DNA of 64,000 nt, from assembly GCA_044351265.1 (NCBI GenBank), contig JBILGC010000003.1, positions 22,886 to 86,885 on the forward strand, written 5' to 3'. The notes under the pieces were generated by a model, which made no database searches, was not told where the DNA came from, and saw only the letters and a list, made by a program, of their open reading frames with translations. Origin of the DNA: Bacteroidia bacterium. Lineage in GTDB: Bacteria > Bacteroidota > Bacteroidia > UKL13-3. How positions within the stretch are numbered: the first letter of the stretch is position 1; each line of letters opens with the position of its first letter. The translations under genes were made by a program, and so were the position numbers. Positions 1 through 64,000 of the stretch are shown piece after piece.

Positions 1-1533
1 GGCAATGCCAGTGCCTCCGGAGGTCCTGCCGTTATTTTACTATTTATTTTTATTGCCATTGCCTGTTCGTTTTCTGCCATGAGCTATGCAGAGTTTGCCT
101 CCAGTATACCTATTTCCGGCAGTGCCTATACTTATGCATATGCAGCCTTTGGTGAACTTACCGCATGGATTATTGGCTGGGCCCTGATTGTAGAATATGC
201 CATAGGCAATATTGTAGTGGCTATAAGCTGGAGTGATTATTTTACCGGATTAATGGCAGGTGTGGGTCTGCATATTCCTGAGTTTTTAACAATGGATTAT
301 TTGAGTGCTAAAAATGGTTTTGCGCAGGCAAGCTTATGGTTAAGCAACGGGGAAACACTTACACAACCGTTGCAAGAACAAATGTTGGCTTGGCAACAAG
401 CGCCAGATATTTTTGGCATGAAACTAATTTGCGATTTACCTGCACTTGCTGTTGTGTTTGCTATCACTGCATTAATTTACCGTGGTGTGCACGAAACCAA
501 AACAGTAGGAAACTATTTTGTAGGATTAAAAATGAGTGTAATTGTATTGGTAATAATTGTGGGTGCATTTTATGTAAACCCGGGCAATTGGAGTCCGTTT
601 GCGCCCAATGGGTTGGCTGGTGTTTTAAAAGGTGTAGCTTCTGTATTTTTTGCCTATATCGGTTTTGATGCGCTGGCTACAACAGCTGAAGAATGCAAAA
701 ATCCAAAGAGAGATTTACCAAAAGCTATGATTGCATCCCTTACTATTTGCACTGTATTGTATATATTAATTGCACTCACCTTAACAGGATTAGTAAGTTA
801 TAAAGAACTAGGTGTAGGCGATCCATTGGCTCATGCGTTTGAACTCATTCACCTATCGTGGATGCAAGGCATTGTGGCCATTAGTGCAGTAATTGCTATG
901 GCCAGTGTATTGCTGGTTTTTCAAAATGGCCAACCACGCATTTGGATGAGCATGAGCAGAGACGGATTGTTGCCTGCAAAATTTAGTGCCATACATGGCA
1001 AGTATAAAACACCTGCATTTTCAACCATAGTAACAGGAATATTTGTAGCTGTACCTGCTTTGTTTTTAAATCTTAAAGAGGTAACCGATTTATCAAGTAT
1101 CGGAACTTTATTTGCGTTTGTAATTGTAAATGCAGGTGTTATTAGGATGGAGAGTCATAAAAACGAATACCATGTGGGTTTCAGGGTTCCTTACATCAAC
1201 GGGCGCTTACTGGTTCCATTGTTATGCTTGGTAAGTTTGTATTTTTATATAGTGTTAGGGGCAATGGCTGACGACCTAAATCTTGATCAAACCAAACAAC
1301 AAATGAATATACCCATGTTGCTATTTTGGTTTTTGTTTGTGATACTGGCTATTCTATCATTCAAAAAAAGATACTCAGCCATTCCGGCACTGGGAATGAT
1401 TAGTAATTTTTATTTGATGGCACAATTAAACTTTACCAACTGGGCCGCCTTTCTTATCTGGCTTTTGCTGGGCCTTATAATATATTTATTCTATGGTAGA
1501 TATAACAGCAAATTGAACACCAATCAGATTTAG
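1..1533 (+). CDS. Amino acid permease (APC superfamily), 5'-partial; the frame is open from position 1
   Basis: The 484-aa ORF is in frame with the window start (upstream translation GNASASGGPAVILLFIFIAIA... has no stop). It has about 12 hydrophobic helices and the motifs SGSAYTYAYAAFGE and FAYIGFD typical of APC amino-acid transporters. Confidence 0.8.
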   Translation, partial: GNASASGGPAVILLFIFIAIACSFSAMSYAEFASSIPISGSAYTYAYAAFGELTAWIIGWALIVEYAIGNIVVAISWSDYFTGLMAGVGLHIPEFLTMDYLSAKNGFAQASLWLSNGETLTQPLQEQMLAWQQAPDIFGMKLICDLPALAVVFAITALIYRGVHETKTVGNYFVGLKMSVIVLVIIVGAFYVNPGNWSPFAPNGLAGVLKGVASVFFAYIGFDALATTAEECKNPKRDLPKAMIASLTICTVLYILIALTLTGLVSYKELGVGDPLAHAFELIHLSWMQGIVAISAVIAMASVLLVFQNGQPRIWMSMSRDGLLPAKFSAIHGKYKTPAFSTIVTGIFVAVPALFLNLKEVTDLSSIGTLFAFVIVNAGVIRMESHKNEYHVGFRVPYINGRLLVPLLCLVSLYFYIVLGAMADDLNLDQTKQQMNIPMLLFWFLFVILAILSFKKRYSAIPALGMISNFYLMAQLNFTNWAAFLIWLLLGLIIYLFYGRYNSKLNTNQI

Positions 1534-1985
1534 CTGCTGTGGTCGCTAACGATGACCCATTTTTTATCATACTTTTTTAGCAGTAAACTAAAGTATCCCG
1601 CTAAGTTTCCTTTCTCCTTACGTGTAAGATTCCATTTACCCACAACATAGGCGTGGGTGGGCGAAATCACTTCTACCTTCAATATTTCAAAATCAAGATG
1701 ACCCATACTTTCTTTATCAGGGTATGATTTTTTATAATTATCGAGTGTGGCTTGCCAGCCTTTAGTGATGCCTCGTTTGCCAATAAAAGCAAGTGAATCG
1801 TTTTTCCAGTAGCCCATCATGTATTGCTCCAAGTTCCCATCGTTCCATGCATTTTTTTGGTTGATAAGGAGCTTCAAAATCAAAGTTTTGTCTGGTACCT
1901 GTTGCTTTATTTTGGCAGGCTTTCTGCGTTGCGCAGAAACCATAAAAGTTGTTGCGAGCAAAACAACAATTAGAAATTTTTTCAT
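1530..1985 (-). CDS. Secreted SnoaL-like / DUF4440 (NTF2-fold) domain protein
   Basis: N-terminal signal peptide MKKFLIVVLLATTFMVSAQ. About 130 aa with W/Y-rich NTF2-like motifs (YMMGYWKNDSLAFIG, YVVGKWNL). The 4-nt overlap with the convergent permease is only at the stop codons. Confidence 0.5.
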   Translation of the reverse strand: MKKFLIVVLLATTFMVSAQRRKPAKIKQQVPDKTLILKLLINQKNAWNDGNLEQYMMGYWKNDSLAFIGKRGITKGWQATLDNYKKSYPDKESMGHLDFEILKVEVISPTHAYVVGKWNLTRKEKGNLAGYFSLLLKKYDKKWVIVSDHSS

Positions 1986-2036
1986 GTCTATTTATGAGAA
2001 TTTTAGCGTGAGTAATCCTTATTGAAGCACATTTAA

Positions 2037-3371
2037 CTATGCTATTAAATGCCAAAGCTGATCCATAAAAGCGGCATCTTTTATTTTCTCTTCAGCCTTC
2101 TCAGCAATAATTCGTTCCAGCAAAACATCATTCTTTTTACCCTGAGCCAATGCATACGCATAAGGCATCGTTGTAAAGGATACCAATTCGTACTGCGATT
2201 TAAATTTGTCCGGATAAAGCTCTGCCAATTCATGCTCAATGAACTTCTTATGCAGAAAATGTTTATCGCCTACTTTGTCGGCCATTTCATAATAGTTTTG
2301 AATGGCAAGATCAGCAATGGCATCTGCATTGGGCTTGCGCAGCTCCTGATATGTTGCAAAAACTTGTGTCCAGTTGGGATAATATTTCTCCACGCATTCA
2401 TCCAATATCATCACATCTTCAAATGAACAATTCATTCCCTGCCCAAAAAACGGAACAATGGCATGGGCAGCATCACCAGCGAGCGCCAACTTATCTGATT
2501 TAACCCAAGGGAAACATTTAACCGTAACCAAAGATGAGGTTGGATTAGTAAAATAATCTTCTACCAGAGTAGGCATGAGTGGCACCGCATCGGGGAAATA
2601 GGTATTAAAAAACTGCATCACATCATCGGGCGTTTTGATGCGATCAAATCCGGTTTCACCATCAAATGGCATAAATAAAGTACAGGTAAAATCACCGGAA
2701 GGATTGGGTAGTGCTATCATCATAAACGCACCACGCGGCCAGATATGTAAATCATTTTTCTTCATCAGAAACTTACCTCCTTCTCCGGCAGGTATAGCCA
2801 ATTCTTTATAACCTACATGCAAGTATTGCTGCGAGTAATTAAATCTATCTGTTGTTTGCAAGCGCCCGCGTGTGGCAGCGTAGGCGCCATCGGTACCAAT
2901 AATTCTGTCAGACTGAATGGTTTTAATTGACCCATCTTCCATTTCGAACTTAGCAATGCCATTGTCTATATCTACATCCACGCATTTTGCCTGAAAATGC
3001 AGGTTGATATTGCTAAACTCATCCGCTAGCTCCAGGAGTTGAATATTTAACCTACCACGCGAAACAGAATTAATGGCCTGACCTTCTTTTCCGTATGGTT
3101 GAAAAGCAAGCTCACCGCTGATGCTGTGCATCATTCTGCCATACATGGGTATGGCATCACTCATGATTTCTTTATCGAGTCCAACTTTCTCAAGTGCTTT
3201 GAGTCCGCGCACAGAAAGGGCCAAATTAATAGACCTGCCTGCTGATATTTTATTCTTGCGCATATCCGGTCTACGTTCAAACAGGTTGATTTCAAAACCA
3301 CGTTTTGCTAAATAAATGGCCAATAAACTGCCTGACAATCCTCCGCCTATAATGGTTATTTTTTGTGTCAT
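2037..3371 (-). CDS. kmo: Kynurenine 3-monooxygenase (FAD-dependent)
   Basis: N-terminal FAD fold ITIIGGGLSGSLLAIYLAKRGFEINLFERRPD, RSINLAL, and GDAAHAIVPFFGQGMNCSFED. These line up closely with bacterial KMO (Pseudomonas fluorescens KMO [23 protein letters not shown]). Length is 444 aa. Confidence 0.9.
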   Translation of the reverse strand: MTQKITIIGGGLSGSLLAIYLAKRGFEINLFERRPDMRKNKISAGRSINLALSVRGLKALEKVGLDKEIMSDAIPMYGRMMHSISGELAFQPYGKEGQAINSVSRGRLNIQLLELADEFSNINLHFQAKCVDVDIDNGIAKFEMEDGSIKTIQSDRIIGTDGAYAATRGRLQTTDRFNYSQQYLHVGYKELAIPAGEGGKFLMKKNDLHIWPRGAFMMIALPNPSGDFTCTLFMPFDGETGFDRIKTPDDVMQFFNTYFPDAVPLMPTLVEDYFTNPTSSLVTVKCFPWVKSDKLALAGDAAHAIVPFFGQGMNCSFEDVMILDECVEKYYPNWTQVFATYQELRKPNADAIADLAIQNYYEMADKVGDKHFLHKKFIEHELAELYPDKFKSQYELVSFTTMPYAYALAQGKKNDVLLERIIAEKAEEKIKDAAFMDQLWHLIA

Positions 3372-3423
3372 CTGAATACTTATTAAATTAATTTTAATAT
3401 CTCCGCATCATCTTCTTCTTATG

Positions 3424-4686
3424 CTAAGCAAAATAATTTTTCAAAACCCGTCCGATATTCCAAACCTCTTCAAAGGTATTATACATTGGCACCGGACTCA
3501 TTCTAATTACATCCGGTTCGCGCCAATCGGGCAATACATTGTGTTCTACAAAATAGTCAAACAATTTTTTGCCGTTTTGTTTTACAATAATAGATAACTG
3601 GCAACCTCTTTCTGCCGGATTAGTTGGTGTGATAATCGTTATATGATCGCTAAAATCTTTTAAGATAAACTCTAAATATCCGGTCAATTTTTCACTCTTC
3701 CTTCTCAGATTTCCGATTCCGGCCTGTGCAAACAATTCAAGTGAAGCGTTGTGAATAGCCATAGGAAATATCTGGGCATTGCTAAGTTGCCAGCCTGCCG
3801 CACCTTGCATGGGCTTAAAGCCTTTTTTCATCTGAAAACGTTCCTTTTCATCATGTCCCCACCAACCGGCAAAACGTATGAGGTCCGGATTGTTTCCGTG
3901 ACGTTCATGCACAAATACACCGCTGGTGCCTCCCGGACCCGAGTTTAAATATTTATAGGTACACCAAACGGCAAAATCAACATTCCAATCATGCAATTGC
4001 AAATGCAGATTACCGGCAGCATGTGCACAATCAAAACCCACATTAGCACCCACCGCATGTGCAGCCTCTGTTATGGTTTTCATATCAAATGCCTGACCCG
4101 TGTAGTAATTCACACCACCCATCATCACTATAGCCAAATCATCTTTATGTTGGTTTATTTTGGTAATTATATCTTCTGTGCGCAGGGCATATTCTCCATC
4201 ACGCGGGGTAAGTTCAATAATGGCATCATCGGGATGAAATCCGTGGAACCTTGCCTGTGTTTCCATGGCGTATTGATCGCTTGGGAAAGCCGATACCTCC
4301 ATCATAATCTTATAACGCGTTTTTGTAGGGCGATAAAAGCTTACCATCATGAGATGCAGATTAGCAGTAAGATTATTCATAACCACGACCTCTGAAGGTT
4401 TTGCTCCAACAACAGTTGCGGCTTTTTCATTTAAAAAATGATGATAATACATCCATGGATTTTTACCTGCAAAGTGACCTTCTACCCCAAGCTCAGCCCA
4501 GTCCTTCAGTTCCTGCTCTATGGCATTCTTCACATTCTTAGGTTGCAAACCCAAAGAGTTTCCGCAGAGATAGGTTATTGGTTTTCCATCTTTTTGTAAC
4601 AAATGAAATTGACTGCGAAAATGCGCTAACTGATCTTCTTTATCTAACTGTTGTGCAAACTCATGTGTATTTAGAAATTGTGTCAT
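3424..4686 (-). CDS. kynU: Kynureninase (PLP-dependent)
   Basis: ITYLCGNSLGLQPK and CTYKYLNSGPG match kynureninase motifs (IYLDGNSLGARP, CTYKYLNGGPG). 420 aa, immediately downstream of kmo on the same strand. Confidence 0.9.
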   Translation of the reverse strand: MTQFLNTHEFAQQLDKEDQLAHFRSQFHLLQKDGKPITYLCGNSLGLQPKNVKNAIEQELKDWAELGVEGHFAGKNPWMYYHHFLNEKAATVVGAKPSEVVVMNNLTANLHLMMVSFYRPTKTRYKIMMEVSAFPSDQYAMETQARFHGFHPDDAIIELTPRDGEYALRTEDIITKINQHKDDLAIVMMGGVNYYTGQAFDMKTITEAAHAVGANVGFDCAHAAGNLHLQLHDWNVDFAVWCTYKYLNSGPGGTSGVFVHERHGNNPDLIRFAGWWGHDEKERFQMKKGFKPMQGAAGWQLSNAQIFPMAIHNASLELFAQAGIGNLRRKSEKLTGYLEFILKDFSDHITIITPTNPAERGCQLSIIVKQNGKKLFDYFVEHNVLPDWREPDVIRMSPVPMYNTFEEVWNIGRVLKNYFA

Positions 4687-4758
4687 ATGTTGCTCTATAA
4701 TTTAAATGCTGAACATCATTCAACATTCAGCATTTACATTCATAATTAAAATACAAAT

Positions 4759-6015
4759 CTACTTCACCAAATTTACCAAACTCATTTCTAATCCCTTCTT
4801 TAAAAGACCGGTGCGCTTTGGATTAAATTGATTTAAGCGCATTAAAGCTTGTCTGATGGTTTTAGATGCGTCTTTAAAAATCTCTTCATCACTCAACTGA
4901 AATTCTTCACTCATGCAGTATGCAAAAACCCTGGCCATACCGCAGTTGGCAATAAAATCAGGGATAACCGCCACCTGATCATCGGCACTGTTGCCTATTG
5001 CGCCAAGAAAAATTTCCTTATCGGCAAAAGGCACATTGGCTCCACAAGAAATAACTTCCAAATCGTTTGCCACCATTGCATCCAATTGCTCTTGAGTGAG
5101 CATACGAGATGCTGCGGCAGGAACAAATATTTCGGCACCTACGCTCCATATTTTTTGGTTAATATCATCATACGGAATAAACTCTAAACCCATTTTTTTG
5201 CAGGTATCTTTTGATAGTTTATTTCCATCTCGCTCAACAAATAATTGTTTGATTTCTTCTTTTGAAAATCCTTTTGGGTTGATAAATCCACCTTCCCTAT
5301 CAATAATACCTACGATCATTACATTCATTTGAGAGAGATAATATGCAGCTGCAGCAGCTACATTTCCCCAACCCTGAATGATGGCGCGTTTGTAAGCAAA
5401 ATTTGGCCCCCAAAAATCGTAGAAATGGCGGGCAGCTTCTGCCACACCCCAGCCGGTAATCATATCAGCCACCACATATTTCTTGGCTGTATCAGGAGAG
5501 AATCGGGCATCATCCAATACTTTAGAAACACCTTCACGCAGATTATTTATCATGCGTTTTTTACCTTCTTCATTGGGCTGAAAATGGCCAACTGCTGTGC
5601 CTTCCTGCGGATGCAGCAATCCGTACTTTTCGGTAATGGGAATTACTTCATGAATTTCATCTACATTTAAATCTCCACCTGTTCCGTAATATGTTTTCAG
5701 CAAAGGCATCACCGCTTTATACCAGCGCTCCAATACGCCTTTCTTCCGCGGATCGGCCGGATCAAAATTAATGCCTGACTTAGCTCCTCCTATGGGCGGA
5801 CCCGAAACAGTAAATTTTATTTCCATGGTTTTTGCCAAAGAAATTACCTCGTCCTTATTCAATCCCTTACGCATACGTGTGCCACCGCCTGCGCTACCAT
5901 TGCGTAATGAATTGATTACAACCCAACCTTCGGCTTCTGTTTCGCTATCTTTCCATTCAAAAACTATTTCCGGTTGCTTGCTTTCGTACTTCTGAATTAA
6001 TTTATCAATTTGCAT
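4759..6015 (-). CDS. Glu/Leu/Phe/Val dehydrogenase family protein (likely glutamate dehydrogenase-type)
   Basis: GGGTRMRKG substrate-domain motif, IGGAKSGINFDP (catalytic Lys region) and a C-terminal Rossmann GWGNVAAAAAYYL. 418 aa. Confidence 0.75.
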   Translation of the reverse strand: MQIDKLIQKYESKQPEIVFEWKDSETEAEGWVVINSLRNGSAGGGTRMRKGLNKDEVISLAKTMEIKFTVSGPPIGGAKSGINFDPADPRKKGVLERWYKAVMPLLKTYYGTGGDLNVDEIHEVIPITEKYGLLHPQEGTAVGHFQPNEEGKKRMINNLREGVSKVLDDARFSPDTAKKYVVADMITGWGVAEAARHFYDFWGPNFAYKRAIIQGWGNVAAAAAYYLSQMNVMIVGIIDREGGFINPKGFSKEEIKQLFVERDGNKLSKDTCKKMGLEFIPYDDINQKIWSVGAEIFVPAAASRMLTQEQLDAMVANDLEVISCGANVPFADKEIFLGAIGNSADDQVAVIPDFIANCGMARVFAYCMSEEFQLSDEEIFKDASKTIRQALMRLNQFNPKRTGLLKKGLEMSLVNLVK

Positions 6016-6075
6016 AGTAAGGGTATTGTTAAAATTGCGGCAAGATAAGTTCTTATTCTCACCTGAGGAACTGAT

Positions 6076-7155
6076 TTATATCAACGCGGAAAAATCGCCA
6101 TAAATCGCACCACCTATGCTGTTTCTGGATGCTCCGGTAACACTTTTTAAACTGTTATTCAGATTGTTCACCCGCAAGGCCCCAAGTAATGCAAAAATAA
6201 TGGCCTCTTTATATTGAATGGTTTGCTCATCAGGGATATGAATTTGGGTAATTTGTTGCTGCTGCACCTGCTCAATAAGATGGGTATTAAACGCTCCGCC
6301 TCCGGTAATAAGCATTTTTTCCGGTCGATATTTTTCCAATACCCGTTTAATCTGAAAAGCAATATGTGTAGATAGCGTGGTCATCATATTAGTCTCACTG
6401 ATATCGGAAGCAGATTTAACAACCGGCCAGAATACCTCATTGATCCATTCCCGTCCGAGTGACTTTGCTGTTTGAAGGTGATAATAATCCAAGTCATTTA
6501 ATTTATTTAAGAGTTCCTCATCTGCCACACCAGCCGCTGCAATTTTACCTTCATTATCATAAGCCAGATTTAACCAGCGTGCCACGCGATTCAGCACAAT
6601 ATTGCAGGGTGCAATATCAAAAGCCTTTATACTCTGCACACTTGTTAGACTTATGTTGGCAATACCACCCAAATTTAAACAGGCATCATAAGCTGAAAAA
6701 AGCAACTGATCACCGATGGGTACCAAAGGTGCCCCCTGCCCTCCAAGCGCCACATCAGTTGTTCTGAAATCGCATACCACCGGCAAACCGGTAATGGCAT
6801 TAATGGCTGCGCCATCTCCTATCTGTGCAGTGAAACCTGCATCAGGCTGATGGAAAATAGTATGGCCATGAGAACTGATCAGATCAGGCTTGATTTGATG
6901 TTTGGCTATAAACTGATTGACCAACTGACCCATAAACTTACCATAAAACGCACTTGTTTTAGGATATAAAAAAATGGGTTGCTTATACAATTGGGATAGC
7001 CTGATGCGCCATCTCTCTTCATAAGGAATGGTTTCGGCTACCGGGCAGGCATAACTCCAATAACCATTATCATTGTTCAGTATTACATAAGCAATATCTA
7101 CTCCATCCATGGAGGTACCACTCATGATTCCAATAACATGCAATTCGTTTTTCAT
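6076..7155 (-). CDS. anmK: Anhydro-N-acetylmuramic acid kinase
   Basis: N-terminus HVIGIMSGTSMDGVDIAYV matches AnmK (E. coli FIGVMSGTSLDGVD). 359 aa with an ASKHA fold length. Confidence 0.85.
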   Translation of the reverse strand: MKNELHVIGIMSGTSMDGVDIAYVILNNDNGYWSYACPVAETIPYEERWRIRLSQLYKQPIFLYPKTSAFYGKFMGQLVNQFIAKHQIKPDLISSHGHTIFHQPDAGFTAQIGDGAAINAITGLPVVCDFRTTDVALGGQGAPLVPIGDQLLFSAYDACLNLGGIANISLTSVQSIKAFDIAPCNIVLNRVARWLNLAYDNEGKIAAAGVADEELLNKLNDLDYYHLQTAKSLGREWINEVFWPVVKSASDISETNMMTTLSTHIAFQIKRVLEKYRPEKMLITGGGAFNTHLIEQVQQQQITQIHIPDEQTIQYKEAIIFALLGALRVNNLNNSLKSVTGASRNSIGGAIYGDFSALI

Positions 7156-7207
7156 GACAATGGGCGAAATTAACTTTTTACATTCATAAACTTTTTACCA
7201 TATTTGA

Positions 7208-8494
7208 TTGACTATGAAAACCAACAGAAGATCTTTTTTAAAACATACCGGTGCCGCAGTTATGGGCAGCTTGCTTATACCTACTGAAACGGCTAGAGCA
7301 GAATCTTTGGATGTATTAAAAAAACCAGCGGTAATTGATGATGAAGCATTTTGGAGCAGTGTAAGGAAACATTTTCCTCTTTCAACCGACTTTGCTTACT
7401 TAAATAACGGCACCATGGGGCCATCGCCATATTATGTGATAGAAGCAGTAAAAAAAGGCATGATGGATGGTGACCAATATGGCAACTATGGAGGCTGGGA
7501 AAACCTGCATGCGAAACTCGCAGCTTTTGTTGGTGCAGATGAAAAAGAAATTGCATTAACACATAATGTAACAGATGGAATAAATATTGCCTGCTGGGGA
7601 TTGCCTCTTAAAAAAGGCGATGAAGTGATTATGACCACCCATGAGCATGTGGGTAATGCCTATCCATGGCTTAACAGACAACGTTTACACGGTATTGTGA
7701 TTCGAACGTTTACACCTGCGCCAACCGCTGCGGAGACGTTGGAGCGCATTGCTTCTTTAATAAATAAAAAAACACGTGCACTTGCCATACCTCATATCCC
7801 GTGCACACAAGGACAAATTTTGCCTGCCAAAGAAATTTGTAAGCTAGGTAGAGATAATAGATTATTTATTTTTATTGATGGTGCACACGGGCCGGGCATG
7901 TTGCCATTGAATTTAAAAGAGATGGATTGTGATATGTATGCCAGCTGCTGCCACAAGTGGATGCTAGGACCAAAGGGAACGGGATTTTTGTACGTGAAAA
8001 AAGATTTTCAGCAAACATTACAACCTTATTATGTAGGCGGAGGCAGTGACAATGCCAAATGGAATATGGCTAAAACACCTGTCGAAATGGGCGATTATAC
8101 CGACTCCGCTCACCGCTACTATGGCGGCACGCAGTCATCAGGTTTATATAAAGGTGTAGAAGCATCTATTGAATTTATTGAGAGTATTGGGATGACACGT
8201 ATTCATGAACGCATCAAGTATTTGGGTAAATACACACAAGACCAATTGTTGGCATTAGGAGATAAAATTGAATTGCTGACACCAACAGAAGAACAATCGA
8301 GATGCTCTGTAAATGGCTTTAGGATTAAAGGGGTAGACTATGCCGCCTTTTATAAGAAAGCTGCAGAAGCCAAAGTGAGAATAAGAATGGTTCCGGAAAA
8401 CGGATTGAACTCCCTACGGGTATCTGCACATATTTACAATCGAAAAGAAGAGATTGATTTATTGATTGAGCTCATAAAAAAAGCCATCGGATGA
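7208..8494 (+). CDS. Class V-fold PLP-dependent aminotransferase/desulfurase-like enzyme with twin-arginine (Tat) signal
   Basis: N-terminus MTMKTNRRSFLKHTGAAVMGSLLIPTETARA is a Tat motif RRxFLK. The aminotransferase class V core has the PLP-Lys region SCCHKWMLGPKGTGFLYV. 428 aa. Confidence 0.7.
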   Translation: MTMKTNRRSFLKHTGAAVMGSLLIPTETARAESLDVLKKPAVIDDEAFWSSVRKHFPLSTDFAYLNNGTMGPSPYYVIEAVKKGMMDGDQYGNYGGWENLHAKLAAFVGADEKEIALTHNVTDGINIACWGLPLKKGDEVIMTTHEHVGNAYPWLNRQRLHGIVIRTFTPAPTAAETLERIASLINKKTRALAIPHIPCTQGQILPAKEICKLGRDNRLFIFIDGAHGPGMLPLNLKEMDCDMYASCCHKWMLGPKGTGFLYVKKDFQQTLQPYYVGGGSDNAKWNMAKTPVEMGDYTDSAHRYYGGTQSSGLYKGVEASIEFIESIGMTRIHERIKYLGKYTQDQLLALGDKIELLTPTEEQSRCSVNGFRIKGVDYAAFYKKAAEAKVRIRMVPENGLNSLRVSAHIYNRKEEIDLLIELIKKAIG

Positions 8495-8505
8495 TGGCTT
8501 TTTTT
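8476..8505 (+). terminator. Rho-independent terminator (hairpin gccatc-ggat-gatggc followed by a T7 run) overlapping the stop codon of the aminotransferase
   Basis: Sequence aaaaaagccatcggatgatggcttttttt, seen directly. Located between convergent genes. Confidence 0.5.
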
Positions 8506-8524
8506 ATTTCGACTTGAATAATAA

Positions 8525-8989
8525 TTACTTAACCGGCACAAGCGTGGCGATAATATTAAAGACCATTGGTGTACCCATACTGCTGTCAGTGAAAGTTTGC
8601 TTAAGCACCAGCTTATTATCTGTTAATTCATTTATATCTAAAGCAGTTGAACTCCCCTTTGCAGTCATAGTTAGTACCTTATCACTGTTGGATAATGCCC
8701 AGGTTCCGGAAGTAGAAGAGTCTCCACATGTGATATTTCCTGGATTATCTGTGTAGGTATTACCTGTTTTATTGAAAGTGGTGAAGTCATCTACCTCACA
8801 GGAATCTCTAGTCTGTGGAGTTCCGTTGAAAGAAATAGATTCAACTTCCCAAGATTTAGAGCTTCCTCCTGTTAAAAAATCAGTGGCAGATTTGGGGCTT
8901 GAAGACGAATTTGTATCATCCTTCTTACAAGCCGTAATTGCAAGAGTTGTGGCGAGTAAGAACATTAAAATTTTATGCATAGTTTTCAT
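8525..8989 (-). CDS. Small lipoprotein (lipocalin-like), hypothetical
   Basis: Lipoprotein signal MKTMHKILMFLLATTLAITAC followed by a Ser/Thr-rich linker and a 130-aa beta-rich domain. No catalytic motifs. Confidence 0.45.
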   Translation of the reverse strand: MKTMHKILMFLLATTLAITACKKDDTNSSSSPKSATDFLTGGSSKSWEVESISFNGTPQTRDSCEVDDFTTFNKTGNTYTDNPGNITCGDSSTSGTWALSNSDKVLTMTAKGSSTALDINELTDNKLVLKQTFTDSSMGTPMVFNIIATLVPVK

Positions 8990-9008
8990 ATAGATAATTG
9001 ATTTTTAA

Positions 9009-9626
9009 TTATGCAAATTTAGTAAATTTTTTGATGATATTTTCCAATTCATCAAAATCCTTTATGCCCACCATTTCCTCAAGGCTGCCTGTGATCCATA
9101 TGCCATCTGCATGAGTTGATTCAAAGGTCGAATAAAGTTCATCCGGGTTTTCAATGCCGCCTATAAAAAGTACAATAAGTTCAGGCAGCAATGCTTTAAT
9201 TCCACTGAGTTTCTGAATATCAATTGTTGAGGATATAAAGGCAAACCCGGCACATGCGTTACCGTAGGCCTGCACCTCTTTTTCTAGCTGTTCTTCGCTG
9301 AGTGAGGCAGTGTGAATACATTTTAAGACAGGCCTGCAAAGTTTAGTAAGTTCATCTGGCAGTAATTGATTATTTACCTCAATCATATCTAACTGCAACA
9401 GTTCAGCAATTTGGTTGATTTCATCAACTGTTTGCTCACCAAATTCACCCACCATAAAAGGGCCGGTAACCCAGTCAATAATTTCTTTGGCTTTTACAGG
9501 GGGAATAAAAGATGGGCTTAATGGATTAAAACAAAATCCTAAATAATCAAACCCTGCGGCAGCACCAAAACGTGCATCCGATAAATTATTTACCGCACTC
9601 AATTTAATTTTACAAACAAAACTCAT
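9009..9626 (-). CDS. Phosphoribosylanthranilate isomerase (TrpF)-like TIM-barrel protein, possibly non-canonical
   Basis: KIKLSAVNNLSDARFGAAAGFDYLGFCFNPLSPSFI aligns to the TrpF N-terminus (KICGLT..DA..A...GAD..GFVF...SPR.V), and later VGEFGEQ...IEV aligns to VGVF.N...QLHG. However, the Cys that is the catalytic base in TrpF is Lys here. The start was chosen at the internal Met (MSFVCKIKL); the longer ORF extends to 9659. Confidence 0.5.
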   Translation of the reverse strand: MSFVCKIKLSAVNNLSDARFGAAAGFDYLGFCFNPLSPSFIPPVKAKEIIDWVTGPFMVGEFGEQTVDEINQIAELLQLDMIEVNNQLLPDELTKLCRPVLKCIHTASLSEEQLEKEVQAYGNACAGFAFISSTIDIQKLSGIKALLPELIVLFIGGIENPDELYSTFESTHADGIWITGSLEEMVGIKDFDELENIIKKFTKFA

Positions 9627-9639
9627 CTGTTCATTATGA

Positions 9640-11265
9640 TTACTTAACACGTTTACCATTTAAAAATACAGCAGTCGGCATCAGCATTCTGATATCTTCC
9701 AGTTTATGCTTTAACAAATCTTTATCAACCATTATAAAATCCGCCAACTTGCCTTTCTCCAGTGAGCCTTTTAAATGTTCCTCAATAGCAGCCTTTGCTG
9801 CCCAGATGGTCATTCCGCGCAATGCATTCTCTCTGCTTAGTGCATTTTCAATCTGAAAACCTCCGGCCGGAAATTGTTTTGCGTCCATGCGTGCTACGGC
9901 TGCATAAAAAGTATGAAAAGGATTGGGCGACTCTACTGGAAAATCTGTTCCTAATGGTATCCATCCATTTTGCTTCATGAGTGTTTTTAGTGCATAGGCT
10001 CCTTTTAACCGTTCTTCACCAAGTCGCTCTTTGGCCCAATACATATCGCTGGTGGCATGTGTTGGCTGCACAGAAGGAATAATTCCGTAACTGCCAAACA
10101 AATCAAAATCATTGCTATTTACAACCTGAGCGTGTTCTATGCGCCAGCGCCTTTTCTTATCTCCATTTAAATATTTACCATACAATTGAAGAATAAACCG
10201 ATTGGCTGAATCACCAATGCAGTGGGTATTGAGCTGATATGGAGATTGACTGATGCGTTTTACATATTCCTCCATCTTTTGATGTGAGGTTAGGATGAGA
10301 CCATGATGACCGGGCTGATCAGCATATGGATGCATGAGGCAAGCACCACGTGAACCCAATGCGCCATCGGCATACATTTTAAATGAAGAAACATTGAGCC
10401 TTTCATTATTGATAGGCTTACGAGCCAGCCATTCGTCTACCTGATTATCATTGGCACTAATCATAGCATATATGCGCATGTGCAATAAGCCGGCCTGTTG
10501 AAGTGAATCAATGATGTAAATGATTTCAGATGGCAATCCTGCATCGCATACACCGGTTAAACCATATTGAAAGCAAACCTCTTGTGCAAGCAACAAAGAA
10601 CGAATGATACTTTCCTTGTCTGGTTTAGGCAATTTATCTTCTACCAGATCAACTGCATTGTCTATTAACACACCAGTAAGTACCTTGTTTTTCTTTAGCA
10701 ATTCACCTCCGGAAACATGTGTGTTTAAGTCGATACCCGCCAGTTGTAATGCTTTGTTATTGGCAATAGCTGCATGGCCATCAACCCTTTTCAGCAATAC
10801 GGGAATAGAAGGAAATAACTCATTAAGTAAGCTGTTATCCGGATATTCCTTTACCATCCAATCATTTTGGTCCCAACCTCTACCCATAAGTAAAGTAAGT
10901 TGATTATTGGCAGCAAACGTTTTGCATTTTTCCAACACCTCCTGCCAACTATTGGTACCCGTTAAATCAACTTTTTGGGCTTGTGCACCCAATCCGTAAA
11001 AATGTGAATGTGCATCTATTAAACCCGGGTAGATAAATTTACCTGTGGCTTCAATAATGGTATCTGCCTGATAATTATCTAGGAGCTTACTGCTGCCAAT
11101 TTCCAGAATTTTTCCATGATCAATTACCATTATCTCTGCAGTGTTCATAGCTGAATCAATGGTATTTATTACCCCTCCTTTTACGATCATATCAGCATGC
11201 TTCTTGTTACTGCATGAAGCTAGAACAATGAGTAGGCCAAATACAAACAGCGCATATTTATTCAT
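9640..11265 (-). CDS. Amidohydrolase-family metal-dependent hydrolase, lipoprotein
   Basis: Lipoprotein signal MNKYALFVFGLLIVLASC. Metal-binding motif PGLIDAHSHF (HxH of the amidohydrolase superfamily). About 540 aa, amidohydrolase-3-like. The start was taken at the internal Met, because the longer ORF start at 11298 abuts the divergent gene. Confidence 0.7.
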   Translation of the reverse strand: MNKYALFVFGLLIVLASCSNKKHADMIVKGGVINTIDSAMNTAEIMVIDHGKILEIGSSKLLDNYQADTIIEATGKFIYPGLIDAHSHFYGLGAQAQKVDLTGTNSWQEVLEKCKTFAANNQLTLLMGRGWDQNDWMVKEYPDNSLLNELFPSIPVLLKRVDGHAAIANNKALQLAGIDLNTHVSGGELLKKNKVLTGVLIDNAVDLVEDKLPKPDKESIIRSLLLAQEVCFQYGLTGVCDAGLPSEIIYIIDSLQQAGLLHMRIYAMISANDNQVDEWLARKPINNERLNVSSFKMYADGALGSRGACLMHPYADQPGHHGLILTSHQKMEEYVKRISQSPYQLNTHCIGDSANRFILQLYGKYLNGDKKRRWRIEHAQVVNSNDFDLFGSYGIIPSVQPTHATSDMYWAKERLGEERLKGAYALKTLMKQNGWIPLGTDFPVESPNPFHTFYAAVARMDAKQFPAGGFQIENALSRENALRGMTIWAAKAAIEEHLKGSLEKGKLADFIMVDKDLLKHKLEDIRMLMPTAVFLNGKRVK

Positions 11266-11306
11266 TTCAATTAAACCTTTCATACCTTTGCTTATCATAA
11301 AAAGCC

Positions 11307-12386
11307 GTGTTTAGATATTTTTTTTCAATACTAATTGTTTGTTTTTGTTTTCTGAAACTTTCTGCTCAGGATACTGCCTTTTATATAAATAAGAAAGGAA
11401 TAAAGTATACACGTGCTGATTATGTTGATGACAAAACAGGCTTTATACAGATAACACCTTTTCTTTATAACTCCAGAAATCACTTTGAATTACAGGATAA
11501 ACGCGTGCTCACATTTGAACCTAATGAGAGCGTGAATGTAGGTGTAAAGCTAATGCATAAATGGCTGGGAGTGGCCTTTTCTGTTGGCATTAAAAACACC
11601 CAAGCCGAAAGAAGAGGCAATACAGACTATGTTAATTTTCAGTTGAACAGTTATGGCAAAAAAGTAGGATTCGATATTTACTACTCAGACTATACCGGAT
11701 ATTACCTAGAGAACTACAGAAAGTTTGCTGAGCTGGCAGAAGCTTATGGAAATAGATTCCCGGTGCGATCTGATATCAGCACCACCAGCATTGGCGCTAA
11801 TACTTACTATATTTTTAACCATAAAAAGTATTCTTATCGCTCCACTTTTGTTCACAATGAAATACAGAAAAAAAGTGCAGGCTCAGTACTGCTCAATGCC
11901 TCTATTTCTTATTTTAGAATTAGCGGAGACTCCGCCATAGTGCCGAGGGGTATTAATAGCTTTTACGAGGATCGATCTCGATTTGAAGATGGTAATTTTT
12001 ATAGTATGTCCTTGCTACCCGGATATTCTCACACACTGGTACTGTTTAAACGTTTTTTTATTACAGGGGCTTTGCTCTTAGGGGTTACCGGGCAGTATCA
12101 GGAATTCTCACAAGAAGATGAATCAAATCAAACAAGATGGGTTGCATTGCCACGTGGCATGTCGAGATTTGGTTTTGGATACAATGGCAATAAATTTTAT
12201 GCCGGGCTTACCTCTATGGCCGATGCCTACAATTTACCACTGGGAAACCAATCCAGATTAACCTATTTCATTGCAAGCGGCTCTGTTTATTTTGGTATAC
12301 GATTGCAGGTGCCAAAAGTATTGAAGAAAATATCAAACGGTATGGACTATTATTCTCCTGCACTTATTTTCCATCACTCCCGCTAG
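11307..12386 (+). CDS. Uncharacterised outer-membrane protein (signal peptide, beta-rich; possibly DUF4421-like)
   Basis: Signal peptide MFRYFFSILIVCFCFLKLSAQ. Alternating aromatic/hydrophobic pattern typical of beta-barrels. No recognisable enzymatic motif. Confidence 0.35.
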   Translation: MFRYFFSILIVCFCFLKLSAQDTAFYINKKGIKYTRADYVDDKTGFIQITPFLYNSRNHFELQDKRVLTFEPNESVNVGVKLMHKWLGVAFSVGIKNTQAERRGNTDYVNFQLNSYGKKVGFDIYYSDYTGYYLENYRKFAELAEAYGNRFPVRSDISTTSIGANTYYIFNHKKYSYRSTFVHNEIQKKSAGSVLLNASISYFRISGDSAIVPRGINSFYEDRSRFEDGNFYSMSLLPGYSHTLVLFKRFFITGALLLGVTGQYQEFSQEDESNQTRWVALPRGMSRFGFGYNGNKFYAGLTSMADAYNLPLGNQSRLTYFIASGSVYFGIRLQVPKVLKKISNGMDYYSPALIFHHSR

Positions 12387-13299
12387 TTGGCGGCTTGTGC
12401 TTCCAGCGCCTGTGGCTCCATAACCATATTTCAGGACAACTGATGATATCCTTCTCCAGCATACGCGTATAGGTTTCCGTAATTTCATTTTCTTTAGTTG
12501 CAGCAGGTTGATCCGATACCAACTGAAAACTTACATGGTAATATCCCCTTCTTAACCTTTTCACCGAGGCATATAGCACCGGAAAGTTCAACTTTTTAGC
12601 CATGAATTCAGCACCTGTTAAAACAGGTGTGGGCTGATTAAGAAAAGTTAGCCACAAAGCATCTTTAGGATTGGAAGGTGTTTGATCGGCAATAAAAGCA
12701 GTGATGGTTCTTTCCTTGCGCGAAGCAATCATTCTTTTTGCTGCATGATGCATATTGAGTAAATTCATCCCAAATCGCATCCTGAATTTTGCAGTAAGCC
12801 AATTAAAAAACGGATTTTTGATTGGATGATATAATACATAAGAAGAATATGGATGATGCATCATAAACGATTGTCCGGCCCACTCCCAGTTGCCCCAATG
12901 ACCTAATACCATAATTACACTTTGGTTATTAGTATAGAAAGAATCAACCAATTTTATGGATTGCTCATCATATGTACAGTGCTTTTTTAGTTGTACTTTA
13001 CTAATTGTTGAAACTTTATAGGTCTCAATCATCAAATCAATTAAGTAGCGGTAATATCTTTTAGCTATGATATCAATTTCTGCAGATGTTTTTTGAGGAA
13101 AAGCATTTCTTAAATTATTATACACCACCTTTCTTCTATAGCCAAGCAGATAGTACATAAAATAATAAATCATATCAGACAAAATGTACAAAAATGGCAT
13201 AGGCAGCATCATTAGAAGAACAAATGGCGCTGCCAATAAGTGATAATACCATTTTGCCTTGAATGTATCTGACATGGTTTTGCTTATAATAGTTTTCAA
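12364..13299 (-). CDS. Lipid A biosynthesis (Kdo)2-lipid IVA acyltransferase family protein (LpxL/HtrB-like)
   Basis: N-terminal membrane anchor, HWGNWEW (the HX4D/E-type acyltransferase region) and a C-terminal PEIWLWSHRRWKHKP resembling the LpxL C-terminus (EQYMWLHRRFKTRP). 311 aa. Confidence 0.75.
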   Translation of the reverse strand: MKTIISKTMSDTFKAKWYYHLLAAPFVLLMMLPMPFLYILSDMIYYFMYYLLGYRRKVVYNNLRNAFPQKTSAEIDIIAKRYYRYLIDLMIETYKVSTISKVQLKKHCTYDEQSIKLVDSFYTNNQSVIMVLGHWGNWEWAGQSFMMHHPYSSYVLYHPIKNPFFNWLTAKFRMRFGMNLLNMHHAAKRMIASRKERTITAFIADQTPSNPKDALWLTFLNQPTPVLTGAEFMAKKLNFPVLYASVKRLRRGYYHVSFQLVSDQPAATKENEITETYTRMLEKDIISCPEIWLWSHRRWKHKPPTSGSDGK

Positions 13300-13330
13300 T
13301 TATAATCTTTAAATAGCTTTATTTGAACCT

Positions 13331-16300
13331 ATGAAAACTTTTTTATCATTTTTCTGCGCAACCATAATTGTTCAGATGTCGTTATTTGCACAAGTAAATA
13401 TACAGCAGGCCGGAGTATCTTATTTTAATAATCTGGACTCCCTAGCAAGAAGCGGAACAGTGTCCACTCCCTTACCGGAAGGATGGCTCTTTGCAGAGAC
13501 AGGCACAAATGCCAATAACACATATACAGCAGATATTGGTTCAGCTACTGCTGGTAATACCTATAGCTTTGGTAGTAGTAACTCAGCCGACCGGGCTCTT
13601 GGTAGTCTGGCAAGTGGGAGTTTAAACAGTAATATCGGTGCACGTTTTATAAATCAAACAGGAAATACCATCAACACAGTTGAATTAAACTTTTTAATGG
13701 AGCAATGGAGAAGTGGAGGAAGAACCACTCCTGATACTTCATTGTTTTTTTATGGCATAAATAATGGTGGTTTACTTGCTGCAAATGGCACTTGGACAAG
13801 AGACTTAAGACTTGACCTGCTTTCCAAAAGGTATAGTAACCCGGCACCTCCAGCAGGTGGGCTCAATGGAAATGATACCGCCAACCAACGTGCATATACC
13901 GGAATTGAACTAACAGGATTAACAATAAACAATGGCGATACTTTATACCTGCGCTGGTTTGATATTAATGTAGCAGGGAATGATGATGCCTTGGCTATTG
14001 ACAGCTTTACAATTATTTTTAAGACCTCTTCATCTACTATAACCAAACCAAATGCCATTCCATCTTTCTCTTACAGTCAAATTACTTCACAGCAAGCACG
14101 CATAACATGGCCAAAGCCCTCGGGGTATGTTGACAGTGCACAAACGATATTATTATTTTTAAGAGCCGGTACACCTCCAGCAACTGGAAATATAACTCAG
14201 TCAAGCAACCGTTTTATTGCTTCAGATGATTTCCTCTCATCCCAAAGCAGCAGATACCCTTTTGATACAGCAGCAAAATGCATTTATAAAGGCGACAGCG
14301 GCTTTGTATCCCTGAGCGGTCTAGCCCCGGCAACTTGGTATTATGTACTTGGATATGCAACAAGAGATGCAGACTCTGCTTATTCTGTATTACGAATTGA
14401 TTCATTCCAAACTGCAAGTCCGCCACAGCCGGTAAGTAATATATCTGTAGCAGGTGATATGGTAACAACTGCCAGAATTTCTTGGTCATTGCCTCCAACA
14501 TACAATGCAGCTGCTTCAAGTGTATTGGTTTTTGTTAAAGCAGATAGTGCAGTTAACTTGCAAACACCCACCTTAGATCCATCTCGCTACCAGGCCAATG
14601 GAAATATAGGTTTGGGCACACCATATCAGCATGACGCTGCAGCCTCATGTGTTGCAAAAACAGATGCCCAAACCACATTGGTACTTAAATTACAGCCATC
14701 AAAAAACTATCATATACTTATACTGGTTGTGAATGATGCGGACTCAACCTATTCTCAGTCTGCGGTATTTTCATTTACACAACAGGTTCCAAATCCTCTG
14801 CCGCTTGTTCAATTAAACTCCGTTCCTTTAACAGCAACCAGTGCACAAATTACTTGGCAAAAACCTGCCGGTTATAATAATTCAAAATACACAACAGTGC
14901 TATATTTAAAAGCGGATACGTTGATTACAAATGCACAGCCACTGGCAGGCATTACATCTATTAATGCATCAACCATATTTAAAAATGGAAGTAAATTTCA
15001 ATTTGATACGCTGGCACATTGCATTTTTAAAGGAGATACCAATTTGGTAACTGTTACCAACCTTAGCAACGCAAAAAAATATTTTTTAAGCGCCTGGGTT
15101 ATTGAAGATTTTGATTCTGTATACAGCACAGAGGCAAAAATTCAGGTGGTATCAAAGCCTCCTCCACCGCTATATTCCATAGGCAGTATCAATAAGGCTA
15201 ATTCCATAACCGGTGTTGCCGATTCGCTTGGGAAAGGGGCAACCATAAGAGGCATCGTGTATGGCTTTAACCAAACACTTAGCGGGCTTAGCTTTTTATT
15301 GGCTGATGCAACAGGTGGAATTCAGATTTCTAGCCCGGGTAAAACTTTTGGCTATCCGGTAGCTGAAGGTGATAGCTTGCAGATAAGTGGTATTGTGGGA
15401 ACCCAACGCGGGCTAGCCAATTTGCAGACACTAGATACCATAGTTAAGCTTGGCTCAGCAAGGCCATTACAAAATCCGGTTATTGTAAATACACTTAATG
15501 AACCTACTGAAAACAAATTAATACAGGTAAAATGGGTTCGGTTTGTTACACCACCTGCAGGCAGCAAATGGCCAACAGTAAATTCAAATATCAAGGTGAT
15601 TAAAGTAGGCACTACCGATACATTGACCATCAGGCTGCTTTCTGCATCTGCACTGGCAGGTCAGAATCTTCCAAAAACAACTATATTCACAGTAACCGGT
15701 TTAGGAAGTCAGATAAGTACCAGCTTCAGCGCACCATTTCAATTTGACGGCTACCAGATTATTCCAAGAAATGTAGCCGATATCCAACCAAACGATACAC
15801 TTGAGGCATTCACACTTTTACAACCTGTAAATTCTTCTGAAATAAATATTGATACACTACCTGCAACCCAATTAAATTTAAGATGGCAACGCAGTGCCAA
15901 CTTACCTATTGCGGCAGTGCCAACCTATACGCTTGAATTGGATACTGCGGCTTCATCAGGCCTATTTGCATCACCGGATTACACAAATAATTCTGCCAGC
16001 GACACTTCAATTACCCTGAATAATCAGCAACTGCGCTCATTGGCGCAAACCTTAGGAATAAAGCAAGGACAAAATTACAGTGGCAGATGGCGTGTAGTTG
16101 CAGCAACTGGCAACTATCAGCGAACATCAACAGATACGTTTACCATACTGCTTAAAAATAATTTTTCTACCGGTGTAGCTGAATGGGACCATTTTTCAAA
16201 AATGGTATTGCTTTACCCTAATCCTGCATCAGATAATGTAAGTGTGCAATCTGAAAAAAATATTGATTCTTGGTTTATTAAAGATGTTTCAGGTAAAGTG

Positions 16301-16429
16301 GTAGCCTCAGGTAAAACAAATTCTGGCCCCCTTCAGGAGCTGAATATTGAGGAGTTAAAATCAGGATTGTATTTTGTAACATTATACAGCGGTCGGTCTT
16401 CAGCTCATGTGAAACTGATAAAGAAATAA
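13331..16429 (+). CDS. Large secreted multi-domain protein with a type IX secretion system C-terminal sorting domain
   Basis: Signal peptide MKTFLSFFCATIIVQMSLFAQ. 1032 aa. Three tandem repeats of about 125 aa (ITWPKPSGY..., ISWSLPPTY..., ITWQKPAGY...). The C-terminus LYPNPASDNVSVQSEK...GLYFVTLYSGRSSAHVKLIKK is a typical Por/T9SS CTD. Confidence 0.7.
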   Translation: MKTFLSFFCATIIVQMSLFAQVNIQQAGVSYFNNLDSLARSGTVSTPLPEGWLFAETGTNANNTYTADIGSATAGNTYSFGSSNSADRALGSLASGSLNSNIGARFINQTGNTINTVELNFLMEQWRSGGRTTPDTSLFFYGINNGGLLAANGTWTRDLRLDLLSKRYSNPAPPAGGLNGNDTANQRAYTGIELTGLTINNGDTLYLRWFDINVAGNDDALAIDSFTIIFKTSSSTITKPNAIPSFSYSQITSQQARITWPKPSGYVDSAQTILLFLRAGTPPATGNITQSSNRFIASDDFLSSQSSRYPFDTAAKCIYKGDSGFVSLSGLAPATWYYVLGYATRDADSAYSVLRIDSFQTASPPQPVSNISVAGDMVTTARISWSLPPTYNAAASSVLVFVKADSAVNLQTPTLDPSRYQANGNIGLGTPYQHDAAASCVAKTDAQTTLVLKLQPSKNYHILILVVNDADSTYSQSAVFSFTQQVPNPLPLVQLNSVPLTATSAQITWQKPAGYNNSKYTTVLYLKADTLITNAQPLAGITSINASTIFKNGSKFQFDTLAHCIFKGDTNLVTVTNLSNAKKYFLSAWVIEDFDSVYSTEAKIQVVSKPPPPLYSIGSINKANSITGVADSLGKGATIRGIVYGFNQTLSGLSFLLADATGGIQISSPGKTFGYPVAEGDSLQISGIVGTQRGLANLQTLDTIVKLGSARPLQNPVIVNTLNEPTENKLIQVKWVRFVTPPAGSKWPTVNSNIKVIKVGTTDTLTIRLLSASALAGQNLPKTTIFTVTGLGSQISTSFSAPFQFDGYQIIPRNVADIQPNDTLEAFTLLQPVNSSEINIDTLPATQLNLRWQRSANLPIAAVPTYTLELDTAASSGLFASPDYTNNSASDTSITLNNQQLRSLAQTLGIKQGQNYSGRWRVVAATGNYQRTSTDTFTILLKNNFSTGVAEWDHFSKMVLLYPNPASDNVSVQSEKNIDSWFIKDVSGKVVASGKTNSGPLQELNIEELKSGLYFVTLYSGRSSAHVKLIKK
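14036..15166 (+). repeat. Three tandem in-frame repeats of about 375 bp, encoding FN3-like modules within the T9SS cargo gene
   Basis: Protein-level repeats with a shared pattern: [IS][TS]W.[KL]P.[GT]Y...(T/S)xxLxFLKAD...LxHCIxKGD...Y...A(T/D)SxYS. Divergent enough that this is not a recent duplication. Confidence 0.5.
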
Positions 16430-16501
16430 CATAAAAGCAGTTAAGATATTGGCGTGAATATGGTTTAATATTCATATAATTGTTGGGATATTACCCTCTA
16501 T

Positions 16502-18178
16502 ATGAAAAAACTTTATTTGGTTTCACTGCTTTTTGCCTGCATAAAAATTAATGCACAGCAAAGCGGAGAACTCACTGACAAAGGACAATTCTCAGGCAAT
16601 TTTCAGATGAACACGCAGTTTTATTTGCGTGATGATAAAATTGGAGCAAGCACCACCCAATACCTGAGGGAAAAATCTTCTACCGAAGCATGGCTCTTTA
16701 TGAATTATAAACTAAAGGGTTTCAATTTTACGGTTCGCTATGATTTGTTTAATAACTCTCCATTATTTAATCCGTTTCAGGCATATACCAATCAAGGACT
16801 AGGCTATTGGGAAATAACCAAAGAGATAGACAAGTTCAGCATCACCGGAGGATACTTTTATGACCAATTCGGTACCGGGCTTATTTTTAGGGCTTACGAA
16901 GACAGGAATATAGGAATTGATTTTGCCGTACAGGGAGCACGCATTGTTTATACGCCAACTGAAAATCTTCGCTTGAAGGTTTTTACTGGCAGGCAAAAAT
17001 ATCGGTTTGATACCAGAGAGCCTGTAATTAAAGGAGGTAATATTGAGTATCGCCTGCCTGTTTCAGAAAATGCTATTTTGGATATGGGTGCTTCCTTGGT
17101 TAACAGAACACTCGACCAAAATACAATGAGCCAAGTTGCAAATACCATAAATGGATACGCACTTGAAAAACGTTTTAATCCAACGTACAATGTTTATTCA
17201 TGGAATCTTTATAATACACTAAATTATAAAAAATTTACTCTCTATCTGGAGTATTGTAATAAAAGCCCTGAGGCTATTCTGGATTACAGCAACACATTGG
17301 TTAAAAAAGGAGGCAATATTTATTATGCGAGTTTATCCTATGCTACAAAAGGACTAGGCATTAATGGACAAATACGCAGGATAGAAACTTATCCGTTAAG
17401 AGTTAATCCCTTAGAGATACAACCTTTTCCAAACAGTGCAGTAATTAACTATATGCCTGCACTTACCCGCCAAAACACATATCGATTGCTTGCCCGCTAC
17501 AATTCAGTAGTGCAGGAGCTTGGAGAGAATGCAGCCCAACTGGAAATAACTTTTAAACCTAATAAAAAGTTTTCTATGAACATCAACACCTCTGCAGTTA
17601 ATGCACTTAATGGTGTAGATTTTAAGAGGAGCATTCCTGAAATAAAATGGGACAGCACCACCAAATTATTCAGTGAGTTTTACATAGATGCTTCATACAA
17701 ATTTACCTCAGCCTTTAAAATGATGGCGGGTATACAGTTAATTGGCTACAATCAGGTTTTATTTGAAGGCAAGCCCCAGGAAAAAGCACCCTATGTAAAT
17801 GCCATCACACCTTTTGGAGAATTCACTTACCGAATTACGCCTACCCGCTCTGTCAGAATGGAGTGGCAATACATGCACACCAATCAGGATTTGGGAAAAT
17901 TTGTGAATGCATTGGTTGAATACAATATTGCCCCTCATTGGTCATTTGCTGCAGGCGATCTTATCAATATAGAACATGGAACGATAAATAAACCCGGACC
18001 GGGAGAAAAATTTGAGTTTATTCATTACTACAATTTTTTTGCTGCCTACACATATAAAAGCTCACGCCTAACAGCAGGGTTTTTAAAACAACCCCAAGGT
18101 GTGAATTGCACAGGCGGTGTTTGCCGCGTTGAGCCTGCATTTAGTGGCGGACGCATAACTTTAACAACTAATTTCTAA
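16502..18178 (+). CDS. Outer-membrane beta-barrel protein (DUF6029-like)
   Basis: Signal peptide MKKLYLVSLLFACIKINAQ. 558 aa with beta-strand periodicity. The C-terminal Cys-containing tail GVNCTGGVCRVEPAFSGGRITLTTNF ends in an aromatic residue. 72 bp downstream of the T9SS cargo gene. Confidence 0.45.
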   Translation: MKKLYLVSLLFACIKINAQQSGELTDKGQFSGNFQMNTQFYLRDDKIGASTTQYLREKSSTEAWLFMNYKLKGFNFTVRYDLFNNSPLFNPFQAYTNQGLGYWEITKEIDKFSITGGYFYDQFGTGLIFRAYEDRNIGIDFAVQGARIVYTPTENLRLKVFTGRQKYRFDTREPVIKGGNIEYRLPVSENAILDMGASLVNRTLDQNTMSQVANTINGYALEKRFNPTYNVYSWNLYNTLNYKKFTLYLEYCNKSPEAILDYSNTLVKKGGNIYYASLSYATKGLGINGQIRRIETYPLRVNPLEIQPFPNSAVINYMPALTRQNTYRLLARYNSVVQELGENAAQLEITFKPNKKFSMNINTSAVNALNGVDFKRSIPEIKWDSTTKLFSEFYIDASYKFTSAFKMMAGIQLIGYNQVLFEGKPQEKAPYVNAITPFGEFTYRITPTRSVRMEWQYMHTNQDLGKFVNALVEYNIAPHWSFAAGDLINIEHGTINKPGPGEKFEFIHYYNFFAAYTYKSSRLTAGFLKQPQGVNCTGGVCRVEPAFSGGRITLTTNF

Positions 18179-18187
18179 TTTCGAAGT

Positions 18188-19120
18188 ATGAAAAAATTAC
18201 AACTGCTTACCTGCATAATTATTTTTTCGCTTTTGAGTGCCTGCGAAGAAGAACCGCCTTTTATAGATTATAACCCTCCAAAAATTTTATTTGATACCAC
18301 TTATATCGACAATAATATCCCTTCGGCACAAAGAAAAATAACACTGCTTGAAGATGTATCAGGAGTAAAATGCCCTAACTGTCCTGATGCTACTAAAATT
18401 GCCTTGGCTACTAAAAATGAATTGCAAGGACGTTTACATATTGTGGTGATTCATCCAAACATTCCTGCGCTGGGATCTTTCGTAGATCCGGTAACTACTC
18501 CTTTTGTAAGCAAACAAGATTTTAGAACAGATGCAGGAAAGGCTATTTGTGAACAGATTATTGGCACCCCTAATTCGCTACCTCGAGGTTGTGTAGACCG
18601 CACAAAGTTCGGAGATCAACAGGCTATACTTACCGATAGAACCGTATGGAATGCAAAAATAAAAGAACGCGATGCCCTTACCACCCCGGTTAACCTTGAA
18701 ATTGAACAACTGCCTTCTGCACCCAATCAGATTTTGATTGAAGTGAGTATGCATTATACCCAAAAACAAACCGACTCCAATTACTTAAGTGTGATGCTGC
18801 TTGAAGATAGCATGATAGACGTTCAGGAATATCAAACTATTGTAGATGGAATAATCACTCAAAAATTTGATTCGGCATACGTGCACAACCATGTATTGCG
18901 TGACATGTTCACGCTATACACAGGTGAGTTGCTAAACAAGAGCGGAATTACCCTTGATGCCGGCAGGGTAATAAAGAAACGCTATCTGTATACCATACCA
19001 ACTGATAAACCAAAAGTAATCATCAGAAAGAAACATACGAGAATATTAGCCTTTGTTCACCGCAACAGTGCCACCAATAAGGAAGTGCTACAATCGCAGG
19101 AAATAGAAGTGAATGAATAA
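18188..19120 (+). CDS. Omp28-related outer-membrane lipoprotein (thioredoxin-like CxxC)
   Basis: Lipoprotein signal ...IFSLLSAC, CPNCPD motif, 310 aa. 9 bp after the preceding beta-barrel gene. Confidence 0.4.
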   Translation: MKKLQLLTCIIIFSLLSACEEEPPFIDYNPPKILFDTTYIDNNIPSAQRKITLLEDVSGVKCPNCPDATKIALATKNELQGRLHIVVIHPNIPALGSFVDPVTTPFVSKQDFRTDAGKAICEQIIGTPNSLPRGCVDRTKFGDQQAILTDRTVWNAKIKERDALTTPVNLEIEQLPSAPNQILIEVSMHYTQKQTDSNYLSVMLLEDSMIDVQEYQTIVDGIITQKFDSAYVHNHVLRDMFTLYTGELLNKSGITLDAGRVIKKRYLYTIPTDKPKVIIRKKHTRILAFVHRNSATNKEVLQSQEIEVNE

Positions 19121-19706
19121 AAGCTTTTTATTTCTTTCTGTTTTTTATATCCTGTATGGTTGCACCGGATCTGATAAGTCTTATATCCAATCCATCACAG
19201 AACAGCACAAACAATATGCTGCATCTTTCACAGATACTGCACAATCACCGCTTGACTCAGCAGAACGCATTGCTTTTAAAGGTGTAGCTCATTTCGTGCC
19301 CGATAAAAATTATAAAGTGACAGCGAAAGTGCTATGGCTGCCATACACCGGTGCTGTTGATTTACCTCACTCAAGGGGAGATTTCAGACCCTATTTTCAG
19401 GCGGCTCAATTAAACTTTACAATTAATGGTAATGATTATTCATTAATTGGATATCAAAATGAAAAAATGCGCACACAGCGTATCTTATTTGTACCGTTTG
19501 CTGATGCAACCAACAGCAATGAAACTTATGGTGGTGGGCGCTATATGGATATTTCATACGTACCCAATGCTTCAGAAACTGTGATGGATTTTAATTTGAG
19601 TTATTACCCCTACTGTGCATACAGCCATCGCTATTCATGCCCTATTGTGCCAAAGGAAAACTCCCTGAACATTGCTATCCGTGCAGGTGAGCGTAACAGT
19701 CACTAG
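19113..19706 (+). CDS. DUF1684 domain-containing protein
   Basis: 197 aa with the C-terminal motif YYPYCAYSHRYSCPIVPKENSLNIAIRAGE, characteristic of DUF1684 (YC.Y...CP..P.EN.L...I.AGE). An 8-nt overlap with the upstream gene suggests translational coupling. Confidence 0.6.
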   Translation: MNKSFLFLSVFYILYGCTGSDKSYIQSITEQHKQYAASFTDTAQSPLDSAERIAFKGVAHFVPDKNYKVTAKVLWLPYTGAVDLPHSRGDFRPYFQAAQLNFTINGNDYSLIGYQNEKMRTQRILFVPFADATNSNETYGGGRYMDISYVPNASETVMDFNLSYYPYCAYSHRYSCPIVPKENSLNIAIRAGERNSH

Positions 19707-20794
19707 TAGCTAAAAATAATTCTGAAATCTAGAAAATTGGCTACCTGACGGTGGGCTAGCACATTCATGCCAACACCCAAATTGTCACTTAATCGATACA
19801 GCAAACCATAACGCTGAAAAACCGGGTCGAAATAACCACTCGGGTTAAAAAGGTAAACACCCAGTTGCTGACTAAAAATTATCTTACCCATTAAAAATTC
19901 ATGACCACCGGTAATGGCTGCACGCTGATTGCTGATATCAGTTTTCCCATCTCGCTTGAGTCTTTCCCTAAGTGAATTATCAATATTCCACTCTGCCCCC
20001 AAGGTAAGAGCGTTAAATATGCCGGTTTGCTTGCTTACCTGCGCAGTTATGCCTCCTATCATCCATCTTTCTTTTTCTCCGGCCTGCACCGTTTTACTCG
20101 ACCAATATACACTTATATCAAAACGGGGCGGTTTGCCTTTGTAATTTTTATATTTTGTTTTTTCTCTTATAGGGAGTGATGCCGCTATAGGCCTATAATC
20201 TATTCCCAAAGCAGCGGTTGGCCAGTTTACACCTTTATTCGGATCTTTGATGCCTCCATTAGATACATGGTTGTAATGAATATAGGCACTCATATTTAGC
20301 CTTTCAGAAAGTTTAACATGTGCACCTAATCCTAATGAAACAAAACCTGTGATAGGTAAACTGTAAGACAAATTATTTGGATTATTTATGGGATGATAAG
20401 GATTGGTTAAGTAGGATAATCCGGCTGCTGCTTTTATTGCCATGTTGATGCGATGCGTGAAAGAAAAGTATGGTTCTATAAACGCAGCTGTCGTAATAGC
20501 ATGACCTAAACTCTGATTATCAAAAGTAAAGTACTGAATAAAAAAACCTGTTTTTGGATAGCAATAGCACGTGTTCCAGGTTTTGGCATCAGCCAATTGC
20601 CAGTTAAAATCAAACTGAAAACCTGTGGGATAGGAATTGGCTGTATTCTGCACCTCTTTACTATGTGCAAAAATAAAACCCTTGTGTAGGGTTGCGCCAT
20701 AGCTGAAAATACTGCGCAGCGAATCTTGCTGAGCATTGGCAGTAAAGACAATGGCATGCATTAAAATAAGTAGCGCATTTTTTATTCCCATCAT
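19703..20794 (-). CDS. Outer-membrane beta-barrel protein, possibly acyloxyacyl-hydrolase/PagL-like
   Basis: Signal peptide MMGIKNALLILMHAIVFTANAQ, beta-barrel-like composition, ends ...RIIFSY (aromatic terminus). The family assignment is tentative. Confidence 0.35.
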   Translation of the reverse strand: MMGIKNALLILMHAIVFTANAQQDSLRSIFSYGATLHKGFIFAHSKEVQNTANSYPTGFQFDFNWQLADAKTWNTCYCYPKTGFFIQYFTFDNQSLGHAITTAAFIEPYFSFTHRINMAIKAAAGLSYLTNPYHPINNPNNLSYSLPITGFVSLGLGAHVKLSERLNMSAYIHYNHVSNGGIKDPNKGVNWPTAALGIDYRPIAASLPIREKTKYKNYKGKPPRFDISVYWSSKTVQAGEKERWMIGGITAQVSKQTGIFNALTLGAEWNIDNSLRERLKRDGKTDISNQRAAITGGHEFLMGKIIFSQQLGVYLFNPSGYFDPVFQRYGLLYRLSDNLGVGMNVLAHRQVANFLDFRIIFSY

Positions 20795-20882
20795 TACTGC
20801 GAATTAAAAACATAGCAATAAAATTTAAGCAGGTATTGAAAAGAATCATCCCAAACAGTCCTAAACAGACAAATACTCCTTA

Positions 20883-22226
20883 TTATTTCTTGCGTATCAG
20901 GTAATAAATAGGAATACCTGCCAATACAATAGCAAGACCCGGATACGTAAAAACCGGCTTATATATTAGTAGGCTGATACATATAAAAATAGCAATTACA
21001 ATATAAAGAGCAGGAAGTACGGGATAACCCCACACCTGATATGGTCTTAAGGCATCAGGTTCCTTTTGTCTGAGAATAAATACCCCGGCAACGGTAAGTA
21101 TGTAAAAAAGCATGACCGCAAAAACCACATAATCCAATAAATCACCATATGAGCCGCTAAGGGTAAGTATGCTGGTCCAGATGGCTTGCATAATTAAAGC
21201 AGCCTGTGGAGAATCATGATTATTTTTTGTAGCCGCCCGTTTAAAAAATAAACCGTCAAGTGCCATAGCATAATAAACCCTTGCACCTGATAAAGTGATT
21301 CCATTGATACAGCCAAAAGTAGAAATCATAATAAATGCAGCCATTACATACATACCAACTTCACCTAAAACAGTTTGCAACAATAATGTACCAACACGGT
21401 CTGATGGTGCATGCTGTATGGCATTGAAAGGTAATATACCAATATAAATCCAGTTTATAAAAACATATAAAGCAGAAACGCTGAGTGTGCCAATAAGCAG
21501 TGATAAAGGTAAATTTCTTTGTGGTGCCTCAATCTCTCCGCCTGTGAAAGTTATGTTGTTCCATGCATCAGCAGAAAATATTGAACCAACCATAGCTGCG
21601 CAAAACAATCCCCAGTATGAAAAGCCGTTAGCGTTGGCAGAAAAAGACAGAGAAGTCTGTTGCGCTCCATGCAAATAAAGATGATACAGACCTGCAATTA
21701 CCAAAAAAACTATAGCACCGATTTTTGTGAGTGTAAATATATTTTGAAGCCATGCGCCATTTTTTACCGGAAGGAAATTGAACAATGTGAGGAACCAAAT
21801 AACCGCAAGTGCAAGCATCTGTTGAGATTGTATTTTAATAAACCCTAAATTGAGGAGAATGACTTGATCCGATATTAACGGAAAGAAGACTCCACTAAAC
21901 TTGGCAAATGCAACCGCAACTGCAGCAATGGTTCCTGTTTGTATAACGGCAAAGAGGGTCCACCCGTATAAAAATCCAAACAGCTTATTATAGGCACGTT
22001 GTAAATACACATATTGACCTCCTGCTTTAGGCATCATGGCAGAAAGTTCGCCATAACTTAAGGCTGCCATTACCGTTATAAGTGCAGTTACAATCCATGC
22101 GAAGAGGAGCATAAGCGGGGACTGCAAATCACGGCTCATAGCAGCAGGCACTATAAATATTCCTGACCCAATCATGCTGCCCATAATGAGCATTACACAA
22201 TCAAGCAAACCCAACTTTTTATTCAT
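20883..22226 (-). CDS. Amino acid permease (APC family)
   Basis: 447 aa with 12 predicted TM helices. N-terminus LLDCVMLIMGSMIGSGIFIVPAAM is the APC signature region. Confidence 0.8.
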   Translation of the reverse strand: MNKKLGLLDCVMLIMGSMIGSGIFIVPAAMSRDLQSPLMLLFAWIVTALITVMAALSYGELSAMMPKAGGQYVYLQRAYNKLFGFLYGWTLFAVIQTGTIAAVAVAFAKFSGVFFPLISDQVILLNLGFIKIQSQQMLALAVIWFLTLFNFLPVKNGAWLQNIFTLTKIGAIVFLVIAGLYHLYLHGAQQTSLSFSANANGFSYWGLFCAAMVGSIFSADAWNNITFTGGEIEAPQRNLPLSLLIGTLSVSALYVFINWIYIGILPFNAIQHAPSDRVGTLLLQTVLGEVGMYVMAAFIMISTFGCINGITLSGARVYYAMALDGLFFKRAATKNNHDSPQAALIMQAIWTSILTLSGSYGDLLDYVVFAVMLFYILTVAGVFILRQKEPDALRPYQVWGYPVLPALYIVIAIFICISLLIYKPVFTYPGLAIVLAGIPIYYLIRKK

Positions 22227-22345
22227 AAGCTAATTTAATGAAAACGAATATAGGAATTGTTTGTAGTTCGAAGAGGTATGGGATCTGACTTTTTACTGAA
22301 TAACAATGAAAATTATAGATCGGAATGATTAACTGCTCTTAGAAA

Positions 22346-23302
22346 CTATCTTGACAGTAAAAACATCAGGGGTATATGAAGCCTTTTATGCCAAGCATGT
22401 TCACTATGATCTGCTCCTTCATCATAATAAGTTAGCCAGTTAGTTTGATTGTATTTCATTTTATGCATTACTTCATCTACATTTTTTTGTAAGAGAGGAT
22501 ATAGCGCATCCAATGTTTGATTACCGCAATCAAAATAAATATGGTGATTAGCGGGATTAGGTATTTGTATCTCAAGATAAAGCTGCATGGCTAACGGGAA
22601 TGGATTGTTTTGAAGGGTGAACGTACCGGGCCAGTGCGTGGATAGGCATGCTGCACCTCCAAATACCTCCGGATACTCGCATATTGCATATAAAGATATT
22701 AACCCACCCATGCTGCTGCCGGCAATAAAAGTGTGCTCCTGGGTTGTATACACCGAATAACTTATATCAATCTTTGGCTTTAATTCACTCACAATAAATT
22801 TCAGGTAATTATCAGATTGTGGTTTAAATGCTGCTGTTGCGCGTCCAACGTTTTGTAATTGTGAGCTTATGGTATCTCGCTCTATTTGGTTAAGCAAGAG
22901 TTCAAAAGGCTTTTGAGGAAAGTAATCTGCGTGCCTTGTTTGCCCGCCATTCCAAATACCCACCACAATAAAGTTTTTCACCTTGCCTGCTTGCATAAGT
23001 TGTGCAGCAACCTCATCTACTTCCCATGCCTGCTTATTCCATGTATTGGCAGAGTCGAATAACATTTGTCCATCGTGCATATACAATACATCATACCTGC
23101 CCGAATCAGGATAGCCCGGGGGAAGCCAAATATCAATATTACGAGGTGTTACAAACTTTGATTGAAAATCACGAATGCGTTCAACTTTTCCTAAAGTAGC
23201 TTTAGGTAAGGCATCCTGTGCATGTAAGTTAAAAAGTGAAACGCAGCAAACAAACAAAAGCAATATTCTTTTACCTAAGATTGGTTGCATGTGGCTACCC
23301 AT
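22346..23302 (-). CDS. Secreted esterase-family alpha/beta hydrolase
   Basis: Signal peptide. GxSxG nucleophile elbow IAGSSMGG. DVLYMHDGQMLFD is typical of the putative esterase / enterochelin-esterase-like family. Confidence 0.7.
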   Translation of the reverse strand: MGSHMQPILGKRILLLFVCCVSLFNLHAQDALPKATLGKVERIRDFQSKFVTPRNIDIWLPPGYPDSGRYDVLYMHDGQMLFDSANTWNKQAWEVDEVAAQLMQAGKVKNFIVVGIWNGGQTRHADYFPQKPFELLLNQIERDTISSQLQNVGRATAAFKPQSDNYLKFIVSELKPKIDISYSVYTTQEHTFIAGSSMGGLISLYAICEYPEVFGGAACLSTHWPGTFTLQNNPFPLAMQLYLEIQIPNPANHHIYFDCGNQTLDALYPLLQKNVDEVMHKMKYNQTNWLTYYDEGADHSEHAWHKRLHIPLMFLLSR

Positions 23303-23343
23303 TTTAGTTAAACTTAGATGATTTATAACTCCTTATACCAACC

Positions 23344-26286
23344 CTACTTACCACCGAGCGCATAATATCTGTTCATGCATTCCTGCGCCTCGGCTGATTT
23401 GCCTTGTTTATTAAATACCTCCGCAAGCAGGCGGTATGACATTGCACTTTTTTGATCTAAGGTGAGCGCCAGTATCAGGTTATCTTCAGCTTTTTTATAG
23501 CTACCCGTATTGTAATATCCTAAACCAAGGTTGTAATAAACATCTGCAACACTTCCGCCACCTCGTTTCACAGCCATTTCAAGAAACTTAAGCCCTGCCC
23601 CGAAATCTCCTTTCTGATAATGGGCCATAGCTGTGTAATAGTAAGCATCGGTATAATTGAATTTATAACTATTGGCTTTCTTGAAATACTCAATAGCTTT
23701 ATCCGGATTTTTATTCAGGTTAATTTCTACCAAACCAAGAGTAGACCATGCCATATAATTTTCAGGATAAATATCAATTGCTTTATTTAAATTTCTGATA
23801 GCCTCAGGAGCGTTGCCTTTACTTAGATAGCATAAACCCAGCATTCTAAAAACTTCTTCATCTTTTGGATTATAAGCTGCTGCCTGATTGAAGTAAAAAA
23901 TAGCCGTATCGAAATTTCTGGCCTCAAAATACTGATAACCTTTAGGCATCCAATTGTTCTCTCTTTTAACAACAGCAGCCAACGGAATACCGTCAGCCAT
24001 TACTGTATATACTGTACCTTTAGGTGGGAAGGCACCGGCTTCCAGTTCTTTCGATGAAAAGGTACGTGAGGTGAGTATGGCATAATCCCACGGCAACTTT
24101 TGCTCTTCATATTCACGCATCCACCTAAATTCCATATCCGGATTGTATTTATTGGCGTAGTAAGATGCTGTGAGTGGCTCATTATTTATGCCCACTATCA
24201 TTTTTTTATTTGGCTCTTGTTTAGCTATCCACTCTGCTGCCTCACGGCATGAGTTGGAATAATAATCCATTTCATATTTACCATAAGCACCTTTAGTGCC
24301 CCCACTTACAGCATTAAAATACACACACTCGTTCGGATGATTTTGTAACATCCAGGATGCAGGGAGAGCACATAAAAGCAACACACCTGCCAATGATGCA
24401 TAACTTGTAATTTTGTTTTTAGTGATTACACCTAAGCCATCCCAGCCGCAAGCAGCAAGTATTACTATTGGCGGATAAACAAACAAGTAATGCCTCCACC
24501 CATTATAATAATACATGCTCTGGACTTCGGCATATGCAATTGGGAAAACTGCAACAAATATTACTATGCCTATGGCATACCAATTTTTATAGTTCCTTTT
24601 TAAAACCCATAGTAACGAAACAAGAAGAGCAATGCCCAACCAAACGACTTCAGGAGTATTGATAAAAATAAATTTAGGTAAATAATACCAGGGTACATTT
24701 GCCATATACATGCGCACACCTTCAAACAACTCATGGTTAAAAGTAAAATATGCCCCTTCGGTTGATTTTTTCAGCGCTTCATACCAATTGGCAAAAGGCT
24801 GCTGCTGTGCAAATGGCCATAATGAAATACCAACCAAGTGACCAACGATAACAATGAGCAGTAAAATACGCGCATAAGGCCAAATTAGTTTAATAGCATT
24901 TGACATACCTTCTTTTTTAACAACAAGCAGCCAGGAAATACCTAAAAATAAACCAACATAAGCATACCAGATGATGCCTCCTACGCGTGAGCCAATGGCC
25001 ATACCAATACCGGCACCGCATAAAACCAAGTGCAATAAAGCAGGCTTAGGCAGCTGCTGAAGTATCTTTATTAAATAATAGAGTGCCATTGCACACCCTG
25101 CAGCAAATGGAATATCAGTAGGGTTATTCATGCTGTGTGCAAAAAATACAGGGCTGCAAAAAATGATTATAAATGCAAAAAATGCTCCGCGCCAAGATGT
25201 AATTTCTTTAGCAGCAAGAGCAGCAAACAACATGGCTAACAGTCCATACAACGCATTAAGCAAATGACGCATTTCAAATTCGCCCAACACACCAAAATAG
25301 GTATTAAAAAACGCACTGATTACATTAAAATGTTCTCCGTAATATCTGAACTCCTGTATAGGTGATGTAGCAGATAATGCCGTTGAATCGCTTCCAAATG
25401 AGGTAAAATAATTAAGCATCTGGTAGCCATACTGGTTATGGCGTTTGGCATCCCAGGTTATACCAAAGTCCTGACTAAAATAAGGCATGGCAATACATGC
25501 GAACAGAAAAAATGCAGCAAAAAGCAAACGATATAAGGGTTGGTATCCTGCCGTATCTTCTGCACCAAATTGCATCAGCGGATCTTTGATAAACCAGCTA
25601 ATTCGTGGACCAAGAATATTGCTTACTATCTTTTTAAAACTAACCTTACGCAACTGATGCTCTTTTGCCGAAAGTGTGATTGCAACAACAGGTGTGCTTA
25701 AATAGGCAAGGCGGCTGCAAACAGAAATGCTTTTATGGTGATTGCTATTAAACCCTTTTACTGCAGCATCTCTACCAAAAAATACAAATGGATGTGTGTA
25801 ATCTTTTAAACCTGCAGGTAAGAGCATGCCTGCAAGCAGATTGTATAAACCAATACCTGTTTTTTGTAAAATGTTTATTGGCAACTTGCCCGACTGGGCA
25901 TTAAACTCACCAACATAAACTGCATCCAATTCTGTAAATGATTTTTTGTTCAATCCAAAACAACTTACCACAGCCTGTGGCATAAATGAAGTTGTATCAT
26001 TAACCACATAAACAACCTTTCTGCAATGCTCTGCCCAATCTTTGAAACTAGCTATAACATGACATCTGCCTTTTTCTTTGAGTGCTAAAACATCGGGGAG
26101 GTTTGCAACCACACCACTTTTATCAAACACAATTAATGATGACTCTGTACGCACTTTTAATAAAGCCTGAGCCACCATATTTGCATCATCGGGCTTTTTA
26201 GCGGCATCAAATAAAAAGGTAAGCTCTTGGTCGCTCACCGTTTTTATTTGTTCTGCTGAAGGTTTGGTTGTATTCTTTTTGCTCAT
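23344..26286 (-). CDS. GT-C-fold membrane glycosyltransferase-like protein (DUF2723/GT117- or PMT-like), with C-terminal TPR repeats and a distinct N-terminal cytoplasmic domain of about 230 aa
   Basis: 980 aa. Residues about 240-700 have at least 11 hydrophobic helices. The C-terminal 230 aa have at least 5 TPR-like repeats (AYNPKDEEVFRMLGLCYLSKGNAPEAIRNL..., YMAWSTLGLVEINLNKNPDKAIEYFKKA..., YYNLGLGYYNTGSYKKAEDNLILALTLDQ...). A 4-nt overlap with the upstream FAD enzyme gene suggests an operon. Confidence 0.55.
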   Translation of the reverse strand: MSKKNTTKPSAEQIKTVSDQELTFLFDAAKKPDDANMVAQALLKVRTESSLIVFDKSGVVANLPDVLALKEKGRCHVIASFKDWAEHCRKVVYVVNDTTSFMPQAVVSCFGLNKKSFTELDAVYVGEFNAQSGKLPINILQKTGIGLYNLLAGMLLPAGLKDYTHPFVFFGRDAAVKGFNSNHHKSISVCSRLAYLSTPVVAITLSAKEHQLRKVSFKKIVSNILGPRISWFIKDPLMQFGAEDTAGYQPLYRLLFAAFFLFACIAMPYFSQDFGITWDAKRHNQYGYQMLNYFTSFGSDSTALSATSPIQEFRYYGEHFNVISAFFNTYFGVLGEFEMRHLLNALYGLLAMLFAALAAKEITSWRGAFFAFIIIFCSPVFFAHSMNNPTDIPFAAGCAMALYYLIKILQQLPKPALLHLVLCGAGIGMAIGSRVGGIIWYAYVGLFLGISWLLVVKKEGMSNAIKLIWPYARILLLIVIVGHLVGISLWPFAQQQPFANWYEALKKSTEGAYFTFNHELFEGVRMYMANVPWYYLPKFIFINTPEVVWLGIALLVSLLWVLKRNYKNWYAIGIVIFVAVFPIAYAEVQSMYYYNGWRHYLFVYPPIVILAACGWDGLGVITKNKITSYASLAGVLLLCALPASWMLQNHPNECVYFNAVSGGTKGAYGKYEMDYYSNSCREAAEWIAKQEPNKKMIVGINNEPLTASYYANKYNPDMEFRWMREYEEQKLPWDYAILTSRTFSSKELEAGAFPPKGTVYTVMADGIPLAAVVKRENNWMPKGYQYFEARNFDTAIFYFNQAAAYNPKDEEVFRMLGLCYLSKGNAPEAIRNLNKAIDIYPENYMAWSTLGLVEINLNKNPDKAIEYFKKANSYKFNYTDAYYYTAMAHYQKGDFGAGLKFLEMAVKRGGGSVADVYYNLGLGYYNTGSYKKAEDNLILALTLDQKSAMSYRLLAEVFNKQGKSAEAQECMNRYYALGGK

Positions 26287-27713
26287 TTTCTTACCAATCC
26301 GGTTTTAGTAATTACAGAACTCTCCTGATAACTTTCGTAGTCGGTATTTATATCCCAAAGGTTATGCCCTGTCTGTTGCAAAATATTTTCGGCAGCCAGC
26401 ATACCCATTAGTATGGAATGATCCTGGTTGTTGTATTTAAATGCGCCATATCGGCCAATAACATGCAGATGCTGAATGCTGCTTAAATATTGCTCAACCG
26501 GGTTCAGAATTTCCTTGTAACCTTTTGAGTAAACAGGATAGCAACGCGGAATGCGATAGGTATGTGCATGTAAAATTTTAGCATCACCAATTAATCCGGT
26601 CTTACGTATTTCCTCCTCGCCCAATTTATTCAGTTGTTCATCTGTCCATTTCCAGAAATCATCTTCATCATAGCACCAATATTCCAAAGCAAGTATGCTA
26701 GTGGTTTTATCCTTATATAATTGTGGAACCCAGTTTCTGAAATTGGTGATGCGCCCTGTGCGCAAATCTGTTGAATGCACATACAGCCAATTATCTTCAA
26801 ACAAATTTGTTGCATCAACTTCAACAAATACTATAATGGTGTTTCTGAAACGCAGCTGCGCATTCAGATTTTTAATTTGCTCCGGGGCCTCATCAATTCT
26901 ACTTACCAAAAGTGTTATCGGCATGGAAGAAATAATATGATCATAATATTTCACCTCGCCATTTTCCAGTTCTAATCCTTTGGCTACTCCGCCCTCAACA
27001 ATTACCCGTTTTACAGGCGTTTTTAAAAACACATTCCCGCCTTTTTCTTTAATCAGATTCTCCATTCGGTTATACACCATGCCTGTTCCCTCAAGCGGAT
27101 AAGCAAATTCGTCTACCAGGGTTTTATGTTTTTTATTTTTATCGCCAAATAATGCAGCCTTAGCAGCCTCCCACAGGGATAGTTTTTTAATACGCTGTGC
27201 GGCAAAATCAGCATCTAGTTCGTTGCATTGAATACCCCAAAGTTTTTCGCTGTAGGTTTTAAAAAATATTTCATAAAGCCTTTTCCCGAAGCGGCTGCGA
27301 ACCCACCCCTCAAAAGTGCTTTTATCTCTGGTTGGAAATATTCTTTCCATTCCAAAACTGAGCATGCAGCGGGCTGCTTCAAATAAGCCCAGTTTGCTTA
27401 ATGCATCAAGTGCTTTAATGGGGTAGTAATACAGGTTATTTTTATAGAGAATGCGTGTAAGGCGATTCACCATTGCATAATCTTCTTTCACTACTTCAAG
27501 CCATAGCGAATTAACACGTGTATCGCTGCTAAAAAAACGATGTGGACCAATATCCACGGTTTGGCCCCATAGCTCAACCGACTTTGCAAGCCCACCAACC
27601 GAAGGACCTGCCTCATATAAATCAACCGATGAAATTTCTTTGCTTAACTGATAGGCAGCAGTAATACCAGCAGGGCCGGCACCAATAACAGCTACTTTTA
27701 TGGATTTACTCAC
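26283..27713 (-). CDS. FAD/NAD(P)-binding amine-oxidase-fold oxidoreductase (UDP-galactopyranose-mutase / protoporphyrinogen-oxidase superfamily)
   Basis: N-terminal dinucleotide fold VAVIGAGPAGITAAYQLSK...VDLYEAGPSVGGLAKS. C-terminal GRYGAFKYNNQDHSILMGMLAAENIL resembles the C-terminal FAD-binding segment of mutase/amine-oxidase-type flavoenzymes. 476 aa. Confidence 0.6.
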   Translation of the reverse strand: MSKSIKVAVIGAGPAGITAAYQLSKEISSVDLYEAGPSVGGLAKSVELWGQTVDIGPHRFFSSDTRVNSLWLEVVKEDYAMVNRLTRILYKNNLYYYPIKALDALSKLGLFEAARCMLSFGMERIFPTRDKSTFEGWVRSRFGKRLYEIFFKTYSEKLWGIQCNELDADFAAQRIKKLSLWEAAKAALFGDKNKKHKTLVDEFAYPLEGTGMVYNRMENLIKEKGGNVFLKTPVKRVIVEGGVAKGLELENGEVKYYDHIISSMPITLLVSRIDEAPEQIKNLNAQLRFRNTIIVFVEVDATNLFEDNWLYVHSTDLRTGRITNFRNWVPQLYKDKTTSILALEYWCYDEDDFWKWTDEQLNKLGEEEIRKTGLIGDAKILHAHTYRIPRCYPVYSKGYKEILNPVEQYLSSIQHLHVIGRYGAFKYNNQDHSILMGMLAAENILQQTGHNLWDINTDYESYQESSVITKTGLVRK

Positions 27714-27753
27714 AATACGCTTTACTTAATAATAAGTTGTAAAGAAAAGACCT

Positions 27754-28302
27754 TTACGATACTTTTTCAAATACAAATACGTGATTAAGCCCAAACTGGA
27801 AAATTTTATGCCTCAGCAGTTTAAATTGCGGTGGAGCAAAGATGTTGGGAGTATCAGCTGTTTTGAAGCCATAGTGCTCCTCTAGCGACATGCCATCTAT
27901 GATGCGAAATAGGCGTAAAACCACCAAAATATAATCAACCAAGGGCGAGGGAACGGTGATGATAACCCTGCCTTTAGGCTTCAGATGTTGATGGCAAGCT
28001 TCAGCCAGTTTATGTTGTGCCTGAGGTGGTATGTGCTCCAGCACAGCCAACATGGTAATACAATCAAACTGTTCACCTGGTGCAAAGGCATCCGGAAATA
28101 TTCCTTTAACCAAACGGTAAGTGCCTGCGTCTGCATTTTCAGCAAGCGGATCCACACCCGCACCTGTAATTTTTTGATGCTGCAACTGCTTGAAAAGTAC
28201 CCCATCATAACTTCCAATATCCAAAACATGAGCGCCTGTATTAATGAATACCGCAGCCTGTGTAATTCTTTGCTTTTGCAGCAAGTAATCAAACGCCTTC
28301 AT
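27754..28302 (-). CDS. Class I SAM-dependent methyltransferase
   Basis: Motif I VLDIGSYDGVL and a post-I acidic region. 182 aa. A 4-nt overlap with the upstream GT2 gene. Confidence 0.7.
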   Translation of the reverse strand: MKAFDYLLQKQRITQAAVFINTGAHVLDIGSYDGVLFKQLQHQKITGAGVDPLAENADAGTYRLVKGIFPDAFAPGEQFDCITMLAVLEHIPPQAQHKLAEACHQHLKPKGRVIITVPSPLVDYILVVLRLFRIIDGMSLEEHYGFKTADTPNIFAPPQFKLLRHKIFQFGLNHVFVFEKVS

Positions 28303-29462
28303 CGCTTGCGGTTAAGGGTAAGAACACTTAAAAAGAAACTTGAAAAAATGGTTTGAATACCAAGGATGATAAAAACAACTGAAGGTATAACCACACGCAG
28401 AATAGACGAGTATTCAAGCGTTCCAAAATCAACCTGATCCCAAAGGTATAATGAGTATGCCGACCCTGCTATTCCCGCAAGCGTAACAAATACACCTGCA
28501 ACAATTCCTCGCTCAAGCGTAAGCCATTTTTCAATAAGTGAAATAGTTTTCTTATCAGGCATGAGTCCCGCTTGAATGGCATACCTGCGTGTAAAAATAC
28601 CAAACACCATTAACTGAAAACCAATGATGGCAGCCGCTCCCGAATAAAGCATTGTATTGGTATCGAAATAAATATTAAACAAATGAACAGGGCCATTAAT
28701 AATAAGCGAACCTGATATAATACCTGATAAAATGAGCAAGATACCCGGGTACAGAAATAACCAGCGCGGACTATAAATGAGTAAAAATCGGAGATGCCTC
28801 CAGCCGTCCTGCCATGTGCGCAAGTGCGGTGGTCGGCTGCGTCCCGCTACACTCAATGTAGTTGGCACTTCGCAGATGCGCAGCTTAAATAAACTAGCTT
28901 TTACAATCATTTCACTGGCAAACTCCATACCTGTGGTACGCAGATTTAAGAGTGATACAATATCTTGCCTAAAGCCACGGAGGCCGCAATGAAAATCGTT
29001 TACGGAGGAGTTAAAGAAAAGCTTTCCGATAAAGGAAAGAACCGGATTACCAAGATATTTATGTAAAAAAGGCATGGCGCCCTTGCTTATGCCACCCTTA
29101 AATCTGTTGCCAACTACCAAATCATATCCCTCTCGCAATTTTTCAATAAAAGGATTCAGGGAAGAAAAATCATAGCTGTCATCTGAATCACCCATGATTA
29201 CATACTTGCCATATGCAGCTTCGATGCCGTACATCAATGCACTCCCATAGCCCTTCTCGGGTGCATGCACCACACGGGCACCCAACTTTTCGGCAATAGC
29301 AATGGAGCCATCAGTGCTTCCGTTATCAGAAACTATTACTTCTCCGCTGATATTATTCTGCCTTATGTAACGCAATGCTTTTTCAATGCATTCGCCAATG
29401 GTTTCGGCCTCATTTAGGCAAGGCATTACAATAGATAATTCAAGATTATGTTCCGGGGTCAT
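28299..29462 (-). CDS. Family 2 glycosyltransferase, polyprenyl-phosphate sugar synthase type (GtrB/DPM1/ArnC-like), with C-terminal membrane helices
   Basis: LSIVMPCLNEAETIGECI...VIVSDNGSTDGS...YVIMGDSDDSYDF (a GT-A DxD region), then about 4 C-terminal TM helices. 387 aa. Confidence 0.8.
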   Translation of the reverse strand: MTPEHNLELSIVMPCLNEAETIGECIEKALRYIRQNNISGEVIVSDNGSTDGSIAIAEKLGARVVHAPEKGYGSALMYGIEAAYGKYVIMGDSDDSYDFSSLNPFIEKLREGYDLVVGNRFKGGISKGAMPFLHKYLGNPVLSFIGKLFFNSSVNDFHCGLRGFRQDIVSLLNLRTTGMEFASEMIVKASLFKLRICEVPTTLSVAGRSRPPHLRTWQDGWRHLRFLLIYSPRWLFLYPGILLILSGIISGSLIINGPVHLFNIYFDTNTMLYSGAAAIIGFQLMVFGIFTRRYAIQAGLMPDKKTISLIEKWLTLERGIVAGVFVTLAGIAGSAYSLYLWDQVDFGTLEYSSILRVVIPSVVFIILGIQTIFSSFFLSVLTLNRKR

Positions 29463-29477
29463 TGCAACGAAAATAGC

Positions 29478-29485
29478 AAAATTAA
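29478..29485 (-). promoter_or_regulatory. Candidate Bacteroidota sigma-A -7 box (TAATTTTG) about 15 bp upstream of the GT2 start codon
   Basis: Minus-strand TAATTTTGCTATTTTCGTTGCAATG matches the TAnnTTTG consensus known for Bacteroidetes promoters. Inference only. Confidence 0.25.
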
Positions 29486-29750
29486 GGGGAAGGGAAAATT
29501 GGATTGTTGGAAGGTTATTATGGGTTGGTTATTGAAAGATAAGAGGATTGATTTTATGCCTTTATGCAGTTGAGTAGTATATAAGTTGAGTGGCTTAACA
29601 TTTAAAATTCATAACTTAGCTATTAGCCGTTCGAAGTTCAGTGTTCGAAGCTTTTTAACTTAATGTTCATCATCTAATATTTCTTCTCGTCTATCGCTTC
29701 TTTCCTCTTTCAGCAAAGGGGTCTTTCCTCTCTTATCTCGCTTCTTCCCT

Positions 29751-30245
29751 CTACTTCCCTGCAAAAGGAATATCTATGGCATCGCCCCACAATTCCTCTA
29801 CTGCATAAAACTCACGCTTCTCCTCCTGAAAAACATGCGCCACCACATCGATATAATCCAACAACACCCACTCAAGGTTTTCGTATCCTTCACGGTGCCA
29901 AGGCCATTCTTTAAATACCTTAAAAACTTCTTCTTCTACTGAATCTCCAATGGCTTCTACTTGTTTATCTGATTTTGCATGACAAATTACAAAGAAGTCG
30001 GCTGATGCTTTATCAATATTGCGCATGTCTAAAATACGAATATCCTCTGCCTTTAACTCAAACATACCCTGGGCTACAGCTTTGGCTAAAGCCATGCTGC
30101 TGTAAGTGGTAATATCTGCAACTTTCTTTGTTTTGGGTCTTTCAGCTTTAGGTTTGGTGCTTACTTTTTTTGCTGCTGTTTTTTTAGGAGCCGCTTTCTT
30201 CTTTGCGGGTTCTTTCTTCGCCATTTTTTCTATCTTTGGCTGCAA
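29751..30245 (-). CDS. rsfS: Ribosome silencing factor RsfS (Iojap family) with a K/A-rich N-terminal extension
   Basis: The core SSMALAKAVAQGMFELKAEDIRILDMRNI...FFVICHAKSDKQVEAIGDSVEE...EGYENLEWVLLDYIDVVAHVFQEEKREFYAVEELWGDA matches RsfS/Iojap. The first about 45 codons encode MAKKEPAKKKAAPKKTAAKKVSTKPKAERPKTKKV. The true start is uncertain. Confidence 0.8.
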   Translation of the reverse strand: MQPKIEKMAKKEPAKKKAAPKKTAAKKVSTKPKAERPKTKKVADITTYSSMALAKAVAQGMFELKAEDIRILDMRNIDKASADFFVICHAKSDKQVEAIGDSVEEEVFKVFKEWPWHREGYENLEWVLLDYIDVVAHVFQEEKREFYAVEELWGDAIDIPFAGK

Positions 30246-30997
30246 AGGTAAACATTTTGCACCATCACATCGGATCTTCTGTAATTTGGCTTGACGAAAC
30301 AGACTCTACCAACCGGGTAGCCAAGCAAATGGCCGAAGAAACCAGTTGTAAAGATGGTACTATAATTTGCGCACATTATCAGCAGGCTGGCAGGGGGCAA
30401 GGAGCAAATGTGTGGGAATCGGAAAAGGGGAAAAACTTAACACTAAGTGTGGTATTGTTTCCGCATGCATTAACCATACAGGAGCATCTCAGAGTAAATC
30501 TGATAATGAGTTTAGCTGTTTATGATTTTATTTCAGCTATACATCCTGAGGATATTTTTATCAAATGGCCCAATGATATTTACGCAGGTGGCAAGAAAAT
30601 TTGTGGCCTACTCATAGAAAACAGCTTACAGGGCGAACTCATTAGACAAAGCATCTGTGGTGTAGGTATTAATATCAATCAAACCGAATTTATTAATTCC
30701 AACGCAACCTCTTTGAAACAGCTTACCAAACAAAACTATCAGCTTGAATCCATACTTGCTTCATTCATACTACATTTGCAAAAGAGAATAAACTCCATGT
30801 ATACGCAGGATATGAATAAACTGATTGGCTGTTATGAAGAGGTGTTGTACCGCAAAGGGTTAGCCACCAGTTTTATGGTAAACCAAAGCCCACTCCAAGC
30901 CACGCCTATTGGGATTACAGCAGAAGGACTGCTGCGCATGCAAACACAAGATAGCCTTATCCAAATCAGACATAATGAAGTGAAATGGCTGCAATAA
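30203..30997 (+). CDS. birA: Biotin--[acetyl-CoA-carboxylase] ligase
   Basis: IWLDETDSTNRVAKQMAEE...HYQQAGRGQGANVWESEKGKNLTLSVVLFP and KWPNDIYAGGKKICGLLIE are BirA catalytic-domain motifs. The annotated ATG at 30203 would overlap the divergent rsfS start. The real start is probably a TTG/ATT codon near 30255-30262 (..ILHHHIGSSVIWLD). Confidence 0.8.
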   Translation: MRVLSSPFFLSLAAKVNILHHHIGSSVIWLDETDSTNRVAKQMAEETSCKDGTIICAHYQQAGRGQGANVWESEKGKNLTLSVVLFPHALTIQEHLRVNLIMSLAVYDFISAIHPEDIFIKWPNDIYAGGKKICGLLIENSLQGELIRQSICGVGININQTEFINSNATSLKQLTKQNYQLESILASFILHLQKRINSMYTQDMNKLIGCYEEVLYRKGLATSFMVNQSPLQATPIGITAEGLLRMQTQDSLIQIRHNEVKWLQ

Positions 30998-31713
30998 AAA
31001 ACGCTCTTATAATTGATGCCGGCAACACACATATCAAGGTGGCGCATTTTAGTGGCAATACACTTCGCTCACTAAATATCATAAATCTTGCCGATACCAA
31101 TCTGCTTTCCGAGTATATTGAAGAGGCAGATTATTGCATCATAAGTTCCGTATCCGTTTCGGCCGAAAGCCTTAAGCAGCATCTTTCACCCCTGCCCTGC
31201 ATTATTTTTTCTGCAGAAACACCGCTTCCTTTTAAAAATAATTACCAAACACCAACTACACTTGGCCCCGACAGACTTGCAGGTATTGCAGGGGCTATGT
31301 TCAGGTTTCGGGGTAAACCGACACTTGTTATTGATAGTGGCACCTGCATTACCTATGATGTACTTACTTCTGAGGGAGTTTACGTTGGAGGTGCGATATC
31401 TCCGGGTTTGCATATGAGGCTGCAGGCCATGCAAACTTTTACACAGCGCCTGCCCTTACCAGACTGGCATTTGCCTGAAACATTTACAGGAAACAATACC
31501 GCAGACTGCCTGCTTGCCGGAGCCTACTTTGGCCTGGCAGATGAAATAAACGGACGCATAGGTCGCTATGAACAACGTTACAGCGGATTACAAACCCTGC
31601 TTTGCGGTGGTGATGCAGGCATTTTGCAGAAACAGCTAAAAAATAACATATTTGTTGCCCCCAATCTTGTGTTGGAAGGATTAAACCAAATACTTTATTT
31701 CAATGTTAAGTAA
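30985..31713 (+). CDS. coaX: Type III pantothenate kinase
   Basis: N-terminus ALIIDAGNTHIKVAHF, the ASKHA fold and length (242 aa) fit CoaX. Overlaps the birA stop, matching the common birA-coaX arrangement. Confidence 0.85.
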   Translation: MAAIKNALIIDAGNTHIKVAHFSGNTLRSLNIINLADTNLLSEYIEEADYCIISSVSVSAESLKQHLSPLPCIIFSAETPLPFKNNYQTPTTLGPDRLAGIAGAMFRFRGKPTLVIDSGTCITYDVLTSEGVYVGGAISPGLHMRLQAMQTFTQRLPLPDWHLPETFTGNNTADCLLAGAYFGLADEINGRIGRYEQRYSGLQTLLCGGDAGILQKQLKNNIFVAPNLVLEGLNQILYFNVK

Positions 31714-32971
31714 AGCCCTCAGGCTATTTTTGCTTGCACAATGTTTGGCTTTTGCAGCAATGTCACAAAATTTTACACGTTCGCCTTATTCTGCATTTGG
31801 CATTGGAGAACTTCATTTTGGTGGCACCGTTAAACAAGCAGGCATGGGCCAGCTGAGTTTAACATTAAATAACCCATTTGAAATAAATGCAACCAACTCT
31901 GCTTCTTATGGAAGCCTCTTGCAAACAGTTATTGAAGCCGGAGCTGAATACAGCAGCGGTTCTTTAAGCACTACCGCAACATCATCGCCTGCAGAGAGTT
32001 ATTCCTTCAGCTATTTTAGGCTGGCATTTCCTGTTTCCTACAAACTTAAATGGGGATTTGGATTTGGATTGGACCCTTACAGCAATACTGGCTATGATGT
32101 AAGCAGCCAAGCGGTATTCAGCGATTACACTGCAACCATCAAACAAAAAGGTGTTGGTGGGTTAACACGTTTTTACGGTGGAACAGGCATTGCTCTGTTT
32201 AAAGGCTTTTCTGCAGGTGTGCAGGCCTCTTATATTTTCGGTACGCTGGAGAATGTGCAATCACTTATTATTCCGGCTCAATACAAACGGTTTAATCTGG
32301 AAAATCAGAATAGAATTATTGCTGGAGATTTTCAGTTTCAATACAGCTTTCAGTATCAGCATAACCTAAAAGATACCAACTACCGCGTAATTATTGGCGG
32401 AAGTATGACTCAGCAAAGCAATATGAGCGCAAAACGTGAATTTTTTGCGAAGTCGATGGGTATTGGCGGGTTGATTGGTGTGGTTGATACCATTGATTAT
32501 CAAAATAATATTTCAGGTGATATTATATTACCAGCCTCTTATGGATTAGGAATTGGCCTGCATAAAAAAGACAAATGGTTTGCAGGTGCAGAAGCAAACT
32601 ATACACAATGGAGCGACTATCGTATTTTTGGTTCAAGCGATTCTTTGTTTAACTCTTTTGGCATAAATGCAGGTGGTTATTGGGTACCGAATTACCTCGA
32701 CTTTAAAAATTATTTCAGCAGGGTTGAATACCGTGCAGGTATAAGATACGACTATGGCAGCCTCAAAATTGATGGAGAAAATATTGGCAACATAGGACTA
32801 TCCGTTGGACTTGGACTACCGCTGGGAAAAACCAGAAATAAATTAAATCTGGGTTTTGAATACCTTATGCGCGGAACCACCAAAGCCGGACTTATTCAAG
32901 AAGAGTATTTCCGTTTTACCCTTGGCATTTCTGTAAGTGATAAATGGTTTACACGCTATAAGTATGATTAA
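31703..32971 (+). CDS. Uncharacterised outer-membrane beta-barrel protein
   Basis: Signal peptide MLSKALRLFLLAQCLAFAAMSQ. 422 aa, Gly/aromatic-rich with alternating pattern. Ends ...WFTRYKYD. Overlaps the coaX stop and the lptC-like start. Confidence 0.4.
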   Translation: MLSKALRLFLLAQCLAFAAMSQNFTRSPYSAFGIGELHFGGTVKQAGMGQLSLTLNNPFEINATNSASYGSLLQTVIEAGAEYSSGSLSTTATSSPAESYSFSYFRLAFPVSYKLKWGFGFGLDPYSNTGYDVSSQAVFSDYTATIKQKGVGGLTRFYGGTGIALFKGFSAGVQASYIFGTLENVQSLIIPAQYKRFNLENQNRIIAGDFQFQYSFQYQHNLKDTNYRVIIGGSMTQQSNMSAKREFFAKSMGIGGLIGVVDTIDYQNNISGDIILPASYGLGIGLHKKDKWFAGAEANYTQWSDYRIFGSSDSLFNSFGINAGGYWVPNYLDFKNYFSRVEYRAGIRYDYGSLKIDGENIGNIGLSVGLGLPLGKTRNKLNLGFEYLMRGTTKAGLIQEEYFRFTLGISVSDKWFTRYKYD

Positions 32972-33506
32972 ACATGTGCTATATGCAGTGCTGATTATCC
33001 TTGCTATATCCTGCAGTGTTGATGATGCTGAGAGGGTTAAAGTTATGACCGACAGGCGAAACATGCCTTTGGAAACAGGTAAGAATATGGTTATTCACTA
33101 CACGGATTCAGGCTATGTTAAGGCTAAAATTTTTGCTCCGATTATGGAAAGATATGCCAATGAAGAAAGGAATGAAACAGTAATGAAGCAAGGCATGACG
33201 GCCTACTTTTTGAACAAGAATAAAAAAGTAGAAAGCTATCTTAAATCAAAGTATGCTATCCGCCAAGATCGTGAGCGAAAAATGGTGGCAAGCGATGATG
33301 TTATATTAGTGAACAATAAAGGAGATACCTTAAGAACAGAATTATTGACTTGGGATGAAAGTACCCAAAAAATTTATACCGATAAATTTATACGCATCAC
33401 CACACCCGAGCAAATTATTTTAGGCGATGGCCTTGAATCCAACACAGAGTTTACGGAATATAAGATTTTTAAAATCAGAGGAACCATTAGCTTAAAGAAA
33501 CAATGA
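32937..33506 (+). CDS. lptC: LPS export system protein LptC-like (membrane-anchored periplasmic OstA-like beta-jellyroll)
   Basis: N-terminal membrane anchor HVLYAVLIILAISC. A 170-aa beta-rich periplasmic domain ending ...YKIFKIRGTISLKKQ. Size and topology fit LptC. The assignment is by architecture and Bacteroidota synteny with coaX. Confidence 0.5.
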   Translation: MINGLHAISMIKHVLYAVLIILAISCSVDDAERVKVMTDRRNMPLETGKNMVIHYTDSGYVKAKIFAPIMERYANEERNETVMKQGMTAYFLNKNKKVESYLKSKYAIRQDRERKMVASDDVILVNNKGDTLRTELLTWDESTQKIYTDKFIRITTPEQIILGDGLESNTEFTEYKIFKIRGTISLKKQ

Positions 33507-33682
33507 AACGCATTATTTTCTATAACTGGCTTGTTCTGGCAATTGCATCATTTCTGGTTGGTATTTACATCAGTATTTTTGAGCATGTATTAAAGGATAA
33601 GGGCTATTTGTATTTTATAATTGCTTTGCTATTTGGTGTAATATTTTATTACCGCAGAAAAAAGGGTGATGGCAAGCAATAG
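33503..33682 (+). CDS. Small 59-aa two-helix membrane protein, start overlapping the lptC stop (ATGA); absent from the ORF track because it is under 60 aa
   Basis: My own translation: MKRIIFYNWLVLAIASFLVGIYISIFEHVLKDKGYLYFIIALLFGVIFYYRRKKGDGKQ. It has two hydrophobic segments separated by a charged loop and a basic C-terminus. Confidence 0.4.
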   Translation: MKRIIFYNWLVLAIASFLVGIYISIFEHVLKDKGYLYFIIALLFGVIFYYRRKKGDGKQ

Positions 33683-33709
33683 TGATTAATTGAGGCACTT
33701 ATCCTATTT

Positions 33710-34978
33710 TTGAAACTCATGGATTCAAACACCATTCTTATCATCACGATCAGTATTCTTATTTCTGCATTTTTTTCAGGAATTGAAATTGCATTTATTA
33801 CAGCCAATAAGTTACTAATTGAATTAAAGAACAAGCAAGGCAGCCTGTCAGCTAAAATACTTTCACCCTTTGTAAGTAATCCTTCCCGCTTTATAAGCAC
33901 TACGCTTGTTGGCAACAATCTTGGATTGGTTTTGTATGGCATATACATGGCTGCATTTCTGGATCCCATACTGCATGAGTTATTGCCAGGTATTGCAGAG
34001 AAAAAGTTCCTGCTTCTACTTATTTCAACCGTAGTATCTACTATTATTGTTTTGGTAATGGGCGAGTTTATTCCAAAGGCATTGTTCAGAATAAATCCTG
34101 ATATTGTATTGCGTTTACTAGCTGTGCCTTTCCTGCTTACTTATTATTTGTTTTGGCCACTGGTGCATTTTATTACATGGTTGGCTAAATTCATTCTCAA
34201 TAATCTGTTTAAACTCAACTTCACCGAAAATACTCCTGTTTTTAGCAAGGTTGATTTGGATCAATACATTTCTGATAGTGTAGAAGACCTAGATGAAGAT
34301 GCAGATGTAGATACAGAGATTTTTAAGAATGCACTTGATTTTGCCAATGTAAAAGTTCGCGACTGCATGACCCCGCGAACAGAACTGGTTAGTATGAGTA
34401 TACAAGGAAGCGTTGAAGAATTGTATAAGAAATTTGTTGATACCGGTCTTTCAAAAATTCTGATTCATAACAATAATGTAGATCATATTATCGGTTATGT
34501 GCATCAGAAAGATCTGTTTAAAAAACCCCAGACGATTCGTTCTATTTTGATTCCAATTGAGATTGCAACCGAAACAATGGCTGCTAATGAATTGCTAAAT
34601 ATCTTTACCCGCTCTAGAAAAAGTATTGCACTGGTAGTTGATGAGTTAGGTGTTACGGCAGGTATTGTTACCATTGAAGATATAATGGAGGAAATTTTTG
34701 GTGAGATTGAAGATGAGCACGATGTGGAACAACTTACCGAGAAACAGTTGGCAGAAAAGGAATATTTATTTAATGCCCGACTTGAGATAGACTACCTCAA
34801 CGATAAGTACAATCTACACATACCCGAAGGTGATTACCAAACGCTGGGCGGATACATTCTTGCCAAATATGAAAATATACCTAGACGCGGAGAAATCATA
34901 GAAATAGATAAGTTTGAATTTACTATTGTTTCTACAGATAAAACAAAATTGGTGGATGTTCGCCTGCGCATCAGGTAA
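33710..34978 (+). CDS. CNNM/DUF21-CBS-CorC_HlyC family transporter (hemolysin/GldE-like)
   Basis: An N-terminal 4-TM DUF21 domain, a CBS pair (about residues 215-330) and a C-terminal CorC/HlyC transporter-associated domain (EIIEIDKFEFTIVSTDKTKLVDVRLRI). 422 aa. Confidence 0.8.
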   Translation: MKLMDSNTILIITISILISAFFSGIEIAFITANKLLIELKNKQGSLSAKILSPFVSNPSRFISTTLVGNNLGLVLYGIYMAAFLDPILHELLPGIAEKKFLLLLISTVVSTIIVLVMGEFIPKALFRINPDIVLRLLAVPFLLTYYLFWPLVHFITWLAKFILNNLFKLNFTENTPVFSKVDLDQYISDSVEDLDEDADVDTEIFKNALDFANVKVRDCMTPRTELVSMSIQGSVEELYKKFVDTGLSKILIHNNNVDHIIGYVHQKDLFKKPQTIRSILIPIEIATETMAANELLNIFTRSRKSIALVVDELGVTAGIVTIEDIMEEIFGEIEDEHDVEQLTEKQLAEKEYLFNARLEIDYLNDKYNLHIPEGDYQTLGGYILAKYENIPRRGEIIEIDKFEFTIVSTDKTKLVDVRLRIR

Positions 34979-35014
34979 TGAATTCACCGCATTTCTAAAC
35001 GCAAATTGTGATAT

Positions 35015-36067
35015 TTAGTTAAGCAGTTGATATTCGAAACGTGGGGATCCCTTGTTTCCATTATCATCATAAAAATCTAGAAAACGTAACTTATATACCA
35101 GGTATGGCGAATTCCTGTAGCGTAAGAAATAGTTAATATATGTTCTGGTTCTGTATCGAACACCGTTAGGTGTAAAATCAGGATACTTCCATTCAAACCC
35201 GATTTGATCCCTATCATTCAAATAACAAAGAGCAGGATTGAGGGAATGATTAAATTTAATATCATAAAACGTAAGCGTACTGTCTATAGCCGCATCAAGT
35301 ATTCTTCTATTTAGATGAACACCTGTAACCTGATAGAGCAAGGGTGGATTAAATTCATAATAAATCCAACGGTATCGTAAGAATTTAAAATGCCAATTAT
35401 GTATAGGCGGCTCAAAATTATAATAAGTGCCTCCGTTATCGAATGAAAAATAAACCAGCATTTTCTCAGGAGACTTATAAATATTAGTTTCCTTAATGAA
35501 TCTACCTGACATATCCGCCACTGAGATAACATACTTCTGAGGAGTAACAGCAATTATTTTAAACTTAAAAATGTTATCGGGACTGCTTGAGCCCTTTCCC
35601 CTATCTACAACATAAACACTATCGAAAGTTTTGCGACTATGCCTATTACACCAATGGCTTAGTGCAAGAGAGTCCGGATTACCGGAGGCCTCATCCCATC
35701 GCCAATTTAGCTCAGAATAGTTTGTAACAGTAGAAAAATCAGTGCTGCCTGTATTTGCAACCAATACATTCTTGCCCCCATTTATATAAATAGCAAAACC
35801 TTCAGGTGCTGCATCAAAACTTAAATCCCAAGAATTATTATCTACAGACTGAACAATTCCTGAGTCAAGGTTAATATAAACCTGCTTGTCATACTCAGTG
35901 CCTAAATCAACACTCATCATGCGCACATCAAGATCTCTGGGAGGTAATTTAACAGGCGCCTCTTCTTTCTCACATGATGAAATAAACATCATCATTGCCA
36001 ATATGTATGTGATATATCTTAATAATATCATTCTCTGTCTATACTTAATTGATACTGAATTGCACAA
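35015..36067 (-). CDS. HmuY-like heme-binding lipoprotein
   Basis: Lipoprotein signal ...MMMFISSC. The motif NNSWDLSFDAAPEGFAIYINGG resembles the HmuY-family WDLAF region. Immediately downstream of, and overlapping, a TonB-dependent receptor gene. Confidence 0.5.
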   Translation of the reverse strand: MCNSVSIKYRQRMILLRYITYILAMMMFISSCEKEEAPVKLPPRDLDVRMMSVDLGTEYDKQVYINLDSGIVQSVDNNSWDLSFDAAPEGFAIYINGGKNVLVANTGSTDFSTVTNYSELNWRWDEASGNPDSLALSHWCNRHSRKTFDSVYVVDRGKGSSSPDNIFKFKIIAVTPQKYVISVADMSGRFIKETNIYKSPEKMLVYFSFDNGGTYYNFEPPIHNWHFKFLRYRWIYYEFNPPLLYQVTGVHLNRRILDAAIDSTLTFYDIKFNHSLNPALCYLNDRDQIGFEWKYPDFTPNGVRYRTRTYINYFLRYRNSPYLVYKLRFLDFYDDNGNKGSPRFEYQLLN

Positions 36068-38085
36068 AAGTAGGTTCTACCCATAGACACAGCAGCATTA
36101 TTGCCTGCCGGTGCATGCGGACCTGCAGCTAAACTAGCTTGAACATTGAGCACATCCAACATATTTTTTACACCTGTTTGAATGGTAAGTTTTTGATTAA
36201 AGAAACTTCTGCTTGCAGTAAGATCAAGCAAAGTAAATCCATCAATAAAACCCGTTTTAACTTCGCCATCTGTAATATTGTATTGAAACAGCTGCATAAG
36301 TGAATTATATTTACAGAACAATGCAACCTGCATTTTAATTTTTTTAATGAGATACCTTGCATTGCATCGATACTCATGATTTGTAAAATATTTGTCAGTA
36401 GCAATCATATTGGTAAATGTGTTGTTGATACCGATTAGCGCATAGCCCAAGCTAACAGCATAATCAGGTGCTACATATTCTGCCGTAATATTAGTCCCGA
36501 CATTTCTGAAATCGCTAATGGATGTGTAGCATGCCTCCAAGGTATTGCTGTTTAACAGAACTAAATCTATTTTATTAAATATTTCATTGTAAAATAGTGC
36601 AACATCAACTTTTAGCATGTTTTCTTCTAACAGATGCTGGTGGGTTAAACTTAGCTGATAGTTATTTTGGGTTTCGGCCTTCAAATCCGGATTGCCCTTT
36701 ATATTGTGAGCAGGGTCAGTAAAGTTTAAGTAAAGCTCTTTAAGTGTTGGCGATCGGAAACCCCTGCCGAAAGATGCACGAAGGCTTAAATCCGAGCGAA
36801 TATCCCACTTGAGATTTAACGATGGAATAATTGGGGCCTGATACTTACTGTTATAGGTTAAGCGCATTCCTGGCCTTAGAAGTAGCCGCTGGAAAAACTT
36901 TAATTCCATGCTTGCAAAACCACTTATATCGGTTAAAGATTGTGTACCATTGGAAATACGATTGCCGGTAAACTGATCATAGGTTGTTTCATAGCCCAAC
37001 TGATAATTATATTTAGCCTTATCCTTATTTCGGGAGAATGTTCCCCTGCTCATAACATTCTTAAAGTAACCTGTATCCTGCAGGTGGGCCTCAGGCACCA
37101 GATTTTCCTGTAGTGTAACAAGATCTTTTCTGGTGGTATTTACAATTCGTCTGTAATGGTTATATGCAGCCACAATATGCAGGGAGTGGTTGCTAAAAAG
37201 TTTTTGCTCATAAAATGCAGCGGTTGATATCCTTCTTGTATAATAGTACTGATCTATTCCGTAAGCGCTGTAAGGCGTAATGGTGCCGGAATCCCTATTG
37301 GTTACTTTCTCATCAAAAATACTTCCGGTTATCCTGAGCGATGAATGGGTAAACTTTTTAGAAATGCTCAAATCTCCAAAATACTGTGTGCGTGGTTTCC
37401 AAAGTTTTACCCTCGAATCCTCATTTTGAGCAAAGCCGTCAAAAAAATTTCTTGATCCATTTACCTCCAATCTCCATTCTCTGTTGAGATAGATACTTGT
37501 AAACAAATTGAGATTATACTGGCCGATATTCTCATAATAGGCTTTGGCCCCCAGCTGGTCATGAGGCTTGTATGATTTTTTTGTAATCAGATTAATGACA
37601 CCGCCCAATGCATCTGTTCCAAAACTCACACTCATGGGGCCCTCTACTACTTCTATTCGTTCAATATTGTTTAAGTTAAGTTGATTGAGGTCGATAAAAT
37701 TCCCTTCGCGCCCCACAACAGGCACTCCATCAATCATAATTTTTATGTTCTGACCATTAATGCCTTGAATACTCAAACCGCTTCCCAATGCAGGGTCGTT
37801 GTTAATGCGCACATTCAGTTCATTGTTCAATAAATCACGAAGGTTGACGGCACCTTGCTGCTCAATTCTTTTTTGCCCGATTACTTTTACCCTGTAAACC
37901 GATTGCGAAAGAGAGTTTTCTGCATATTGCCCCGTTATCACTACATCTTCCAGTTGCTTACTTTTTGAGGCATCTGGCTGTTGTGCCATTAAAGGTACAA
38001 AAACAACAAACACCATGCAAAACATGGTGAGTGTCATTTTTAACCTATATGAAAAATTATATTTCAACCGGAATTTACTCCACAA
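36028..38085 (-). CDS. TonB-dependent outer-membrane receptor (HmuR-like heme/hemoprotein receptor candidate)
   Basis: Signal peptide. TonB box/plug DVVITGQYAENS...RIEVVEGPMSVSFGTDALGGVINLITKK. 685 aa with a 22-strand barrel length. Ends in an aromatic-containing terminal strand. Confidence 0.85.
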   Translation of the reverse strand: MWSKFRLKYNFSYRLKMTLTMFCMVFVVFVPLMAQQPDASKSKQLEDVVITGQYAENSLSQSVYRVKVIGQKRIEQQGAVNLRDLLNNELNVRINNDPALGSGLSIQGINGQNIKIMIDGVPVVGREGNFIDLNQLNLNNIERIEVVEGPMSVSFGTDALGGVINLITKKSYKPHDQLGAKAYYENIGQYNLNLFTSIYLNREWRLEVNGSRNFFDGFAQNEDSRVKLWKPRTQYFGDLSISKKFTHSSLRITGSIFDEKVTNRDSGTITPYSAYGIDQYYYTRRISTAAFYEQKLFSNHSLHIVAAYNHYRRIVNTTRKDLVTLQENLVPEAHLQDTGYFKNVMSRGTFSRNKDKAKYNYQLGYETTYDQFTGNRISNGTQSLTDISGFASMELKFFQRLLLRPGMRLTYNSKYQAPIIPSLNLKWDIRSDLSLRASFGRGFRSPTLKELYLNFTDPAHNIKGNPDLKAETQNNYQLSLTHQHLLEENMLKVDVALFYNEIFNKIDLVLLNSNTLEACYTSISDFRNVGTNITAEYVAPDYAVSLGYALIGINNTFTNMIATDKYFTNHEYRCNARYLIKKIKMQVALFCKYNSLMQLFQYNITDGEVKTGFIDGFTLLDLTASRSFFNQKLTIQTGVKNMLDVLNVQASLAAGPHAPAGNNAAVSMGRTYFCAIQYQLSIDRE

Positions 38086-39367
38086 TAAATTTACCTGCTA
38101 CCATACCGTTAGGAGTTTCTACATTATAGAAATAAATTCCTTTAGCCATAGAGTCGGTATTAATCTTTGTACGAAAACCACCATCAGCAGATTCCATATT
38201 TGTTTGATAAATGCTTTTCCCGGTTAAATCCACAACCGCAAGACGTGCTTGCTTAGCTTCTGTAAATACCTCTATGGTTAAATCGGTTTTAGCTGGGTTT
38301 GGATATGCGAGTGTACGTGCCACGTTACTGTTTACTTCAGATACCGAAGTAATATCTATTGACGATTTATTGAATACAATCACATTTGGATTTGCATCAA
38401 ATCTGTCAAATAAGATTCTGTATATCAAGTTACCTTTTTTAATGAAGAAGGCCATCGTATCAACAATAGGCCAAGAAGGAGTAGGTGGCCCCATAGGTGA
38501 AACTTTCCAGTCCCATCCAATTGTATTGATTATCGATGAATATGCTTTAACCATGCTGCGGTTTACGGTATCCCTTTTAACACCTAACACACGAGCTGCC
38601 ATCACATTTGCAGGATTAATCAACACACCTGTTACATTGTAAAATGTATCGGCTCCCAGGTAATTTACCTTCGCATGGTAGCGGGCAAATAATATATCCC
38701 AGTTGGCTATTGGTGGTTCACGATCAACCAAGGTCTTATTCAAGATATTATAGTATGCAAACATTTTGCCGGTGAAGGCTGCTTTATTAAAACTCACATA
38801 ATTGCTATCTGTATTATTTAAATTGGCAAATGTAAAGTTCCATGTTGTATCAAGAGTAAGCTGATTAATCATGAGTTTTTTATAAACGGTATTTGCGCCA
38901 TTTCTTATGGCAAAAAGATAAATGACTTTGCCATCAATGTGGTGCGTATTCATGCTGTAATCTCCCCAGCCAAAATCAAACCCATTGGTTCTTCCCTGAT
39001 TTAGCGCTCCAACATCCCATGATGTATCACTGTCTCTAACCACGGTCCAATTTCTCCAGTTGGTTGTATCAAAATTATTCCATGAAGCAGGTGCTTGTGT
39101 TGATTTGTATACGGTAACACCACGAGCCATATTTATGCGAACGGTAGCTGCCAATAATACATTCATTGGCGGCTGGGCATTTCTAACCGAGAATGCAATA
39201 TGCCAGTTGGTGTTTCTTGCTGTATCCTTGGCACCGGTGGTGATATTATAATACACATCCAACGGATAATTAGTTGAACCACCGCCCATGGAAACTGAAT
39301 CGGTGGTTTGGGCTTGTAATTGGCTAATGATAAAGGCGCCAATAAGAAGAAGTAATAGTTTTTTCAT
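38075..39367 (-). CDS. HmuY-like protein carrying a T9SS C-terminal sorting domain
   Basis: Signal peptide MKKLLLLLIGAFIISQLQAQ. NTNWHIAFSVRN resembles the HmuY WDLAF motif. The C-terminus TLAYPNPAKTDLTIEVF...GIYFYNVETPNGMVAGKFIVE is a T9SS CTD. Its stop overlaps the start of the TBDR gene. Confidence 0.5.
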   Translation of the reverse strand: MKKLLLLLIGAFIISQLQAQTTDSVSMGGGSTNYPLDVYYNITTGAKDTARNTNWHIAFSVRNAQPPMNVLLAATVRINMARGVTVYKSTQAPASWNNFDTTNWRNWTVVRDSDTSWDVGALNQGRTNGFDFGWGDYSMNTHHIDGKVIYLFAIRNGANTVYKKLMINQLTLDTTWNFTFANLNNTDSNYVSFNKAAFTGKMFAYYNILNKTLVDREPPIANWDILFARYHAKVNYLGADTFYNVTGVLINPANVMAARVLGVKRDTVNRSMVKAYSSIINTIGWDWKVSPMGPPTPSWPIVDTMAFFIKKGNLIYRILFDRFDANPNVIVFNKSSIDITSVSEVNSNVARTLAYPNPAKTDLTIEVFTEAKQARLAVVDLTGKSIYQTNMESADGGFRTKINTDSMAKGIYFYNVETPNGMVAGKFIVE

Positions 39368-39606
39368 TGAATGAATTAGGTGTAATGAGTAATGTTAATT
39401 TTGTGGGTGCAAATAAAATCAATTTCATCTGCTGGCATCCTTATTACACATCCATTTTACCCTTTTATGACATAACTGGCAGCACCATATTTTAAGGCTG
39501 ATTTTTATCATATTTTGCGGGTTAACGGACAAAACATATATTCGGCAACAGAAAGCCCGCTATTTCAGCCAAAGAGGGGCGTTTAACCTGATTTAAACAA
39601 AAACAT

Positions 39607-42051
39607 ATGAATACAATTTTGCAAAAAAAATGGTTTCCTCACCTGGCGGCCATCATCATTGCGCTTACTGCCATTATCATTTATTTCAATCCGCTCCTTT
39701 CCGGAAAAGCACTTAAACAACATGATGTGCAGCAATGGCAAGCAACCTATAATGAAATAAACCAATTTCAGAAAGCAACAGGAGAGCGAACCTTTTGGAC
39801 CAATGCTGTTTTTAGCGGCATGCCCACCTATCTCATCGGGCCTTCCTACAGAAAGAACTTTACATCTACGGTAAGTGCCTATATCAGCAAGGTTTTACCT
39901 AACCCGGTTGATACCATGTTTTTGCTGTTTATCTGCTTTTATATTTTATTGCTCACCTTCGAGGTTTCGCCCTGGCTGGCCATTGCAGGAAGCTTGGCAT
40001 TTATGTTTTCCTCGTTTAACCTTATAAATATAGATGCAGGACACGTTGGAAAAGGTAATGCCATTGCTTTTATGCCGCTTGTGCTGGCTGGCATCAACTA
40101 CACTTTACGAAAAGACAAATGGATAGGTGCACTGCTTACCGGCATTGCACTTTCCCTACAACTGGCTGCAGGCCACCTTCAGATTACTTATTACTTGATG
40201 ATGCTTATTGGCGTCTGGATGCTGGCAGAAATATTTATTGCTGCTAAAAACAAGCAGTTTGCTCAACTGCTGGTATGCGGAGCCTTTATGGCCGTTGCCG
40301 CTTGCATTGGTGTGGCTACAGGGGCCAATAATCTGATGCCTACAGAGGAATACGGCAAATACAGTATACGCGGCAAATCAGAACTCACCAAAACATCCTC
40401 CGGTGAAGGCAATGCCGCCATAGCTTCATCAGGCCTTGATAAAGACTACGCCCTGCAATGGAGTAATGGTGTTGCTGAGCCTTTTACCTTACTTATACCT
40501 AATTTTTATGGTGGATCAAGCTCAGCTGAGCTTAGCACCAGCTCAGAAACATATAAAATTTTAAAACAAAACGGGGTACCCAATGCCAAGCAAATTATTC
40601 AGGGCATGCCTGTTTATTGGGGCGACCAGCCTTTTACAGCAGGTCCCATTTACTATGGTGCCATTGTTTGTTTTCTTTTTGTGCTGGGGCTTTTTGTAAT
40701 TAAAGGTCCTGAGAAATGGTGGATTCTGGGCATCTCAACTCTCGCTATTCTCCTTTCTATGGGCAAAAATTTTATGTCGCTAACCGATTTATTCTTTTAC
40801 AACTTTCCGCTATATAATAAATTTCGCTCTGTAACTTTTATTCTATGTATCACCCAAACAACATTCCCGCTGCTGGCCCTGCTGGCCGTGCGTGATATAC
40901 TTTCAGGAAAAATAAAGGCAACAGATTTAAAGAAACCCTTATTGTATAGTTTCTATATTGTAGGAGGCCTATGCGCAGTTTTTGCATTTGTACCTAATAT
41001 TTTTCTTAGTTTCATCTCGCCTGTTGATGATCGCCTACCAGAATGGCTCAGACAGTCGATTGTAGATGACCGTGAATCATTATTAAAATCAGATGCACTG
41101 CGCTCTTTATTGTTTATTACGGCATCATTTGCTCTAATCTGGTTTTATTTAAAAGGCAAATTTTCAGAAACTATTTTTATCGTTACTCTTACTGCACTTG
41201 TTGTAATTGATTTGTGGGGAGTTGATAAACGTTATCTGAATGATTCAGATTTTGAAACCAAAAAGAAAAACCTGGAAGCTTCCTTTCCCAAATCGCAAGC
41301 CGATGAAATGATTTTGCAGGATAAAGACATCCACTACCGTGTTTACAATACAACACAACGTTTGGATCAGGATGCCCTTACCTCTTACTGGCATAAATCC
41401 ATTGGCGGATATCATGGTGCTAAAATGCGCAGATATCAGGAGTTAATTGAATTTCATTTGTCGCGTGGCAATATGCAAACCTTCAATATGCTTAATGTTA
41501 AATACTTTATTGTGGGCGACAGTGCCAATAATATGTTTGGTCAGCAAAACCCTGACGCCAATGGAAATGCATGGTTTGTAAATAAAATTCTTACTGTTGC
41601 CAACGCTGATGCAGAAATAGATTCACTAACCAATCTCAATACCAAAACTACGGCAGTTGTTGATACACGCTTTGCCGATATGCTTAAAGGTTTTACGCCA
41701 ACGGCAGACTCTGCAGCATCGATTAAACTATTAAGTTATGCTCCTAATAAACTGGTTTATGAATCGAACAGCAGTGCGGATAACTTGGCTGTATTTTCTG
41801 AGATTTATTATGATAAAGGATGGAAAGCAAGCATTGACGGACAATCGACAGATTATTTGCGTTGCAATTATGTATTAAGGGGTATGAAGATTCCTGCAGG
41901 TAAGCACCGTATAGAATTTGTTTTTGAACCGGAGGTAGTTACTACCGGAGAGCGCATTTCATTATTTGCCTCTATTGCTTTGTATGGCGGAATTGTGGTG
42001 GCCGGTGGCCTATCCTTTTTCAGTAGAAGAAAAACAGAACCAAAGAGCTGA
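39607..42051 (+). CDS. YfhO-family polytopic membrane protein (GT-C-like glycosyltransferase/flippase family)
   Basis: 814 aa. About 13 N-terminal TM helices, a soluble domain of about 330 aa and a final C-terminal TM helix. The N-terminal pattern ...PLLSGKALKQHDVQQWQATYNEINQF...FWTNAVFSGMP fits YfhO-family proteins. Confidence 0.65.
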   Translation: MNTILQKKWFPHLAAIIIALTAIIIYFNPLLSGKALKQHDVQQWQATYNEINQFQKATGERTFWTNAVFSGMPTYLIGPSYRKNFTSTVSAYISKVLPNPVDTMFLLFICFYILLLTFEVSPWLAIAGSLAFMFSSFNLINIDAGHVGKGNAIAFMPLVLAGINYTLRKDKWIGALLTGIALSLQLAAGHLQITYYLMMLIGVWMLAEIFIAAKNKQFAQLLVCGAFMAVAACIGVATGANNLMPTEEYGKYSIRGKSELTKTSSGEGNAAIASSGLDKDYALQWSNGVAEPFTLLIPNFYGGSSSAELSTSSETYKILKQNGVPNAKQIIQGMPVYWGDQPFTAGPIYYGAIVCFLFVLGLFVIKGPEKWWILGISTLAILLSMGKNFMSLTDLFFYNFPLYNKFRSVTFILCITQTTFPLLALLAVRDILSGKIKATDLKKPLLYSFYIVGGLCAVFAFVPNIFLSFISPVDDRLPEWLRQSIVDDRESLLKSDALRSLLFITASFALIWFYLKGKFSETIFIVTLTALVVIDLWGVDKRYLNDSDFETKKKNLEASFPKSQADEMILQDKDIHYRVYNTTQRLDQDALTSYWHKSIGGYHGAKMRRYQELIEFHLSRGNMQTFNMLNVKYFIVGDSANNMFGQQNPDANGNAWFVNKILTVANADAEIDSLTNLNTKTTAVVDTRFADMLKGFTPTADSAASIKLLSYAPNKLVYESNSSADNLAVFSEIYYDKGWKASIDGQSTDYLRCNYVLRGMKIPAGKHRIEFVFEPEVVTTGERISLFASIALYGGIVVAGGLSFFSRRKTEPKS

Positions 42052-42057
42052 TAAATT

Positions 42058-43668
42058 ATGCTGGAAGTATTGATGCTCATGCTCTATGCCACTTTCCTGG
42101 GCTATGCTGCAGGGGTATCCACCATACTTTCTATTATGAAATTAACTGGCGAGCATGAGCCCTGGCATCTGCGCTCACCTCTTGTGGTTATTATAGGATT
42201 TGCCGTTATCTCATGTATTATTTCCATTCTACATTTTTTGATTCCGCTGGATTGGCACTCTCATGTTATAATCTGGATCTTCATAAGCGCTGCCCTTAAC
42301 GCTTGCAGCAAACAGTTAGTAAGCGTATTCCCTGATTTGATTTACCGCATACGAAAAAGCATATGGTTTAATTTAATCCTGCTGCTTATTGCCATAGTAA
42401 GTGTTTGCATAAAACCCGGTAGTGGTGATATTGCCGATTATCATCTGCAAGCAATCAAGTGGGCTGAGTATTATAAATTACTTCTGGGTATTGGTAATTT
42501 TAACCGACCCTTGGTTAATAACAACTGGTGGTTTAATCTACAAGCATTTTTCGGATGCCACAATGCTGGTTTTCATTCGGTGTATGTATTAAATGGAATT
42601 TGGTACATCCTCCTCATGATTTATTTTACACGCAATCTGAGTGAGGCTAGGCAACGCTTGTTTCGTGTTCCAATCATTTTGTTTTTACTGCTTATGGTTA
42701 AAACTGCCTTTATCGGCAGCGTAACTCCGGATATTGTCATTACAGGGATTATTTTCCTGTGTTTTGATCTGTATTTGGAAAGTAAGCAAAACAACGCATC
42801 TAAAGGCTTTTACAGCATCATTATTTCCTTACTCATATTCTGGGGAATTACCATTAAAGCCACCGCCTTGCTGCTGCTATTTTTAAGTTTATTGTTGTTG
42901 TGGTTTCTTCGTGGCAACAAACAATTTCGGATTTATTTTTTAATGATAATTGCGCTCGGGTGCATTTGGCTCTTTCCCTGGCTAGCTGGCAATGTGGTAC
43001 GTGGCGGTTATTTGTTGTATCCATTTAATCAAATTGATTGGTTCCAGGTTGACTGGAAAGTTCCTGCCTCCTATTTTGAATACGATAAAATTGTTTTAAA
43101 AGGATGGGGGCGCATACCACATTCAGATATATATGCAACGGCAACCCTAACCTATAATCAATGGGTACCCGCTTGGTTTATCAACCTTGATATGTTTAAT
43201 AAAGGACTGGTACTGGCATTTATTGCATCGGTAATAAGCTTGCTGATTACTTCCTTCAAACAAAAATCATTTCCCATGCAAGCATTGGCTGCTCTGGTAG
43301 GTTGGTTCATGTTGTTTAACAGCGGCCCTCACATGCGTTTTATGTACGGATATATGGTGGTGATAATGGGCATAGCCTTATCACAATACAATTTGCCTTC
43401 ATTTGCTTGGGCACGAAAAGCTTATATGGGTATCTTATGTTTGCTACTGATTTGGTTAAGCGTAACCCACTCGGATAAATTATCCTTTTTTCATACACAG
43501 CCTTATCCGCAAAATAATCTAACTCAAAGCAGCATCAGTGGTTTTCCTGTTTATGTGGTTCAATCAAACAACCTATGCTGGGATCAATTTCCATGCACCT
43601 ATTATATCGCAGATAAAATTATGCTGCGCACACCTGATATCAATGATGGGTTTAAGGTTAAAGAGTAA
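42058..43668 (+). CDS. Polytopic membrane protein, putative GT-C-fold glycosyltransferase/polymerase-like (uncharacterised)
   Basis: 536 aa with at least 12 TM helices. An Asp-containing first-loop motif PGSGDIADYHLQAIKW and a large periplasmic-loop-like region near the C-terminus. 6 bp after yfhO. Confidence 0.35.
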   Translation: MLEVLMLMLYATFLGYAAGVSTILSIMKLTGEHEPWHLRSPLVVIIGFAVISCIISILHFLIPLDWHSHVIIWIFISAALNACSKQLVSVFPDLIYRIRKSIWFNLILLLIAIVSVCIKPGSGDIADYHLQAIKWAEYYKLLLGIGNFNRPLVNNNWWFNLQAFFGCHNAGFHSVYVLNGIWYILLMIYFTRNLSEARQRLFRVPIILFLLLMVKTAFIGSVTPDIVITGIIFLCFDLYLESKQNNASKGFYSIIISLLIFWGITIKATALLLLFLSLLLLWFLRGNKQFRIYFLMIIALGCIWLFPWLAGNVVRGGYLLYPFNQIDWFQVDWKVPASYFEYDKIVLKGWGRIPHSDIYATATLTYNQWVPAWFINLDMFNKGLVLAFIASVISLLITSFKQKSFPMQALAALVGWFMLFNSGPHMRFMYGYMVVIMGIALSQYNLPSFAWARKAYMGILCLLLIWLSVTHSDKLSFFHTQPYPQNNLTQSSISGFPVYVVQSNNLCWDQFPCTYYIADKIMLRTPDINDGFKVKE

Positions 43669-43697
43669 TGTATAAAAGCGCTCTCTGCTCTTTACAG

Positions 43698-44342
43698 TTA
43701 TTTTTCACCTATTAATAAAAACTGCTTACCCATAAAAGGCCATACGATTGGCATATTTAAATAAGTGCGCACCAAGAATGCATTTACCGGCAACTTGCTT
43801 TTAAATGATAAAGGCAAAAACTTTGGATGCACCTCAATAGGATTAAACCCCGCACCATATAAATGCTCTGCTACGCCACCTTCGGAAAGCAGTACCGTAT
43901 GATCTGCAAAATCAAAATAATACTTATAAGTATATTTAAAGTTAGGCCCCATAATGGCGATACGGCCCCCGGGTTTGATGGCCTTATACATGCGCTCCAG
44001 AAAAAATGCAACCTGCTCTTGGCTGTGCAAGTGCTCTAAAAAATTGGAGATAAAAACCCCATCAAAATAATTTTCAGGCAAATTTACTTCTAAGTTATTT
44101 CCGGTAATAACTTTAATACCTTGATACGCCATCTTAGGTGTAATTTCACTCATATCAACTGCCCAGCGTTCCTCAGAAGGAATCTGATTGATGAACTCAC
44201 AATCACCTGCAGCAGGATCGAGCATGCGCTCTGGCTTACCCAATTTGTGGTAAATAAACGTGGCAATCTCCTTCCAAGTCATGAGTTTTTTCTCACGGTC
44301 AACATCCTTAAAGCGGTATTCGTATATGCGGTCGTAGTTCAT
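43698..44342 (-). CDS. Class I SAM-dependent methyltransferase (MT type 11-like)
   Basis: Motif I MLDPAAGDCEFI, post-I acidic VDMSE, motif III YFDGVFISNFLEHL. 214 aa. Confidence 0.7.
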   Translation of the reverse strand: MNYDRIYEYRFKDVDREKKLMTWKEIATFIYHKLGKPERMLDPAAGDCEFINQIPSEERWAVDMSEITPKMAYQGIKVITGNNLEVNLPENYFDGVFISNFLEHLHSQEQVAFFLERMYKAIKPGGRIAIMGPNFKYTYKYYFDFADHTVLLSEGGVAEHLYGAGFNPIEVHPKFLPLSFKSKLPVNAFLVRTYLNMPIVWPFMGKQFLLIGEK

Positions 44343-44354
44343 AGAAATTAAATT

Positions 44355-45083
44355 TTATCGTTGCCTGTTCTTTGGCAAATCATAATGGTCTGAAAATATT
44401 TCAAGATAAACTTTGCGCATGTCTTTTATGGTGCGCATGATGTTTTTAAAGCTGGTTGAAGCACCCTGACCAAATTTGCGCGGAAAAGTTTGAATGCCAA
44501 CCTCACCCACTCTATAACCCTTTAGCATGGTTTTAATGGTGAGTTCAGCACCTATAAACGGGCTATCGGTAATTAAACTGATATCGGCTAAAATATCTTT
44601 TCTCACCATGCGTAATCCGGTACTGATATCACGGAAATTTGTTCTGAATATCCAACGCAACACTCGGTTGTAGATATATGAAATGAAAATGCGTTTGTTA
44701 GAATATATTTTTTTGTATCGGAAGCTAATAATCAAATCGTAGTAATCCTTTAACTTAATGAGCTTTTTAAATTCCTCCATATCATACTCATCATCTCCAT
44801 CTGTAAAACAGATATAATCATATTGGGCAGCACCCAAACCTGATTTCACTGCAGCACCATAACCGAGATTTTTGGGATGATGCATGACCCTTACGTTCGA
44901 ATAAAGATTAGCTAATTCATCGGCAATTTTTCCTGAATTATCAGGGCTGCAATCATTGATGATAATAACCTCAAACATGCCTGCACACTCCTTTCCAAAA
45001 GCAAGTGCCTTTTCCGTAACAGTTTTCACTGTTCGCTCGTCATTATAAACCGGAAAGAATATGCTAATATTAGGCTTGTTCAT
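44355..45083 (-). CDS. Family 2 glycosyltransferase, soluble polyprenyl-phosphate glycosyl synthase type (Dpm1/GtrB catalytic domain without TM tail)
   Basis: ISIFFPVYNDERTVKTV...VIIINDCSPDNSGKIA...YICFTDGDDEYD (DxD). 242 aa with no hydrophobic helices. Confidence 0.8.
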   Translation of the reverse strand: MNKPNISIFFPVYNDERTVKTVTEKALAFGKECAGMFEVIIINDCSPDNSGKIADELANLYSNVRVMHHPKNLGYGAAVKSGLGAAQYDYICFTDGDDEYDMEEFKKLIKLKDYYDLIISFRYKKIYSNKRIFISYIYNRVLRWIFRTNFRDISTGLRMVRKDILADISLITDSPFIGAELTIKTMLKGYRVGEVGIQTFPRKFGQGASTSFKNIMRTIKDMRKVYLEIFSDHYDLPKNRQR

Positions 45084-45099
45084 AGCGGGCGAAAAGTAA

Positions 45100-45843
45100 T
45101 TAAAATTTCAGTTTTTTAAATATAAACCACGGCAAATATTGCAACACCCATGATAATGGCAACCAAAAAACCGGTACATATGCCAATCCTGTATCTTTAT
45201 TTCTGTTCTTAATCAGGACTTGCGCAACGCGCTCAGGCTTTGCAACAGGAAACAATAATTTCTTACCTCTGCTTAAAGCTGTTTCCATGTAACCTGCCCT
45301 ATATACCTGAATACGCATAGGGCCAGTTGCAAAATGATGCCGTAAACCTAAAGCCATATATTCCAATGCGATTTTTGAAGCACTGTAGGCAATATTGGCT
45401 CCGCGTGGCCTAATTGCTGCAATAGAAGATATGACAGTGATATTGGATGCCTTATTTTGAAGATGCATACAGCAGGCACGCATAATGTAACTAATGCCTA
45501 AACAGTTTACCTGCATAAGCTTTGGCAGATAATCAACCGAATCGGAGCCTTTATCCCGATCATCAATAATACCTGCAGTAATATAAACTTGCGTGCAATT
45601 GGGCATCAAATCAAAACATTGTTGCATAAAAATTGCTGCCGAATCTGCATCGAGTGCAGCCAGATCAATCGGTTTCACCGCAGCATTTATCTGATATCTA
45701 ACTTGCAAATGAACAGACAAAGCCTTCAAGTCTTCTTCGCTGCGTGAACTGATGATTACATCATGACCTGCTTTGGCCAATTGCTCTGCAACGGCTCTTC
45801 CTAAGCCTGAACTTGCTCCAATAATGAGTGCTGCTTGTTTCAT
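45100..45843 (-). CDS. Short-chain dehydrogenase/reductase, DprE2-like (decaprenylphospho-2'-keto-sugar reductase homologue)
   Basis: TGxxxGxG ALIIGASSGLGRAVA, a YxxxK catalytic dyad (YSASK) and the C-terminal hydrophobic tail VPVFWLPLSWVLQYLPWFIFKKLKF. The tail resembles my recollection of the M. tuberculosis DprE2 C-terminus (...[22 protein letters not shown]). The start codon overlaps the stop of the upstream DprE1-like gene. Confidence 0.65.
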   Translation of the reverse strand: MKQAALIIGASSGLGRAVAEQLAKAGHDVIISSRSEEDLKALSVHLQVRYQINAAVKPIDLAALDADSAAIFMQQCFDLMPNCTQVYITAGIIDDRDKGSDSVDYLPKLMQVNCLGISYIMRACCMHLQNKASNITVISSIAAIRPRGANIAYSASKIALEYMALGLRHHFATGPMRIQVYRAGYMETALSRGKKLLFPVAKPERVAQVLIKNRNKDTGLAYVPVFWLPLSWVLQYLPWFIFKKLKF

Positions 45844-47159
45844 TATAATTCTAATCTTGTTCTTAATTCACTACCAAATCGCTTTTGCACATCGTGCTTA
45901 TTAAGTGCTTGCTTAAATTGCTCATATTGCGGAAAACATTGTTTTACCAGTTGCGCACCTGCTCTGCTGTCTTTACTTAAATTAATAATGCCACCATATT
46001 TTAAAGTAATTTTATCCAATGCCTCAAAAAAAGAAATCGATTTTTTGTTATTAGGCACATCAATGGTAACACAGAGTCCGCTTCCTGAAAAACTGATATT
46101 ATGAGGCTCCCCTTTAAATATTTTTAATGAGCCTAATGCAATTGGCATATTCATTTGAGCTATGATTTTCTGAATTTCAGCAACAGCTGCCGACCATTTA
46201 TCTAAATCAAATATCACTTGGTATTCTCTGAATCCTTTTTTACCAAAAAAATAGTAGTACACCTCTTTGCTATAAATAGGGAATGAAGCCTGCACCAAAT
46301 CAATCACACGATGTCGAGGTTTCACCGCATCCATTAACTCATAAACCCTGTTCATGGCTTTAATGGTAAAGTTATTATACAATACAGGTATATTTTTAAA
46401 CCGATTGAGCTTATTGATATAAGGTTTAGGATTCAATATCTTTTTTTCTGATAAATGATTTTCAAGGTACACAATGCCTTTTCCAAAATGCTTACCCCTT
46501 AGGTTAAAATTATTCCAAGCATAAATATAATCATACTCTTCGGCCTTCTCGGTCATCAGCGCAACGGCTATATTCATATTCGGAACTTTAACGGCCTCAA
46601 CTAACATAAGGTTGCCGCTTATTTTCTTTAATACAATGCTTGCCGAAACAATAATACCCGTTAAGCCCATGCCACCAACAGTTAAATTAAACAAGGCTGA
46701 CCCCGGTAAGCATGTTTGCAAGCCATAATCCGGATGAAACAGCGTAATTGAATGTACCCAATTAATGAACGTGCCAACCTTATATTGAGATTTGCCATGC
46801 ACATTAAAACCAATGCAGCCCCCAACGGTAATGGCAGGATAACCCGGCAAAACAGGAAGTACCCAGTTTTTAGAAATCAGAAAATTGTTAAGCTCCCCTG
46901 TTGCTATTCCTGCCTCAACGGTAATTATACCTTTCTCCTCATCAAATGCCAATATGCGATTAAACTGCCTCATATCCACAGATAAGCAATAATTACCTGA
47001 AGCCGCTGCGCTGTAAGATAAGCCTGCACCACGAGGAATAATTGGCCTGAGCAATGGCAGGTTCAATAAATCATGGTAACGCTCTGGTTGAAAGAGGTCA
47101 CTGCTGGTAGCAATTGTTTTATCAAAACTTTGAATGGGTTGAGACATTTTATCCATCAA
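45843..47159 (-). CDS. FAD-binding oxidase, DprE1-like (decaprenylphosphoryl-beta-D-ribose 2'-oxidase family)
   Basis: PCMH-type FAD domain IIPRGAGLSYSAAASGN, VLPVLPGYPAITVGGCIGFNVHGK, TVGGMGLTGIIVSASIVLKKI and a C-terminal ...FGSELRTRLEL. These align motif-for-motif with what I recall of M. tuberculosis DprE1 ([57 protein letters not shown]; ...ASDMARRLELL). 438 aa. Confidence 0.75.
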   Translation of the reverse strand: MMDKMSQPIQSFDKTIATSSDLFQPERYHDLLNLPLLRPIIPRGAGLSYSAAASGNYCLSVDMRQFNRILAFDEEKGIITVEAGIATGELNNFLISKNWVLPVLPGYPAITVGGCIGFNVHGKSQYKVGTFINWVHSITLFHPDYGLQTCLPGSALFNLTVGGMGLTGIIVSASIVLKKISGNLMLVEAVKVPNMNIAVALMTEKAEEYDYIYAWNNFNLRGKHFGKGIVYLENHLSEKKILNPKPYINKLNRFKNIPVLYNNFTIKAMNRVYELMDAVKPRHRVIDLVQASFPIYSKEVYYYFFGKKGFREYQVIFDLDKWSAAVAEIQKIIAQMNMPIALGSLKIFKGEPHNISFSGSGLCVTIDVPNNKKSISFFEALDKITLKYGGIINLSKDSRAGAQLVKQCFPQYEQFKQALNKHDVQKRFGSELRTRLEL

Positions 47160-47288
47160 TATTAAGGCATTTGCACGTAGTTATAAAATCAAGCATCAGA
47201 CCTGCATTGTACTATAATTAAATACGCAGATTATTTGGTGGCCTAAATGCAAAATAATTCTATTTTTACACCCGCTTAAGCATAATCA

Positions 47289-48230
47289 ATGGCTGAAAAG
47301 ATTTTAATTATCGGTGCCAACGGACAAATTGGTACCGAGCTGAGTGCAGAACTCAGAAAAATTTTTGGAACCGACAACGTAGTTACCTCCGATATCAAAG
47401 CCCCGCAGCAAGCTGAAGGGCCTTATGAGTTGCTGGATGTAATGGACAGAGAAAGCATGTATGCCATTATTAAAAAACATGGCATTACGCAGGTATATTT
47501 ATTGGCTGCATTGCTTTCGGCCACGGCAGAGAAAAATCCTAAGCTGGGTTGGGACCTAAACATGCAGGGATTGTTTAATGGTTTAGATGCTGCCAAAGAA
47601 GGACTGATAAAAAAGTTGTACTGGCCAAGCTCTATTGCTGTTTTTGGACCCACAACCCCGCGCATAAATACTCCTCAATATACAGTAATGGAGCCCAATA
47701 CCATTTATGGAATAAGCAAACAGGCAGGCGAGCGTTTTTGCGAGTATTATCACCAGAAGTATGGTGTAGATGTGCGTAGTTTGCGCTACCCCGGATTAAT
47801 TGGCTACAAATCGGCACCAGGCGGTGGAACCACAGATTATGCCGTTCATATTTATCATGAAGCATTAAAAAATAAAAGCTACGAATGCTTTTTAAAAGCA
47901 GGCACAGTTTTGCCTATGATGTATATGCCTGATGCCTTACATGCAACCATTGAACTGATGGAAGCACCTGCAGAAAAGGTGAAGATACGCAGCAGTTACA
48001 ATATTGCAGGTGTAAGTTTTGATCCGGAAGAAATTGCAGCATCCATTCGCAAACACATGCCTGAATTTACCATTAGCTATAAGCCTGATTTCAGGCAAGC
48101 CATTGCCGATAGCTGGCCTGCCAGTATTGATGATACTCAAGCACGCGATCACTGGGGCTGGAATCCGCAATATGAACTGGATAGCATGACCAAGGACATG
48201 CTACACCATTTGGGTAGCCAAGCTTCATAA
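47289..48230 (+). CDS. NAD-dependent epimerase/dehydratase family protein, most similar to GalE-like L-threonine 3-dehydrogenase
   Basis: ILIIGANGQIGTEL Rossmann fold. YGISK (YxxxK) and a conserved C-terminal block RSLRYPGLIGYKSAPGGGTTDYAV...SWPASIDD typical of short SDR-type TDH enzymes. 313 aa. Confidence 0.55.
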   Translation: MAEKILIIGANGQIGTELSAELRKIFGTDNVVTSDIKAPQQAEGPYELLDVMDRESMYAIIKKHGITQVYLLAALLSATAEKNPKLGWDLNMQGLFNGLDAAKEGLIKKLYWPSSIAVFGPTTPRINTPQYTVMEPNTIYGISKQAGERFCEYYHQKYGVDVRSLRYPGLIGYKSAPGGGTTDYAVHIYHEALKNKSYECFLKAGTVLPMMYMPDALHATIELMEAPAEKVKIRSSYNIAGVSFDPEEIAASIRKHMPEFTISYKPDFRQAIADSWPASIDDTQARDHWGWNPQYELDSMTKDMLHHLGSQAS

Positions 48231-48260
48231 ATGCATTAAATCACTTTCTAAAATTTCACG

Positions 48261-48293
48261 TAAAAAAAGCTGCTCAACTGAGCAGCTTTTTTT
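48261..48293. terminator. Bidirectional rho-independent terminator between convergent genes
   Basis: aaaaaaagctgctc-aact-gagcagcttttttt: a perfect 8-bp GC-containing stem, a 4-nt loop, and an A-run on one side with a T-run on the other. Confidence 0.7.
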
Positions 48294-48318
48294 ACTAATT
48301 ATCAAGCTAGCATCATTA

Positions 48319-50037
48319 CTAATCAACTTTTAAATTAAGATAGCTAGGAATAAGATGGGATGGGATGGCAAATCCAACACCCTCAGTTGCAAAACCAACA
48401 AGCTTAGAAGTAACCACACCATGCAAATTACCTGCTTTATCAAAAAGTGCACCACCACTATTTCCGGGATTAATACTCATATTTACCTGGAGCATACTTC
48501 CACTATTTACCTTGCGCTCATTAGAAAGAATTCCTAAGCTGACTGATTGGCCTAGCTCAAGGGATTTAGGAGTTCCCACTGCATAAATCTCAGACAATTT
48601 TTTATAGCTTTTTTCACTTTTCAATTCAAAAACAACATCGAAATTTTTCTCAACCTTAAGTAAAGCTAAATCTCTTGACTTGTTATATCTAACTAACTTA
48701 ACAGGAATTTCTTCGCCATCGGACAGCACAATTTTAATATCGTCCGGTCTGCCTGCATAATCTCCAGCAATTACGTGGTAGTTTGTTAAAATATAACCAT
48801 CATGGGTTATCGCAAATCCAGAACCATGTCCTTTATCACTGCGCTTAATTGAAACTGCAGCAGCGGTTGCATCACCAATCTCTTTGACCACTTTGGTAGG
48901 CTTTTTCAAAGTTATTATCTGATCATTGATAGAATAATTGGAATCAACTGCAAGATGTTTTTGAAATAACTCACTCTTTAATAAGGTAAAGTAAGAAAAG
49001 TCAACAGCATCTGCATACATTTGATAGCTCTTATCATTTGCAAGGAATATGCTGGGAAAATTACCAGAGTAGCTCCAAAAATTTTGTGAATCAAGTTTCT
49101 CTCCATAGCTATTCATTACATACCATGTAATATTTAATTTGGTTTTATAGAATGAAGCAAAATTTGTTTCAATTTCATATAAATAAGATTTTTTAATAAC
49201 ACCTTCAAGATAAATAGTGTTGTTATTGTCCTGAAAAACCTTGTTAACCGTATCAATATAACCGGTGGTTTTCAAGGTATTGAATACCATTTCCGAGAAT
49301 TTGGTATCGTCATAATTAACCTCATTTTTATCTGAATCTGGCACAAGTTTTTCTTTAGCTGTTTTCTTCCTCTTAGCAGCTTTAGCAGCTTCTTTTTGTT
49401 CTCTTTTGCGCTCATCTGAAAAAAACTCAAGTTCTTTAGCTTCAATATCCTTTACAATATTTGTATGAGTTGTGTATTCTACATCATCAATATATCTAAT
49501 ATCTTTACTCTTATCATCAATCTTAAGTTTTATTGCCTCCAGCTTCACATATTTTTGGTTATTGCTTCTTTTCTCAAGTAGGTTACCAGATTTCAATGGT
49601 ATATTTTTACTATATGGAAAAAACTTATTGTCCTCTATATACATATCTACAAGACCTGGATACACAAAGAAACCAAAACTCATTAAAACCAAAAATGGCC
49701 TTGCCACCGCTCGCTTAACAGGCACAATTACATCATAGGCATCTTTGTGTTCAGGTGTTCTAACAATTACCTGCTGCGCTCCATTTTTCTCTACTTTGGC
49801 ACTAAACGATTTACCTTTACCAACTAACTCGTTTCGTAAAAAAACTTTTGCATCTTTATTGTCAGTTTGGAAAGTAACAGTTTGTTTTCTTGGAATTAGA
49901 ATCCAACTGCAAGAACCTAAAATACTTACTAAAAAGAGTAATGCCGCAATTCCAACAATAGAATGCAATTTGAGAATGTTATGCGGATTGAGAAAATGAA
50001 AGATATTGGAAAGAGTGCGGATGTGTGGTGATTTCAT
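48319..50037 (-). CDS. Lipoprotein with a C-terminal trypsin-like serine peptidase domain (S1C/Trypsin_2) and an N-terminal domain of unknown function
   Basis: Lipoprotein signal ...LVSILGSCS. C-terminal GHGSGFAITHDGYILTNYHVIAGD (His), ...SRDLALLKV (Asp) and NPGNSGGALFDKAGNLHGVVTS (GNSGG Ser). A K/E-rich segment ERKREQKEAAKAAKRKKTAKEK lies between the domains. Confidence 0.75.
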   Translation of the reverse strand: MKSPHIRTLSNIFHFLNPHNILKLHSIVGIAALLFLVSILGSCSWILIPRKQTVTFQTDNKDAKVFLRNELVGKGKSFSAKVEKNGAQQVIVRTPEHKDAYDVIVPVKRAVARPFLVLMSFGFFVYPGLVDMYIEDNKFFPYSKNIPLKSGNLLEKRSNNQKYVKLEAIKLKIDDKSKDIRYIDDVEYTTHTNIVKDIEAKELEFFSDERKREQKEAAKAAKRKKTAKEKLVPDSDKNEVNYDDTKFSEMVFNTLKTTGYIDTVNKVFQDNNNTIYLEGVIKKSYLYEIETNFASFYKTKLNITWYVMNSYGEKLDSQNFWSYSGNFPSIFLANDKSYQMYADAVDFSYFTLLKSELFQKHLAVDSNYSINDQIITLKKPTKVVKEIGDATAAAVSIKRSDKGHGSGFAITHDGYILTNYHVIAGDYAGRPDDIKIVLSDGEEIPVKLVRYNKSRDLALLKVEKNFDVVFELKSEKSYKKLSEIYAVGTPKSLELGQSVSLGILSNERKVNSGSMLQVNMSINPGNSGGALFDKAGNLHGVVTSKLVGFATEGVGFAIPSHLIPSYLNLKVD

Positions 50038-50057
50038 ATTTGATTTATTGATTTTAA

Positions 50058-51197
50058 CTACTTAAGGATCTCTCGTGATATCACAATGCGTTGCACCTCT
50101 GAAGTACCTTCATATATCTGTGTAATTTTTGCATCACGCATCAAACGTTCTACGTGATATTCTTTTACATAGCCATATCCTCCATGCACCTGAACGGCTT
50201 CTGTTGTTACCCACATAGCTGTTTCTGATGCAAAAACTTTTGCCATAGAACTGGCCAGTGCATAATCTTGTCCTGCATCTTTTAATGCAGCAGCTTTTAA
50301 ACATAATAAACGCGCTGCCTCTATTTGCGTAGCCATATCAGCAAGCTTAAATTGTATGGCCTGATGATGCATAATTTCTTTACCAAATGCTTTGCGCTCT
50401 TTAGAATATTTTAATGCCAACTCATATGCCCCACTGGCAATACCCAATGCCTGAGCTGCTATACCAATACGGCCACCTGTTAATACTTTCATGGCAAACT
50501 TAAATCCAAAGCCATCCTCCCCGATCCTGTTTTCTTTGGGCACTTTCACGTCAGTAAACATGATAGAGTGTGTATCGCTTCCGCGAATACCCATTTTATC
50601 TTCTTTTTTACCTACGGTAACACCAGGCCAATTTTTCTCTACAATAAATGCATTGATACCCTTGTGTTTTTTATCTACATCGGTTTGTGCTATCACCAAA
50701 TAATATGAAGCTGTATTGCCATTGGTAATCCAGTTTTTAGTTCCGTTTAGTAGGTAGTGGTCACCTTTGTCTTCTGCTAAAGTGCGCTGCGAGGTAGCAT
50801 CACTCCCGGCCTCAGGCTCTGATAACAAAAAAGCTCCATGAACTTTACCACTTGCCATAGGCACTAGGTATTTTTGTTTTTGTTCTTCGGTGCCATAGGT
50901 TTCAAGCCCCCAGCAAACCAATGAATTATTAACCGATACCACAACAGAAGCGGATGCATCCACCTTTGATAACTCTTCCATAGCTAACACATAGGAAATG
51001 GTATCCATTCCAGAACCTCCGTATTTGGGGTCAACCATCATGCCCATAAAGCCAAGTTCGCCAAGCTTTTTTACCTGCTCATAAGGAAACTCCTGCTTAT
51101 CATCACGCTCAATTACACCCGGCAATAATTCAGTTTGGGCAAAATCTCTGGCTGCCTGCTGCACGGCCAATTGTTCTTCAGTTAATTCAAAATTCAT
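50058..51197 (-). CDS. Acyl-CoA dehydrogenase (short/branched-chain type)
   Basis: 379 aa. The C-terminal catalytic region YEGTSEVQRIVISREILK and N-terminal MNFELTEEQLAVQQAARDFAQ are canonical ACAD. Confidence 0.9.
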   Translation of the reverse strand: MNFELTEEQLAVQQAARDFAQTELLPGVIERDDKQEFPYEQVKKLGELGFMGMMVDPKYGGSGMDTISYVLAMEELSKVDASASVVVSVNNSLVCWGLETYGTEEQKQKYLVPMASGKVHGAFLLSEPEAGSDATSQRTLAEDKGDHYLLNGTKNWITNGNTASYYLVIAQTDVDKKHKGINAFIVEKNWPGVTVGKKEDKMGIRGSDTHSIMFTDVKVPKENRIGEDGFGFKFAMKVLTGGRIGIAAQALGIASGAYELALKYSKERKAFGKEIMHHQAIQFKLADMATQIEAARLLCLKAAALKDAGQDYALASSMAKVFASETAMWVTTEAVQVHGGYGYVKEYHVERLMRDAKITQIYEGTSEVQRIVISREILK

Positions 51198-51306
51198 AAA
51201 TGAATTGATTTTTCAGGTGGCGAAAATAAAGTTATCTCCACCATAAAACAATAGTATTTCTAAGATTAATGAAGTGAATGAGTGTGTTGAACGCTACCTA
51301 AACAAC

Positions 51307-52200
51307 TCACATCCAACCTTTTCTTTTGAACCAAATCAAAATAAACAGGGTTATGAGCAACATAAGACCGAGTACCATTGGGTAGCCGGCAGGATGATGG
51401 AGTTCAGGCATGTAATGAAAATTCATACCATAAACACCTACAATAAAGGTAAGTGGTAGGAAAAAGGCCGTAAAAACAGTTAATGTTCGCATAACCTCAT
51501 TGGTGCGTTGAGAAGAGAGTGAAATATAAATATTCATTAAACTGTTGATGCTATCATATACTTCCTCAATAACAGTATCCAATTTGGTATAGTAATCTTT
51601 TAAATCCTGATGGGCAGGAATTCGCTTGTTGTTAATGCCTAGTTTTTCAGGTATCTCTTTGCTTAGGTTAGAAATGCGCCTGATAACATAGGTTTTTCTT
51701 TTAATGAAGTAGAGATTCTGAAGTAGGTCAGGGATGCGCTTTTTGAGAAAAATTCGGCTTTCATAAAAATCTATCTCAGCATCTAGTTTTTGAAGTGGCT
51801 CTTCATAGGTTTGCATACAGGCTTTAACCAGTTTACAAACTAAAATATATGGCTGCACTGCTGAAGCGTAGCGTTTTACCGCATCATCAAAACCATCAAA
51901 AGATTTACGGTGCACAGTGATTACAAAATCCTTACCCCAGAAAATAGCCAGTTTGCGGCTAACCAGGCGTATGGAGTCTGCATTTTTGGGGCACTCGGTA
52001 TCATAATACCTGCAAATCATAAACTGCACCTCATCAATCAACTCAAATTTGGGTAAATGCTCAGGTTGCATACAATCCTGCACTGCAGCGGGATGAAGCT
52101 GATAGGTGGCAGCCACTTCATTAAGCTCTTCTTCCGATGGATCCACTAAATCAATCCACTCAAATCCGCTTGCATTTTTATTATTTAAGATTTGCTGCAT
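51307..52200 (-). CDS. corA: CorA-family divalent cation (Mg2+/Co2+) transporter
   Basis: YGMNF (GMN motif) in the penultimate TM, two C-terminal TM helices, ends ...WFKRKGWM. 297 aa. Confidence 0.8.
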   Translation of the reverse strand: MQQILNNKNASGFEWIDLVDPSEEELNEVAATYQLHPAAVQDCMQPEHLPKFELIDEVQFMICRYYDTECPKNADSIRLVSRKLAIFWGKDFVITVHRKSFDGFDDAVKRYASAVQPYILVCKLVKACMQTYEEPLQKLDAEIDFYESRIFLKKRIPDLLQNLYFIKRKTYVIRRISNLSKEIPEKLGINNKRIPAHQDLKDYYTKLDTVIEEVYDSINSLMNIYISLSSQRTNEVMRTLTVFTAFFLPLTFIVGVYGMNFHYMPELHHPAGYPMVLGLMLLITLFILIWFKRKGWM

Positions 52201-52310
52201 AAACGAATGTAAAAAATCAATAACTGTTTTTGTTAAAATTTTTTCACCATATGTTCGTTGCCTAATTAGAGTTAATTCTTTTCATAATTGTGGGTATTGG
52301 TGTAACTACC

Positions 52311-52354
52311 AAGAAAAAAGAAACCCCGGCCTTAACTCTGCCGGGGTTCTTTTT
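52311..52354. terminator. Bidirectional rho-independent terminator downstream of typA
   Basis: agaaaaaagaaaccccggccttaactctgccggggttctttttt: a GC-rich 7-bp stem flanked by an A-run and a T-run. Confidence 0.65.
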
Positions 52355-52378
52355 TATGCAATAAATTGGAATCTTGGA

Positions 52379-54226
52379 TTAAGCCATTGCAGCATTCTTA
52401 GCTCGCTTCCGGTCGTTTTCATTCAAAAGAATTTTTCTTAACCTTAAAGATTTAGGAGTAATCTCCACGTATTCATCTTCCTGGATATATTCCATGCACT
52501 CCTCTAATGAAAAATTAATTTTAGGAGCAATTTTTACATTATCATCACTACCTGCCGCACGGAAATTAGTAAGTTGCTTAGCGCGTATTATATTTAACAC
52601 CATATCATCAGGTCTGATGTTTTCGCCAACTACCTGTCCTTCATAAACTTCATCTCCAGGCTCAATAAAGAAACGCCCCCTGTCTTGCAACTTATCTATC
52701 GCATAGGCGGTTGCGGTACCTTTGTCTCCACTAATTAATACACCTGCCAAACGAGAAGGTATTTGACCTTTCCATGGTTCATATCCTTTTAAGCGGTGCG
52801 CCATAATAGCTTCACCTGCTGTTGCCGTTAGTATATTATTTCTTAAACCAATAATTCCTCTTGAAGGTATGCTAAATTCGAGATGCTGCAAATCGCCTTT
52901 CGGCTCCATAACCAGCAACTCTCCTTTACGCTGACTTACCAACTCTATCACTTTGCCTGCAGACTCTTCCGGAGTATCAACAGTTAGAATTTCTATAGGT
53001 TCACACTTTACCCCATCTATTTCTTTTACAATAACACGAGGCTGACCAACCTGCAATTCATACCCTTCACGCCTCATGGTTTCAATCAGAATAGATAAGT
53101 GCAAGATACCGCGGCCATAAACCAAAATTGCATCAGGCGAGTCGGTATCTTCCAATTTGAGTGCAAGATTTTTTTCAGTTTCTTTTTCCAAACGATCTCT
53201 TAGGTGTCGGCTAGTTACAAACTTGCCTTCTTTGCCAAAAAACGGTGAGTTGTTAATGGTAAACAACATGCTCATGGTTGGCTCATCTATGGCAATTGGT
53301 TTTAAGCCTTCAGGGTTTTCAAAATCAGCAATGGTATCGCCAATTTCAAAACCTTCTATGCCAAACACCGCACAAATATCACCGGCTTTCACTTCTTCAA
53401 CCTTTGCACGGCCCAAGCCTTCAAACGTATATAGTTCCTTGATGCGACTTTTCTGTATAGAGCCATCGCGCTTAACCAATGAAACAGGCTGATTAACCTT
53501 GAGTGTACCCCTTAATAAACGGCCAACCGCTATACGGCCTGTAAAAGATGAATAATCAAGAGAGGTAATTTGCATCTGCAAAGTTCCTTCATGCACTTCA
53601 GGAGGTGGTATTTGTTCAATAATATCGTCAAGCAATGCAGTAAAATCTTCAGTAGGTGTTTTCCAGTCTCTGCCCATCCAGCCCATTTTTGAGCTTCCGT
53701 ATATGGTATGAAAATTTAATTGCTCTTCGGTTGCATCGAGGTTAAAAAACAAATCAAAAACGGCATCATGCACTTCATCCGGTCTGCAATTGGGTTTATC
53801 AACCTTATTAATTACCACAATTGGCTTTTTACCAAGCGAAAGTGCTTTGTGCAATACAAAACGGGTTTGAGGCATGGGACCTTCAAAAGCATCTACTAAC
53901 AACAAAACCCCATCGGCCATATTTAATACACGCTCCACCTCTCCACCAAAGTCTGCGTGGCCCGGTGTATCTATGATATTAATTTTAACGTCTTTGTATC
54001 TAACCGATACGTTTTTAGCCAGAATGGTAATGCCACGTTCACGCTCCAGATCGTTATTATCTAAAATAAGTTCGCCTGTTTCCTGATTTTCACGAAATAG
54101 TTTGGTTTGATGTAAAATTTTGTCAACCAAGGTGGTTTTTCCGTGGTCAACGTGAGCGATGATAGCTATGTTTCTGATGTTTTGTTGCATGAGCACCTTA
54201 AAAAATTGAGGCGCAAAGGTAGGCAA
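52379..54226 (-). CDS. typA: Translational GTPase TypA/BipA
   Basis: [20 protein letters not shown] (G1), [14 protein letters not shown] (G3), NKVDK (G4). 615 aa with EF-G-like domain order. Confidence 0.95.
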
Positions 54227-54256
54227 TACTTTTGTTATTACCTGATTAAGTTAAAA

Positions 54257-55672
54257 TTAATGCCCGGATGATGAGTTGTTTTCTAACGAAATGCCTTGTT
54301 TATCGAGCAGCTGTTTTGCCTTTATACCATACCATGCCAAATACATAAAGCACAATACAGCAACCCAATACGAAGCATGAATGCCCACAGAAGGCATATC
54401 AGCCATCAATCCCTGTATGGGAGGAATAATAGCCCCACCTACAATCATCATGATTAAAAAAGCAGAGCCCTGAGAGGTATACTTACCCAAACCCGCAATG
54501 GCAATGCTAAAAATGCATGGCCAAAGTACCGAGCAGGCCAAACCACCACTTACAAACGCATAAGTTGCGAACGTGCCGGAGGTAAATAATCCTGTAATCA
54601 TACCTGCAATACCCAGCAGTGCAAAAGCGGTGAGTGATTTGAACGGATTATCTCCCCAGAAAAGATTAATAAGGATAAGTAAGGTTATAGCAGGCAAATA
54701 CACGAGCATTGCAGACACCTGATAACCGTGAAGGGCATTGGCTCCTAAAACCACGGCAAACGCAAGCAATGGAACAATAACCTGGGCCAGTAATTTTGAA
54801 AATCCGGTAAAGTTAAAAATGGTAACACTGCCGGTCCATCGGCCAATCATTAAACTTCCCCAATAAAGCGAAATGAAAGGAGATATGGCTGCATCTGATA
54901 ATTTGCCAAACTCCGGCAAAGCCAGCAAGGCTCCCATATTACTTTGAATACTTACCTCAACGCCTACATATATGAAAATAGCTATCATGCCTAAAACCAG
55001 ATGAGGATATGCAAGAGCTCCCGAGCCTTTTTCTATGCCGACATCATTGGTTAAAGAAGGTAATGCAGAAAAGCCAAAGAATAATGCCATTGCAGCAAAA
55101 AGAATCGCAACCCCTGCATACAATCCGCTGATAGAAGTAATGGAGGCTGAAGATGCGGGTGAATTAAGCGCTCCAAATAATACATAACTTACTGCAACAG
55201 GACCAATGGTAGTGCCCAAGGAGTTGATGCCGCCCGCCAAATTTAAACGATGTGCTCCGGTTTGAGGTGGGCCAAGTGCTAATACAAAAGGCTGCGCACA
55301 GGTTTGCTGCAAAGAAAACCCAAGAGCAATGATAAAATAAGATGTAAGAATCATGGCGTATGAACCAACTTGAACAGATGGTATGATGGCTAATGCACCT
55401 AAGGCTGAAAGCAGCAAGCCATATACAATTCCTTTTTTAAGTCCAATTTTATTTAACAGGTCTTTACCACTTATCATTCCATATGCAAACAAGCCCAATG
55501 AGCCAATAAAATAGCCGCCATAAAAGGTCATATCAATTAACTGCGACTGAAACTGATTGAGCTGAAAATGCGATTTACAGAATGGGATAAATATGCCGTT
55601 TGAAGCAGCTATAAAACCCCAGAAAAAAAATACAATGATGGTGCTGTATAATTGAGAAGGTTTGCTTTGCAT
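54257..55672 (-). CDS. Sugar MFS transporter (FHS/FucP-like family)
   Basis: 12 TM helices. The start was chosen at the internal Met MQSKPSQLYSTIIVFFFWGFIAASNGIFIP, typical of glucose/galactose/fucose:H+ symporters. The longer ORF extends to 55732. Confidence 0.75.
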   Translation of the reverse strand: MQSKPSQLYSTIIVFFFWGFIAASNGIFIPFCKSHFQLNQFQSQLIDMTFYGGYFIGSLGLFAYGMISGKDLLNKIGLKKGIVYGLLLSALGALAIIPSVQVGSYAMILTSYFIIALGFSLQQTCAQPFVLALGPPQTGAHRLNLAGGINSLGTTIGPVAVSYVLFGALNSPASSASITSISGLYAGVAILFAAMALFFGFSALPSLTNDVGIEKGSGALAYPHLVLGMIAIFIYVGVEVSIQSNMGALLALPEFGKLSDAAISPFISLYWGSLMIGRWTGSVTIFNFTGFSKLLAQVIVPLLAFAVVLGANALHGYQVSAMLVYLPAITLLILINLFWGDNPFKSLTAFALLGIAGMITGLFTSGTFATYAFVSGGLACSVLWPCIFSIAIAGLGKYTSQGSAFLIMMIVGGAIIPPIQGLMADMPSVGIHASYWVAVLCFMYLAWYGIKAKQLLDKQGISLENNSSSGH

Positions 55673-55871
55673 TGGTTGCTTTTCTTTCAAAAATGAGAGA
55701 TAATGCCAATCGGGGCAAATGCTATTCTCCACATGGTGCCCGAATTGACCTAAAATAAAGTCAGAGATTTTCCGTTTATCCGAAAATGTTTCCGCAGAAG
55801 GAAAAATGACAGCTAAATTAATAGCTATATATTAGATTCGAATTAATTACAATTCCCTTAAAAAGCCTCTT

Positions 55872-56054
55872 ATGAAATTAATCAGCGCAATTATTCTAAT
55901 AGGATTTGGATTGTTCCAGTTTAAAACTTGTTCTAAAGTAAAGCACAAAGAAAAAACTGATTGTGCTGTAAAGGAGCAAAGCTGTGTAAATGAAATGGTT
56001 CTAGGTGGACCCGTTACCATATTAATTTCATCCAGAGAAAAGAAAAAAGCCTGA
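55872..56054 (+). CDS. Small 60-aa ORF with signal-peptide-like N-terminus and 3 Cys, 8 bp upstream of the LytS-type kinase (hypothetical)
   Basis: MKLISAIILIGFGLFQFKTCSKVKHKEKTDCAVKEQSCVNEMVLGGPVTILISSREKKKA. Seen only as an ORF, with no homology claim. Confidence 0.25.
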   Translation: MKLISAIILIGFGLFQFKTCSKVKHKEKTDCAVKEQSCVNEMVLGGPVTILISSREKKKA

Positions 56055-56061
56055 ATTTAAA

Positions 56062-57090
56062 ATGAACAAAGCTCGGTTATACTGGTACTGCCAGCTTGGG
56101 GGATGGACACTTTTCAATATCATTGAAATCATTAGCTATGGTAATATCATAGGATACAATCAAAATCTTTTTATTAATGGTGTGATCAATTTAACGTTGG
56201 GCATAGCCATTACCCACTTGTATCGTAGCTTTCTATTAAAAACAAATTGGTTGAGCTTACCCTTATATAAACTCATACATAGATTAATCTGGGCTATATT
56301 GGTAATGTCGGTTGTGTTATCTGTCATTAATATTGGTCTTGACCGGCTGCTTATTCCCGTTTTCAGAGAAATGCCTATTTCAGTTGAGCTTGTAATGCCA
56401 TATTTTTTCAACTTCGGAAAATATATTTTGCTTTGGGTGCTAATCTATCATCTCTTTCAATATTGGGAGCGTTCATTAAAAGCTGAACGGGATTTCTATC
56501 AACTGGAAGCTGCTGTAAAAGAAAATCAGTACAATAATCTCAAAACTCAACTTAATCCGCATTTCCTTTTTAATTCCCTCAATAGCATTCGTACGTTGAT
56601 TGATTTAAATCCGGAAACAGCAAAGAGTGCAATTAATCAGCTATCAGGGTTATTGCGAAGCTCTCTGCATAAGGGAAACCAAAAAACGGTTTCACTTGCA
56701 GATGAACTGCAAACAGTGAAAGATTATATCGCTATTGAAACCATCAGATTTGATGAGAGACTTAAATTTTTTTTACATACCAGCGAAGATGCTCTGGCTT
56801 GCCCGGTTCCTCCGCTGATGTTGCAAACCCTTGTTGAAAACGCTGTAAAGCATGGTATTTCCATAGCAAAGGAAGGTGGACGCATCAGCCTCTCGGCTAA
56901 ACGAATTGGCAACCACCTGCATATAAGTATTGAAAATACCGGCCATTACCTACCTAAAAGCTCACATCAAGGTGTTGGATTAGCGAATACCATTGAGCGC
57001 CTTAAAATTTTATTTGATGACAAGGCAAGTTTTGCAATTGGTAACACCGATAAAAATATGGTATTGACTGAAATAATTTTACCTGCATGA
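56062..57090 (+). CDS. Sensor histidine kinase, LytS/YehU-type (His_kinase + HATPase_c), membrane-bound
   Basis: About 4 N-terminal TM helices. H-box LNPHFLFNSLNSIRTLI. The ATPase region has N/G boxes (ENAVKHGI..., GVGLANTIERL). 342 aa. Confidence 0.8.
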   Translation: MNKARLYWYCQLGGWTLFNIIEIISYGNIIGYNQNLFINGVINLTLGIAITHLYRSFLLKTNWLSLPLYKLIHRLIWAILVMSVVLSVINIGLDRLLIPVFREMPISVELVMPYFFNFGKYILLWVLIYHLFQYWERSLKAERDFYQLEAAVKENQYNNLKTQLNPHFLFNSLNSIRTLIDLNPETAKSAINQLSGLLRSSLHKGNQKTVSLADELQTVKDYIAIETIRFDERLKFFLHTSEDALACPVPPLMLQTLVENAVKHGISIAKEGGRISLSAKRIGNHLHISIENTGHYLPKSSHQGVGLANTIERLKILFDDKASFAIGNTDKNMVLTEIILPA

Positions 57091-57809
57091 GCATTAAAAC
57101 AATTATCGTTGATGATGAAAGACTGGCCCGTGAAGGCTTGAAGAATCTACTTACAGATTTTCCTGAAATTGATATTATTGGTGAGGCTAGCAATGCAGAT
57201 GAGGCGATTGATATAATTGAGAAACTAAAACCGCAATTGCTTTTTTTGGATATTGAAATGCCCGAAAAAAATGGCTTTGTGCTGCTTGAGGAACTTATTG
57301 ATACACCTTGCGTAATTTTTACTACCGCATACAGTGAATTTGCCATCAAAGCTTTTGAGGTTAATGCATTGGATTATTTACTTAAACCTATACAAACAGA
57401 GCGCCTGAGAGACGCAGTAGTGAGGGTAAAAAAGGAAATAGCAGATATCACTGCCGACCAGTTAAAAAACAGGCTTGATGAAAAAGATCAGGTCTTTATC
57501 AGAGATGGTGAAAAATGCTGGTTTGTTAAATTGGAAGATATACGCCTAATAGAATCGTCAGGTAATTATGCAAAAATCTATTTCGATAAATATCATCCGC
57601 TCATTCATAAAACACTCAATGCGTTAGATGAAAGACTCACACCAAGCATGTTCTTTCGTGCCAACCGCCAACAGATTATTAATTTGCGGTATATAGATAA
57701 AATTGAGCCTTTCTTTAATTCAGGTTTTATTATTTATATGAAAGACGGTAAAAAGGTTGAAGTATCGCGCAGGCAATCTGTAAAGTTTAAAGAAATGATG
57801 AGCTTATAA
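57087..57809 (+). CDS. LytTR-family DNA-binding response regulator
   Basis: Receiver IIVDDERLAREGLKNLL..LDIEMP (phospho-Asp) plus a C-terminal LytTR domain. A 4-nt overlap with the kinase gene. Confidence 0.9.
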   Translation: MSIKTIIVDDERLAREGLKNLLTDFPEIDIIGEASNADEAIDIIEKLKPQLLFLDIEMPEKNGFVLLEELIDTPCVIFTTAYSEFAIKAFEVNALDYLLKPIQTERLRDAVVRVKKEIADITADQLKNRLDEKDQVFIRDGEKCWFVKLEDIRLIESSGNYAKIYFDKYHPLIHKTLNALDERLTPSMFFRANRQQIINLRYIDKIEPFFNSGFIIYMKDGKKVEVSRRQSVKFKEMMSL

Positions 57810-57810
57810 A

Positions 57811-59904
57811 CTATACAGCTCCATTCCATTTTCTGATAAACCACTCCAGGCTAAATAGCGCGACAATTAAGAAGAAAATCCATTTTAGGTTAATCCAGCT
57901 TAATATTTCCTCCTGTTTATAAACAACAGGTTTAATATTTTCATTATCCCTTATGGCTTTTGCCAATTGCTTTGGCTCATTGAGATAAAATAAGGAGGCA
58001 CCTGATTGTGATGAGAGCTCGCGCAATAACTGATGATCGGCTGTGGTATGCAAGAATTCTACCTGAAGCGGTACAACTATAAACTGCCCTTTTAATATTT
58101 CATATTTATTGCCTGCAATTGTTTTTGCTGTAAAACTATAGTTTCCGGGAGGCATCAATCCTGCATTCAATTGATACCCTTTTCCGCTTTTACTGAATGT
58201 ATATTGAAATTGTTTATTTCGGCTATCAGTAATAATCATCTGCACATCGGCCGTATTGATTAGCTCATAGCTTTCATTATACACTTCGGCATCAAATATT
58301 ACAGGTTCTGCTTCGCTAAAGCGTTTCAGGTGATTAATTTTAAAACGTCCTTTATCTTCTTTGGAAGCAAGATATTGGACAGTTTTGCCAATAAGCATAT
58401 TAAATGTTAGTTGCCTGTTTTGCTGAAAATCCCATAGTCGCCATTTCCACAATCCCTCTCCACAAACAAACCCTTTTCTTACACCTTCACCTCTGGTAAA
58501 AAACCACAAAGGATAATCGGTTTTTACATACCCTATTTGCTGTTTGAGTAAAATATCTGCCTCCGAGCGAATAATATAATTTCCATAAGGTGCAAACAAT
58601 GGTGGGAACTTTGAGATTCGATCTGCATCTTCATCTGTTAGTACAAATGACGCAAATGTATTTTGAGCAACAGGCTGGGCATCATTACTTGCCATGCGGC
58701 TTGATTGCACAAGCAAATCATTTTCTGTTTGGTTCCATATGGAGAGATTGGTTTGCGAGCCCAGGATATGCAATACTGGAATCTTCTGATCATTGATTTG
58801 CCTGATAAGCATGGCTCCCTCGCCTCTCGGGCCGGGGAGCTGATGCAAAACCATCAAACTTATATCCTTAGTTAAATTTACCGATTCGTTTCCATTGATA
58901 AACTGAACATTTACTTCGTAATTCTCATTTTCTGCCATGCTATTGCGCAAAGCAGCTATATCAGGATGAGGAGCCAATGCAACAATTTTAATCTTTTGCT
59001 TTCCATTTATAACTTGTACAAAAACATCGAAGCGGTTATTGGCTATAGATGCTTCACCTCGCAGCGGTGCAACTTTTATAACAAAATGTTGCGTACCCTC
59101 TTTCCCTGCTTCTACATCCAGTTGTATGGTATTAAAAAATCGTCTGCGGTCTATTGTGATGGCTTTGCTATGAATCAATTGCTCCTTGTTTGTAACACTT
59201 AGGGTTGCTGCCTCCCCCTGGTATCCAAAGGCACGTATATCAATACTTAAAGGAAATGTATTGCCTTCATAAACCAATTGGTTGTGCCTCACTTGCTGTA
59301 TGATGACATCTTTCTGCTGAACGGTATCACCCAATGCAACTGTATAAACTGGCGAACGCATCTCGGCTGCTGCATACAAAGGGTTACTGCCTTCATTATA
59401 AATTCCATCTGTTGCGATAACAATAGCACCGGTATTTTTCCAGTCGAACGTTTGATTTACCTCTTTAAAAACATTTGCAATATCTGTTTGCTTGTCATTA
59501 AAATCAGGTACGCTACCTGCATTCATTTTCTTTCCAAATACATAAGTGCGCAGCTCAAAATTATCTCCTAGCTCATTCGTTAATTCATCAAGCCAATTTG
59601 TGATTGCCTGCTTTACACCTGCCGAATCTTTTACAGCCTGCACTGATTGCGAATTATCTAAAGCAATGATGATGTATGGCTTTTCTGTTTTGGAAGAAAT
59701 CCATTTAAACAAGGGACCAAGAATAAGCAGGCAAAGAATAAATATACCAGCGAATCTGATAAATAGCATTAACCTATCCATCCAGCGTGAGAACCTACCC
59801 GTAAATTCAAGTTTATGATTCCGGTATAGAATCCTCGCACCGGCAATTGCAACCAGTAAGGAAGGAATAATAAGCCATGCAGATAACTCAGTGCTTAGAA
59901 ACAT
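57811..59904 (-). CDS. Membrane-anchored vWA-domain protein (BatA/Bat-like aerotolerance-type architecture)
   Basis: Two N-terminal TM helices, a MIDAS-like IIALDNSQSVQ (DxSxS) and a C-terminal TM anchor WIFFLIVALFSLEWFIRKW. 697 aa. Confidence 0.5.
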   Translation of the reverse strand: MFLSTELSAWLIIPSLLVAIAGARILYRNHKLEFTGRFSRWMDRLMLFIRFAGIFILCLLILGPLFKWISSKTEKPYIIIALDNSQSVQAVKDSAGVKQAITNWLDELTNELGDNFELRTYVFGKKMNAGSVPDFNDKQTDIANVFKEVNQTFDWKNTGAIVIATDGIYNEGSNPLYAAAEMRSPVYTVALGDTVQQKDVIIQQVRHNQLVYEGNTFPLSIDIRAFGYQGEAATLSVTNKEQLIHSKAITIDRRRFFNTIQLDVEAGKEGTQHFVIKVAPLRGEASIANNRFDVFVQVINGKQKIKIVALAPHPDIAALRNSMAENENYEVNVQFINGNESVNLTKDISLMVLHQLPGPRGEGAMLIRQINDQKIPVLHILGSQTNLSIWNQTENDLLVQSSRMASNDAQPVAQNTFASFVLTDEDADRISKFPPLFAPYGNYIIRSEADILLKQQIGYVKTDYPLWFFTRGEGVRKGFVCGEGLWKWRLWDFQQNRQLTFNMLIGKTVQYLASKEDKGRFKINHLKRFSEAEPVIFDAEVYNESYELINTADVQMIITDSRNKQFQYTFSKSGKGYQLNAGLMPPGNYSFTAKTIAGNKYEILKGQFIVVPLQVEFLHTTADHQLLRELSSQSGASLFYLNEPKQLAKAIRDNENIKPVVYKQEEILSWINLKWIFFLIVALFSLEWFIRKWNGAV

Positions 59905-59923
59905 GAATTTGCTTCTGAAAAAA

Positions 59924-60670
59924 TTACATTACCATACCACCGCAAACATTGATAGTTTGGCCGCTGATATAAGCCGACATATCTGATGCAAGGAAAAGTA
60001 CGCAGTTGGCTACATCTTCAGGAGATCCACCTCGCTTCAGTGCAATACCTTTTGTCCACTCTGCGCGCACCTCTTCCGATAATGCCTCTGTCATTTCTGT
60101 TTCAATAAAGCCCGGAGCAATGGCATTGCAACGAATATTGCGTGAGCCCAATTCTTTGGCAACCGACTTTGTAAAACCAATCATACCAGCCTTTGATGCA
60201 GCATAATTGGCCTGACCTGCATTGCCGGTAATTCCTACAACAGATGTAATATTGATGATAGAACCAGATTTAGCCTTCATCATTGGGCGCATAGCAGATT
60301 TTGTTAAAGCAAAAGCTGATTTCAAGTTGGTATCCATCACATCGTCCCATTGCTGCTCTGTCATGCGCATGAGCAAACCATCACGGGTAATACCGGCATT
60401 GTTTACCAAAATATCCAATGAGCCAAAATCCTTTACAATTTCATCTACAATTTTATCTGCCTCTGCGAACTCAGCAGCATTGCTTTGAAAACCTTTGGCT
60501 TTTACACCAAGAGCAGCTAGTTCTGCCTCAAAGGCTTTTGCTTTTTCTACGGAGCTCACAAATGTGAAAGCAATATTGGCTCCTTGTTGTGCAAGTTTTA
60601 ATGCTATACCCTTGCCTATGCCTCGGGTGGCACCGGTAACCAATGCAGTTTTTCCTGTTAAAAGTGTCAT
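59924..60670 (-). CDS. fabG: 3-oxoacyl-[acyl-carrier-protein] reductase
   Basis: TALVTGATRGIGKGIALKL, NNAGITRD, YAASKAG. 248 aa, classic FabG. Confidence 0.9.
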   Translation of the reverse strand: MTLLTGKTALVTGATRGIGKGIALKLAQQGANIAFTFVSSVEKAKAFEAELAALGVKAKGFQSNAAEFAEADKIVDEIVKDFGSLDILVNNAGITRDGLLMRMTEQQWDDVMDTNLKSAFALTKSAMRPMMKAKSGSIINITSVVGITGNAGQANYAASKAGMIGFTKSVAKELGSRNIRCNAIAPGFIETEMTEALSEEVRAEWTKGIALKRGGSPEDVANCVLFLASDMSAYISGQTINVCGGMVM

Positions 60671-60711
60671 GCGTAATTAAATTATCAGGCGTAAAAGTAA
60701 GCTAGTGAAAG

Positions 60712-61401
60712 CTATTGTGCAAATTCATTATTGGCTGCCTGCAGCACACTCTGCGGATCAATCACATGGCCGCCTTCAAAAGTAATCATGCGGGCTTTGA
60801 TGACCTGCATGAGCTGAATATATGCCTGAAGTTTTTCAGATGATATTAAATTATCAGCATTACCTGTAATATACGTTACAGGAGTTTTTGACAATACAGG
60901 ATGAATGGGGTTTTGCATTTCGGCAGCAATTTCACCCGAACAAACAACAAAATGGCTAATTGTAATCTTGCCAGCTGCAAGCCATCTGGAAGCAGTTGCA
61001 ACGCCCTGTGAAAAGCCCAGCAGTACTACTTTAACCCGTGCTGCATTTATCTGAAGAGATTCATATAGTTGATTTAGATATTCAATATAATCTGCTATTT
61101 CATAGAGGCGATCTTCGCTTGTCATCCATGAAGCGGCCGGACTACCTCCAAAGCCTTTGGCATAAAATTTATTCAAGCCTTCTGGCGCAATAATGAATCG
61201 CTCATCATTATCAAGCATTTCAAATTGTTTAATAAAATCAGATCCAAGTTGTGCATAGCCATGCAATACAAACCAAACTTCTTTTGTTTGATGATTCAAA
61301 GTACCCAAAGTGAAAAAGCGGGCAGTTTTCTTTACAGTAAGATAGTGGGTTTGCATGGTTACTTTCTTATTTGTGCAAACCAAATATAAACGAGCACACA
61401 T
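60712..61401 (-). CDS. Alpha/beta hydrolase (carboxylesterase/phospholipase-like)
   Basis: WFVLHGYAQ, nucleophile elbow LLGFSQGV, and His near the C-terminus (GGHVID). 229 aa. Confidence 0.65.
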   Translation of the reverse strand: MCARLYLVCTNKKVTMQTHYLTVKKTARFFTLGTLNHQTKEVWFVLHGYAQLGSDFIKQFEMLDNDERFIIAPEGLNKFYAKGFGGSPAASWMTSEDRLYEIADYIEYLNQLYESLQINAARVKVVLLGFSQGVATASRWLAAGKITISHFVVCSGEIAAEMQNPIHPVLSKTPVTYITGNADNLISSEKLQAYIQLMQVIKARMITFEGGHVIDPQSVLQAANNEFAQ

Positions 61402-61718
61402 CCGGTAAGATCGGCTAGCATATCAAAATAATCAAAGTTTCGGCTAGTGGTGAGCCTTCCTTGCATAACTTCTGTGAGCGCACCATAAACCGCTGCACCA
61501 ATTGCAGATAATCTTAAATGAGTAAGGCTTGGGACTATTGCCGCGTTAATAAGTAGGAAGGTTTGCGTTGCAAACAAAAACAAGTGAATTGGTTTATCGA
61601 AAGCAAATAAACTATCTAAACTTAGTTGCTCAAGGGTGCCGGTATTGGCAATGGTTGCAAACAGAATGAACATTGCCCAGAGTATGGCATACTTATATCT
61701 AAGCAACGTTAACATCAT
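61359..61718 (-). CDS. VanZ-family membrane protein
   Basis: 119 aa with 4 TM helices. FAFDKPIHLFLFATQTFLL and DMLADLTGCVLVYIW fit the VanZ-like pattern. Confidence 0.55.
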   Translation of the reverse strand: MMLTLLRYKYAILWAMFILFATIANTGTLEQLSLDSLFAFDKPIHLFLFATQTFLLINAAIVPSLTHLRLSAIGAAVYGALTEVMQGRLTTSRNFDYFDMLADLTGCVLVYIWFAQIRK

Positions 61719-61724
61719 AAAATA

Positions 61725-62942
61725 TTATTCTTGATTAATTGCTTTAATACCCGGAAGCTCCTTGCCTTCAAAATATTCAAGCAATGCTCCTCCTCCGGTA
61801 GAAACATAACTTACCTTTTTTTCAAAACCGAATTTAGCCACAGCTGCTGCACTATCTCCACCGCCAATAAGAGAGAAAGCTCCTTTTTCTGTAGCCTCTG
61901 CCACGGCAATAGCTGCCGCTTTGGTACCTGCCTCATAATGGCTCATCTCAAACACACCCATCGGACCATTCCATAAAATGGTTTTTGAATTTTTTATTAC
62001 TTCATCATTTGCTGCAATGGCTTTAGGGCCAATATCTAATCCCATCCAACCCTTTTCAATCATCTTATTATCGCACACCTTATGATTGGCTTCATTGGAA
62101 AAAGCGTCAGCCACTACTGAGTCCTCTGGCAACAAAAGTTTCACACCTTTTGCTTCGGCTTTTTTCATTAATTCAATACACAAATCCAAACGGTCGTCTT
62201 CGCACAGTGAAGAGCCAATTTCATAACCCATTGCTTTTAAAAAGGTATAGGCCATACCTCCTCCAATTATGAGGTTATCTACGCGCTCAAGCAAGTTTTC
62301 CAGTATCAAGAGTTTATCAGAAACCTTTGCACCACCTGTAATGGCTGTAAACGGACGCGCAGCATTTTTCATCACCTTTTCTGCATTCTCAATTTCTCTG
62401 GCCATTACATAACCAAAGCATTTTGCCTTAGGAAAAAATTGCGCTATTACAGCAGTAGATGCATGAGCGCGGTGAGCTGTACCAAATGCATCGTTTACAT
62501 ACACATCGCCATACGCTGCCAATTTTTGGGCAAAAGCAATATCACCTTTTTCTTCTTCTTTATAGAAACGCAGATTCTCCAATAATAAAACCTCGCCCGG
62601 TTTAAGCTTTACAGCCATTTGAGCTGCATCTGCACCTACGCAATCACTTGCAAATTTCACCTCTACTCCCAATAGCTCAGATGTATGTTTAACCGTATGC
62701 TTTAATGTATGCTTGTCATAATCCACAGTGCCATCTTCTTTTAATTTCTTTAACGGACGACCCAAATGAGACATGAGAATGCAGGAACCGCCATCGGCTA
62801 AAATCTTCTTAAGTGTTGGTATAGTAGCTCTTATACGTGAATCATCTGTAATTTCGAAAGTCTTTTTATCCAGCGGAACATTAAAATCCACACGAATCAG
62901 GGCTTTTTTGTCTGCAAATGAAATATGGTCAACAGTTTGCAT
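61725..62942 (-). CDS. pgk: Phosphoglycerate kinase
   Basis: [22 protein letters not shown] and GGGASLEYFEGK-type C-terminus ([16 protein letters not shown]). 405 aa. Confidence 0.95.
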
Positions 62943-63007
62943 GGTTAAATTTATTAATGTAAAAGTGAGGCAAAAATACTTTTTTTGAGGAGATTTAATA
63001 TTCGCTT

Positions 63008-63460
63008 ATGAATATGATAAAGAACATAACAATATGGTTATGCTGCCTTGCAGGCTTAGGTCTGGTTTCATGCAGCAATGAACAGGAGAAAATGCTTTGT
63101 AAAGCTTGGCAGGTAAGTGATGTTGTTTTCGTAAATGAATCGCAATCATTGGTGCAAAGTGATACCCTTCAGGGCAATATGCAAGAGGTTACCAAAACTT
63201 TAATAACCGATGTGCTTAAAAAAAATATTCATGTGTTTAACGATGATGGCACTTACCTAACAGGAAATGCAGTAGCCAAGACCGAAGGCAAGTGGGAACT
63301 AGAAGGGAAATCCATTCGATTCATCACAGAAAAAGAGGGTAAAAAAACAGATAAAATTATACCCATTGAGAAACTGCTAAAAGATACGTTGATTCTGCTT
63401 ATGAAAAATGATCAGTCGAGCATGCAAATGAAACTCATATTGACACCACTGCAACAATAA
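63008..63460 (+). CDS. Small lipoprotein, hypothetical
   Basis: Lipoprotein signal ...LGLVSCS. A 130-aa K/E-rich beta domain. Immediately followed (2 bp) by a Rieske protein gene. Confidence 0.4.
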   Translation: MNMIKNITIWLCCLAGLGLVSCSNEQEKMLCKAWQVSDVVFVNESQSLVQSDTLQGNMQEVTKTLITDVLKKNIHVFNDDGTYLTGNAVAKTEGKWELEGKSIRFITEKEGKKTDKIIPIEKLLKDTLILLMKNDQSSMQMKLILTPLQQ

Positions 63461-63462
63461 CG

Positions 63463-63819
63463 ATGAGTAAGAGAATAGTTTGGTATAAAGTTTATGATTT
63501 TAGCCTACATGGTGCAGAACCGCAGCAGCTTAATTCTGCACGCACCATTGATATTGAAGGCAAGCGCTTATGCCTGGCAAGAACAGTAGAAGGGTATTTT
63601 GCAATTGATGATAAGTGCCCACATGCAGGTGCACGTTTTGGGATGGGTGGCTGGTGTGACAATGGACTAGTGGTGTGTCCGGTGCATCGCTACAAATATG
63701 AGGCAAAAACAGGCAAAGGACTGCAAGGTGATTTTGTAGAAACCTATCCTACTGAGCTAAGAGCAGACGGTGTATACGTTGGGTTAAAGTCTGATAAGCC
63801 ACGTTGGTGGCCATTTTAG
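63463..63819 (+). CDS. Small Rieske [2Fe-2S] domain protein (NirD-like)
   Basis: CPHAGARFG...WCDNGLVVCPVHRYKY gives the CxH...CxxH Rieske ligands. 118 aa. Confidence 0.75.
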   Translation: MSKRIVWYKVYDFSLHGAEPQQLNSARTIDIEGKRLCLARTVEGYFAIDDKCPHAGARFGMGGWCDNGLVVCPVHRYKYEAKTGKGLQGDFVETYPTELRADGVYVGLKSDKPRWWPF

Positions 63820-63820
63820 T

Positions 63821-64000
63821 TTAATCAACAAATTTATATCCAACTCCGCGCTGCGATAAGATGTATCGGGGATTTTTAGGATCATCCTCAAAATATTTTC
63901 TAAGTGCGAGAATAAAATTATCAATGGTTCGAGTGTTAGGGATAACATTATAATCCCAGACTACTTTTAATATATGCTCCCTGCTCACCACCTGATTCTT
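63821..64000 (-). CDS. OmpR/PhoB-family response regulator, C-terminal winged-helix fragment (3'-end; the gene continues beyond the window)
   Basis: My own reverse-strand translation: ...KNQVVSREHILKVVWDYNVIPNTRTIDNFILALRKYFEDDPKNPRYILSQRGVGYKFVD*. This is a classic trans_reg_C terminus (RGVGYKF). Confidence 0.7.
   Translation of the reverse strand, partial: KNQVVSREHILKVVWDYNVIPNTRTIDNFILALRKYFEDDPKNPRYILSQRGVGYKFVD

Follow-up and report, generated by a model that had tools for sequence, protein, structure and literature searches.

Six genes at the locus

The locus under study lies within a stretch of DNA of 64 kb, here referred to as the window. The ORF listing of the window contained six ORFs exactly where an earlier sequence-only reading had placed them:

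39607-42051, plus strand: YfhO-family gene, polytopic membrane protein of 814 aa
42058-43668, plus strand: DUF8201 / LIC_10190-family gene, polytopic membrane protein of 536 aa
43698-44342, minus strand: class I SAM methyltransferase gene, 214 aa
44355-45083, minus strand: GT2 gene, 242 aa
45100-45843, minus strand: DprE2-like SDR gene, 247 aa
45843-47159, minus strand: DprE1-like FAD oxidase gene, 438 aa

The minus-strand genes were tightly packed. The FAD and SDR genes overlapped by 1 nt, 16 bp separated SDR from GT2, and 12 bp separated GT2 from the methyltransferase. On the plus strand the YfhO gene was followed by the DUF8201 gene after 6 bp, and the convergent ends of both groups were 29 bp apart. 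The packing, the spacing and the two converging membrane proteins had all been described in the sequence-only reading and agree with the ORF listing. The domain content was as claimed as well (FAD_binding_4/DprE1 model, adh_short, Glycos_transf_2, Methyltransf_11, YfhO and a polytopic protein of 536 aa). The oxidase ORF started with TTG directly followed by ATG; relatives of the oxidase are 434-437 aa long, and translation probably begins at this ATG, one codon further on. A neighbouring 313-aa gene with an "epimerase-fold" was rejected as a member of the pathway; it encodes an unrelated L-threonine dehydrogenase.

The six-gene layout was kept in four relatives (loci L001, L002, L004 and L005) with FAD-protein identities of 82-86%, and it survived the insertion of an extra gene in a relative. 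Additionally, the FAD-SDR-GT2 core was co-conserved across phyla; the oxidase clade was found next to the GT2 across ~80 genomes, a sample biased by its retrieval with peptide patterns from the GT2-linked clade, in which genes were called from raw ORFs and shadow ORFs occur in high-GC loci. Since the layout recurs in four relatives and the core across phyla, the arrangement is more than a chance adjacency.

The DprE1-like oxidase and its SDR partner

The 438-aa protein matched Pfam FAD_binding_4 with 74.6 bits and the NCBIfam DprE1 model NF053785 with 226 bits; the latter match spanned positions 37-449 of the 449 in the profile. With the models of other VAO families, among them sugar-lactone oxidase and GlcD, it reached at most 41 bits, in the N-terminal FAD domain only. 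Residues 38-438 aligned with the DprE1 structures 4aut and 4fdn in the PDB (E 5e-34 to 5e-33). These scores bear out the proposed placement in the DprE1 family rather than with GlcD or other VAO enzymes. However, 226 bits fall short of the NCBI equivalog cut-off for DprE1 of 500 bits, and the identity to M. tuberculosis DprE1 was ~25%.

The equivalents of M. tuberculosis Y60, H132, K134, W230, Q336, K367 and K418 were kept in the oxidase. Conservation of the catalytic Lys and His residues and of the Cys387 position had been singled out for checking: the equivalents of Lys418, His132 and Lys134 were present in 45-46 of 46 clade members, and the C387 equivalent was Thr365. In a neighbour-joining tree, from which nine FAD ORFs with unusual lengths (probably in part mis-called or fragmented) were excluded, the GT2-linked oxidases formed a clade of their own that split from classical DprE1 in 100/100 bootstraps. 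The alphaproteobacterial enzymes linked to a UbiA-type phosphoribosyltransferase (PPPRS; HAD+UbiA) clustered with mycobacterial DprE1, to which they were 37% identical compared to 25% for the GT2-linked enzymes. Changes specific for the GT2-linked clade were Q334E, V365S (V365S/T), N385C, Y415N and S228Y; of these, Q334E and V365S/T were the invariant pocket changes. Q334, V365 and Y415 were the same in mycobacterial and alphaproteobacterial DprE1 and were replaced throughout the GT2-linked clade. Because of the sub-cut-off score and the distinct clade with its pocket substitutions, the protein is, as judged by sequence, a genuine DprE1-family member which is DprE1-like but not DprE1. The low score and the invariant pocket changes suggest that it may differ from DprE1 in its substrate and in the position it oxidises.

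The 247-aa SDR matched Pfam adh_short (93 bits) and, over its full length, the NCBIfam DprE2 model (80.8 bits), which ranked third after two unnamed SDR models. Its translation contains YSASK, which fits the YxxxK motif, and the nucleotide motif GASSGLG. Residues 3-245 aligned end to end with residues 10-252 of the DprE2 structure 21gq_C, but 11-beta-HSD1 scored equally well. In 72 of 79 fetched loci, classical DprE1 loci among them, an SDR from the same BLAST cluster was present, usually directly downstream of the oxidase gene. Since both genes overlap by 1 nt, the SDR is probably translationally coupled to the oxidase. The sequence does not separate this protein from generic SDRs, and the DprE2 label rests on the pairing.

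Glycosyltransferase, methyltransferase and membrane proteins

The 242-aa GT2 matched Pfam Glycos_transf_2 with 99 bits, and weak full-length matches to the models of dolichyl-P hexose transferase, AglJ, ArnC and PpgS were found. When its AF2 model (pLDDT 79) was compared to the PDB by Foldseek, the best 25 matches were all ArnC, DPMS or GtrB (E 2.5e-14, TMq up to 0.75), which are polyprenyl-phosphate glycosyltransferases. The DGDDEYD motif was invariant across lineages at identities of 63-75%, and a scan for hydrophobic segments found none. The model-based prediction is a polyprenyl-phosphate glycosyltransferase that makes a lipid-linked sugar. A match to PPPRS was found neither in the 64-kb window nor within 10 kb in any of ~50 GT2-linked loci, whereas 11 classical loci have one. 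The suggestion that a GT2 takes the place of a UbiA-type enzyme is in agreement with these results.

In 44 of 70 scorable loci the GT2 adjoined the oxidase/SDR pair, and no other partner of the pair was as conserved or as tightly linked. Nine of 19 well-flanked GT2 homologues lacked the pair. As these pair-less homologues also adjoin GT-C-like or polytopic proteins (DUF2079, MptB-like, LPG_synthase_TM), the data fit an epimerase that was added on to a basic system of synthase and GT-C protein.

The methyltransferase matched Pfam Methyltransf_11/12/25 and gave generic matches only in the PDB. Its cluster was found in 26 of 83 sources (82 fetched loci and the window) from several phyla, and it adjoined GT2 homologues without the pair as well. 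Among GT2-linked loci, 27 were without it ("SG--") versus 15 with it ("SGM-"). It is an accessory travelling with the GT2.

The 814-aa protein matched Pfam YfhO with 56.4 bits (cut-off 28.5), restricted to residues 704-785; the N-terminal 698 aa scanned alone gave no match. It contained 11 hydrophobic segments. All 25 tested relatives (36-43% identity) matched YfhO, the family is large (1781 representatives at E<=1e-30), and a search for a solved structure of this protein found none. We consider it a candidate extracytoplasmic GT-C transferase. The 536-aa DUF8201 protein, with ~10 hydrophobic segments and a predicted GT-C fold near ALG12, ArnT and AftA, is a second candidate according to this model. 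Both genes are linked to the module by adjacency on the opposite strand.

The YfhO gene adjoined the module only in the window and the four relatives with the six-gene layout, and other lineages carried other polytopic proteins; DUF8201 was likewise linked in the window lineage only. The GT-C fold predicted for the 536-aa protein agrees with the idea of a YfhO or GT-C-like transferase; the link to the module is confined to this lineage. Polytopic proteins (at least 7 hydrophobic segments and at least 350 aa) were found within 4 kb of the oxidase-SDR-GT2 triad in 41 of 50 loci, at a density of 1.84 per 10 kb near the triad versus 0.24 per 10 kb further off. The window operon contained no polytopic transferase besides YfhO/DUF8201, and no flippase (GtrA) was found in the 64-kb window.

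More than 1300 homologous proteins from many phyla were found, and the module was also present in Pelagibacteraceae, Acidimicrobiia, Bdellovibrionota, Planctomycetota and CPR bacteria. The GT2-fed module is widespread in many phyla, and the view that such homologues are rare or special to Bacteroidota had to be abandoned. Both tests by which the sequence-only reading could fail, namely the family placement of the 438-aa protein and the co-conservation of FAD, SDR and GT2 genes, were run and neither refuted it; its overall interpretation is supported.

Proposed pathway and alternative explanations

Based on the in silico data we propose, with a probability of about 0.6, a GtrB-type three-component extracytoplasmic glycosylation pathway with an added epimerisation on the lipid. 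At the cytoplasmic face, the soluble GT2 would charge polyprenyl (undecaprenyl) phosphate with the sugar of a nucleotide-sugar. The DprE1-like flavoprotein would oxidise one hydroxyl of this sugar to a ketone, at C2 by analogy with DprE1, and the coupled SDR would use NAD(P)H to reduce the ketone from the opposite face. This would yield an epimer that the cell may be unable to supply as a nucleotide-activated donor. The methyltransferase would probably methylate the sugar ahead of export, a flippase would take the lipid-linked sugar across the membrane, and the DUF8201 GT-C-fold protein and/or the YfhO protein would transfer it to an envelope acceptor (LPS, another glycan or a protein). The basis is the family and fold of oxidase, GT2 and DUF8201, the catalytic residues, the oxidase-SDR-GT2 linkage and the lack of a PRPP-dependent synthase; we infer the chemical steps, which sugar is used, which position is oxidised, what is methylated and which acceptor receives the sugar.

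Mycobacterial DprE1/DprE2 form the decaprenyl-P-ribose 2'-epimerase, which works with the UbiA-type DPPRS Rv3806c, the GtrA-like Rv3789 and Aft/Emb GT-C enzymes. In both systems a VAO-type flavoprotein contains the DprE1-specific substrate domain and the catalytic residues Lys, His and Lys, its gene lies next to that of an SDR partner, and membrane transferases of GT-C fold are encoded in the vicinity; the logic of a lipid-linked sugar at the cytoplasmic face is shared as well. The locus differs in the divergent oxidase (identity, clade, score), in the pocket (Q334E, V365S, N385C, Y415N, and Thr for Cys387), in a GT2 with a presumed nucleotide-sugar instead of a PRPP-dependent UbiA enzyme, and in the absence of GtrA from the locus.

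Three-component pentofuranose side-chain systems have been described for Citrobacter youngae O1/O2, with epimerases as diversifying accessories (Kelly et al. PNAS 2024, PMC11127046); its authors state that they are not aware of further epimerases in systems for side-chain glycosylation. Here as in these systems and in the Araf modification of P. aeruginosa group IV pilin, there would be a lipid-monophosphate sugar donor and an extracytoplasmic GT-C transferase; optional cytoplasmic epimerases diversifying the sugar, with DprE1/E2 homologues for Araf, are a further likeness to the pentofuranose systems. However, PRPP enters those via PPPRS (UbiA, often HAD-fused) and the entry enzyme here is a Dpm1/GtrB/ArnC-type GT2; they use a MATE or SMR flippase, and none was identified here. 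A GT2 combined with YfhO has a precedent in CsbB/YfhO (PMC5836110). In GtrA/GtrB/GtrC and CsbB/YfhO (GtlA/GtlB, PgfS/PgfM) undecaprenyl-P-hexose is the product of a GT2, and a YfhO or other GT-C enzyme transfers it outside the cytoplasm to O-antigen, teichoic acids or streptococcal proteins; the GT2 model match and the YfhO-family protein resemble this. Unlike the locus studied here, these systems have no redox/epimerisation step on the lipid and no methyltransferase, and their GT2 has C-terminal TM helices. In the ArnC/ArnD/ArnT pathway for lipid A aminoarabinose, the sugar is likewise modified on undecaprenyl phosphate between GT2 and GT-C, there by deformylation (ArnD), here by the proposed oxidation/reduction. 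By structure, ArnC matched the GT2 best and ArnT ranked second for DUF8201, but the GT2 showed no sequence-level orthology to ArnC (model 51 bits, cut-off 529).

The pair could also act on undecaprenyl-P-ribofuranose, which a UbiA-type synthase from another site in the genome would make from PRPP, and convert it into undecaprenyl-P-arabinofuranose, with the adjacent GT2 serving another purpose. This conversion on the lipid takes place in mycobacteria, for P. aeruginosa group IV pilin and in Azorhizobium, and it is exactly what the sole characterised family members do. The catalytic residues are kept, the visible part of the genome is 64 kb, so that PPPRS could lie further away, and DprE1/E2 homologues occur in Araf-adding Gram-negative systems (Kelly et al., PMC11127046). 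We nevertheless regard this as very unlikely, since all PPPRS-linked enzymes belong to the other clade, GT2-linked loci lack a nearby PPPRS, the GT2 is the closest partner of the pair and three residues of the classical pocket are replaced throughout the clade. Somewhat less improbable, though still unlikely, is that no epimer is the end product: the keto-sugar on the lipid would be an intermediate for e.g. C- or O-methylation, or the SDR would restore the original configuration or act at another carbon, giving a methylated or otherwise modified sugar. The co-conserved methyltransferase in a subset of loci, B12-radical-SAM enzymes beside the pair in other loci and the invariant Q334E, which hints at changed chemistry or substrate, point in this direction. 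Against it, the methyltransferase tracks the GT2 and not the oxidase, and most GT2-linked loci are without it, therefore oxidase and SDR alone must yield a useful product; moreover, in DprE1/DprE2 the tight coupling of an oxidase with a reductase is established as the mark of net epimerisation.

Finally, the minus-strand operon and the YfhO/DUF8201 pair might be unrelated neighbours in a variable glycan island, in which case a transferase from another locus would use the lipid-linked sugar and YfhO/DUF8201 would draw on another donor. Their lineage-restricted linkage and the very numerous YfhO relatives would fit, and two of three DUF8201 homologues examined had no GT2 nearby. Locus L164 has a homologue of DUF8201 close to the same tdh gene, paired there with a different GT2 and NDP-sugar enzymes, which suggests module swapping at this site. 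We consider this possible but doubtful: most GT2-linked loci have a polytopic protein close by and the window operon offers no other, the layout is kept among relatives even with an extra gene inserted, and the DUF8201 fold is that of enzymes using polyprenyl-monophosphate sugars.

We found no paper describing a DprE1/DprE2-like pair together with a GT2. The preferred reading, a GT2-fed epimerisation on the lipid, would represent an uncharacterised, yet widespread version of DprE1/DprE2 chemistry.

The locus and its surroundings

The analyzed locus comprised six genes. A new ORF list of the window from 33 to 54 kb reproduced exactly the coordinates of the sequence-only reading.

Genes of the locus, with positions in the window
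39607-42051, plus strand, YfhO-family protein, 814 aa (YfhO protein)
42058-43668, plus strand, DUF8201/LIC_10190 protein, 536 aa (DUF8201 protein)
43698-44342, minus strand, methyltransferase, 214 aa
44355-45083, minus strand, glycosyltransferase of family GT2, 242 aa (GT2)
45100-45843, minus strand, DprE2-like short-chain dehydrogenase/reductase, 247 aa (SDR)
45843-47159, minus strand, DprE1-like FAD oxidase, 438 aa (oxidase)

The minus-strand genes were closely spaced, with a 1-nt overlap between the oxidase and SDR genes followed by gaps of 16 bp and 12 bp. The plus-strand YfhO and DUF8201 genes converge on them, leaving 29 bp between the gene ends. The GC content was flat along the locus (~0.39-0.40) and thus gave no sign of recent foreign origin. 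Since the oxidase ORF opens with TTG-ATG and its relatives are 434-437 aa in size, the true start is probably located one to a few codons inside the called ORF. A scan for sigma-70 promoters and terminators (window 39000-48500), whose coverage does not extend to Bacteroidota promoters, gave counts as expected from shuffled sequence (33 versus 32.4 and 8 versus 9.5, respectively).

The divergent gene next to the oxidase (47289-48230, plus strand), a 313-aa 'NAD-dependent epimerase/dehydratase', was considered as a pathway member and rejected, since it is a short-chain L-threonine 3-dehydrogenase (PDB 2yy7, E 1.5e-136) with a housekeeping function. Upstream of the YfhO gene (35015-39367, minus strand), three genes code for a 350-aa HmuY-like protein, a 685-aa TonB-dependent receptor and a 430-aa protein carrying a type IX secretion C-terminal sorting domain. 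ORFs overlap in their neighbourhood, and the cluster is syntenic in close relatives. It looks like a haem/porphyrin uptake system unrelated to the glycosylation module.

The oxidase family and its two clades

The oxidase carried the Pfam domain FAD_binding_4 and matched the DprE1 model NF053785 end to end (226.2 bits; residues 37-438 against profile positions 37-449 of 449). Nine DprE1 entries led the PDB matches (residues 38-438, E 5e-34 to 3e-31), followed by LctD at 3e-6. Other flavoprotein families, such as sugar-lactone oxidase and GlcD, reached at most 41 bits and matched only the FAD domain within the N-terminal ~140 residues. A placement among GlcD or alditol oxidases, named in the sequence-only reading as a refutation, thus did not occur. 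Because the score is below the equivalog cut-off of 500 bits, the protein, which is ~25% identical to M. tuberculosis DprE1, is best regarded on sequence grounds as DprE1-like rather than as DprE1.

More than 1300 relatives of the oxidase were found by protein search, and a scan of one genome per species yielded 80 loci. The Bacteroidota loci belong to Chitinophagaceae, Sphingobacteriales, Saprospiraceae, Flavobacteriales and Bacteroidales. Additional loci were present in Pelagibacteraceae, other Alpha-, Beta- and Gammaproteobacteria, Acidimicrobiia, Bdellovibrionota, Planctomycetota, Polyangia, Verrucomicrobiota and CPR bacteria. The closest ones originate from freshwater metagenome-assembled genomes (L003, Bacteroidia, 95% identity; L004, Sphingobacteriales, 86%). 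After clustering of all ORFs, taken as raw calls and ignoring the antisense shadow clusters c4, c8, c15, c49 and c50, the oxidase occurred in 79 loci or sources, the SDR in 72, the GT2 in 52 and the methyltransferase in 26.

A neighbour-joining tree labelled by gene context split the DprE1 family in two. One group joins the DprE1 of M. tuberculosis and M. smegmatis with alphaproteobacterial enzymes, the latter encoded next to a HAD-UbiA fusion (Pfam UbiA and HAD), GtrA and a 708-aa polytopic protein. This fusion is a PRPP-dependent polyprenyl-phosphoribose synthase (PPPRS) like Citrobacter ORF15, and the loci are classical pentofuranose systems. The second group contains the window oxidase and every GT2-linked locus; it is the larger one in a set retrieved with peptide patterns from this very clade, so that the relative abundance of both clades is not representative. 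The separation was found in 100 of 100 bootstraps of this distance-based tree (capped/corrected distances). M. tuberculosis DprE1 shares 37% identity with the PPPRS-linked alphaproteobacterial enzymes, whereas its identity to the GT2-linked clade is 25%.

Two types of loci deserve mention here. Ten loci of Pelagibacteraceae (L045-L050, L053, L057, L058 and L064) showed the gene order GT2-oxidase-SDR, with a protein of ~600 aa and 12 hydrophobic segments located upstream on the opposite strand; this abundant marine lineage of SAR11 type probably also produces a lipid-linked, epimerised sugar of this kind. On the classical side, the loci of Thalassobaculum and relatives (L071, L075-L079 and L081, ~8300-16900 of each) carried the HAD-UbiA PPPRS, DprE1, DprE2, GtrA and the 708-aa polytopic protein, and additionally an NAD epimerase-fold protein (309 aa) and an amine-oxidase-like flavoprotein (431 aa). 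These two extra redox enzymes suggest that the lipid-linked pentofuranose is modified beyond arabinose.

For the active site, 46 members of the GT2-linked clade were aligned and anchored on the M. tuberculosis numbering. Y60, H132, K134, W230, Q336, K367 and K418 were retained in both clades, corresponding to Y49, H121, K123, W215, Q314, K346 and K396 of the window oxidase. The equivalents of Lys418, His132, Lys134, Tyr60, Gln336 and Lys367, which we take to be the catalytic and FAD-site residues of DprE1, were conserved in 44-46 of the 46 members. The Lys and His residues pointed out in the sequence-only reading are therefore kept. The benzothiazinone-target position Cys387, raised there as well, is occupied by Thr, Ala or Ser in the clade and by Thr365 in the window oxidase. 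Several pocket positions that are identical in the mycobacterial and alphaproteobacterial enzymes were replaced:

Pocket substitutions in the GT2-linked clade (M. tuberculosis numbering)
Q334 to E, 46/46
V365 to S/T, 46/46
S228 to Y, 43/46
Y415 to N/S, 41/46
N385 to C, 37/46

Such clade-wide substitutions suggest a different sugar. The catalytic machinery appears to be kept within an altered sugar pocket, which would fit a substrate other than ribofuranose.

The GT2 core and the membrane proteins

The AlphaFold model of the GT2 had a pLDDT of 79, with weak regions at residues 123-126 and 195-208. Its top 25 Foldseek matches in the PDB were all ArnC, DPMS (Pyrococcus) or GtrB (E 2.5e-14 to 1.6e-10; 227-239 aligned columns), which are the three polyprenyl-phosphate glycosyltransferases with characterised structures. 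The protein thus has the GT-A fold and DxD motif of these enzymes, which are its closest structures over the whole catalytic domain, and the motif DGDDEYD is invariant in its family. No hydrophobic segment was found in the 242 aa, and the C-terminal TM helices that anchor such enzymes in the membrane were absent. Since TM-less polyprenyl-phosphate glycosyltransferases exist, e.g. human DPM1, this is compatible with membership in the group.

Across lineages the GT2 was 63-75% identical, versus 40-50% for the oxidase and 30-46% for the SDR. The high conservation suggests one fixed nucleotide-sugar/lipid reaction that may feed a variable downstream chemistry. The methyltransferase (214 aa) is of a generic class I SAM type; predicted to be soluble and to lack a signal peptide, it would have to act before export.

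A GT2-centred scan of metagenome contigs yielded 19 loci flanked by 2.3 kb or more on each side. The oxidase was present in 10 of them (9 also with SDR) and neither gene in the other 9 (L087, L097, L102, L112, L138, L147, L151, L153 and L156), whose GT2 is 57-68% identical to that of the window. The latter GT2s directly adjoin polytopic proteins (DUF2079, MptB-like, LPG_synthase_TM, or unassigned proteins of 536-664 aa with 7-10 hydrophobic segments), and often the same methyltransferase is carried. A basic GT2 system without the oxidase/SDR pair thus does occur. Within the genome set a polytopic protein, defined by at least 350 aa and at least 7 hydrophobic segments, was located within 4 kb of the oxidase-SDR-GT2 triad in 41 of 50 GT2-linked loci, frequently starting within 60 bp; the density was 1.84 per 10 kb near the triad versus 0.24 per 10 kb further out. 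Based on these neighbourhoods, the general architecture is a GT2, with or without methyltransferase, and a variable GT-C-like protein, to which the pair is a frequent accessory.

Of the two membrane proteins in the window, the 814-aa protein matched Pfam YfhO (PF09586) with 56.4 bits (gathering threshold 28.5), confined to residues 704-785 (profile positions 754-835 of 835). The N-terminal 698 residues matched nothing in Pfam when scanned by themselves, and nothing in the PDB by sequence or profile. The protein belongs to a very large family of ~800 aa and 36-48% identity, and all 25 sampled members matched YfhO. The predicted structure of the DUF8201 protein is polytopic and superposable on GT-C enzymes, which assigns a predicted GT-C fold to this uncharacterised family. 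The invariant D124 and the residues Y128, H129, Q131 and E137 cluster in a loop/short-helix region of the model.

Only in the window lineage (L001, L002, L004 and L005) are both proteins encoded next to the module. In these four loci an additional 203-aa gene, similar to F420_oxidored/NADP-oxidoreductases, is present between the methyltransferase and DUF8201 genes (10509-11120 in L001). It is cleanly absent from the window, where 29 bp are found at the corresponding site (43669-43697). Its product might supply a cofactor or carry out another redox reaction on the sugar.

Of three remoter DUF8201 homologues, two had no GT2 nearby. In the third case (L164), the neighbours are a short Dpm1-like GT2 of a different kind (20% identity), a pair of NDP-sugar dehydratase/epimerase genes and a further polytopic protein (548 aa), which showed no similarity to the YfhO protein. 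This locus is also near a 76%-identical copy of the threonine dehydrogenase gene (tdh) that flanks the window locus. The arrangement suggests that tdh borders a variable island for glycan modification, where DUF8201 stays in place while the module making the donor is swapped, and it supports DUF8201 as a user of the lipid-linked sugar made by a GT2.

Proposed pathway and its significance

From the family and fold assignments, residue conservation and gene linkage found in silico we infer a GtrB-type three-component glycosylation with an added epimerisation on the lipid, at a probability of roughly 60%. At the cytoplasmic face, the GT2 would load undecaprenyl phosphate with a sugar taken from a nucleotide-sugar. 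The flavoprotein would then oxidise one hydroxyl, at C2 by analogy with DprE1, and the SDR would reduce the ketone to the epimer. After modification by the methyltransferase and export of the donor by a flippase, DUF8201 and/or YfhO would pass the sugar on to an acceptor in the envelope. The neighbouring NDP-sugar genes allowed no inference on the sugar, since the extended-SDR cluster c11 was heterogeneous (Gmd-, GalE- and UXS-like) and without consistent position.

Instead, a classical conversion of ribose to arabinose could take place with a PPPRS encoded at a distance, as the visible part of the source genome is 64 kb. When a PPPRS profile was derived from 11 classical loci, these scored 660-783 bits and L067, on the same side of the tree, 155 bits. 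Neither the 64-kb window nor any GT2-linked locus gave a match, which bears out the earlier claim of a GT2 rather than a UbiA-type partner. With the altered sugar pocket in addition, we consider the classical route very improbable. The keto-sugar might also lead to something other than an epimer, which seems quite improbable. The presumed reductase (247 aa), a classical SDR, reached 80.8 bits with the DprE2 model NF053786 (cut-off 250), third after two unnamed SDR models. A profile of 27 partner SDRs matched the DprE2 structure 21gq_C end to end with 105.1 bits and 11-beta-HSD1 with 105.7 bits; given this tie, its identification as the reductase partner rests on gene linkage and not on sequence. 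An SDR of the same BLAST cluster accompanied the oxidase in 72 of 79 loci, PPPRS-linked ones included. The C-terminal tail of the SDR (window 45100-45170, minus strand; residues ~222-247) is hydrophobic and aromatic (YVPVFWLPLSWVLQYLPWFIFKKLKF), with P224, W227 and P238 invariant across the clade, and could be a membrane-association or partner-binding element.

That YfhO and DUF8201 are not the cognate transferases is rather unlikely, and would be compatible with the rest of the proposed pathway. Their adjacency to the module is restricted to one lineage and, as the arrangement in L164 also allows, may not reflect strict functional coupling. Of the three components, the window holds the synthase (GT2) and the GT-C candidates, and a GtrA flippase profile from the classical loci had no match there.

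The components and the logic of the epimerising glycosylation pathway, i.e. DprE1/DprE2 epimerisation and three-component glycosylation of GtrB/YfhO type, are already known. The combination is not described and defines a deep and widespread clade; our full-text literature searches found no description of a DprE1/DprE2-type pair with a GT2. In PPPRS-based pentofuranose systems auxiliary epimerases diversify the donor, and the authors state that they are unaware of any further epimerase in systems for side-chain glycosylation (Kelly et al., PMC11127046). The GT2-linked module follows the same accessory-epimerase logic, but the entry in those systems is PPPRS-based.

We see about an even chance that the GT2-linked clade is a widespread class of on-lipid epimerases whose substrate is a polyprenyl-phosphate sugar of nucleotide-sugar origin (hexose, 6-deoxyhexose, pentopyranose or similar) rather than ribofuranose, and whose product is an envelope sugar lacking a nucleotide-activated donor. 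To our knowledge, PRPP-derived ribofuranose is the only substrate for which epimerisation on the lipid by DprE1/DprE2 has been described; the known cases are the mycobacterial arabinan, a major drug target, and a few Gram-negative Araf systems. If the proposal is true, the strategy of epimerising on the carrier lipid would extend beyond pentofuranose/PRPP systems, and bacteria would apply the same redox trick to sugars derived from nucleotide-sugars. Relatives are publicly annotated as 'decaprenylphospho-beta-D-ribofuranose 2-oxidase' or 'FAD-binding oxidoreductase', and the former, KEGG-style name would then probably be wrong on the substrate. With three or four genes the module is compact and might lend itself to in vitro reconstitution. 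The clade is present in freshwater Bacteroidota as well as in environmental lineages of very high abundance (Pelagibacteraceae/SAR11, Acidimicrobiia, Bdellovibrionota and CPR). If the proposal is true, abundant bacteria of fresh water and the sea would carry novel epimeric sugars, possibly methylated, on their envelopes.

Follow-up and report, generated by a model that had tools for sequence, protein, structure and literature searches.

The window analyzed here is a 64-kb stretch of DNA from a Bacteroidia bacterium, and it carries a four-gene minus-strand operon encoding, in order of transcription, an oxidase, a reductase, a GT2 glycosyltransferase, and a methyltransferase, together with two plus-strand genes for polytopic membrane proteins that are convergent with the operon and are not co-transcribed with it. 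In order of position, the features are as follows.

39607 to 42051, plus strand: YfhO-family polytopic membrane protein, candidate GT-C transferase (814 aa; Pfam YfhO, NCBIfam PgfM1/PgfM2)
42058 to 43668, plus strand: LIC_10190/DUF8201 family polytopic membrane protein (536 aa; NCBIfam LIC_10190_fam, 197 bits)
43698 to 44342, minus strand: class I SAM-dependent methyltransferase, last of the four operon genes (214 aa; Pfam Methyltransf_11/12/25)
44355 to 45083, minus strand: short soluble GT2, predicted polyprenyl-phosphate sugar synthase (242 aa; 16 nt 3' of the reductase gene; Pfam Glycos_transf_2)
45100 to 45843, minus strand: DprE2-like short-chain dehydrogenase/reductase (SDR) with a hydrophobic C-terminal tail (247 aa; Pfam adh_short, 93 bits)
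45841 to 45845, minus strand: TAATG stop/start overlap between oxidase and reductase, read from the sequence
45843 to 47159, minus strand: DprE1-like FAD-dependent oxidase (438 aa from TTG; Pfam FAD_binding_4)

The sequence-only reading of this locus had taken the oxidase and the SDR for a direct match to mycobacterial DprE1 and DprE2 (Rv3790 and Rv3791), which form the decaprenyl-phosphoryl-ribose 2'-epimerase, with the two genes sharing one nucleotide between stop and start. At the junction (...GAA TTA TAA TG AAA...), the TAA stop and the ATG start do share one base, 45843 in TAATG. Of 72 related loci, 55 have an overlapping junction (ATGA in 39, a one-base overlap in 6), and the SDR lies directly 3' of the oxidase in 66 of the 75 loci with enough downstream sequence. 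The TTG at 47159 is a mechanical call, and the oxidase more likely starts at an ATG, at either 47156 or 47147; close oxidase homologs are 434 to 435 aa long.

The oxidase is a true homolog of DprE1, which is its best match by sequence, profile, and fold. The strings that had been picked out by eye (RGAGLSYSAAASGN, VLPVLPGYPAITVGGCIGFNVHGK, TVGGMGLTGIIVSASI, and the C-terminal RTRLEL) are all found in the translation, and the Mycobacterium tuberculosis DprE1 strings set beside them are correct, being found in the aligned PDB chains of DprE1. The earlier reading had set 20% as the lowest identity compatible with its claim; BLASTP gave 27% over 414 aa against M. tuberculosis DprE1, and no unrelated FAD-linked oxidase family matches better. 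In a phmmer search of the PDB, residues 38 to 438 align to DprE1 residues 56 to 467 with an E value of 4.9e-34, compared with 2.7e-6 for the second-best family, which matches the FAD domain only, so that the sequence match to DprE1 lies far beyond chance. The oxidase family profile reaches DprE1 in the PDB with an E value of 3e-59. The AF2 model (pLDDT 90.4) has DprE1 as its top 48 Foldseek matches in the PDB (TM 0.81 to 0.86), and the next family follows at an E value of 1.8e-25. The protein combines a VAO/PCMH-type FAD-binding domain with the DprE1-type C-terminal substrate-binding domain and is alignable over its full length. Its best NCBIfam family is the DprE1 model, with 226.2 bits against 41 bits for the next family, and this score is below the NF053785 equivalog cutoff of 500 bits.

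The SDR is 25% identical to DprE2 from end to end, including the C-terminal tail, and no PDB match other than the DprE2 chain 21gq_C spans positions 2 to 243 of the 245 positions of the SDR profile. The hydrophobic tail that had been likened to that of DprE2 (VPVFWLPLSWVLQYLPWFIFKKLKF) is present in the translation and belongs to a DprE2-type extension of about 45 residues ending in ...IP..IF(R/K)KL, which is common to this SDR and the UbiA-linked SDRs and missing from FabG. The likeness holds up quantitatively, as a profile of the tail alone scores 26.2 bits on the M. tuberculosis DprE2 tail, whereas shuffled sequences score -1.1 +/- 4.3 bits with a maximum of 9.2, and 0 of 2,000 shuffles reach the M. 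tuberculosis score. Detecting the DprE2 tail takes the family profile; the last 65 residues used as a lone query against the PDB gave no significant match. The G9-x-S-x-G13-x-G15 cofactor motif and the N113, S140, Y153, and K157 tetrad are invariant or nearly so. The NCBIfam DprE2 model matches over its full length with 80.8 bits, below the NF053786 equivalog cutoff of 250 bits, and is outscored by the uncharacterized SDR models PRK07102 (126.5 bits) and PRK08251 (104 bits), each of which is below its own cutoff. Fold searches do not separate DprE2 from generic SDRs.

In the alignment, oxidase residues Y49, H121, K123, Q314, K346, and K396 correspond to Y60, H132, K134, Q336, K367, and K418 of M. 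tuberculosis DprE1, which we take from structural work to be catalytic and FAD-site residues. H121, K123, Q314, K346, and K396 are invariant among 29 clade members, and the Y49 position is tyrosine in 25 of the 29. DprE1 Cys387 is the covalent target of benzothiazinones. The sequence-only reading had asked whether this position is Cys, Ser, or Ala; the aligned residue is Thr365, so the oxidase is without a benzothiazinone-type covalent site; across the clade, the position is mostly Ala or Thr. Cys387 is dispensable for activity, with M. avium and M. aurum naturally carrying Ser or Ala (PMC6015584). At seven aligned key positions of DprE1, the GT2-linked clade, to which the window protein belongs, is systematically different from the clade of M. 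tuberculosis and the UbiA-linked proteins; the positions of M. tuberculosis Q334, V365, N385, Y415, and T118/R119 are replaced throughout the GT2-linked clade.

The same division is found in the trees. In a neighbor-joining tree of 35 oxidases, M. tuberculosis DprE1 and 5 UbiA-linked proteins are separated from 29 GT2-linked proteins, including that of the window, in 100 of 100 bootstraps, and identity to M. tuberculosis DprE1 is 36 to 38% for the UbiA-linked proteins versus 23 to 29% for the GT2-linked clade. A single, un-bootstrapped neighbor-joining tree of the SDRs shows the same split.

Gene neighborhoods were compared at 85 related loci, to a distance of 10 kb, and neighbor genes were detected by tblastn and by clustering. 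Because these loci had been retrieved by peptide patterns specific to the clade, the survey cannot count as an unbiased census. The loci come from Bacteroidota, Acidimicrobiia, Bdellovibrionota, Acidobacteriota, Proteobacteria, Obscuribacterales, CPR, Planctomycetota, and others. Among the 75 loci used for gene-order counts, the oxidase, the reductase, and a short GT2 occur together in 48, spread over about ten phyla, with the GT2 at least 55% identical (median, 59%). The GT2 is directly 3' of the SDR in 44 of the 75 and is 55 to 72% identical across phyla, and most loci without the short GT2 have a GtrB-like GT2 immediately 5'. These three genes are usually accompanied by a methyltransferase gene and by one for a polytopic membrane protein. 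By tblastn, 31 of 75 loci have a methyltransferase homolog inside the block; clustering puts the count at 40 of 81, and in six loci, an FkbM-type methyltransferase replaces the class I enzyme. Every inspected locus has an adjacent protein with 7 to 11 predicted transmembrane segments, some with weak matches to PMT_2 or putative glycosyltransferases, and a flippase-like LPG_synthase_TM gene is directly 5' in eight proteobacterial loci. Searches by tblastn with two PPPRS queries found no UbiA-type PPPRS anywhere in the 64-kb window, nor within 10 kb at the 85 GT2-linked loci. More distant SDR homologs, in contrast, adjoin UbiA in five of five cases (loci L086 and L088 to L091).

The claimed match to DprE1/DprE2 therefore stands as homology but not as orthology. 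The window pair is a genuine pair of DprE1/DprE2 relatives in a separate, widespread, and unstudied branch. It is not orthologous to the ribose-to-arabinose epimerase, because both proteins fall below the equivalog cutoffs, the oxidase lies in a separate clade, and the neighbor is a GT2 instead of a UbiA synthase. Since the branch adjoins a glycosyltransferase and not the ribose-donor enzyme, the pair probably epimerizes a lipid-linked sugar other than ribose.

The conversion of ribofuranose to arabinofuranose is known in mycobacteria, in Pseudomonas aeruginosa group IV pilin glycosylation, and in some O antigens, and the window pair might be a canonical DprE1/DprE2 that converts undecaprenyl-phosphoryl-beta-D-ribofuranose to arabinofuranose, with a PRPP-dependent UbiA-type synthase elsewhere in the genome and the GT2 serving another step. 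JGI pipelines do name homologs "decaprenylphospho-beta-D-ribofuranose 2-oxidase" and "...2-ulose 2-reductase," no other NCBIfam family comes close to the DprE1 model, the catalytic residues are kept, and a PPPRS could sit outside the 64 kb in view. We nevertheless regard this explanation as unlikely, given that the UbiA homolog is missing from the window and from within 10 kb at the 85 loci while the GT2 is nearly always adjacent, that the UbiA-linked pairs and not this clade group with M. tuberculosis DprE1, that key positions are replaced clade-wide, and that both proteins score below the equivalog cutoffs.

As for the neighbors in the window, whole-domain matches of the GT2 in NCBIfam are only to Dol-P-hexose transferase, AglJ, ArnC, PgfS, and PpgS, and those in the PDB are only to ArnC, DPMS, and GtrB; the protein is without transmembrane helices and is predicted to be a polyprenyl-phosphate sugar synthase. 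The methyltransferase matches only generic methyltransferases in the PDB. In the 814-aa membrane protein, the matches to the YfhO family and PgfM1/PgfM2 are confined to the C-terminal part, and YfhO-like genes also adjoin the module in four Acidobacteriota/Obscuribacterales loci (L042, L050, L052, and L054), although this link is confined to some lineages. The LIC_10190-family protein is a candidate second transferase or flippase; DUF8201 is present in the syntenic loci L001 and L002, and the link of this family to the module is found only in close relatives. No GtrA homolog was detected by tblastn in the 64-kb window or the 85 related loci, no recognizable flippase is present in the window, there is no room for a small membrane ORF between the genes, and neither Emb/Aft-type arabinosyltransferases nor an equivalent of the GtrA-like Rv3789 is present. 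The epimerase-like gene at 47289 to 48230 was a candidate member of the system but was set aside, being divergent and conserved in synteny only among close relatives.

The reading that we favor, with reasonable but not high confidence, is that the operon makes a modified lipid-linked sugar donor for extracytoplasmic glycosylation in a Gtr-like manner; beyond the homologies, we infer its steps from gene context. First, the GT2 would move a sugar from a nucleotide sugar to polyprenyl (undecaprenyl) phosphate at the inner membrane face, as suggested by its homology with ArnC, GtrB, DPMS, and PpgS. Second, the DprE1-like flavoenzyme would turn a secondary hydroxyl into a ketone, at C2 if the analogy with its homolog extends to the chemistry. 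Third, the coupled DprE2-like SDR would use NAD(P)H to reduce that ketone on its other face, which would yield the epimer. Fourth, the methyltransferase, to judge from its co-occurrence, would probably methylate the sugar. Finally, the donor would be flipped, and the YfhO-type GT-C protein, possibly with the LIC_10190-family protein, would transfer the sugar to an envelope glycan or protein, as their position in the neighborhood suggests. On this reading, the pair belongs to a sister lineage of DprE1/DprE2 that is coupled to a GT2 instead of to PRPP and UbiA, and for this reason the sugar is probably not ribofuranose.

Another explanation keeps the same class of lipid-linked substrate but assumes other chemistry, with oxidation at C3 or C4, or C-methylation of the keto sugar before reduction, so that the product is branched or modified instead of a simple 2-epimer. 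Methyltransferases of two unrelated families occur in many blocks at variable positions in the gene order, the aligned key positions are unlike those of DprE1, and an N-acetylhexosamine donor would rule out oxidation at C2, which is not oxidizable in such sugars. However, the methyltransferases are of the generic class I and FkbM types and not of the TylC3 type, whose C-methyltransferases act on keto sugars, and the residues of the DprE1 catalytic geometry are kept; we therefore assign this variant a low probability. A soluble or non-glycan substrate, in the manner of VAO-superfamily sugar-lactone/alditol oxidases and with only incidental glycosylation neighbors, is most improbable for the pair. 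The SDR fold is indeed generic, and L-galactono-1,4-lactone dehydrogenase, xylitol oxidase, and enzymes like them match the FAD domain as well. Those matches, however, are restricted to the FAD domain, and in profile searches they fall some 40 orders of magnitude short of DprE1; in addition, the oxidase-SDR-GT2 order is kept across about ten phyla, and the SDR has the DprE2-type hydrophobic tail.

The favored reading, a GT2-fed epimerization on the lipid carrier, can be set beside several known systems. To our knowledge, epimerization on a lipid carrier has essentially one described pathway, that from ribose to arabinose via DprE1/DprE2, which is a leading target for drugs against tuberculosis and, as recently shown, diversifies the O antigens of Gram-negative bacteria. 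The window pair resembles mycobacterial DprE1/DprE2 in its adjacent coupled oxidase and reductase genes, its two-domain flavoenzyme fold, and its SDR tail; it differs in being only 25 to 27% identical, in having Thr in place of Cys387, and in adjoining a GT2, where the mycobacterial counterpart is the PRPP:polyprenyl-phosphate phosphoribosyltransferase Rv3806c. It shares with Gtr (GtrB/GtrA/GtrC), CsbB-GtcA-YfhO, and Streptococcus Pgf the presence of a GT2 synthase and a YfhO or GT-C protein in one neighborhood, but we know of none of these systems that includes oxidation and reduction of the lipid-linked sugar. In addition, the window GT2, unlike GtrB, is without a C-terminal membrane anchor, and no GtrA-family flippase is nearby.

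The three-component pentofuranose side-chain systems of Gram-negative bacteria (Kelly et al., PNAS 2024; PMC11127046) and the D-Araf pilin pathway of P. aeruginosa Pa5196/PA7 would share with the window a lipid-linked donor, cytoplasmic epimerization, export, and GT-C transfer outside. In those systems, epimerization is optional and the DprE1/DprE2 homologs serve Araf, and the route starts from PRPP via a UbiA-type PPPRS, often fused with a HAD phosphatase, an arrangement matched by the five UbiA-linked loci. The window, in contrast, has a GT2 donor synthase, a methyltransferase in the block, and an epimerase of the other clade. In mycobacterial methylthioxylose capping by the GT2 MtxS (Rv0539) and the GT-C MtxT (Rv0541c), a GT2-type enzyme makes an unusual polyprenyl-phosphate sugar that a GT-C uses outside the cytoplasm (PMC12088412 and PMC11127046), as is proposed for the window. 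The donor there derives from 5'-methylthioadenosine. Among the papers found, none placed DprE1 together with YfhO or in a GT2-coupled context, and LIC_10190 and DUF8201 were mentioned in none.

More broadly, and more tentatively, with a chance that we put slightly below even, there may be two anciently diverged lineages of lipid-linked sugar epimerases, the second of which would be fed by a highly conserved, soluble GT2 from an ordinary nucleotide sugar instead of PRPP, be joined by a methyltransferase, and make an undescribed methylated and epimerized donor for YfhO-like or other GT-C proteins, for envelope decoration in at least 10 phyla, including CPR. If this is true, epimerization of lipid-linked sugars would be more general than the one pathway described, and a new envelope sugar would be indicated in Bacteroidota, Acidobacteriota, Bdellovibrionota, CPR, and other groups. 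Automatic "DprE1/DprE2" or "arabinose" labels for these genes would then call for caution, and the enzymes would add to those available for glycoengineering. Reading the identity of the sugar from nearby nucleotide-sugar genes was tried and abandoned; GDP-mannose-dehydratase-like, RfbF-like, DegT, and C-methyltransferase genes occur in only 5 to 19 loci each and look like generic polysaccharide-cluster neighbors.

The DprE1-like oxidase is the first gene of a four-gene operon in the window, and two further genes converge on this operon:

45843..47159, minus strand: oxidase, 438-aa ORF
45100..45843, minus strand: DprE2-like reductase (SDR), 247-aa ORF, overlapping the oxidase gene by 1 base
44355..45083, minus strand: GT2, a predicted polyprenyl-phosphate sugar synthase, after the SDR gene with a 16-nt gap
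43698..44342, minus strand: methyltransferase, the last operon gene, with a 12-nt gap from GT2
42058..43668, converging on the operon: LIC_10190/DUF8201 membrane protein
39607..42051, converging on the operon: YfhO-family protein

The oxidase/SDR junction reads TTA TAA TG AAA, with base 45843 common to the stop and the start, as the sequence-only reading had stated. The TTG start of the oxidase ORF (47159) was assigned mechanically, and in-frame ATGs lie just inside it at 47156 and 47147; since close homologues measure 434-435 aa, one of these ATGs is more likely to be the true start. The window has a low GC content (~0.39) and includes genes of the TonB-dependent receptor and type IX secretion-tail types, and its closest relatives are the uncultured Bacteroidia/Sphingobacteriales metagenome-assembled genomes L006 and L007, with 95% and 86% protein identity. 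In close relatives, an extra 203-aa F420_oxidored/NAD_binding_2-type gene lies between the methyltransferase and LIC_10190 genes (10509..11120 in L001, with an equivalent position in L002, L007, and L008); the window lacks it, as just 29 bp separate the two genes there (43668..43698). A divergent gene (47289..48230, plus strand) encodes a 313-aa NAD-dependent epimerase/dehydratase-family protein whose top NCBIfam match, D-erythronate dehydrogenase, falls far under the cut-off, and it was rejected as a member of the system because its synteny is confined to close relatives.

The peptide strings quoted in the sequence-only reading were all found in the translations of the two ORFs, and the Mycobacterium tuberculosis strings that it gave agree with the aligned DprE1 chains of the PDB. 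Sequence, profile, and fold searches all placed DprE1 first for the oxidase. In a phmmer search of all PDB chains, M. smegmatis and M. tuberculosis DprE1 matched residues 38-438 with E values of 5e-34 to 5e-33, versus 2.7e-6 for the runner-up family, LctD, which aligned over the FAD domain alone, and a 29-sequence family profile gave 3e-59 for DprE1 versus 2.9e-18 for the next family. Pairwise identity to DprE1 is 27% over 414 residues (BLASTP). The best 48 Foldseek PDB matches of the AlphaFold2 model (pLDDT, 90.4) were exclusively DprE1, with predicted-model TM scores of 0.81 to 0.86. The full-length alignment and the fold matches indicate that the C-terminal substrate-binding domain is present; thus, neither an identity below 20% with a better unrelated family nor a missing C-terminal domain was found, and both sequence and predicted structure lead us to conclude that the oxidase is genuinely homologous to DprE1. 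It keeps the equivalents of M. tuberculosis Y60, H132, K134, Q336, K367, and K418. The position of Cys387, for which Cys, Ser, or Ala had been envisaged, is Thr365, and it is mostly Ala or Thr in the oxidase's clade. The benzothiazinone covalent site is therefore absent, as it likewise is in naturally resistant mycobacteria, in which the residue is Ser or Ala (PMC6015584).

Many SDR families match the window SDR about equally, and fold searches do not discriminate DprE2 from the others. Among solved proteins, DprE2 (PDB 21gq_C) alone aligns over the entire length (profile positions 2-243 of 245, 25% identity). The DprE2-like C-terminal tail proposed from the sequence was borne out: against a profile restricted to the 52 C-terminal alignment columns of the SDR family, the M. 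tuberculosis DprE2 tail scores 26.2 bits, versus −1.1 ± 4.3 bits (maximum, 9.2) for 2,000 shuffled tails. The tail motif Y-x-P-x-F-W ... (L/I)-P-W-x-I-F-K-K-L-K is common to SDRs of the window family and of loci linked to UbiA (the PRPP-dependent prenyl-phosphate phosphoribosyltransferase of the canonical pathway) and is lacking in FabG; a single-sequence search with the SDR tail alone returned no match. By these alignments, the SDR is DprE2-like, with support weaker than that of the oxidase but specific.

The claim that the pair mirrors DprE1-DprE2 thus stands as homology but not as orthology to the ribose-to-arabinose epimerase. The oxidase scores 226 bits with the NCBIfam DprE1 equivalog model (cut-off, 500) and the SDR scores 81 bits with that of DprE2 (cut-off, 250), which two uncharacterised NCBIfam SDR models beat. 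All five more distant SDR homologues examined from the protein database adjoin a UbiA-type gene, frequently as a fusion with a HAD phosphatase and, in one locus, beside a PRPP synthetase gene; the UbiA/HAD-phosphatase layout is that of the arabinofuranose systems in Kelly et al. (PMC11127046). In a neighbor-joining tree of 35 oxidases, M. tuberculosis DprE1 and the five UbiA-linked oxidases split from the 29-protein clade of the window in 100 of 100 bootstraps, and a single un-bootstrapped neighbor-joining tree of the SDRs gave the same split. Identity to M. tuberculosis DprE1 is 36-38% for the UbiA-linked five versus 23-29% for the window's clade. Seven positions differ systematically between the M. 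tuberculosis-side clade and the window's clade (T118 to Y/H, R119 to P, S228 to Y, Q334 to E, V365 to S, N385 to C, and Y415 to N), and from DprE1 structures we take them to line the substrate pocket. By superfamily and mechanistic features the pair matches DprE1/DprE2, but it fails on orthology. Neither the 64-kb window nor the 85 GT2-linked loci yielded a UbiA or GtrA homologue. The main rival reading, that this DprE1 homologue and its partner serve the canonical ribose-to-arabinose function with a synthase encoded elsewhere in the genome, is unlikely, given this context and the clade separation.

The GT2-coupled lineage was surveyed by scanning one genome per species, which gave 80 loci in about ten phyla, 75 of them with sufficient downstream sequence. 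The SDR lies immediately 3' of the oxidase in 66 of these 75, and a short GT2 (about 245 aa) with at least 55% identity to that of the window is present in 48, in 44 of which it immediately follows the SDR. Most loci without it instead encode a longer, GtrB-like GT2 immediately upstream. A homologous methyltransferase lies within the block in 31/75 loci, and six loci have an FkbM-type enzyme in place of the Methyltransf_11 type. The oxidase and SDR genes overlap in 55 of 72 loci, making the coupling a family trait, with the one-base form a minority (6 loci). Median identities to the window proteins are 59.5% (GT2), 36% (oxidase), 34% (SDR), and 33% (methyltransferase), so GT2, with about 80 invariant columns across phyla, is the most constrained member. 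Its whole-catalytic-domain alignments are limited to polyprenyl-phosphate glycosyltransferases (ArnC, DPMS, and GtrB in the PDB; Dol-P-hexose transferase, AglJ, ArnC, PgfS, and PpgS in NCBIfam). A protein with 7-11 predicted transmembrane segments adjoins the module in every locus inspected, a few showing weak PMT_2 or putative glycosyltransferase matches, and YfhO-like genes also adjoin it in Acidobacteriota and Obscuribacterales. In eight mostly proteobacterial loci (L033, L041, L057, L066, L068, L074, L079, and L080), a 320-aa LPG_synthase_TM/TIGR00374 "flippase-like" membrane protein, absent from the window, is encoded directly upstream of the oxidase and might flip the lipid-linked donor. 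Outside Bacteroidota, the whole block has its nearest relative in L003, from the CPR bacterium Candidatus Daviesbacteria (oxidase, 52-53%; SDR, 50%; GT2, 72% identity), surrounded there by multiple PMT-type GT-C genes, methyltransferases, and a DegT aminotransferase; such kinship suggests horizontal transfer of the module.

Beside the observed homology, catalytic-residue conservation, gene coupling, conserved context, and clade separation, we infer a pathway with its lipid acceptor, regiochemistry, methylation target, flippase, and final acceptor. GT2 would transfer a sugar from a nucleotide sugar to polyprenyl phosphate, the flavoenzyme would oxidise a secondary hydroxyl of the lipid-linked sugar (C2 by analogy), the SDR would form the epimer by reducing the ketone from the opposite face, the methyltransferase would modify the sugar, and the donor would be flipped and then used by a YfhO-type GT-C. 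Co-localised sugar-nucleotide genes gave no consistent clue to the sugar's identity. The system works like a hybrid, resembling Gtr/CsbB-YfhO pathways in its GT2 plus GT-C and DprE1/E2 in epimerisation on a lipid carrier. Since annotation pipelines already name such genes DprE1/DprE2, the homology had been recognised before; what appears novel is the separate lineage together with its context. Our literature search found no paper on a GT2-coupled DprE1/E2 module or on DprE1 linked to YfhO, and Kelly et al. were aware of no further epimerases in O-polysaccharide side-chain glycosylation systems (PMC11127046).

Elsewhere in the window, consecutive minus-strand genes for an HmuY-like protein, a TonB-dependent receptor, and a Por_Secre_tail (T9SS) protein (35015..39367), syntenic in relatives and unrelated to the oxidase/SDR finding, probably serve haem or nutrient uptake. 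Positions 23344..29462 (minus strand) encode a second putative system for a lipid-linked sugar:

28299..29462, minus strand: GT2 with C-terminal transmembrane helices
27754..28302, minus strand: methyltransferase
26283..27713, minus strand: amine-oxidase-like flavoprotein
23344..26286, minus strand: 980-aa PMT-type GT-C with TPR repeats

An amine-oxidase-like flavoprotein also adjoins GtrA in the UbiA-linked loci L086, L089, and L090, so such flavoproteins may recur as partners in polyprenyl-phosphate sugar pathways.
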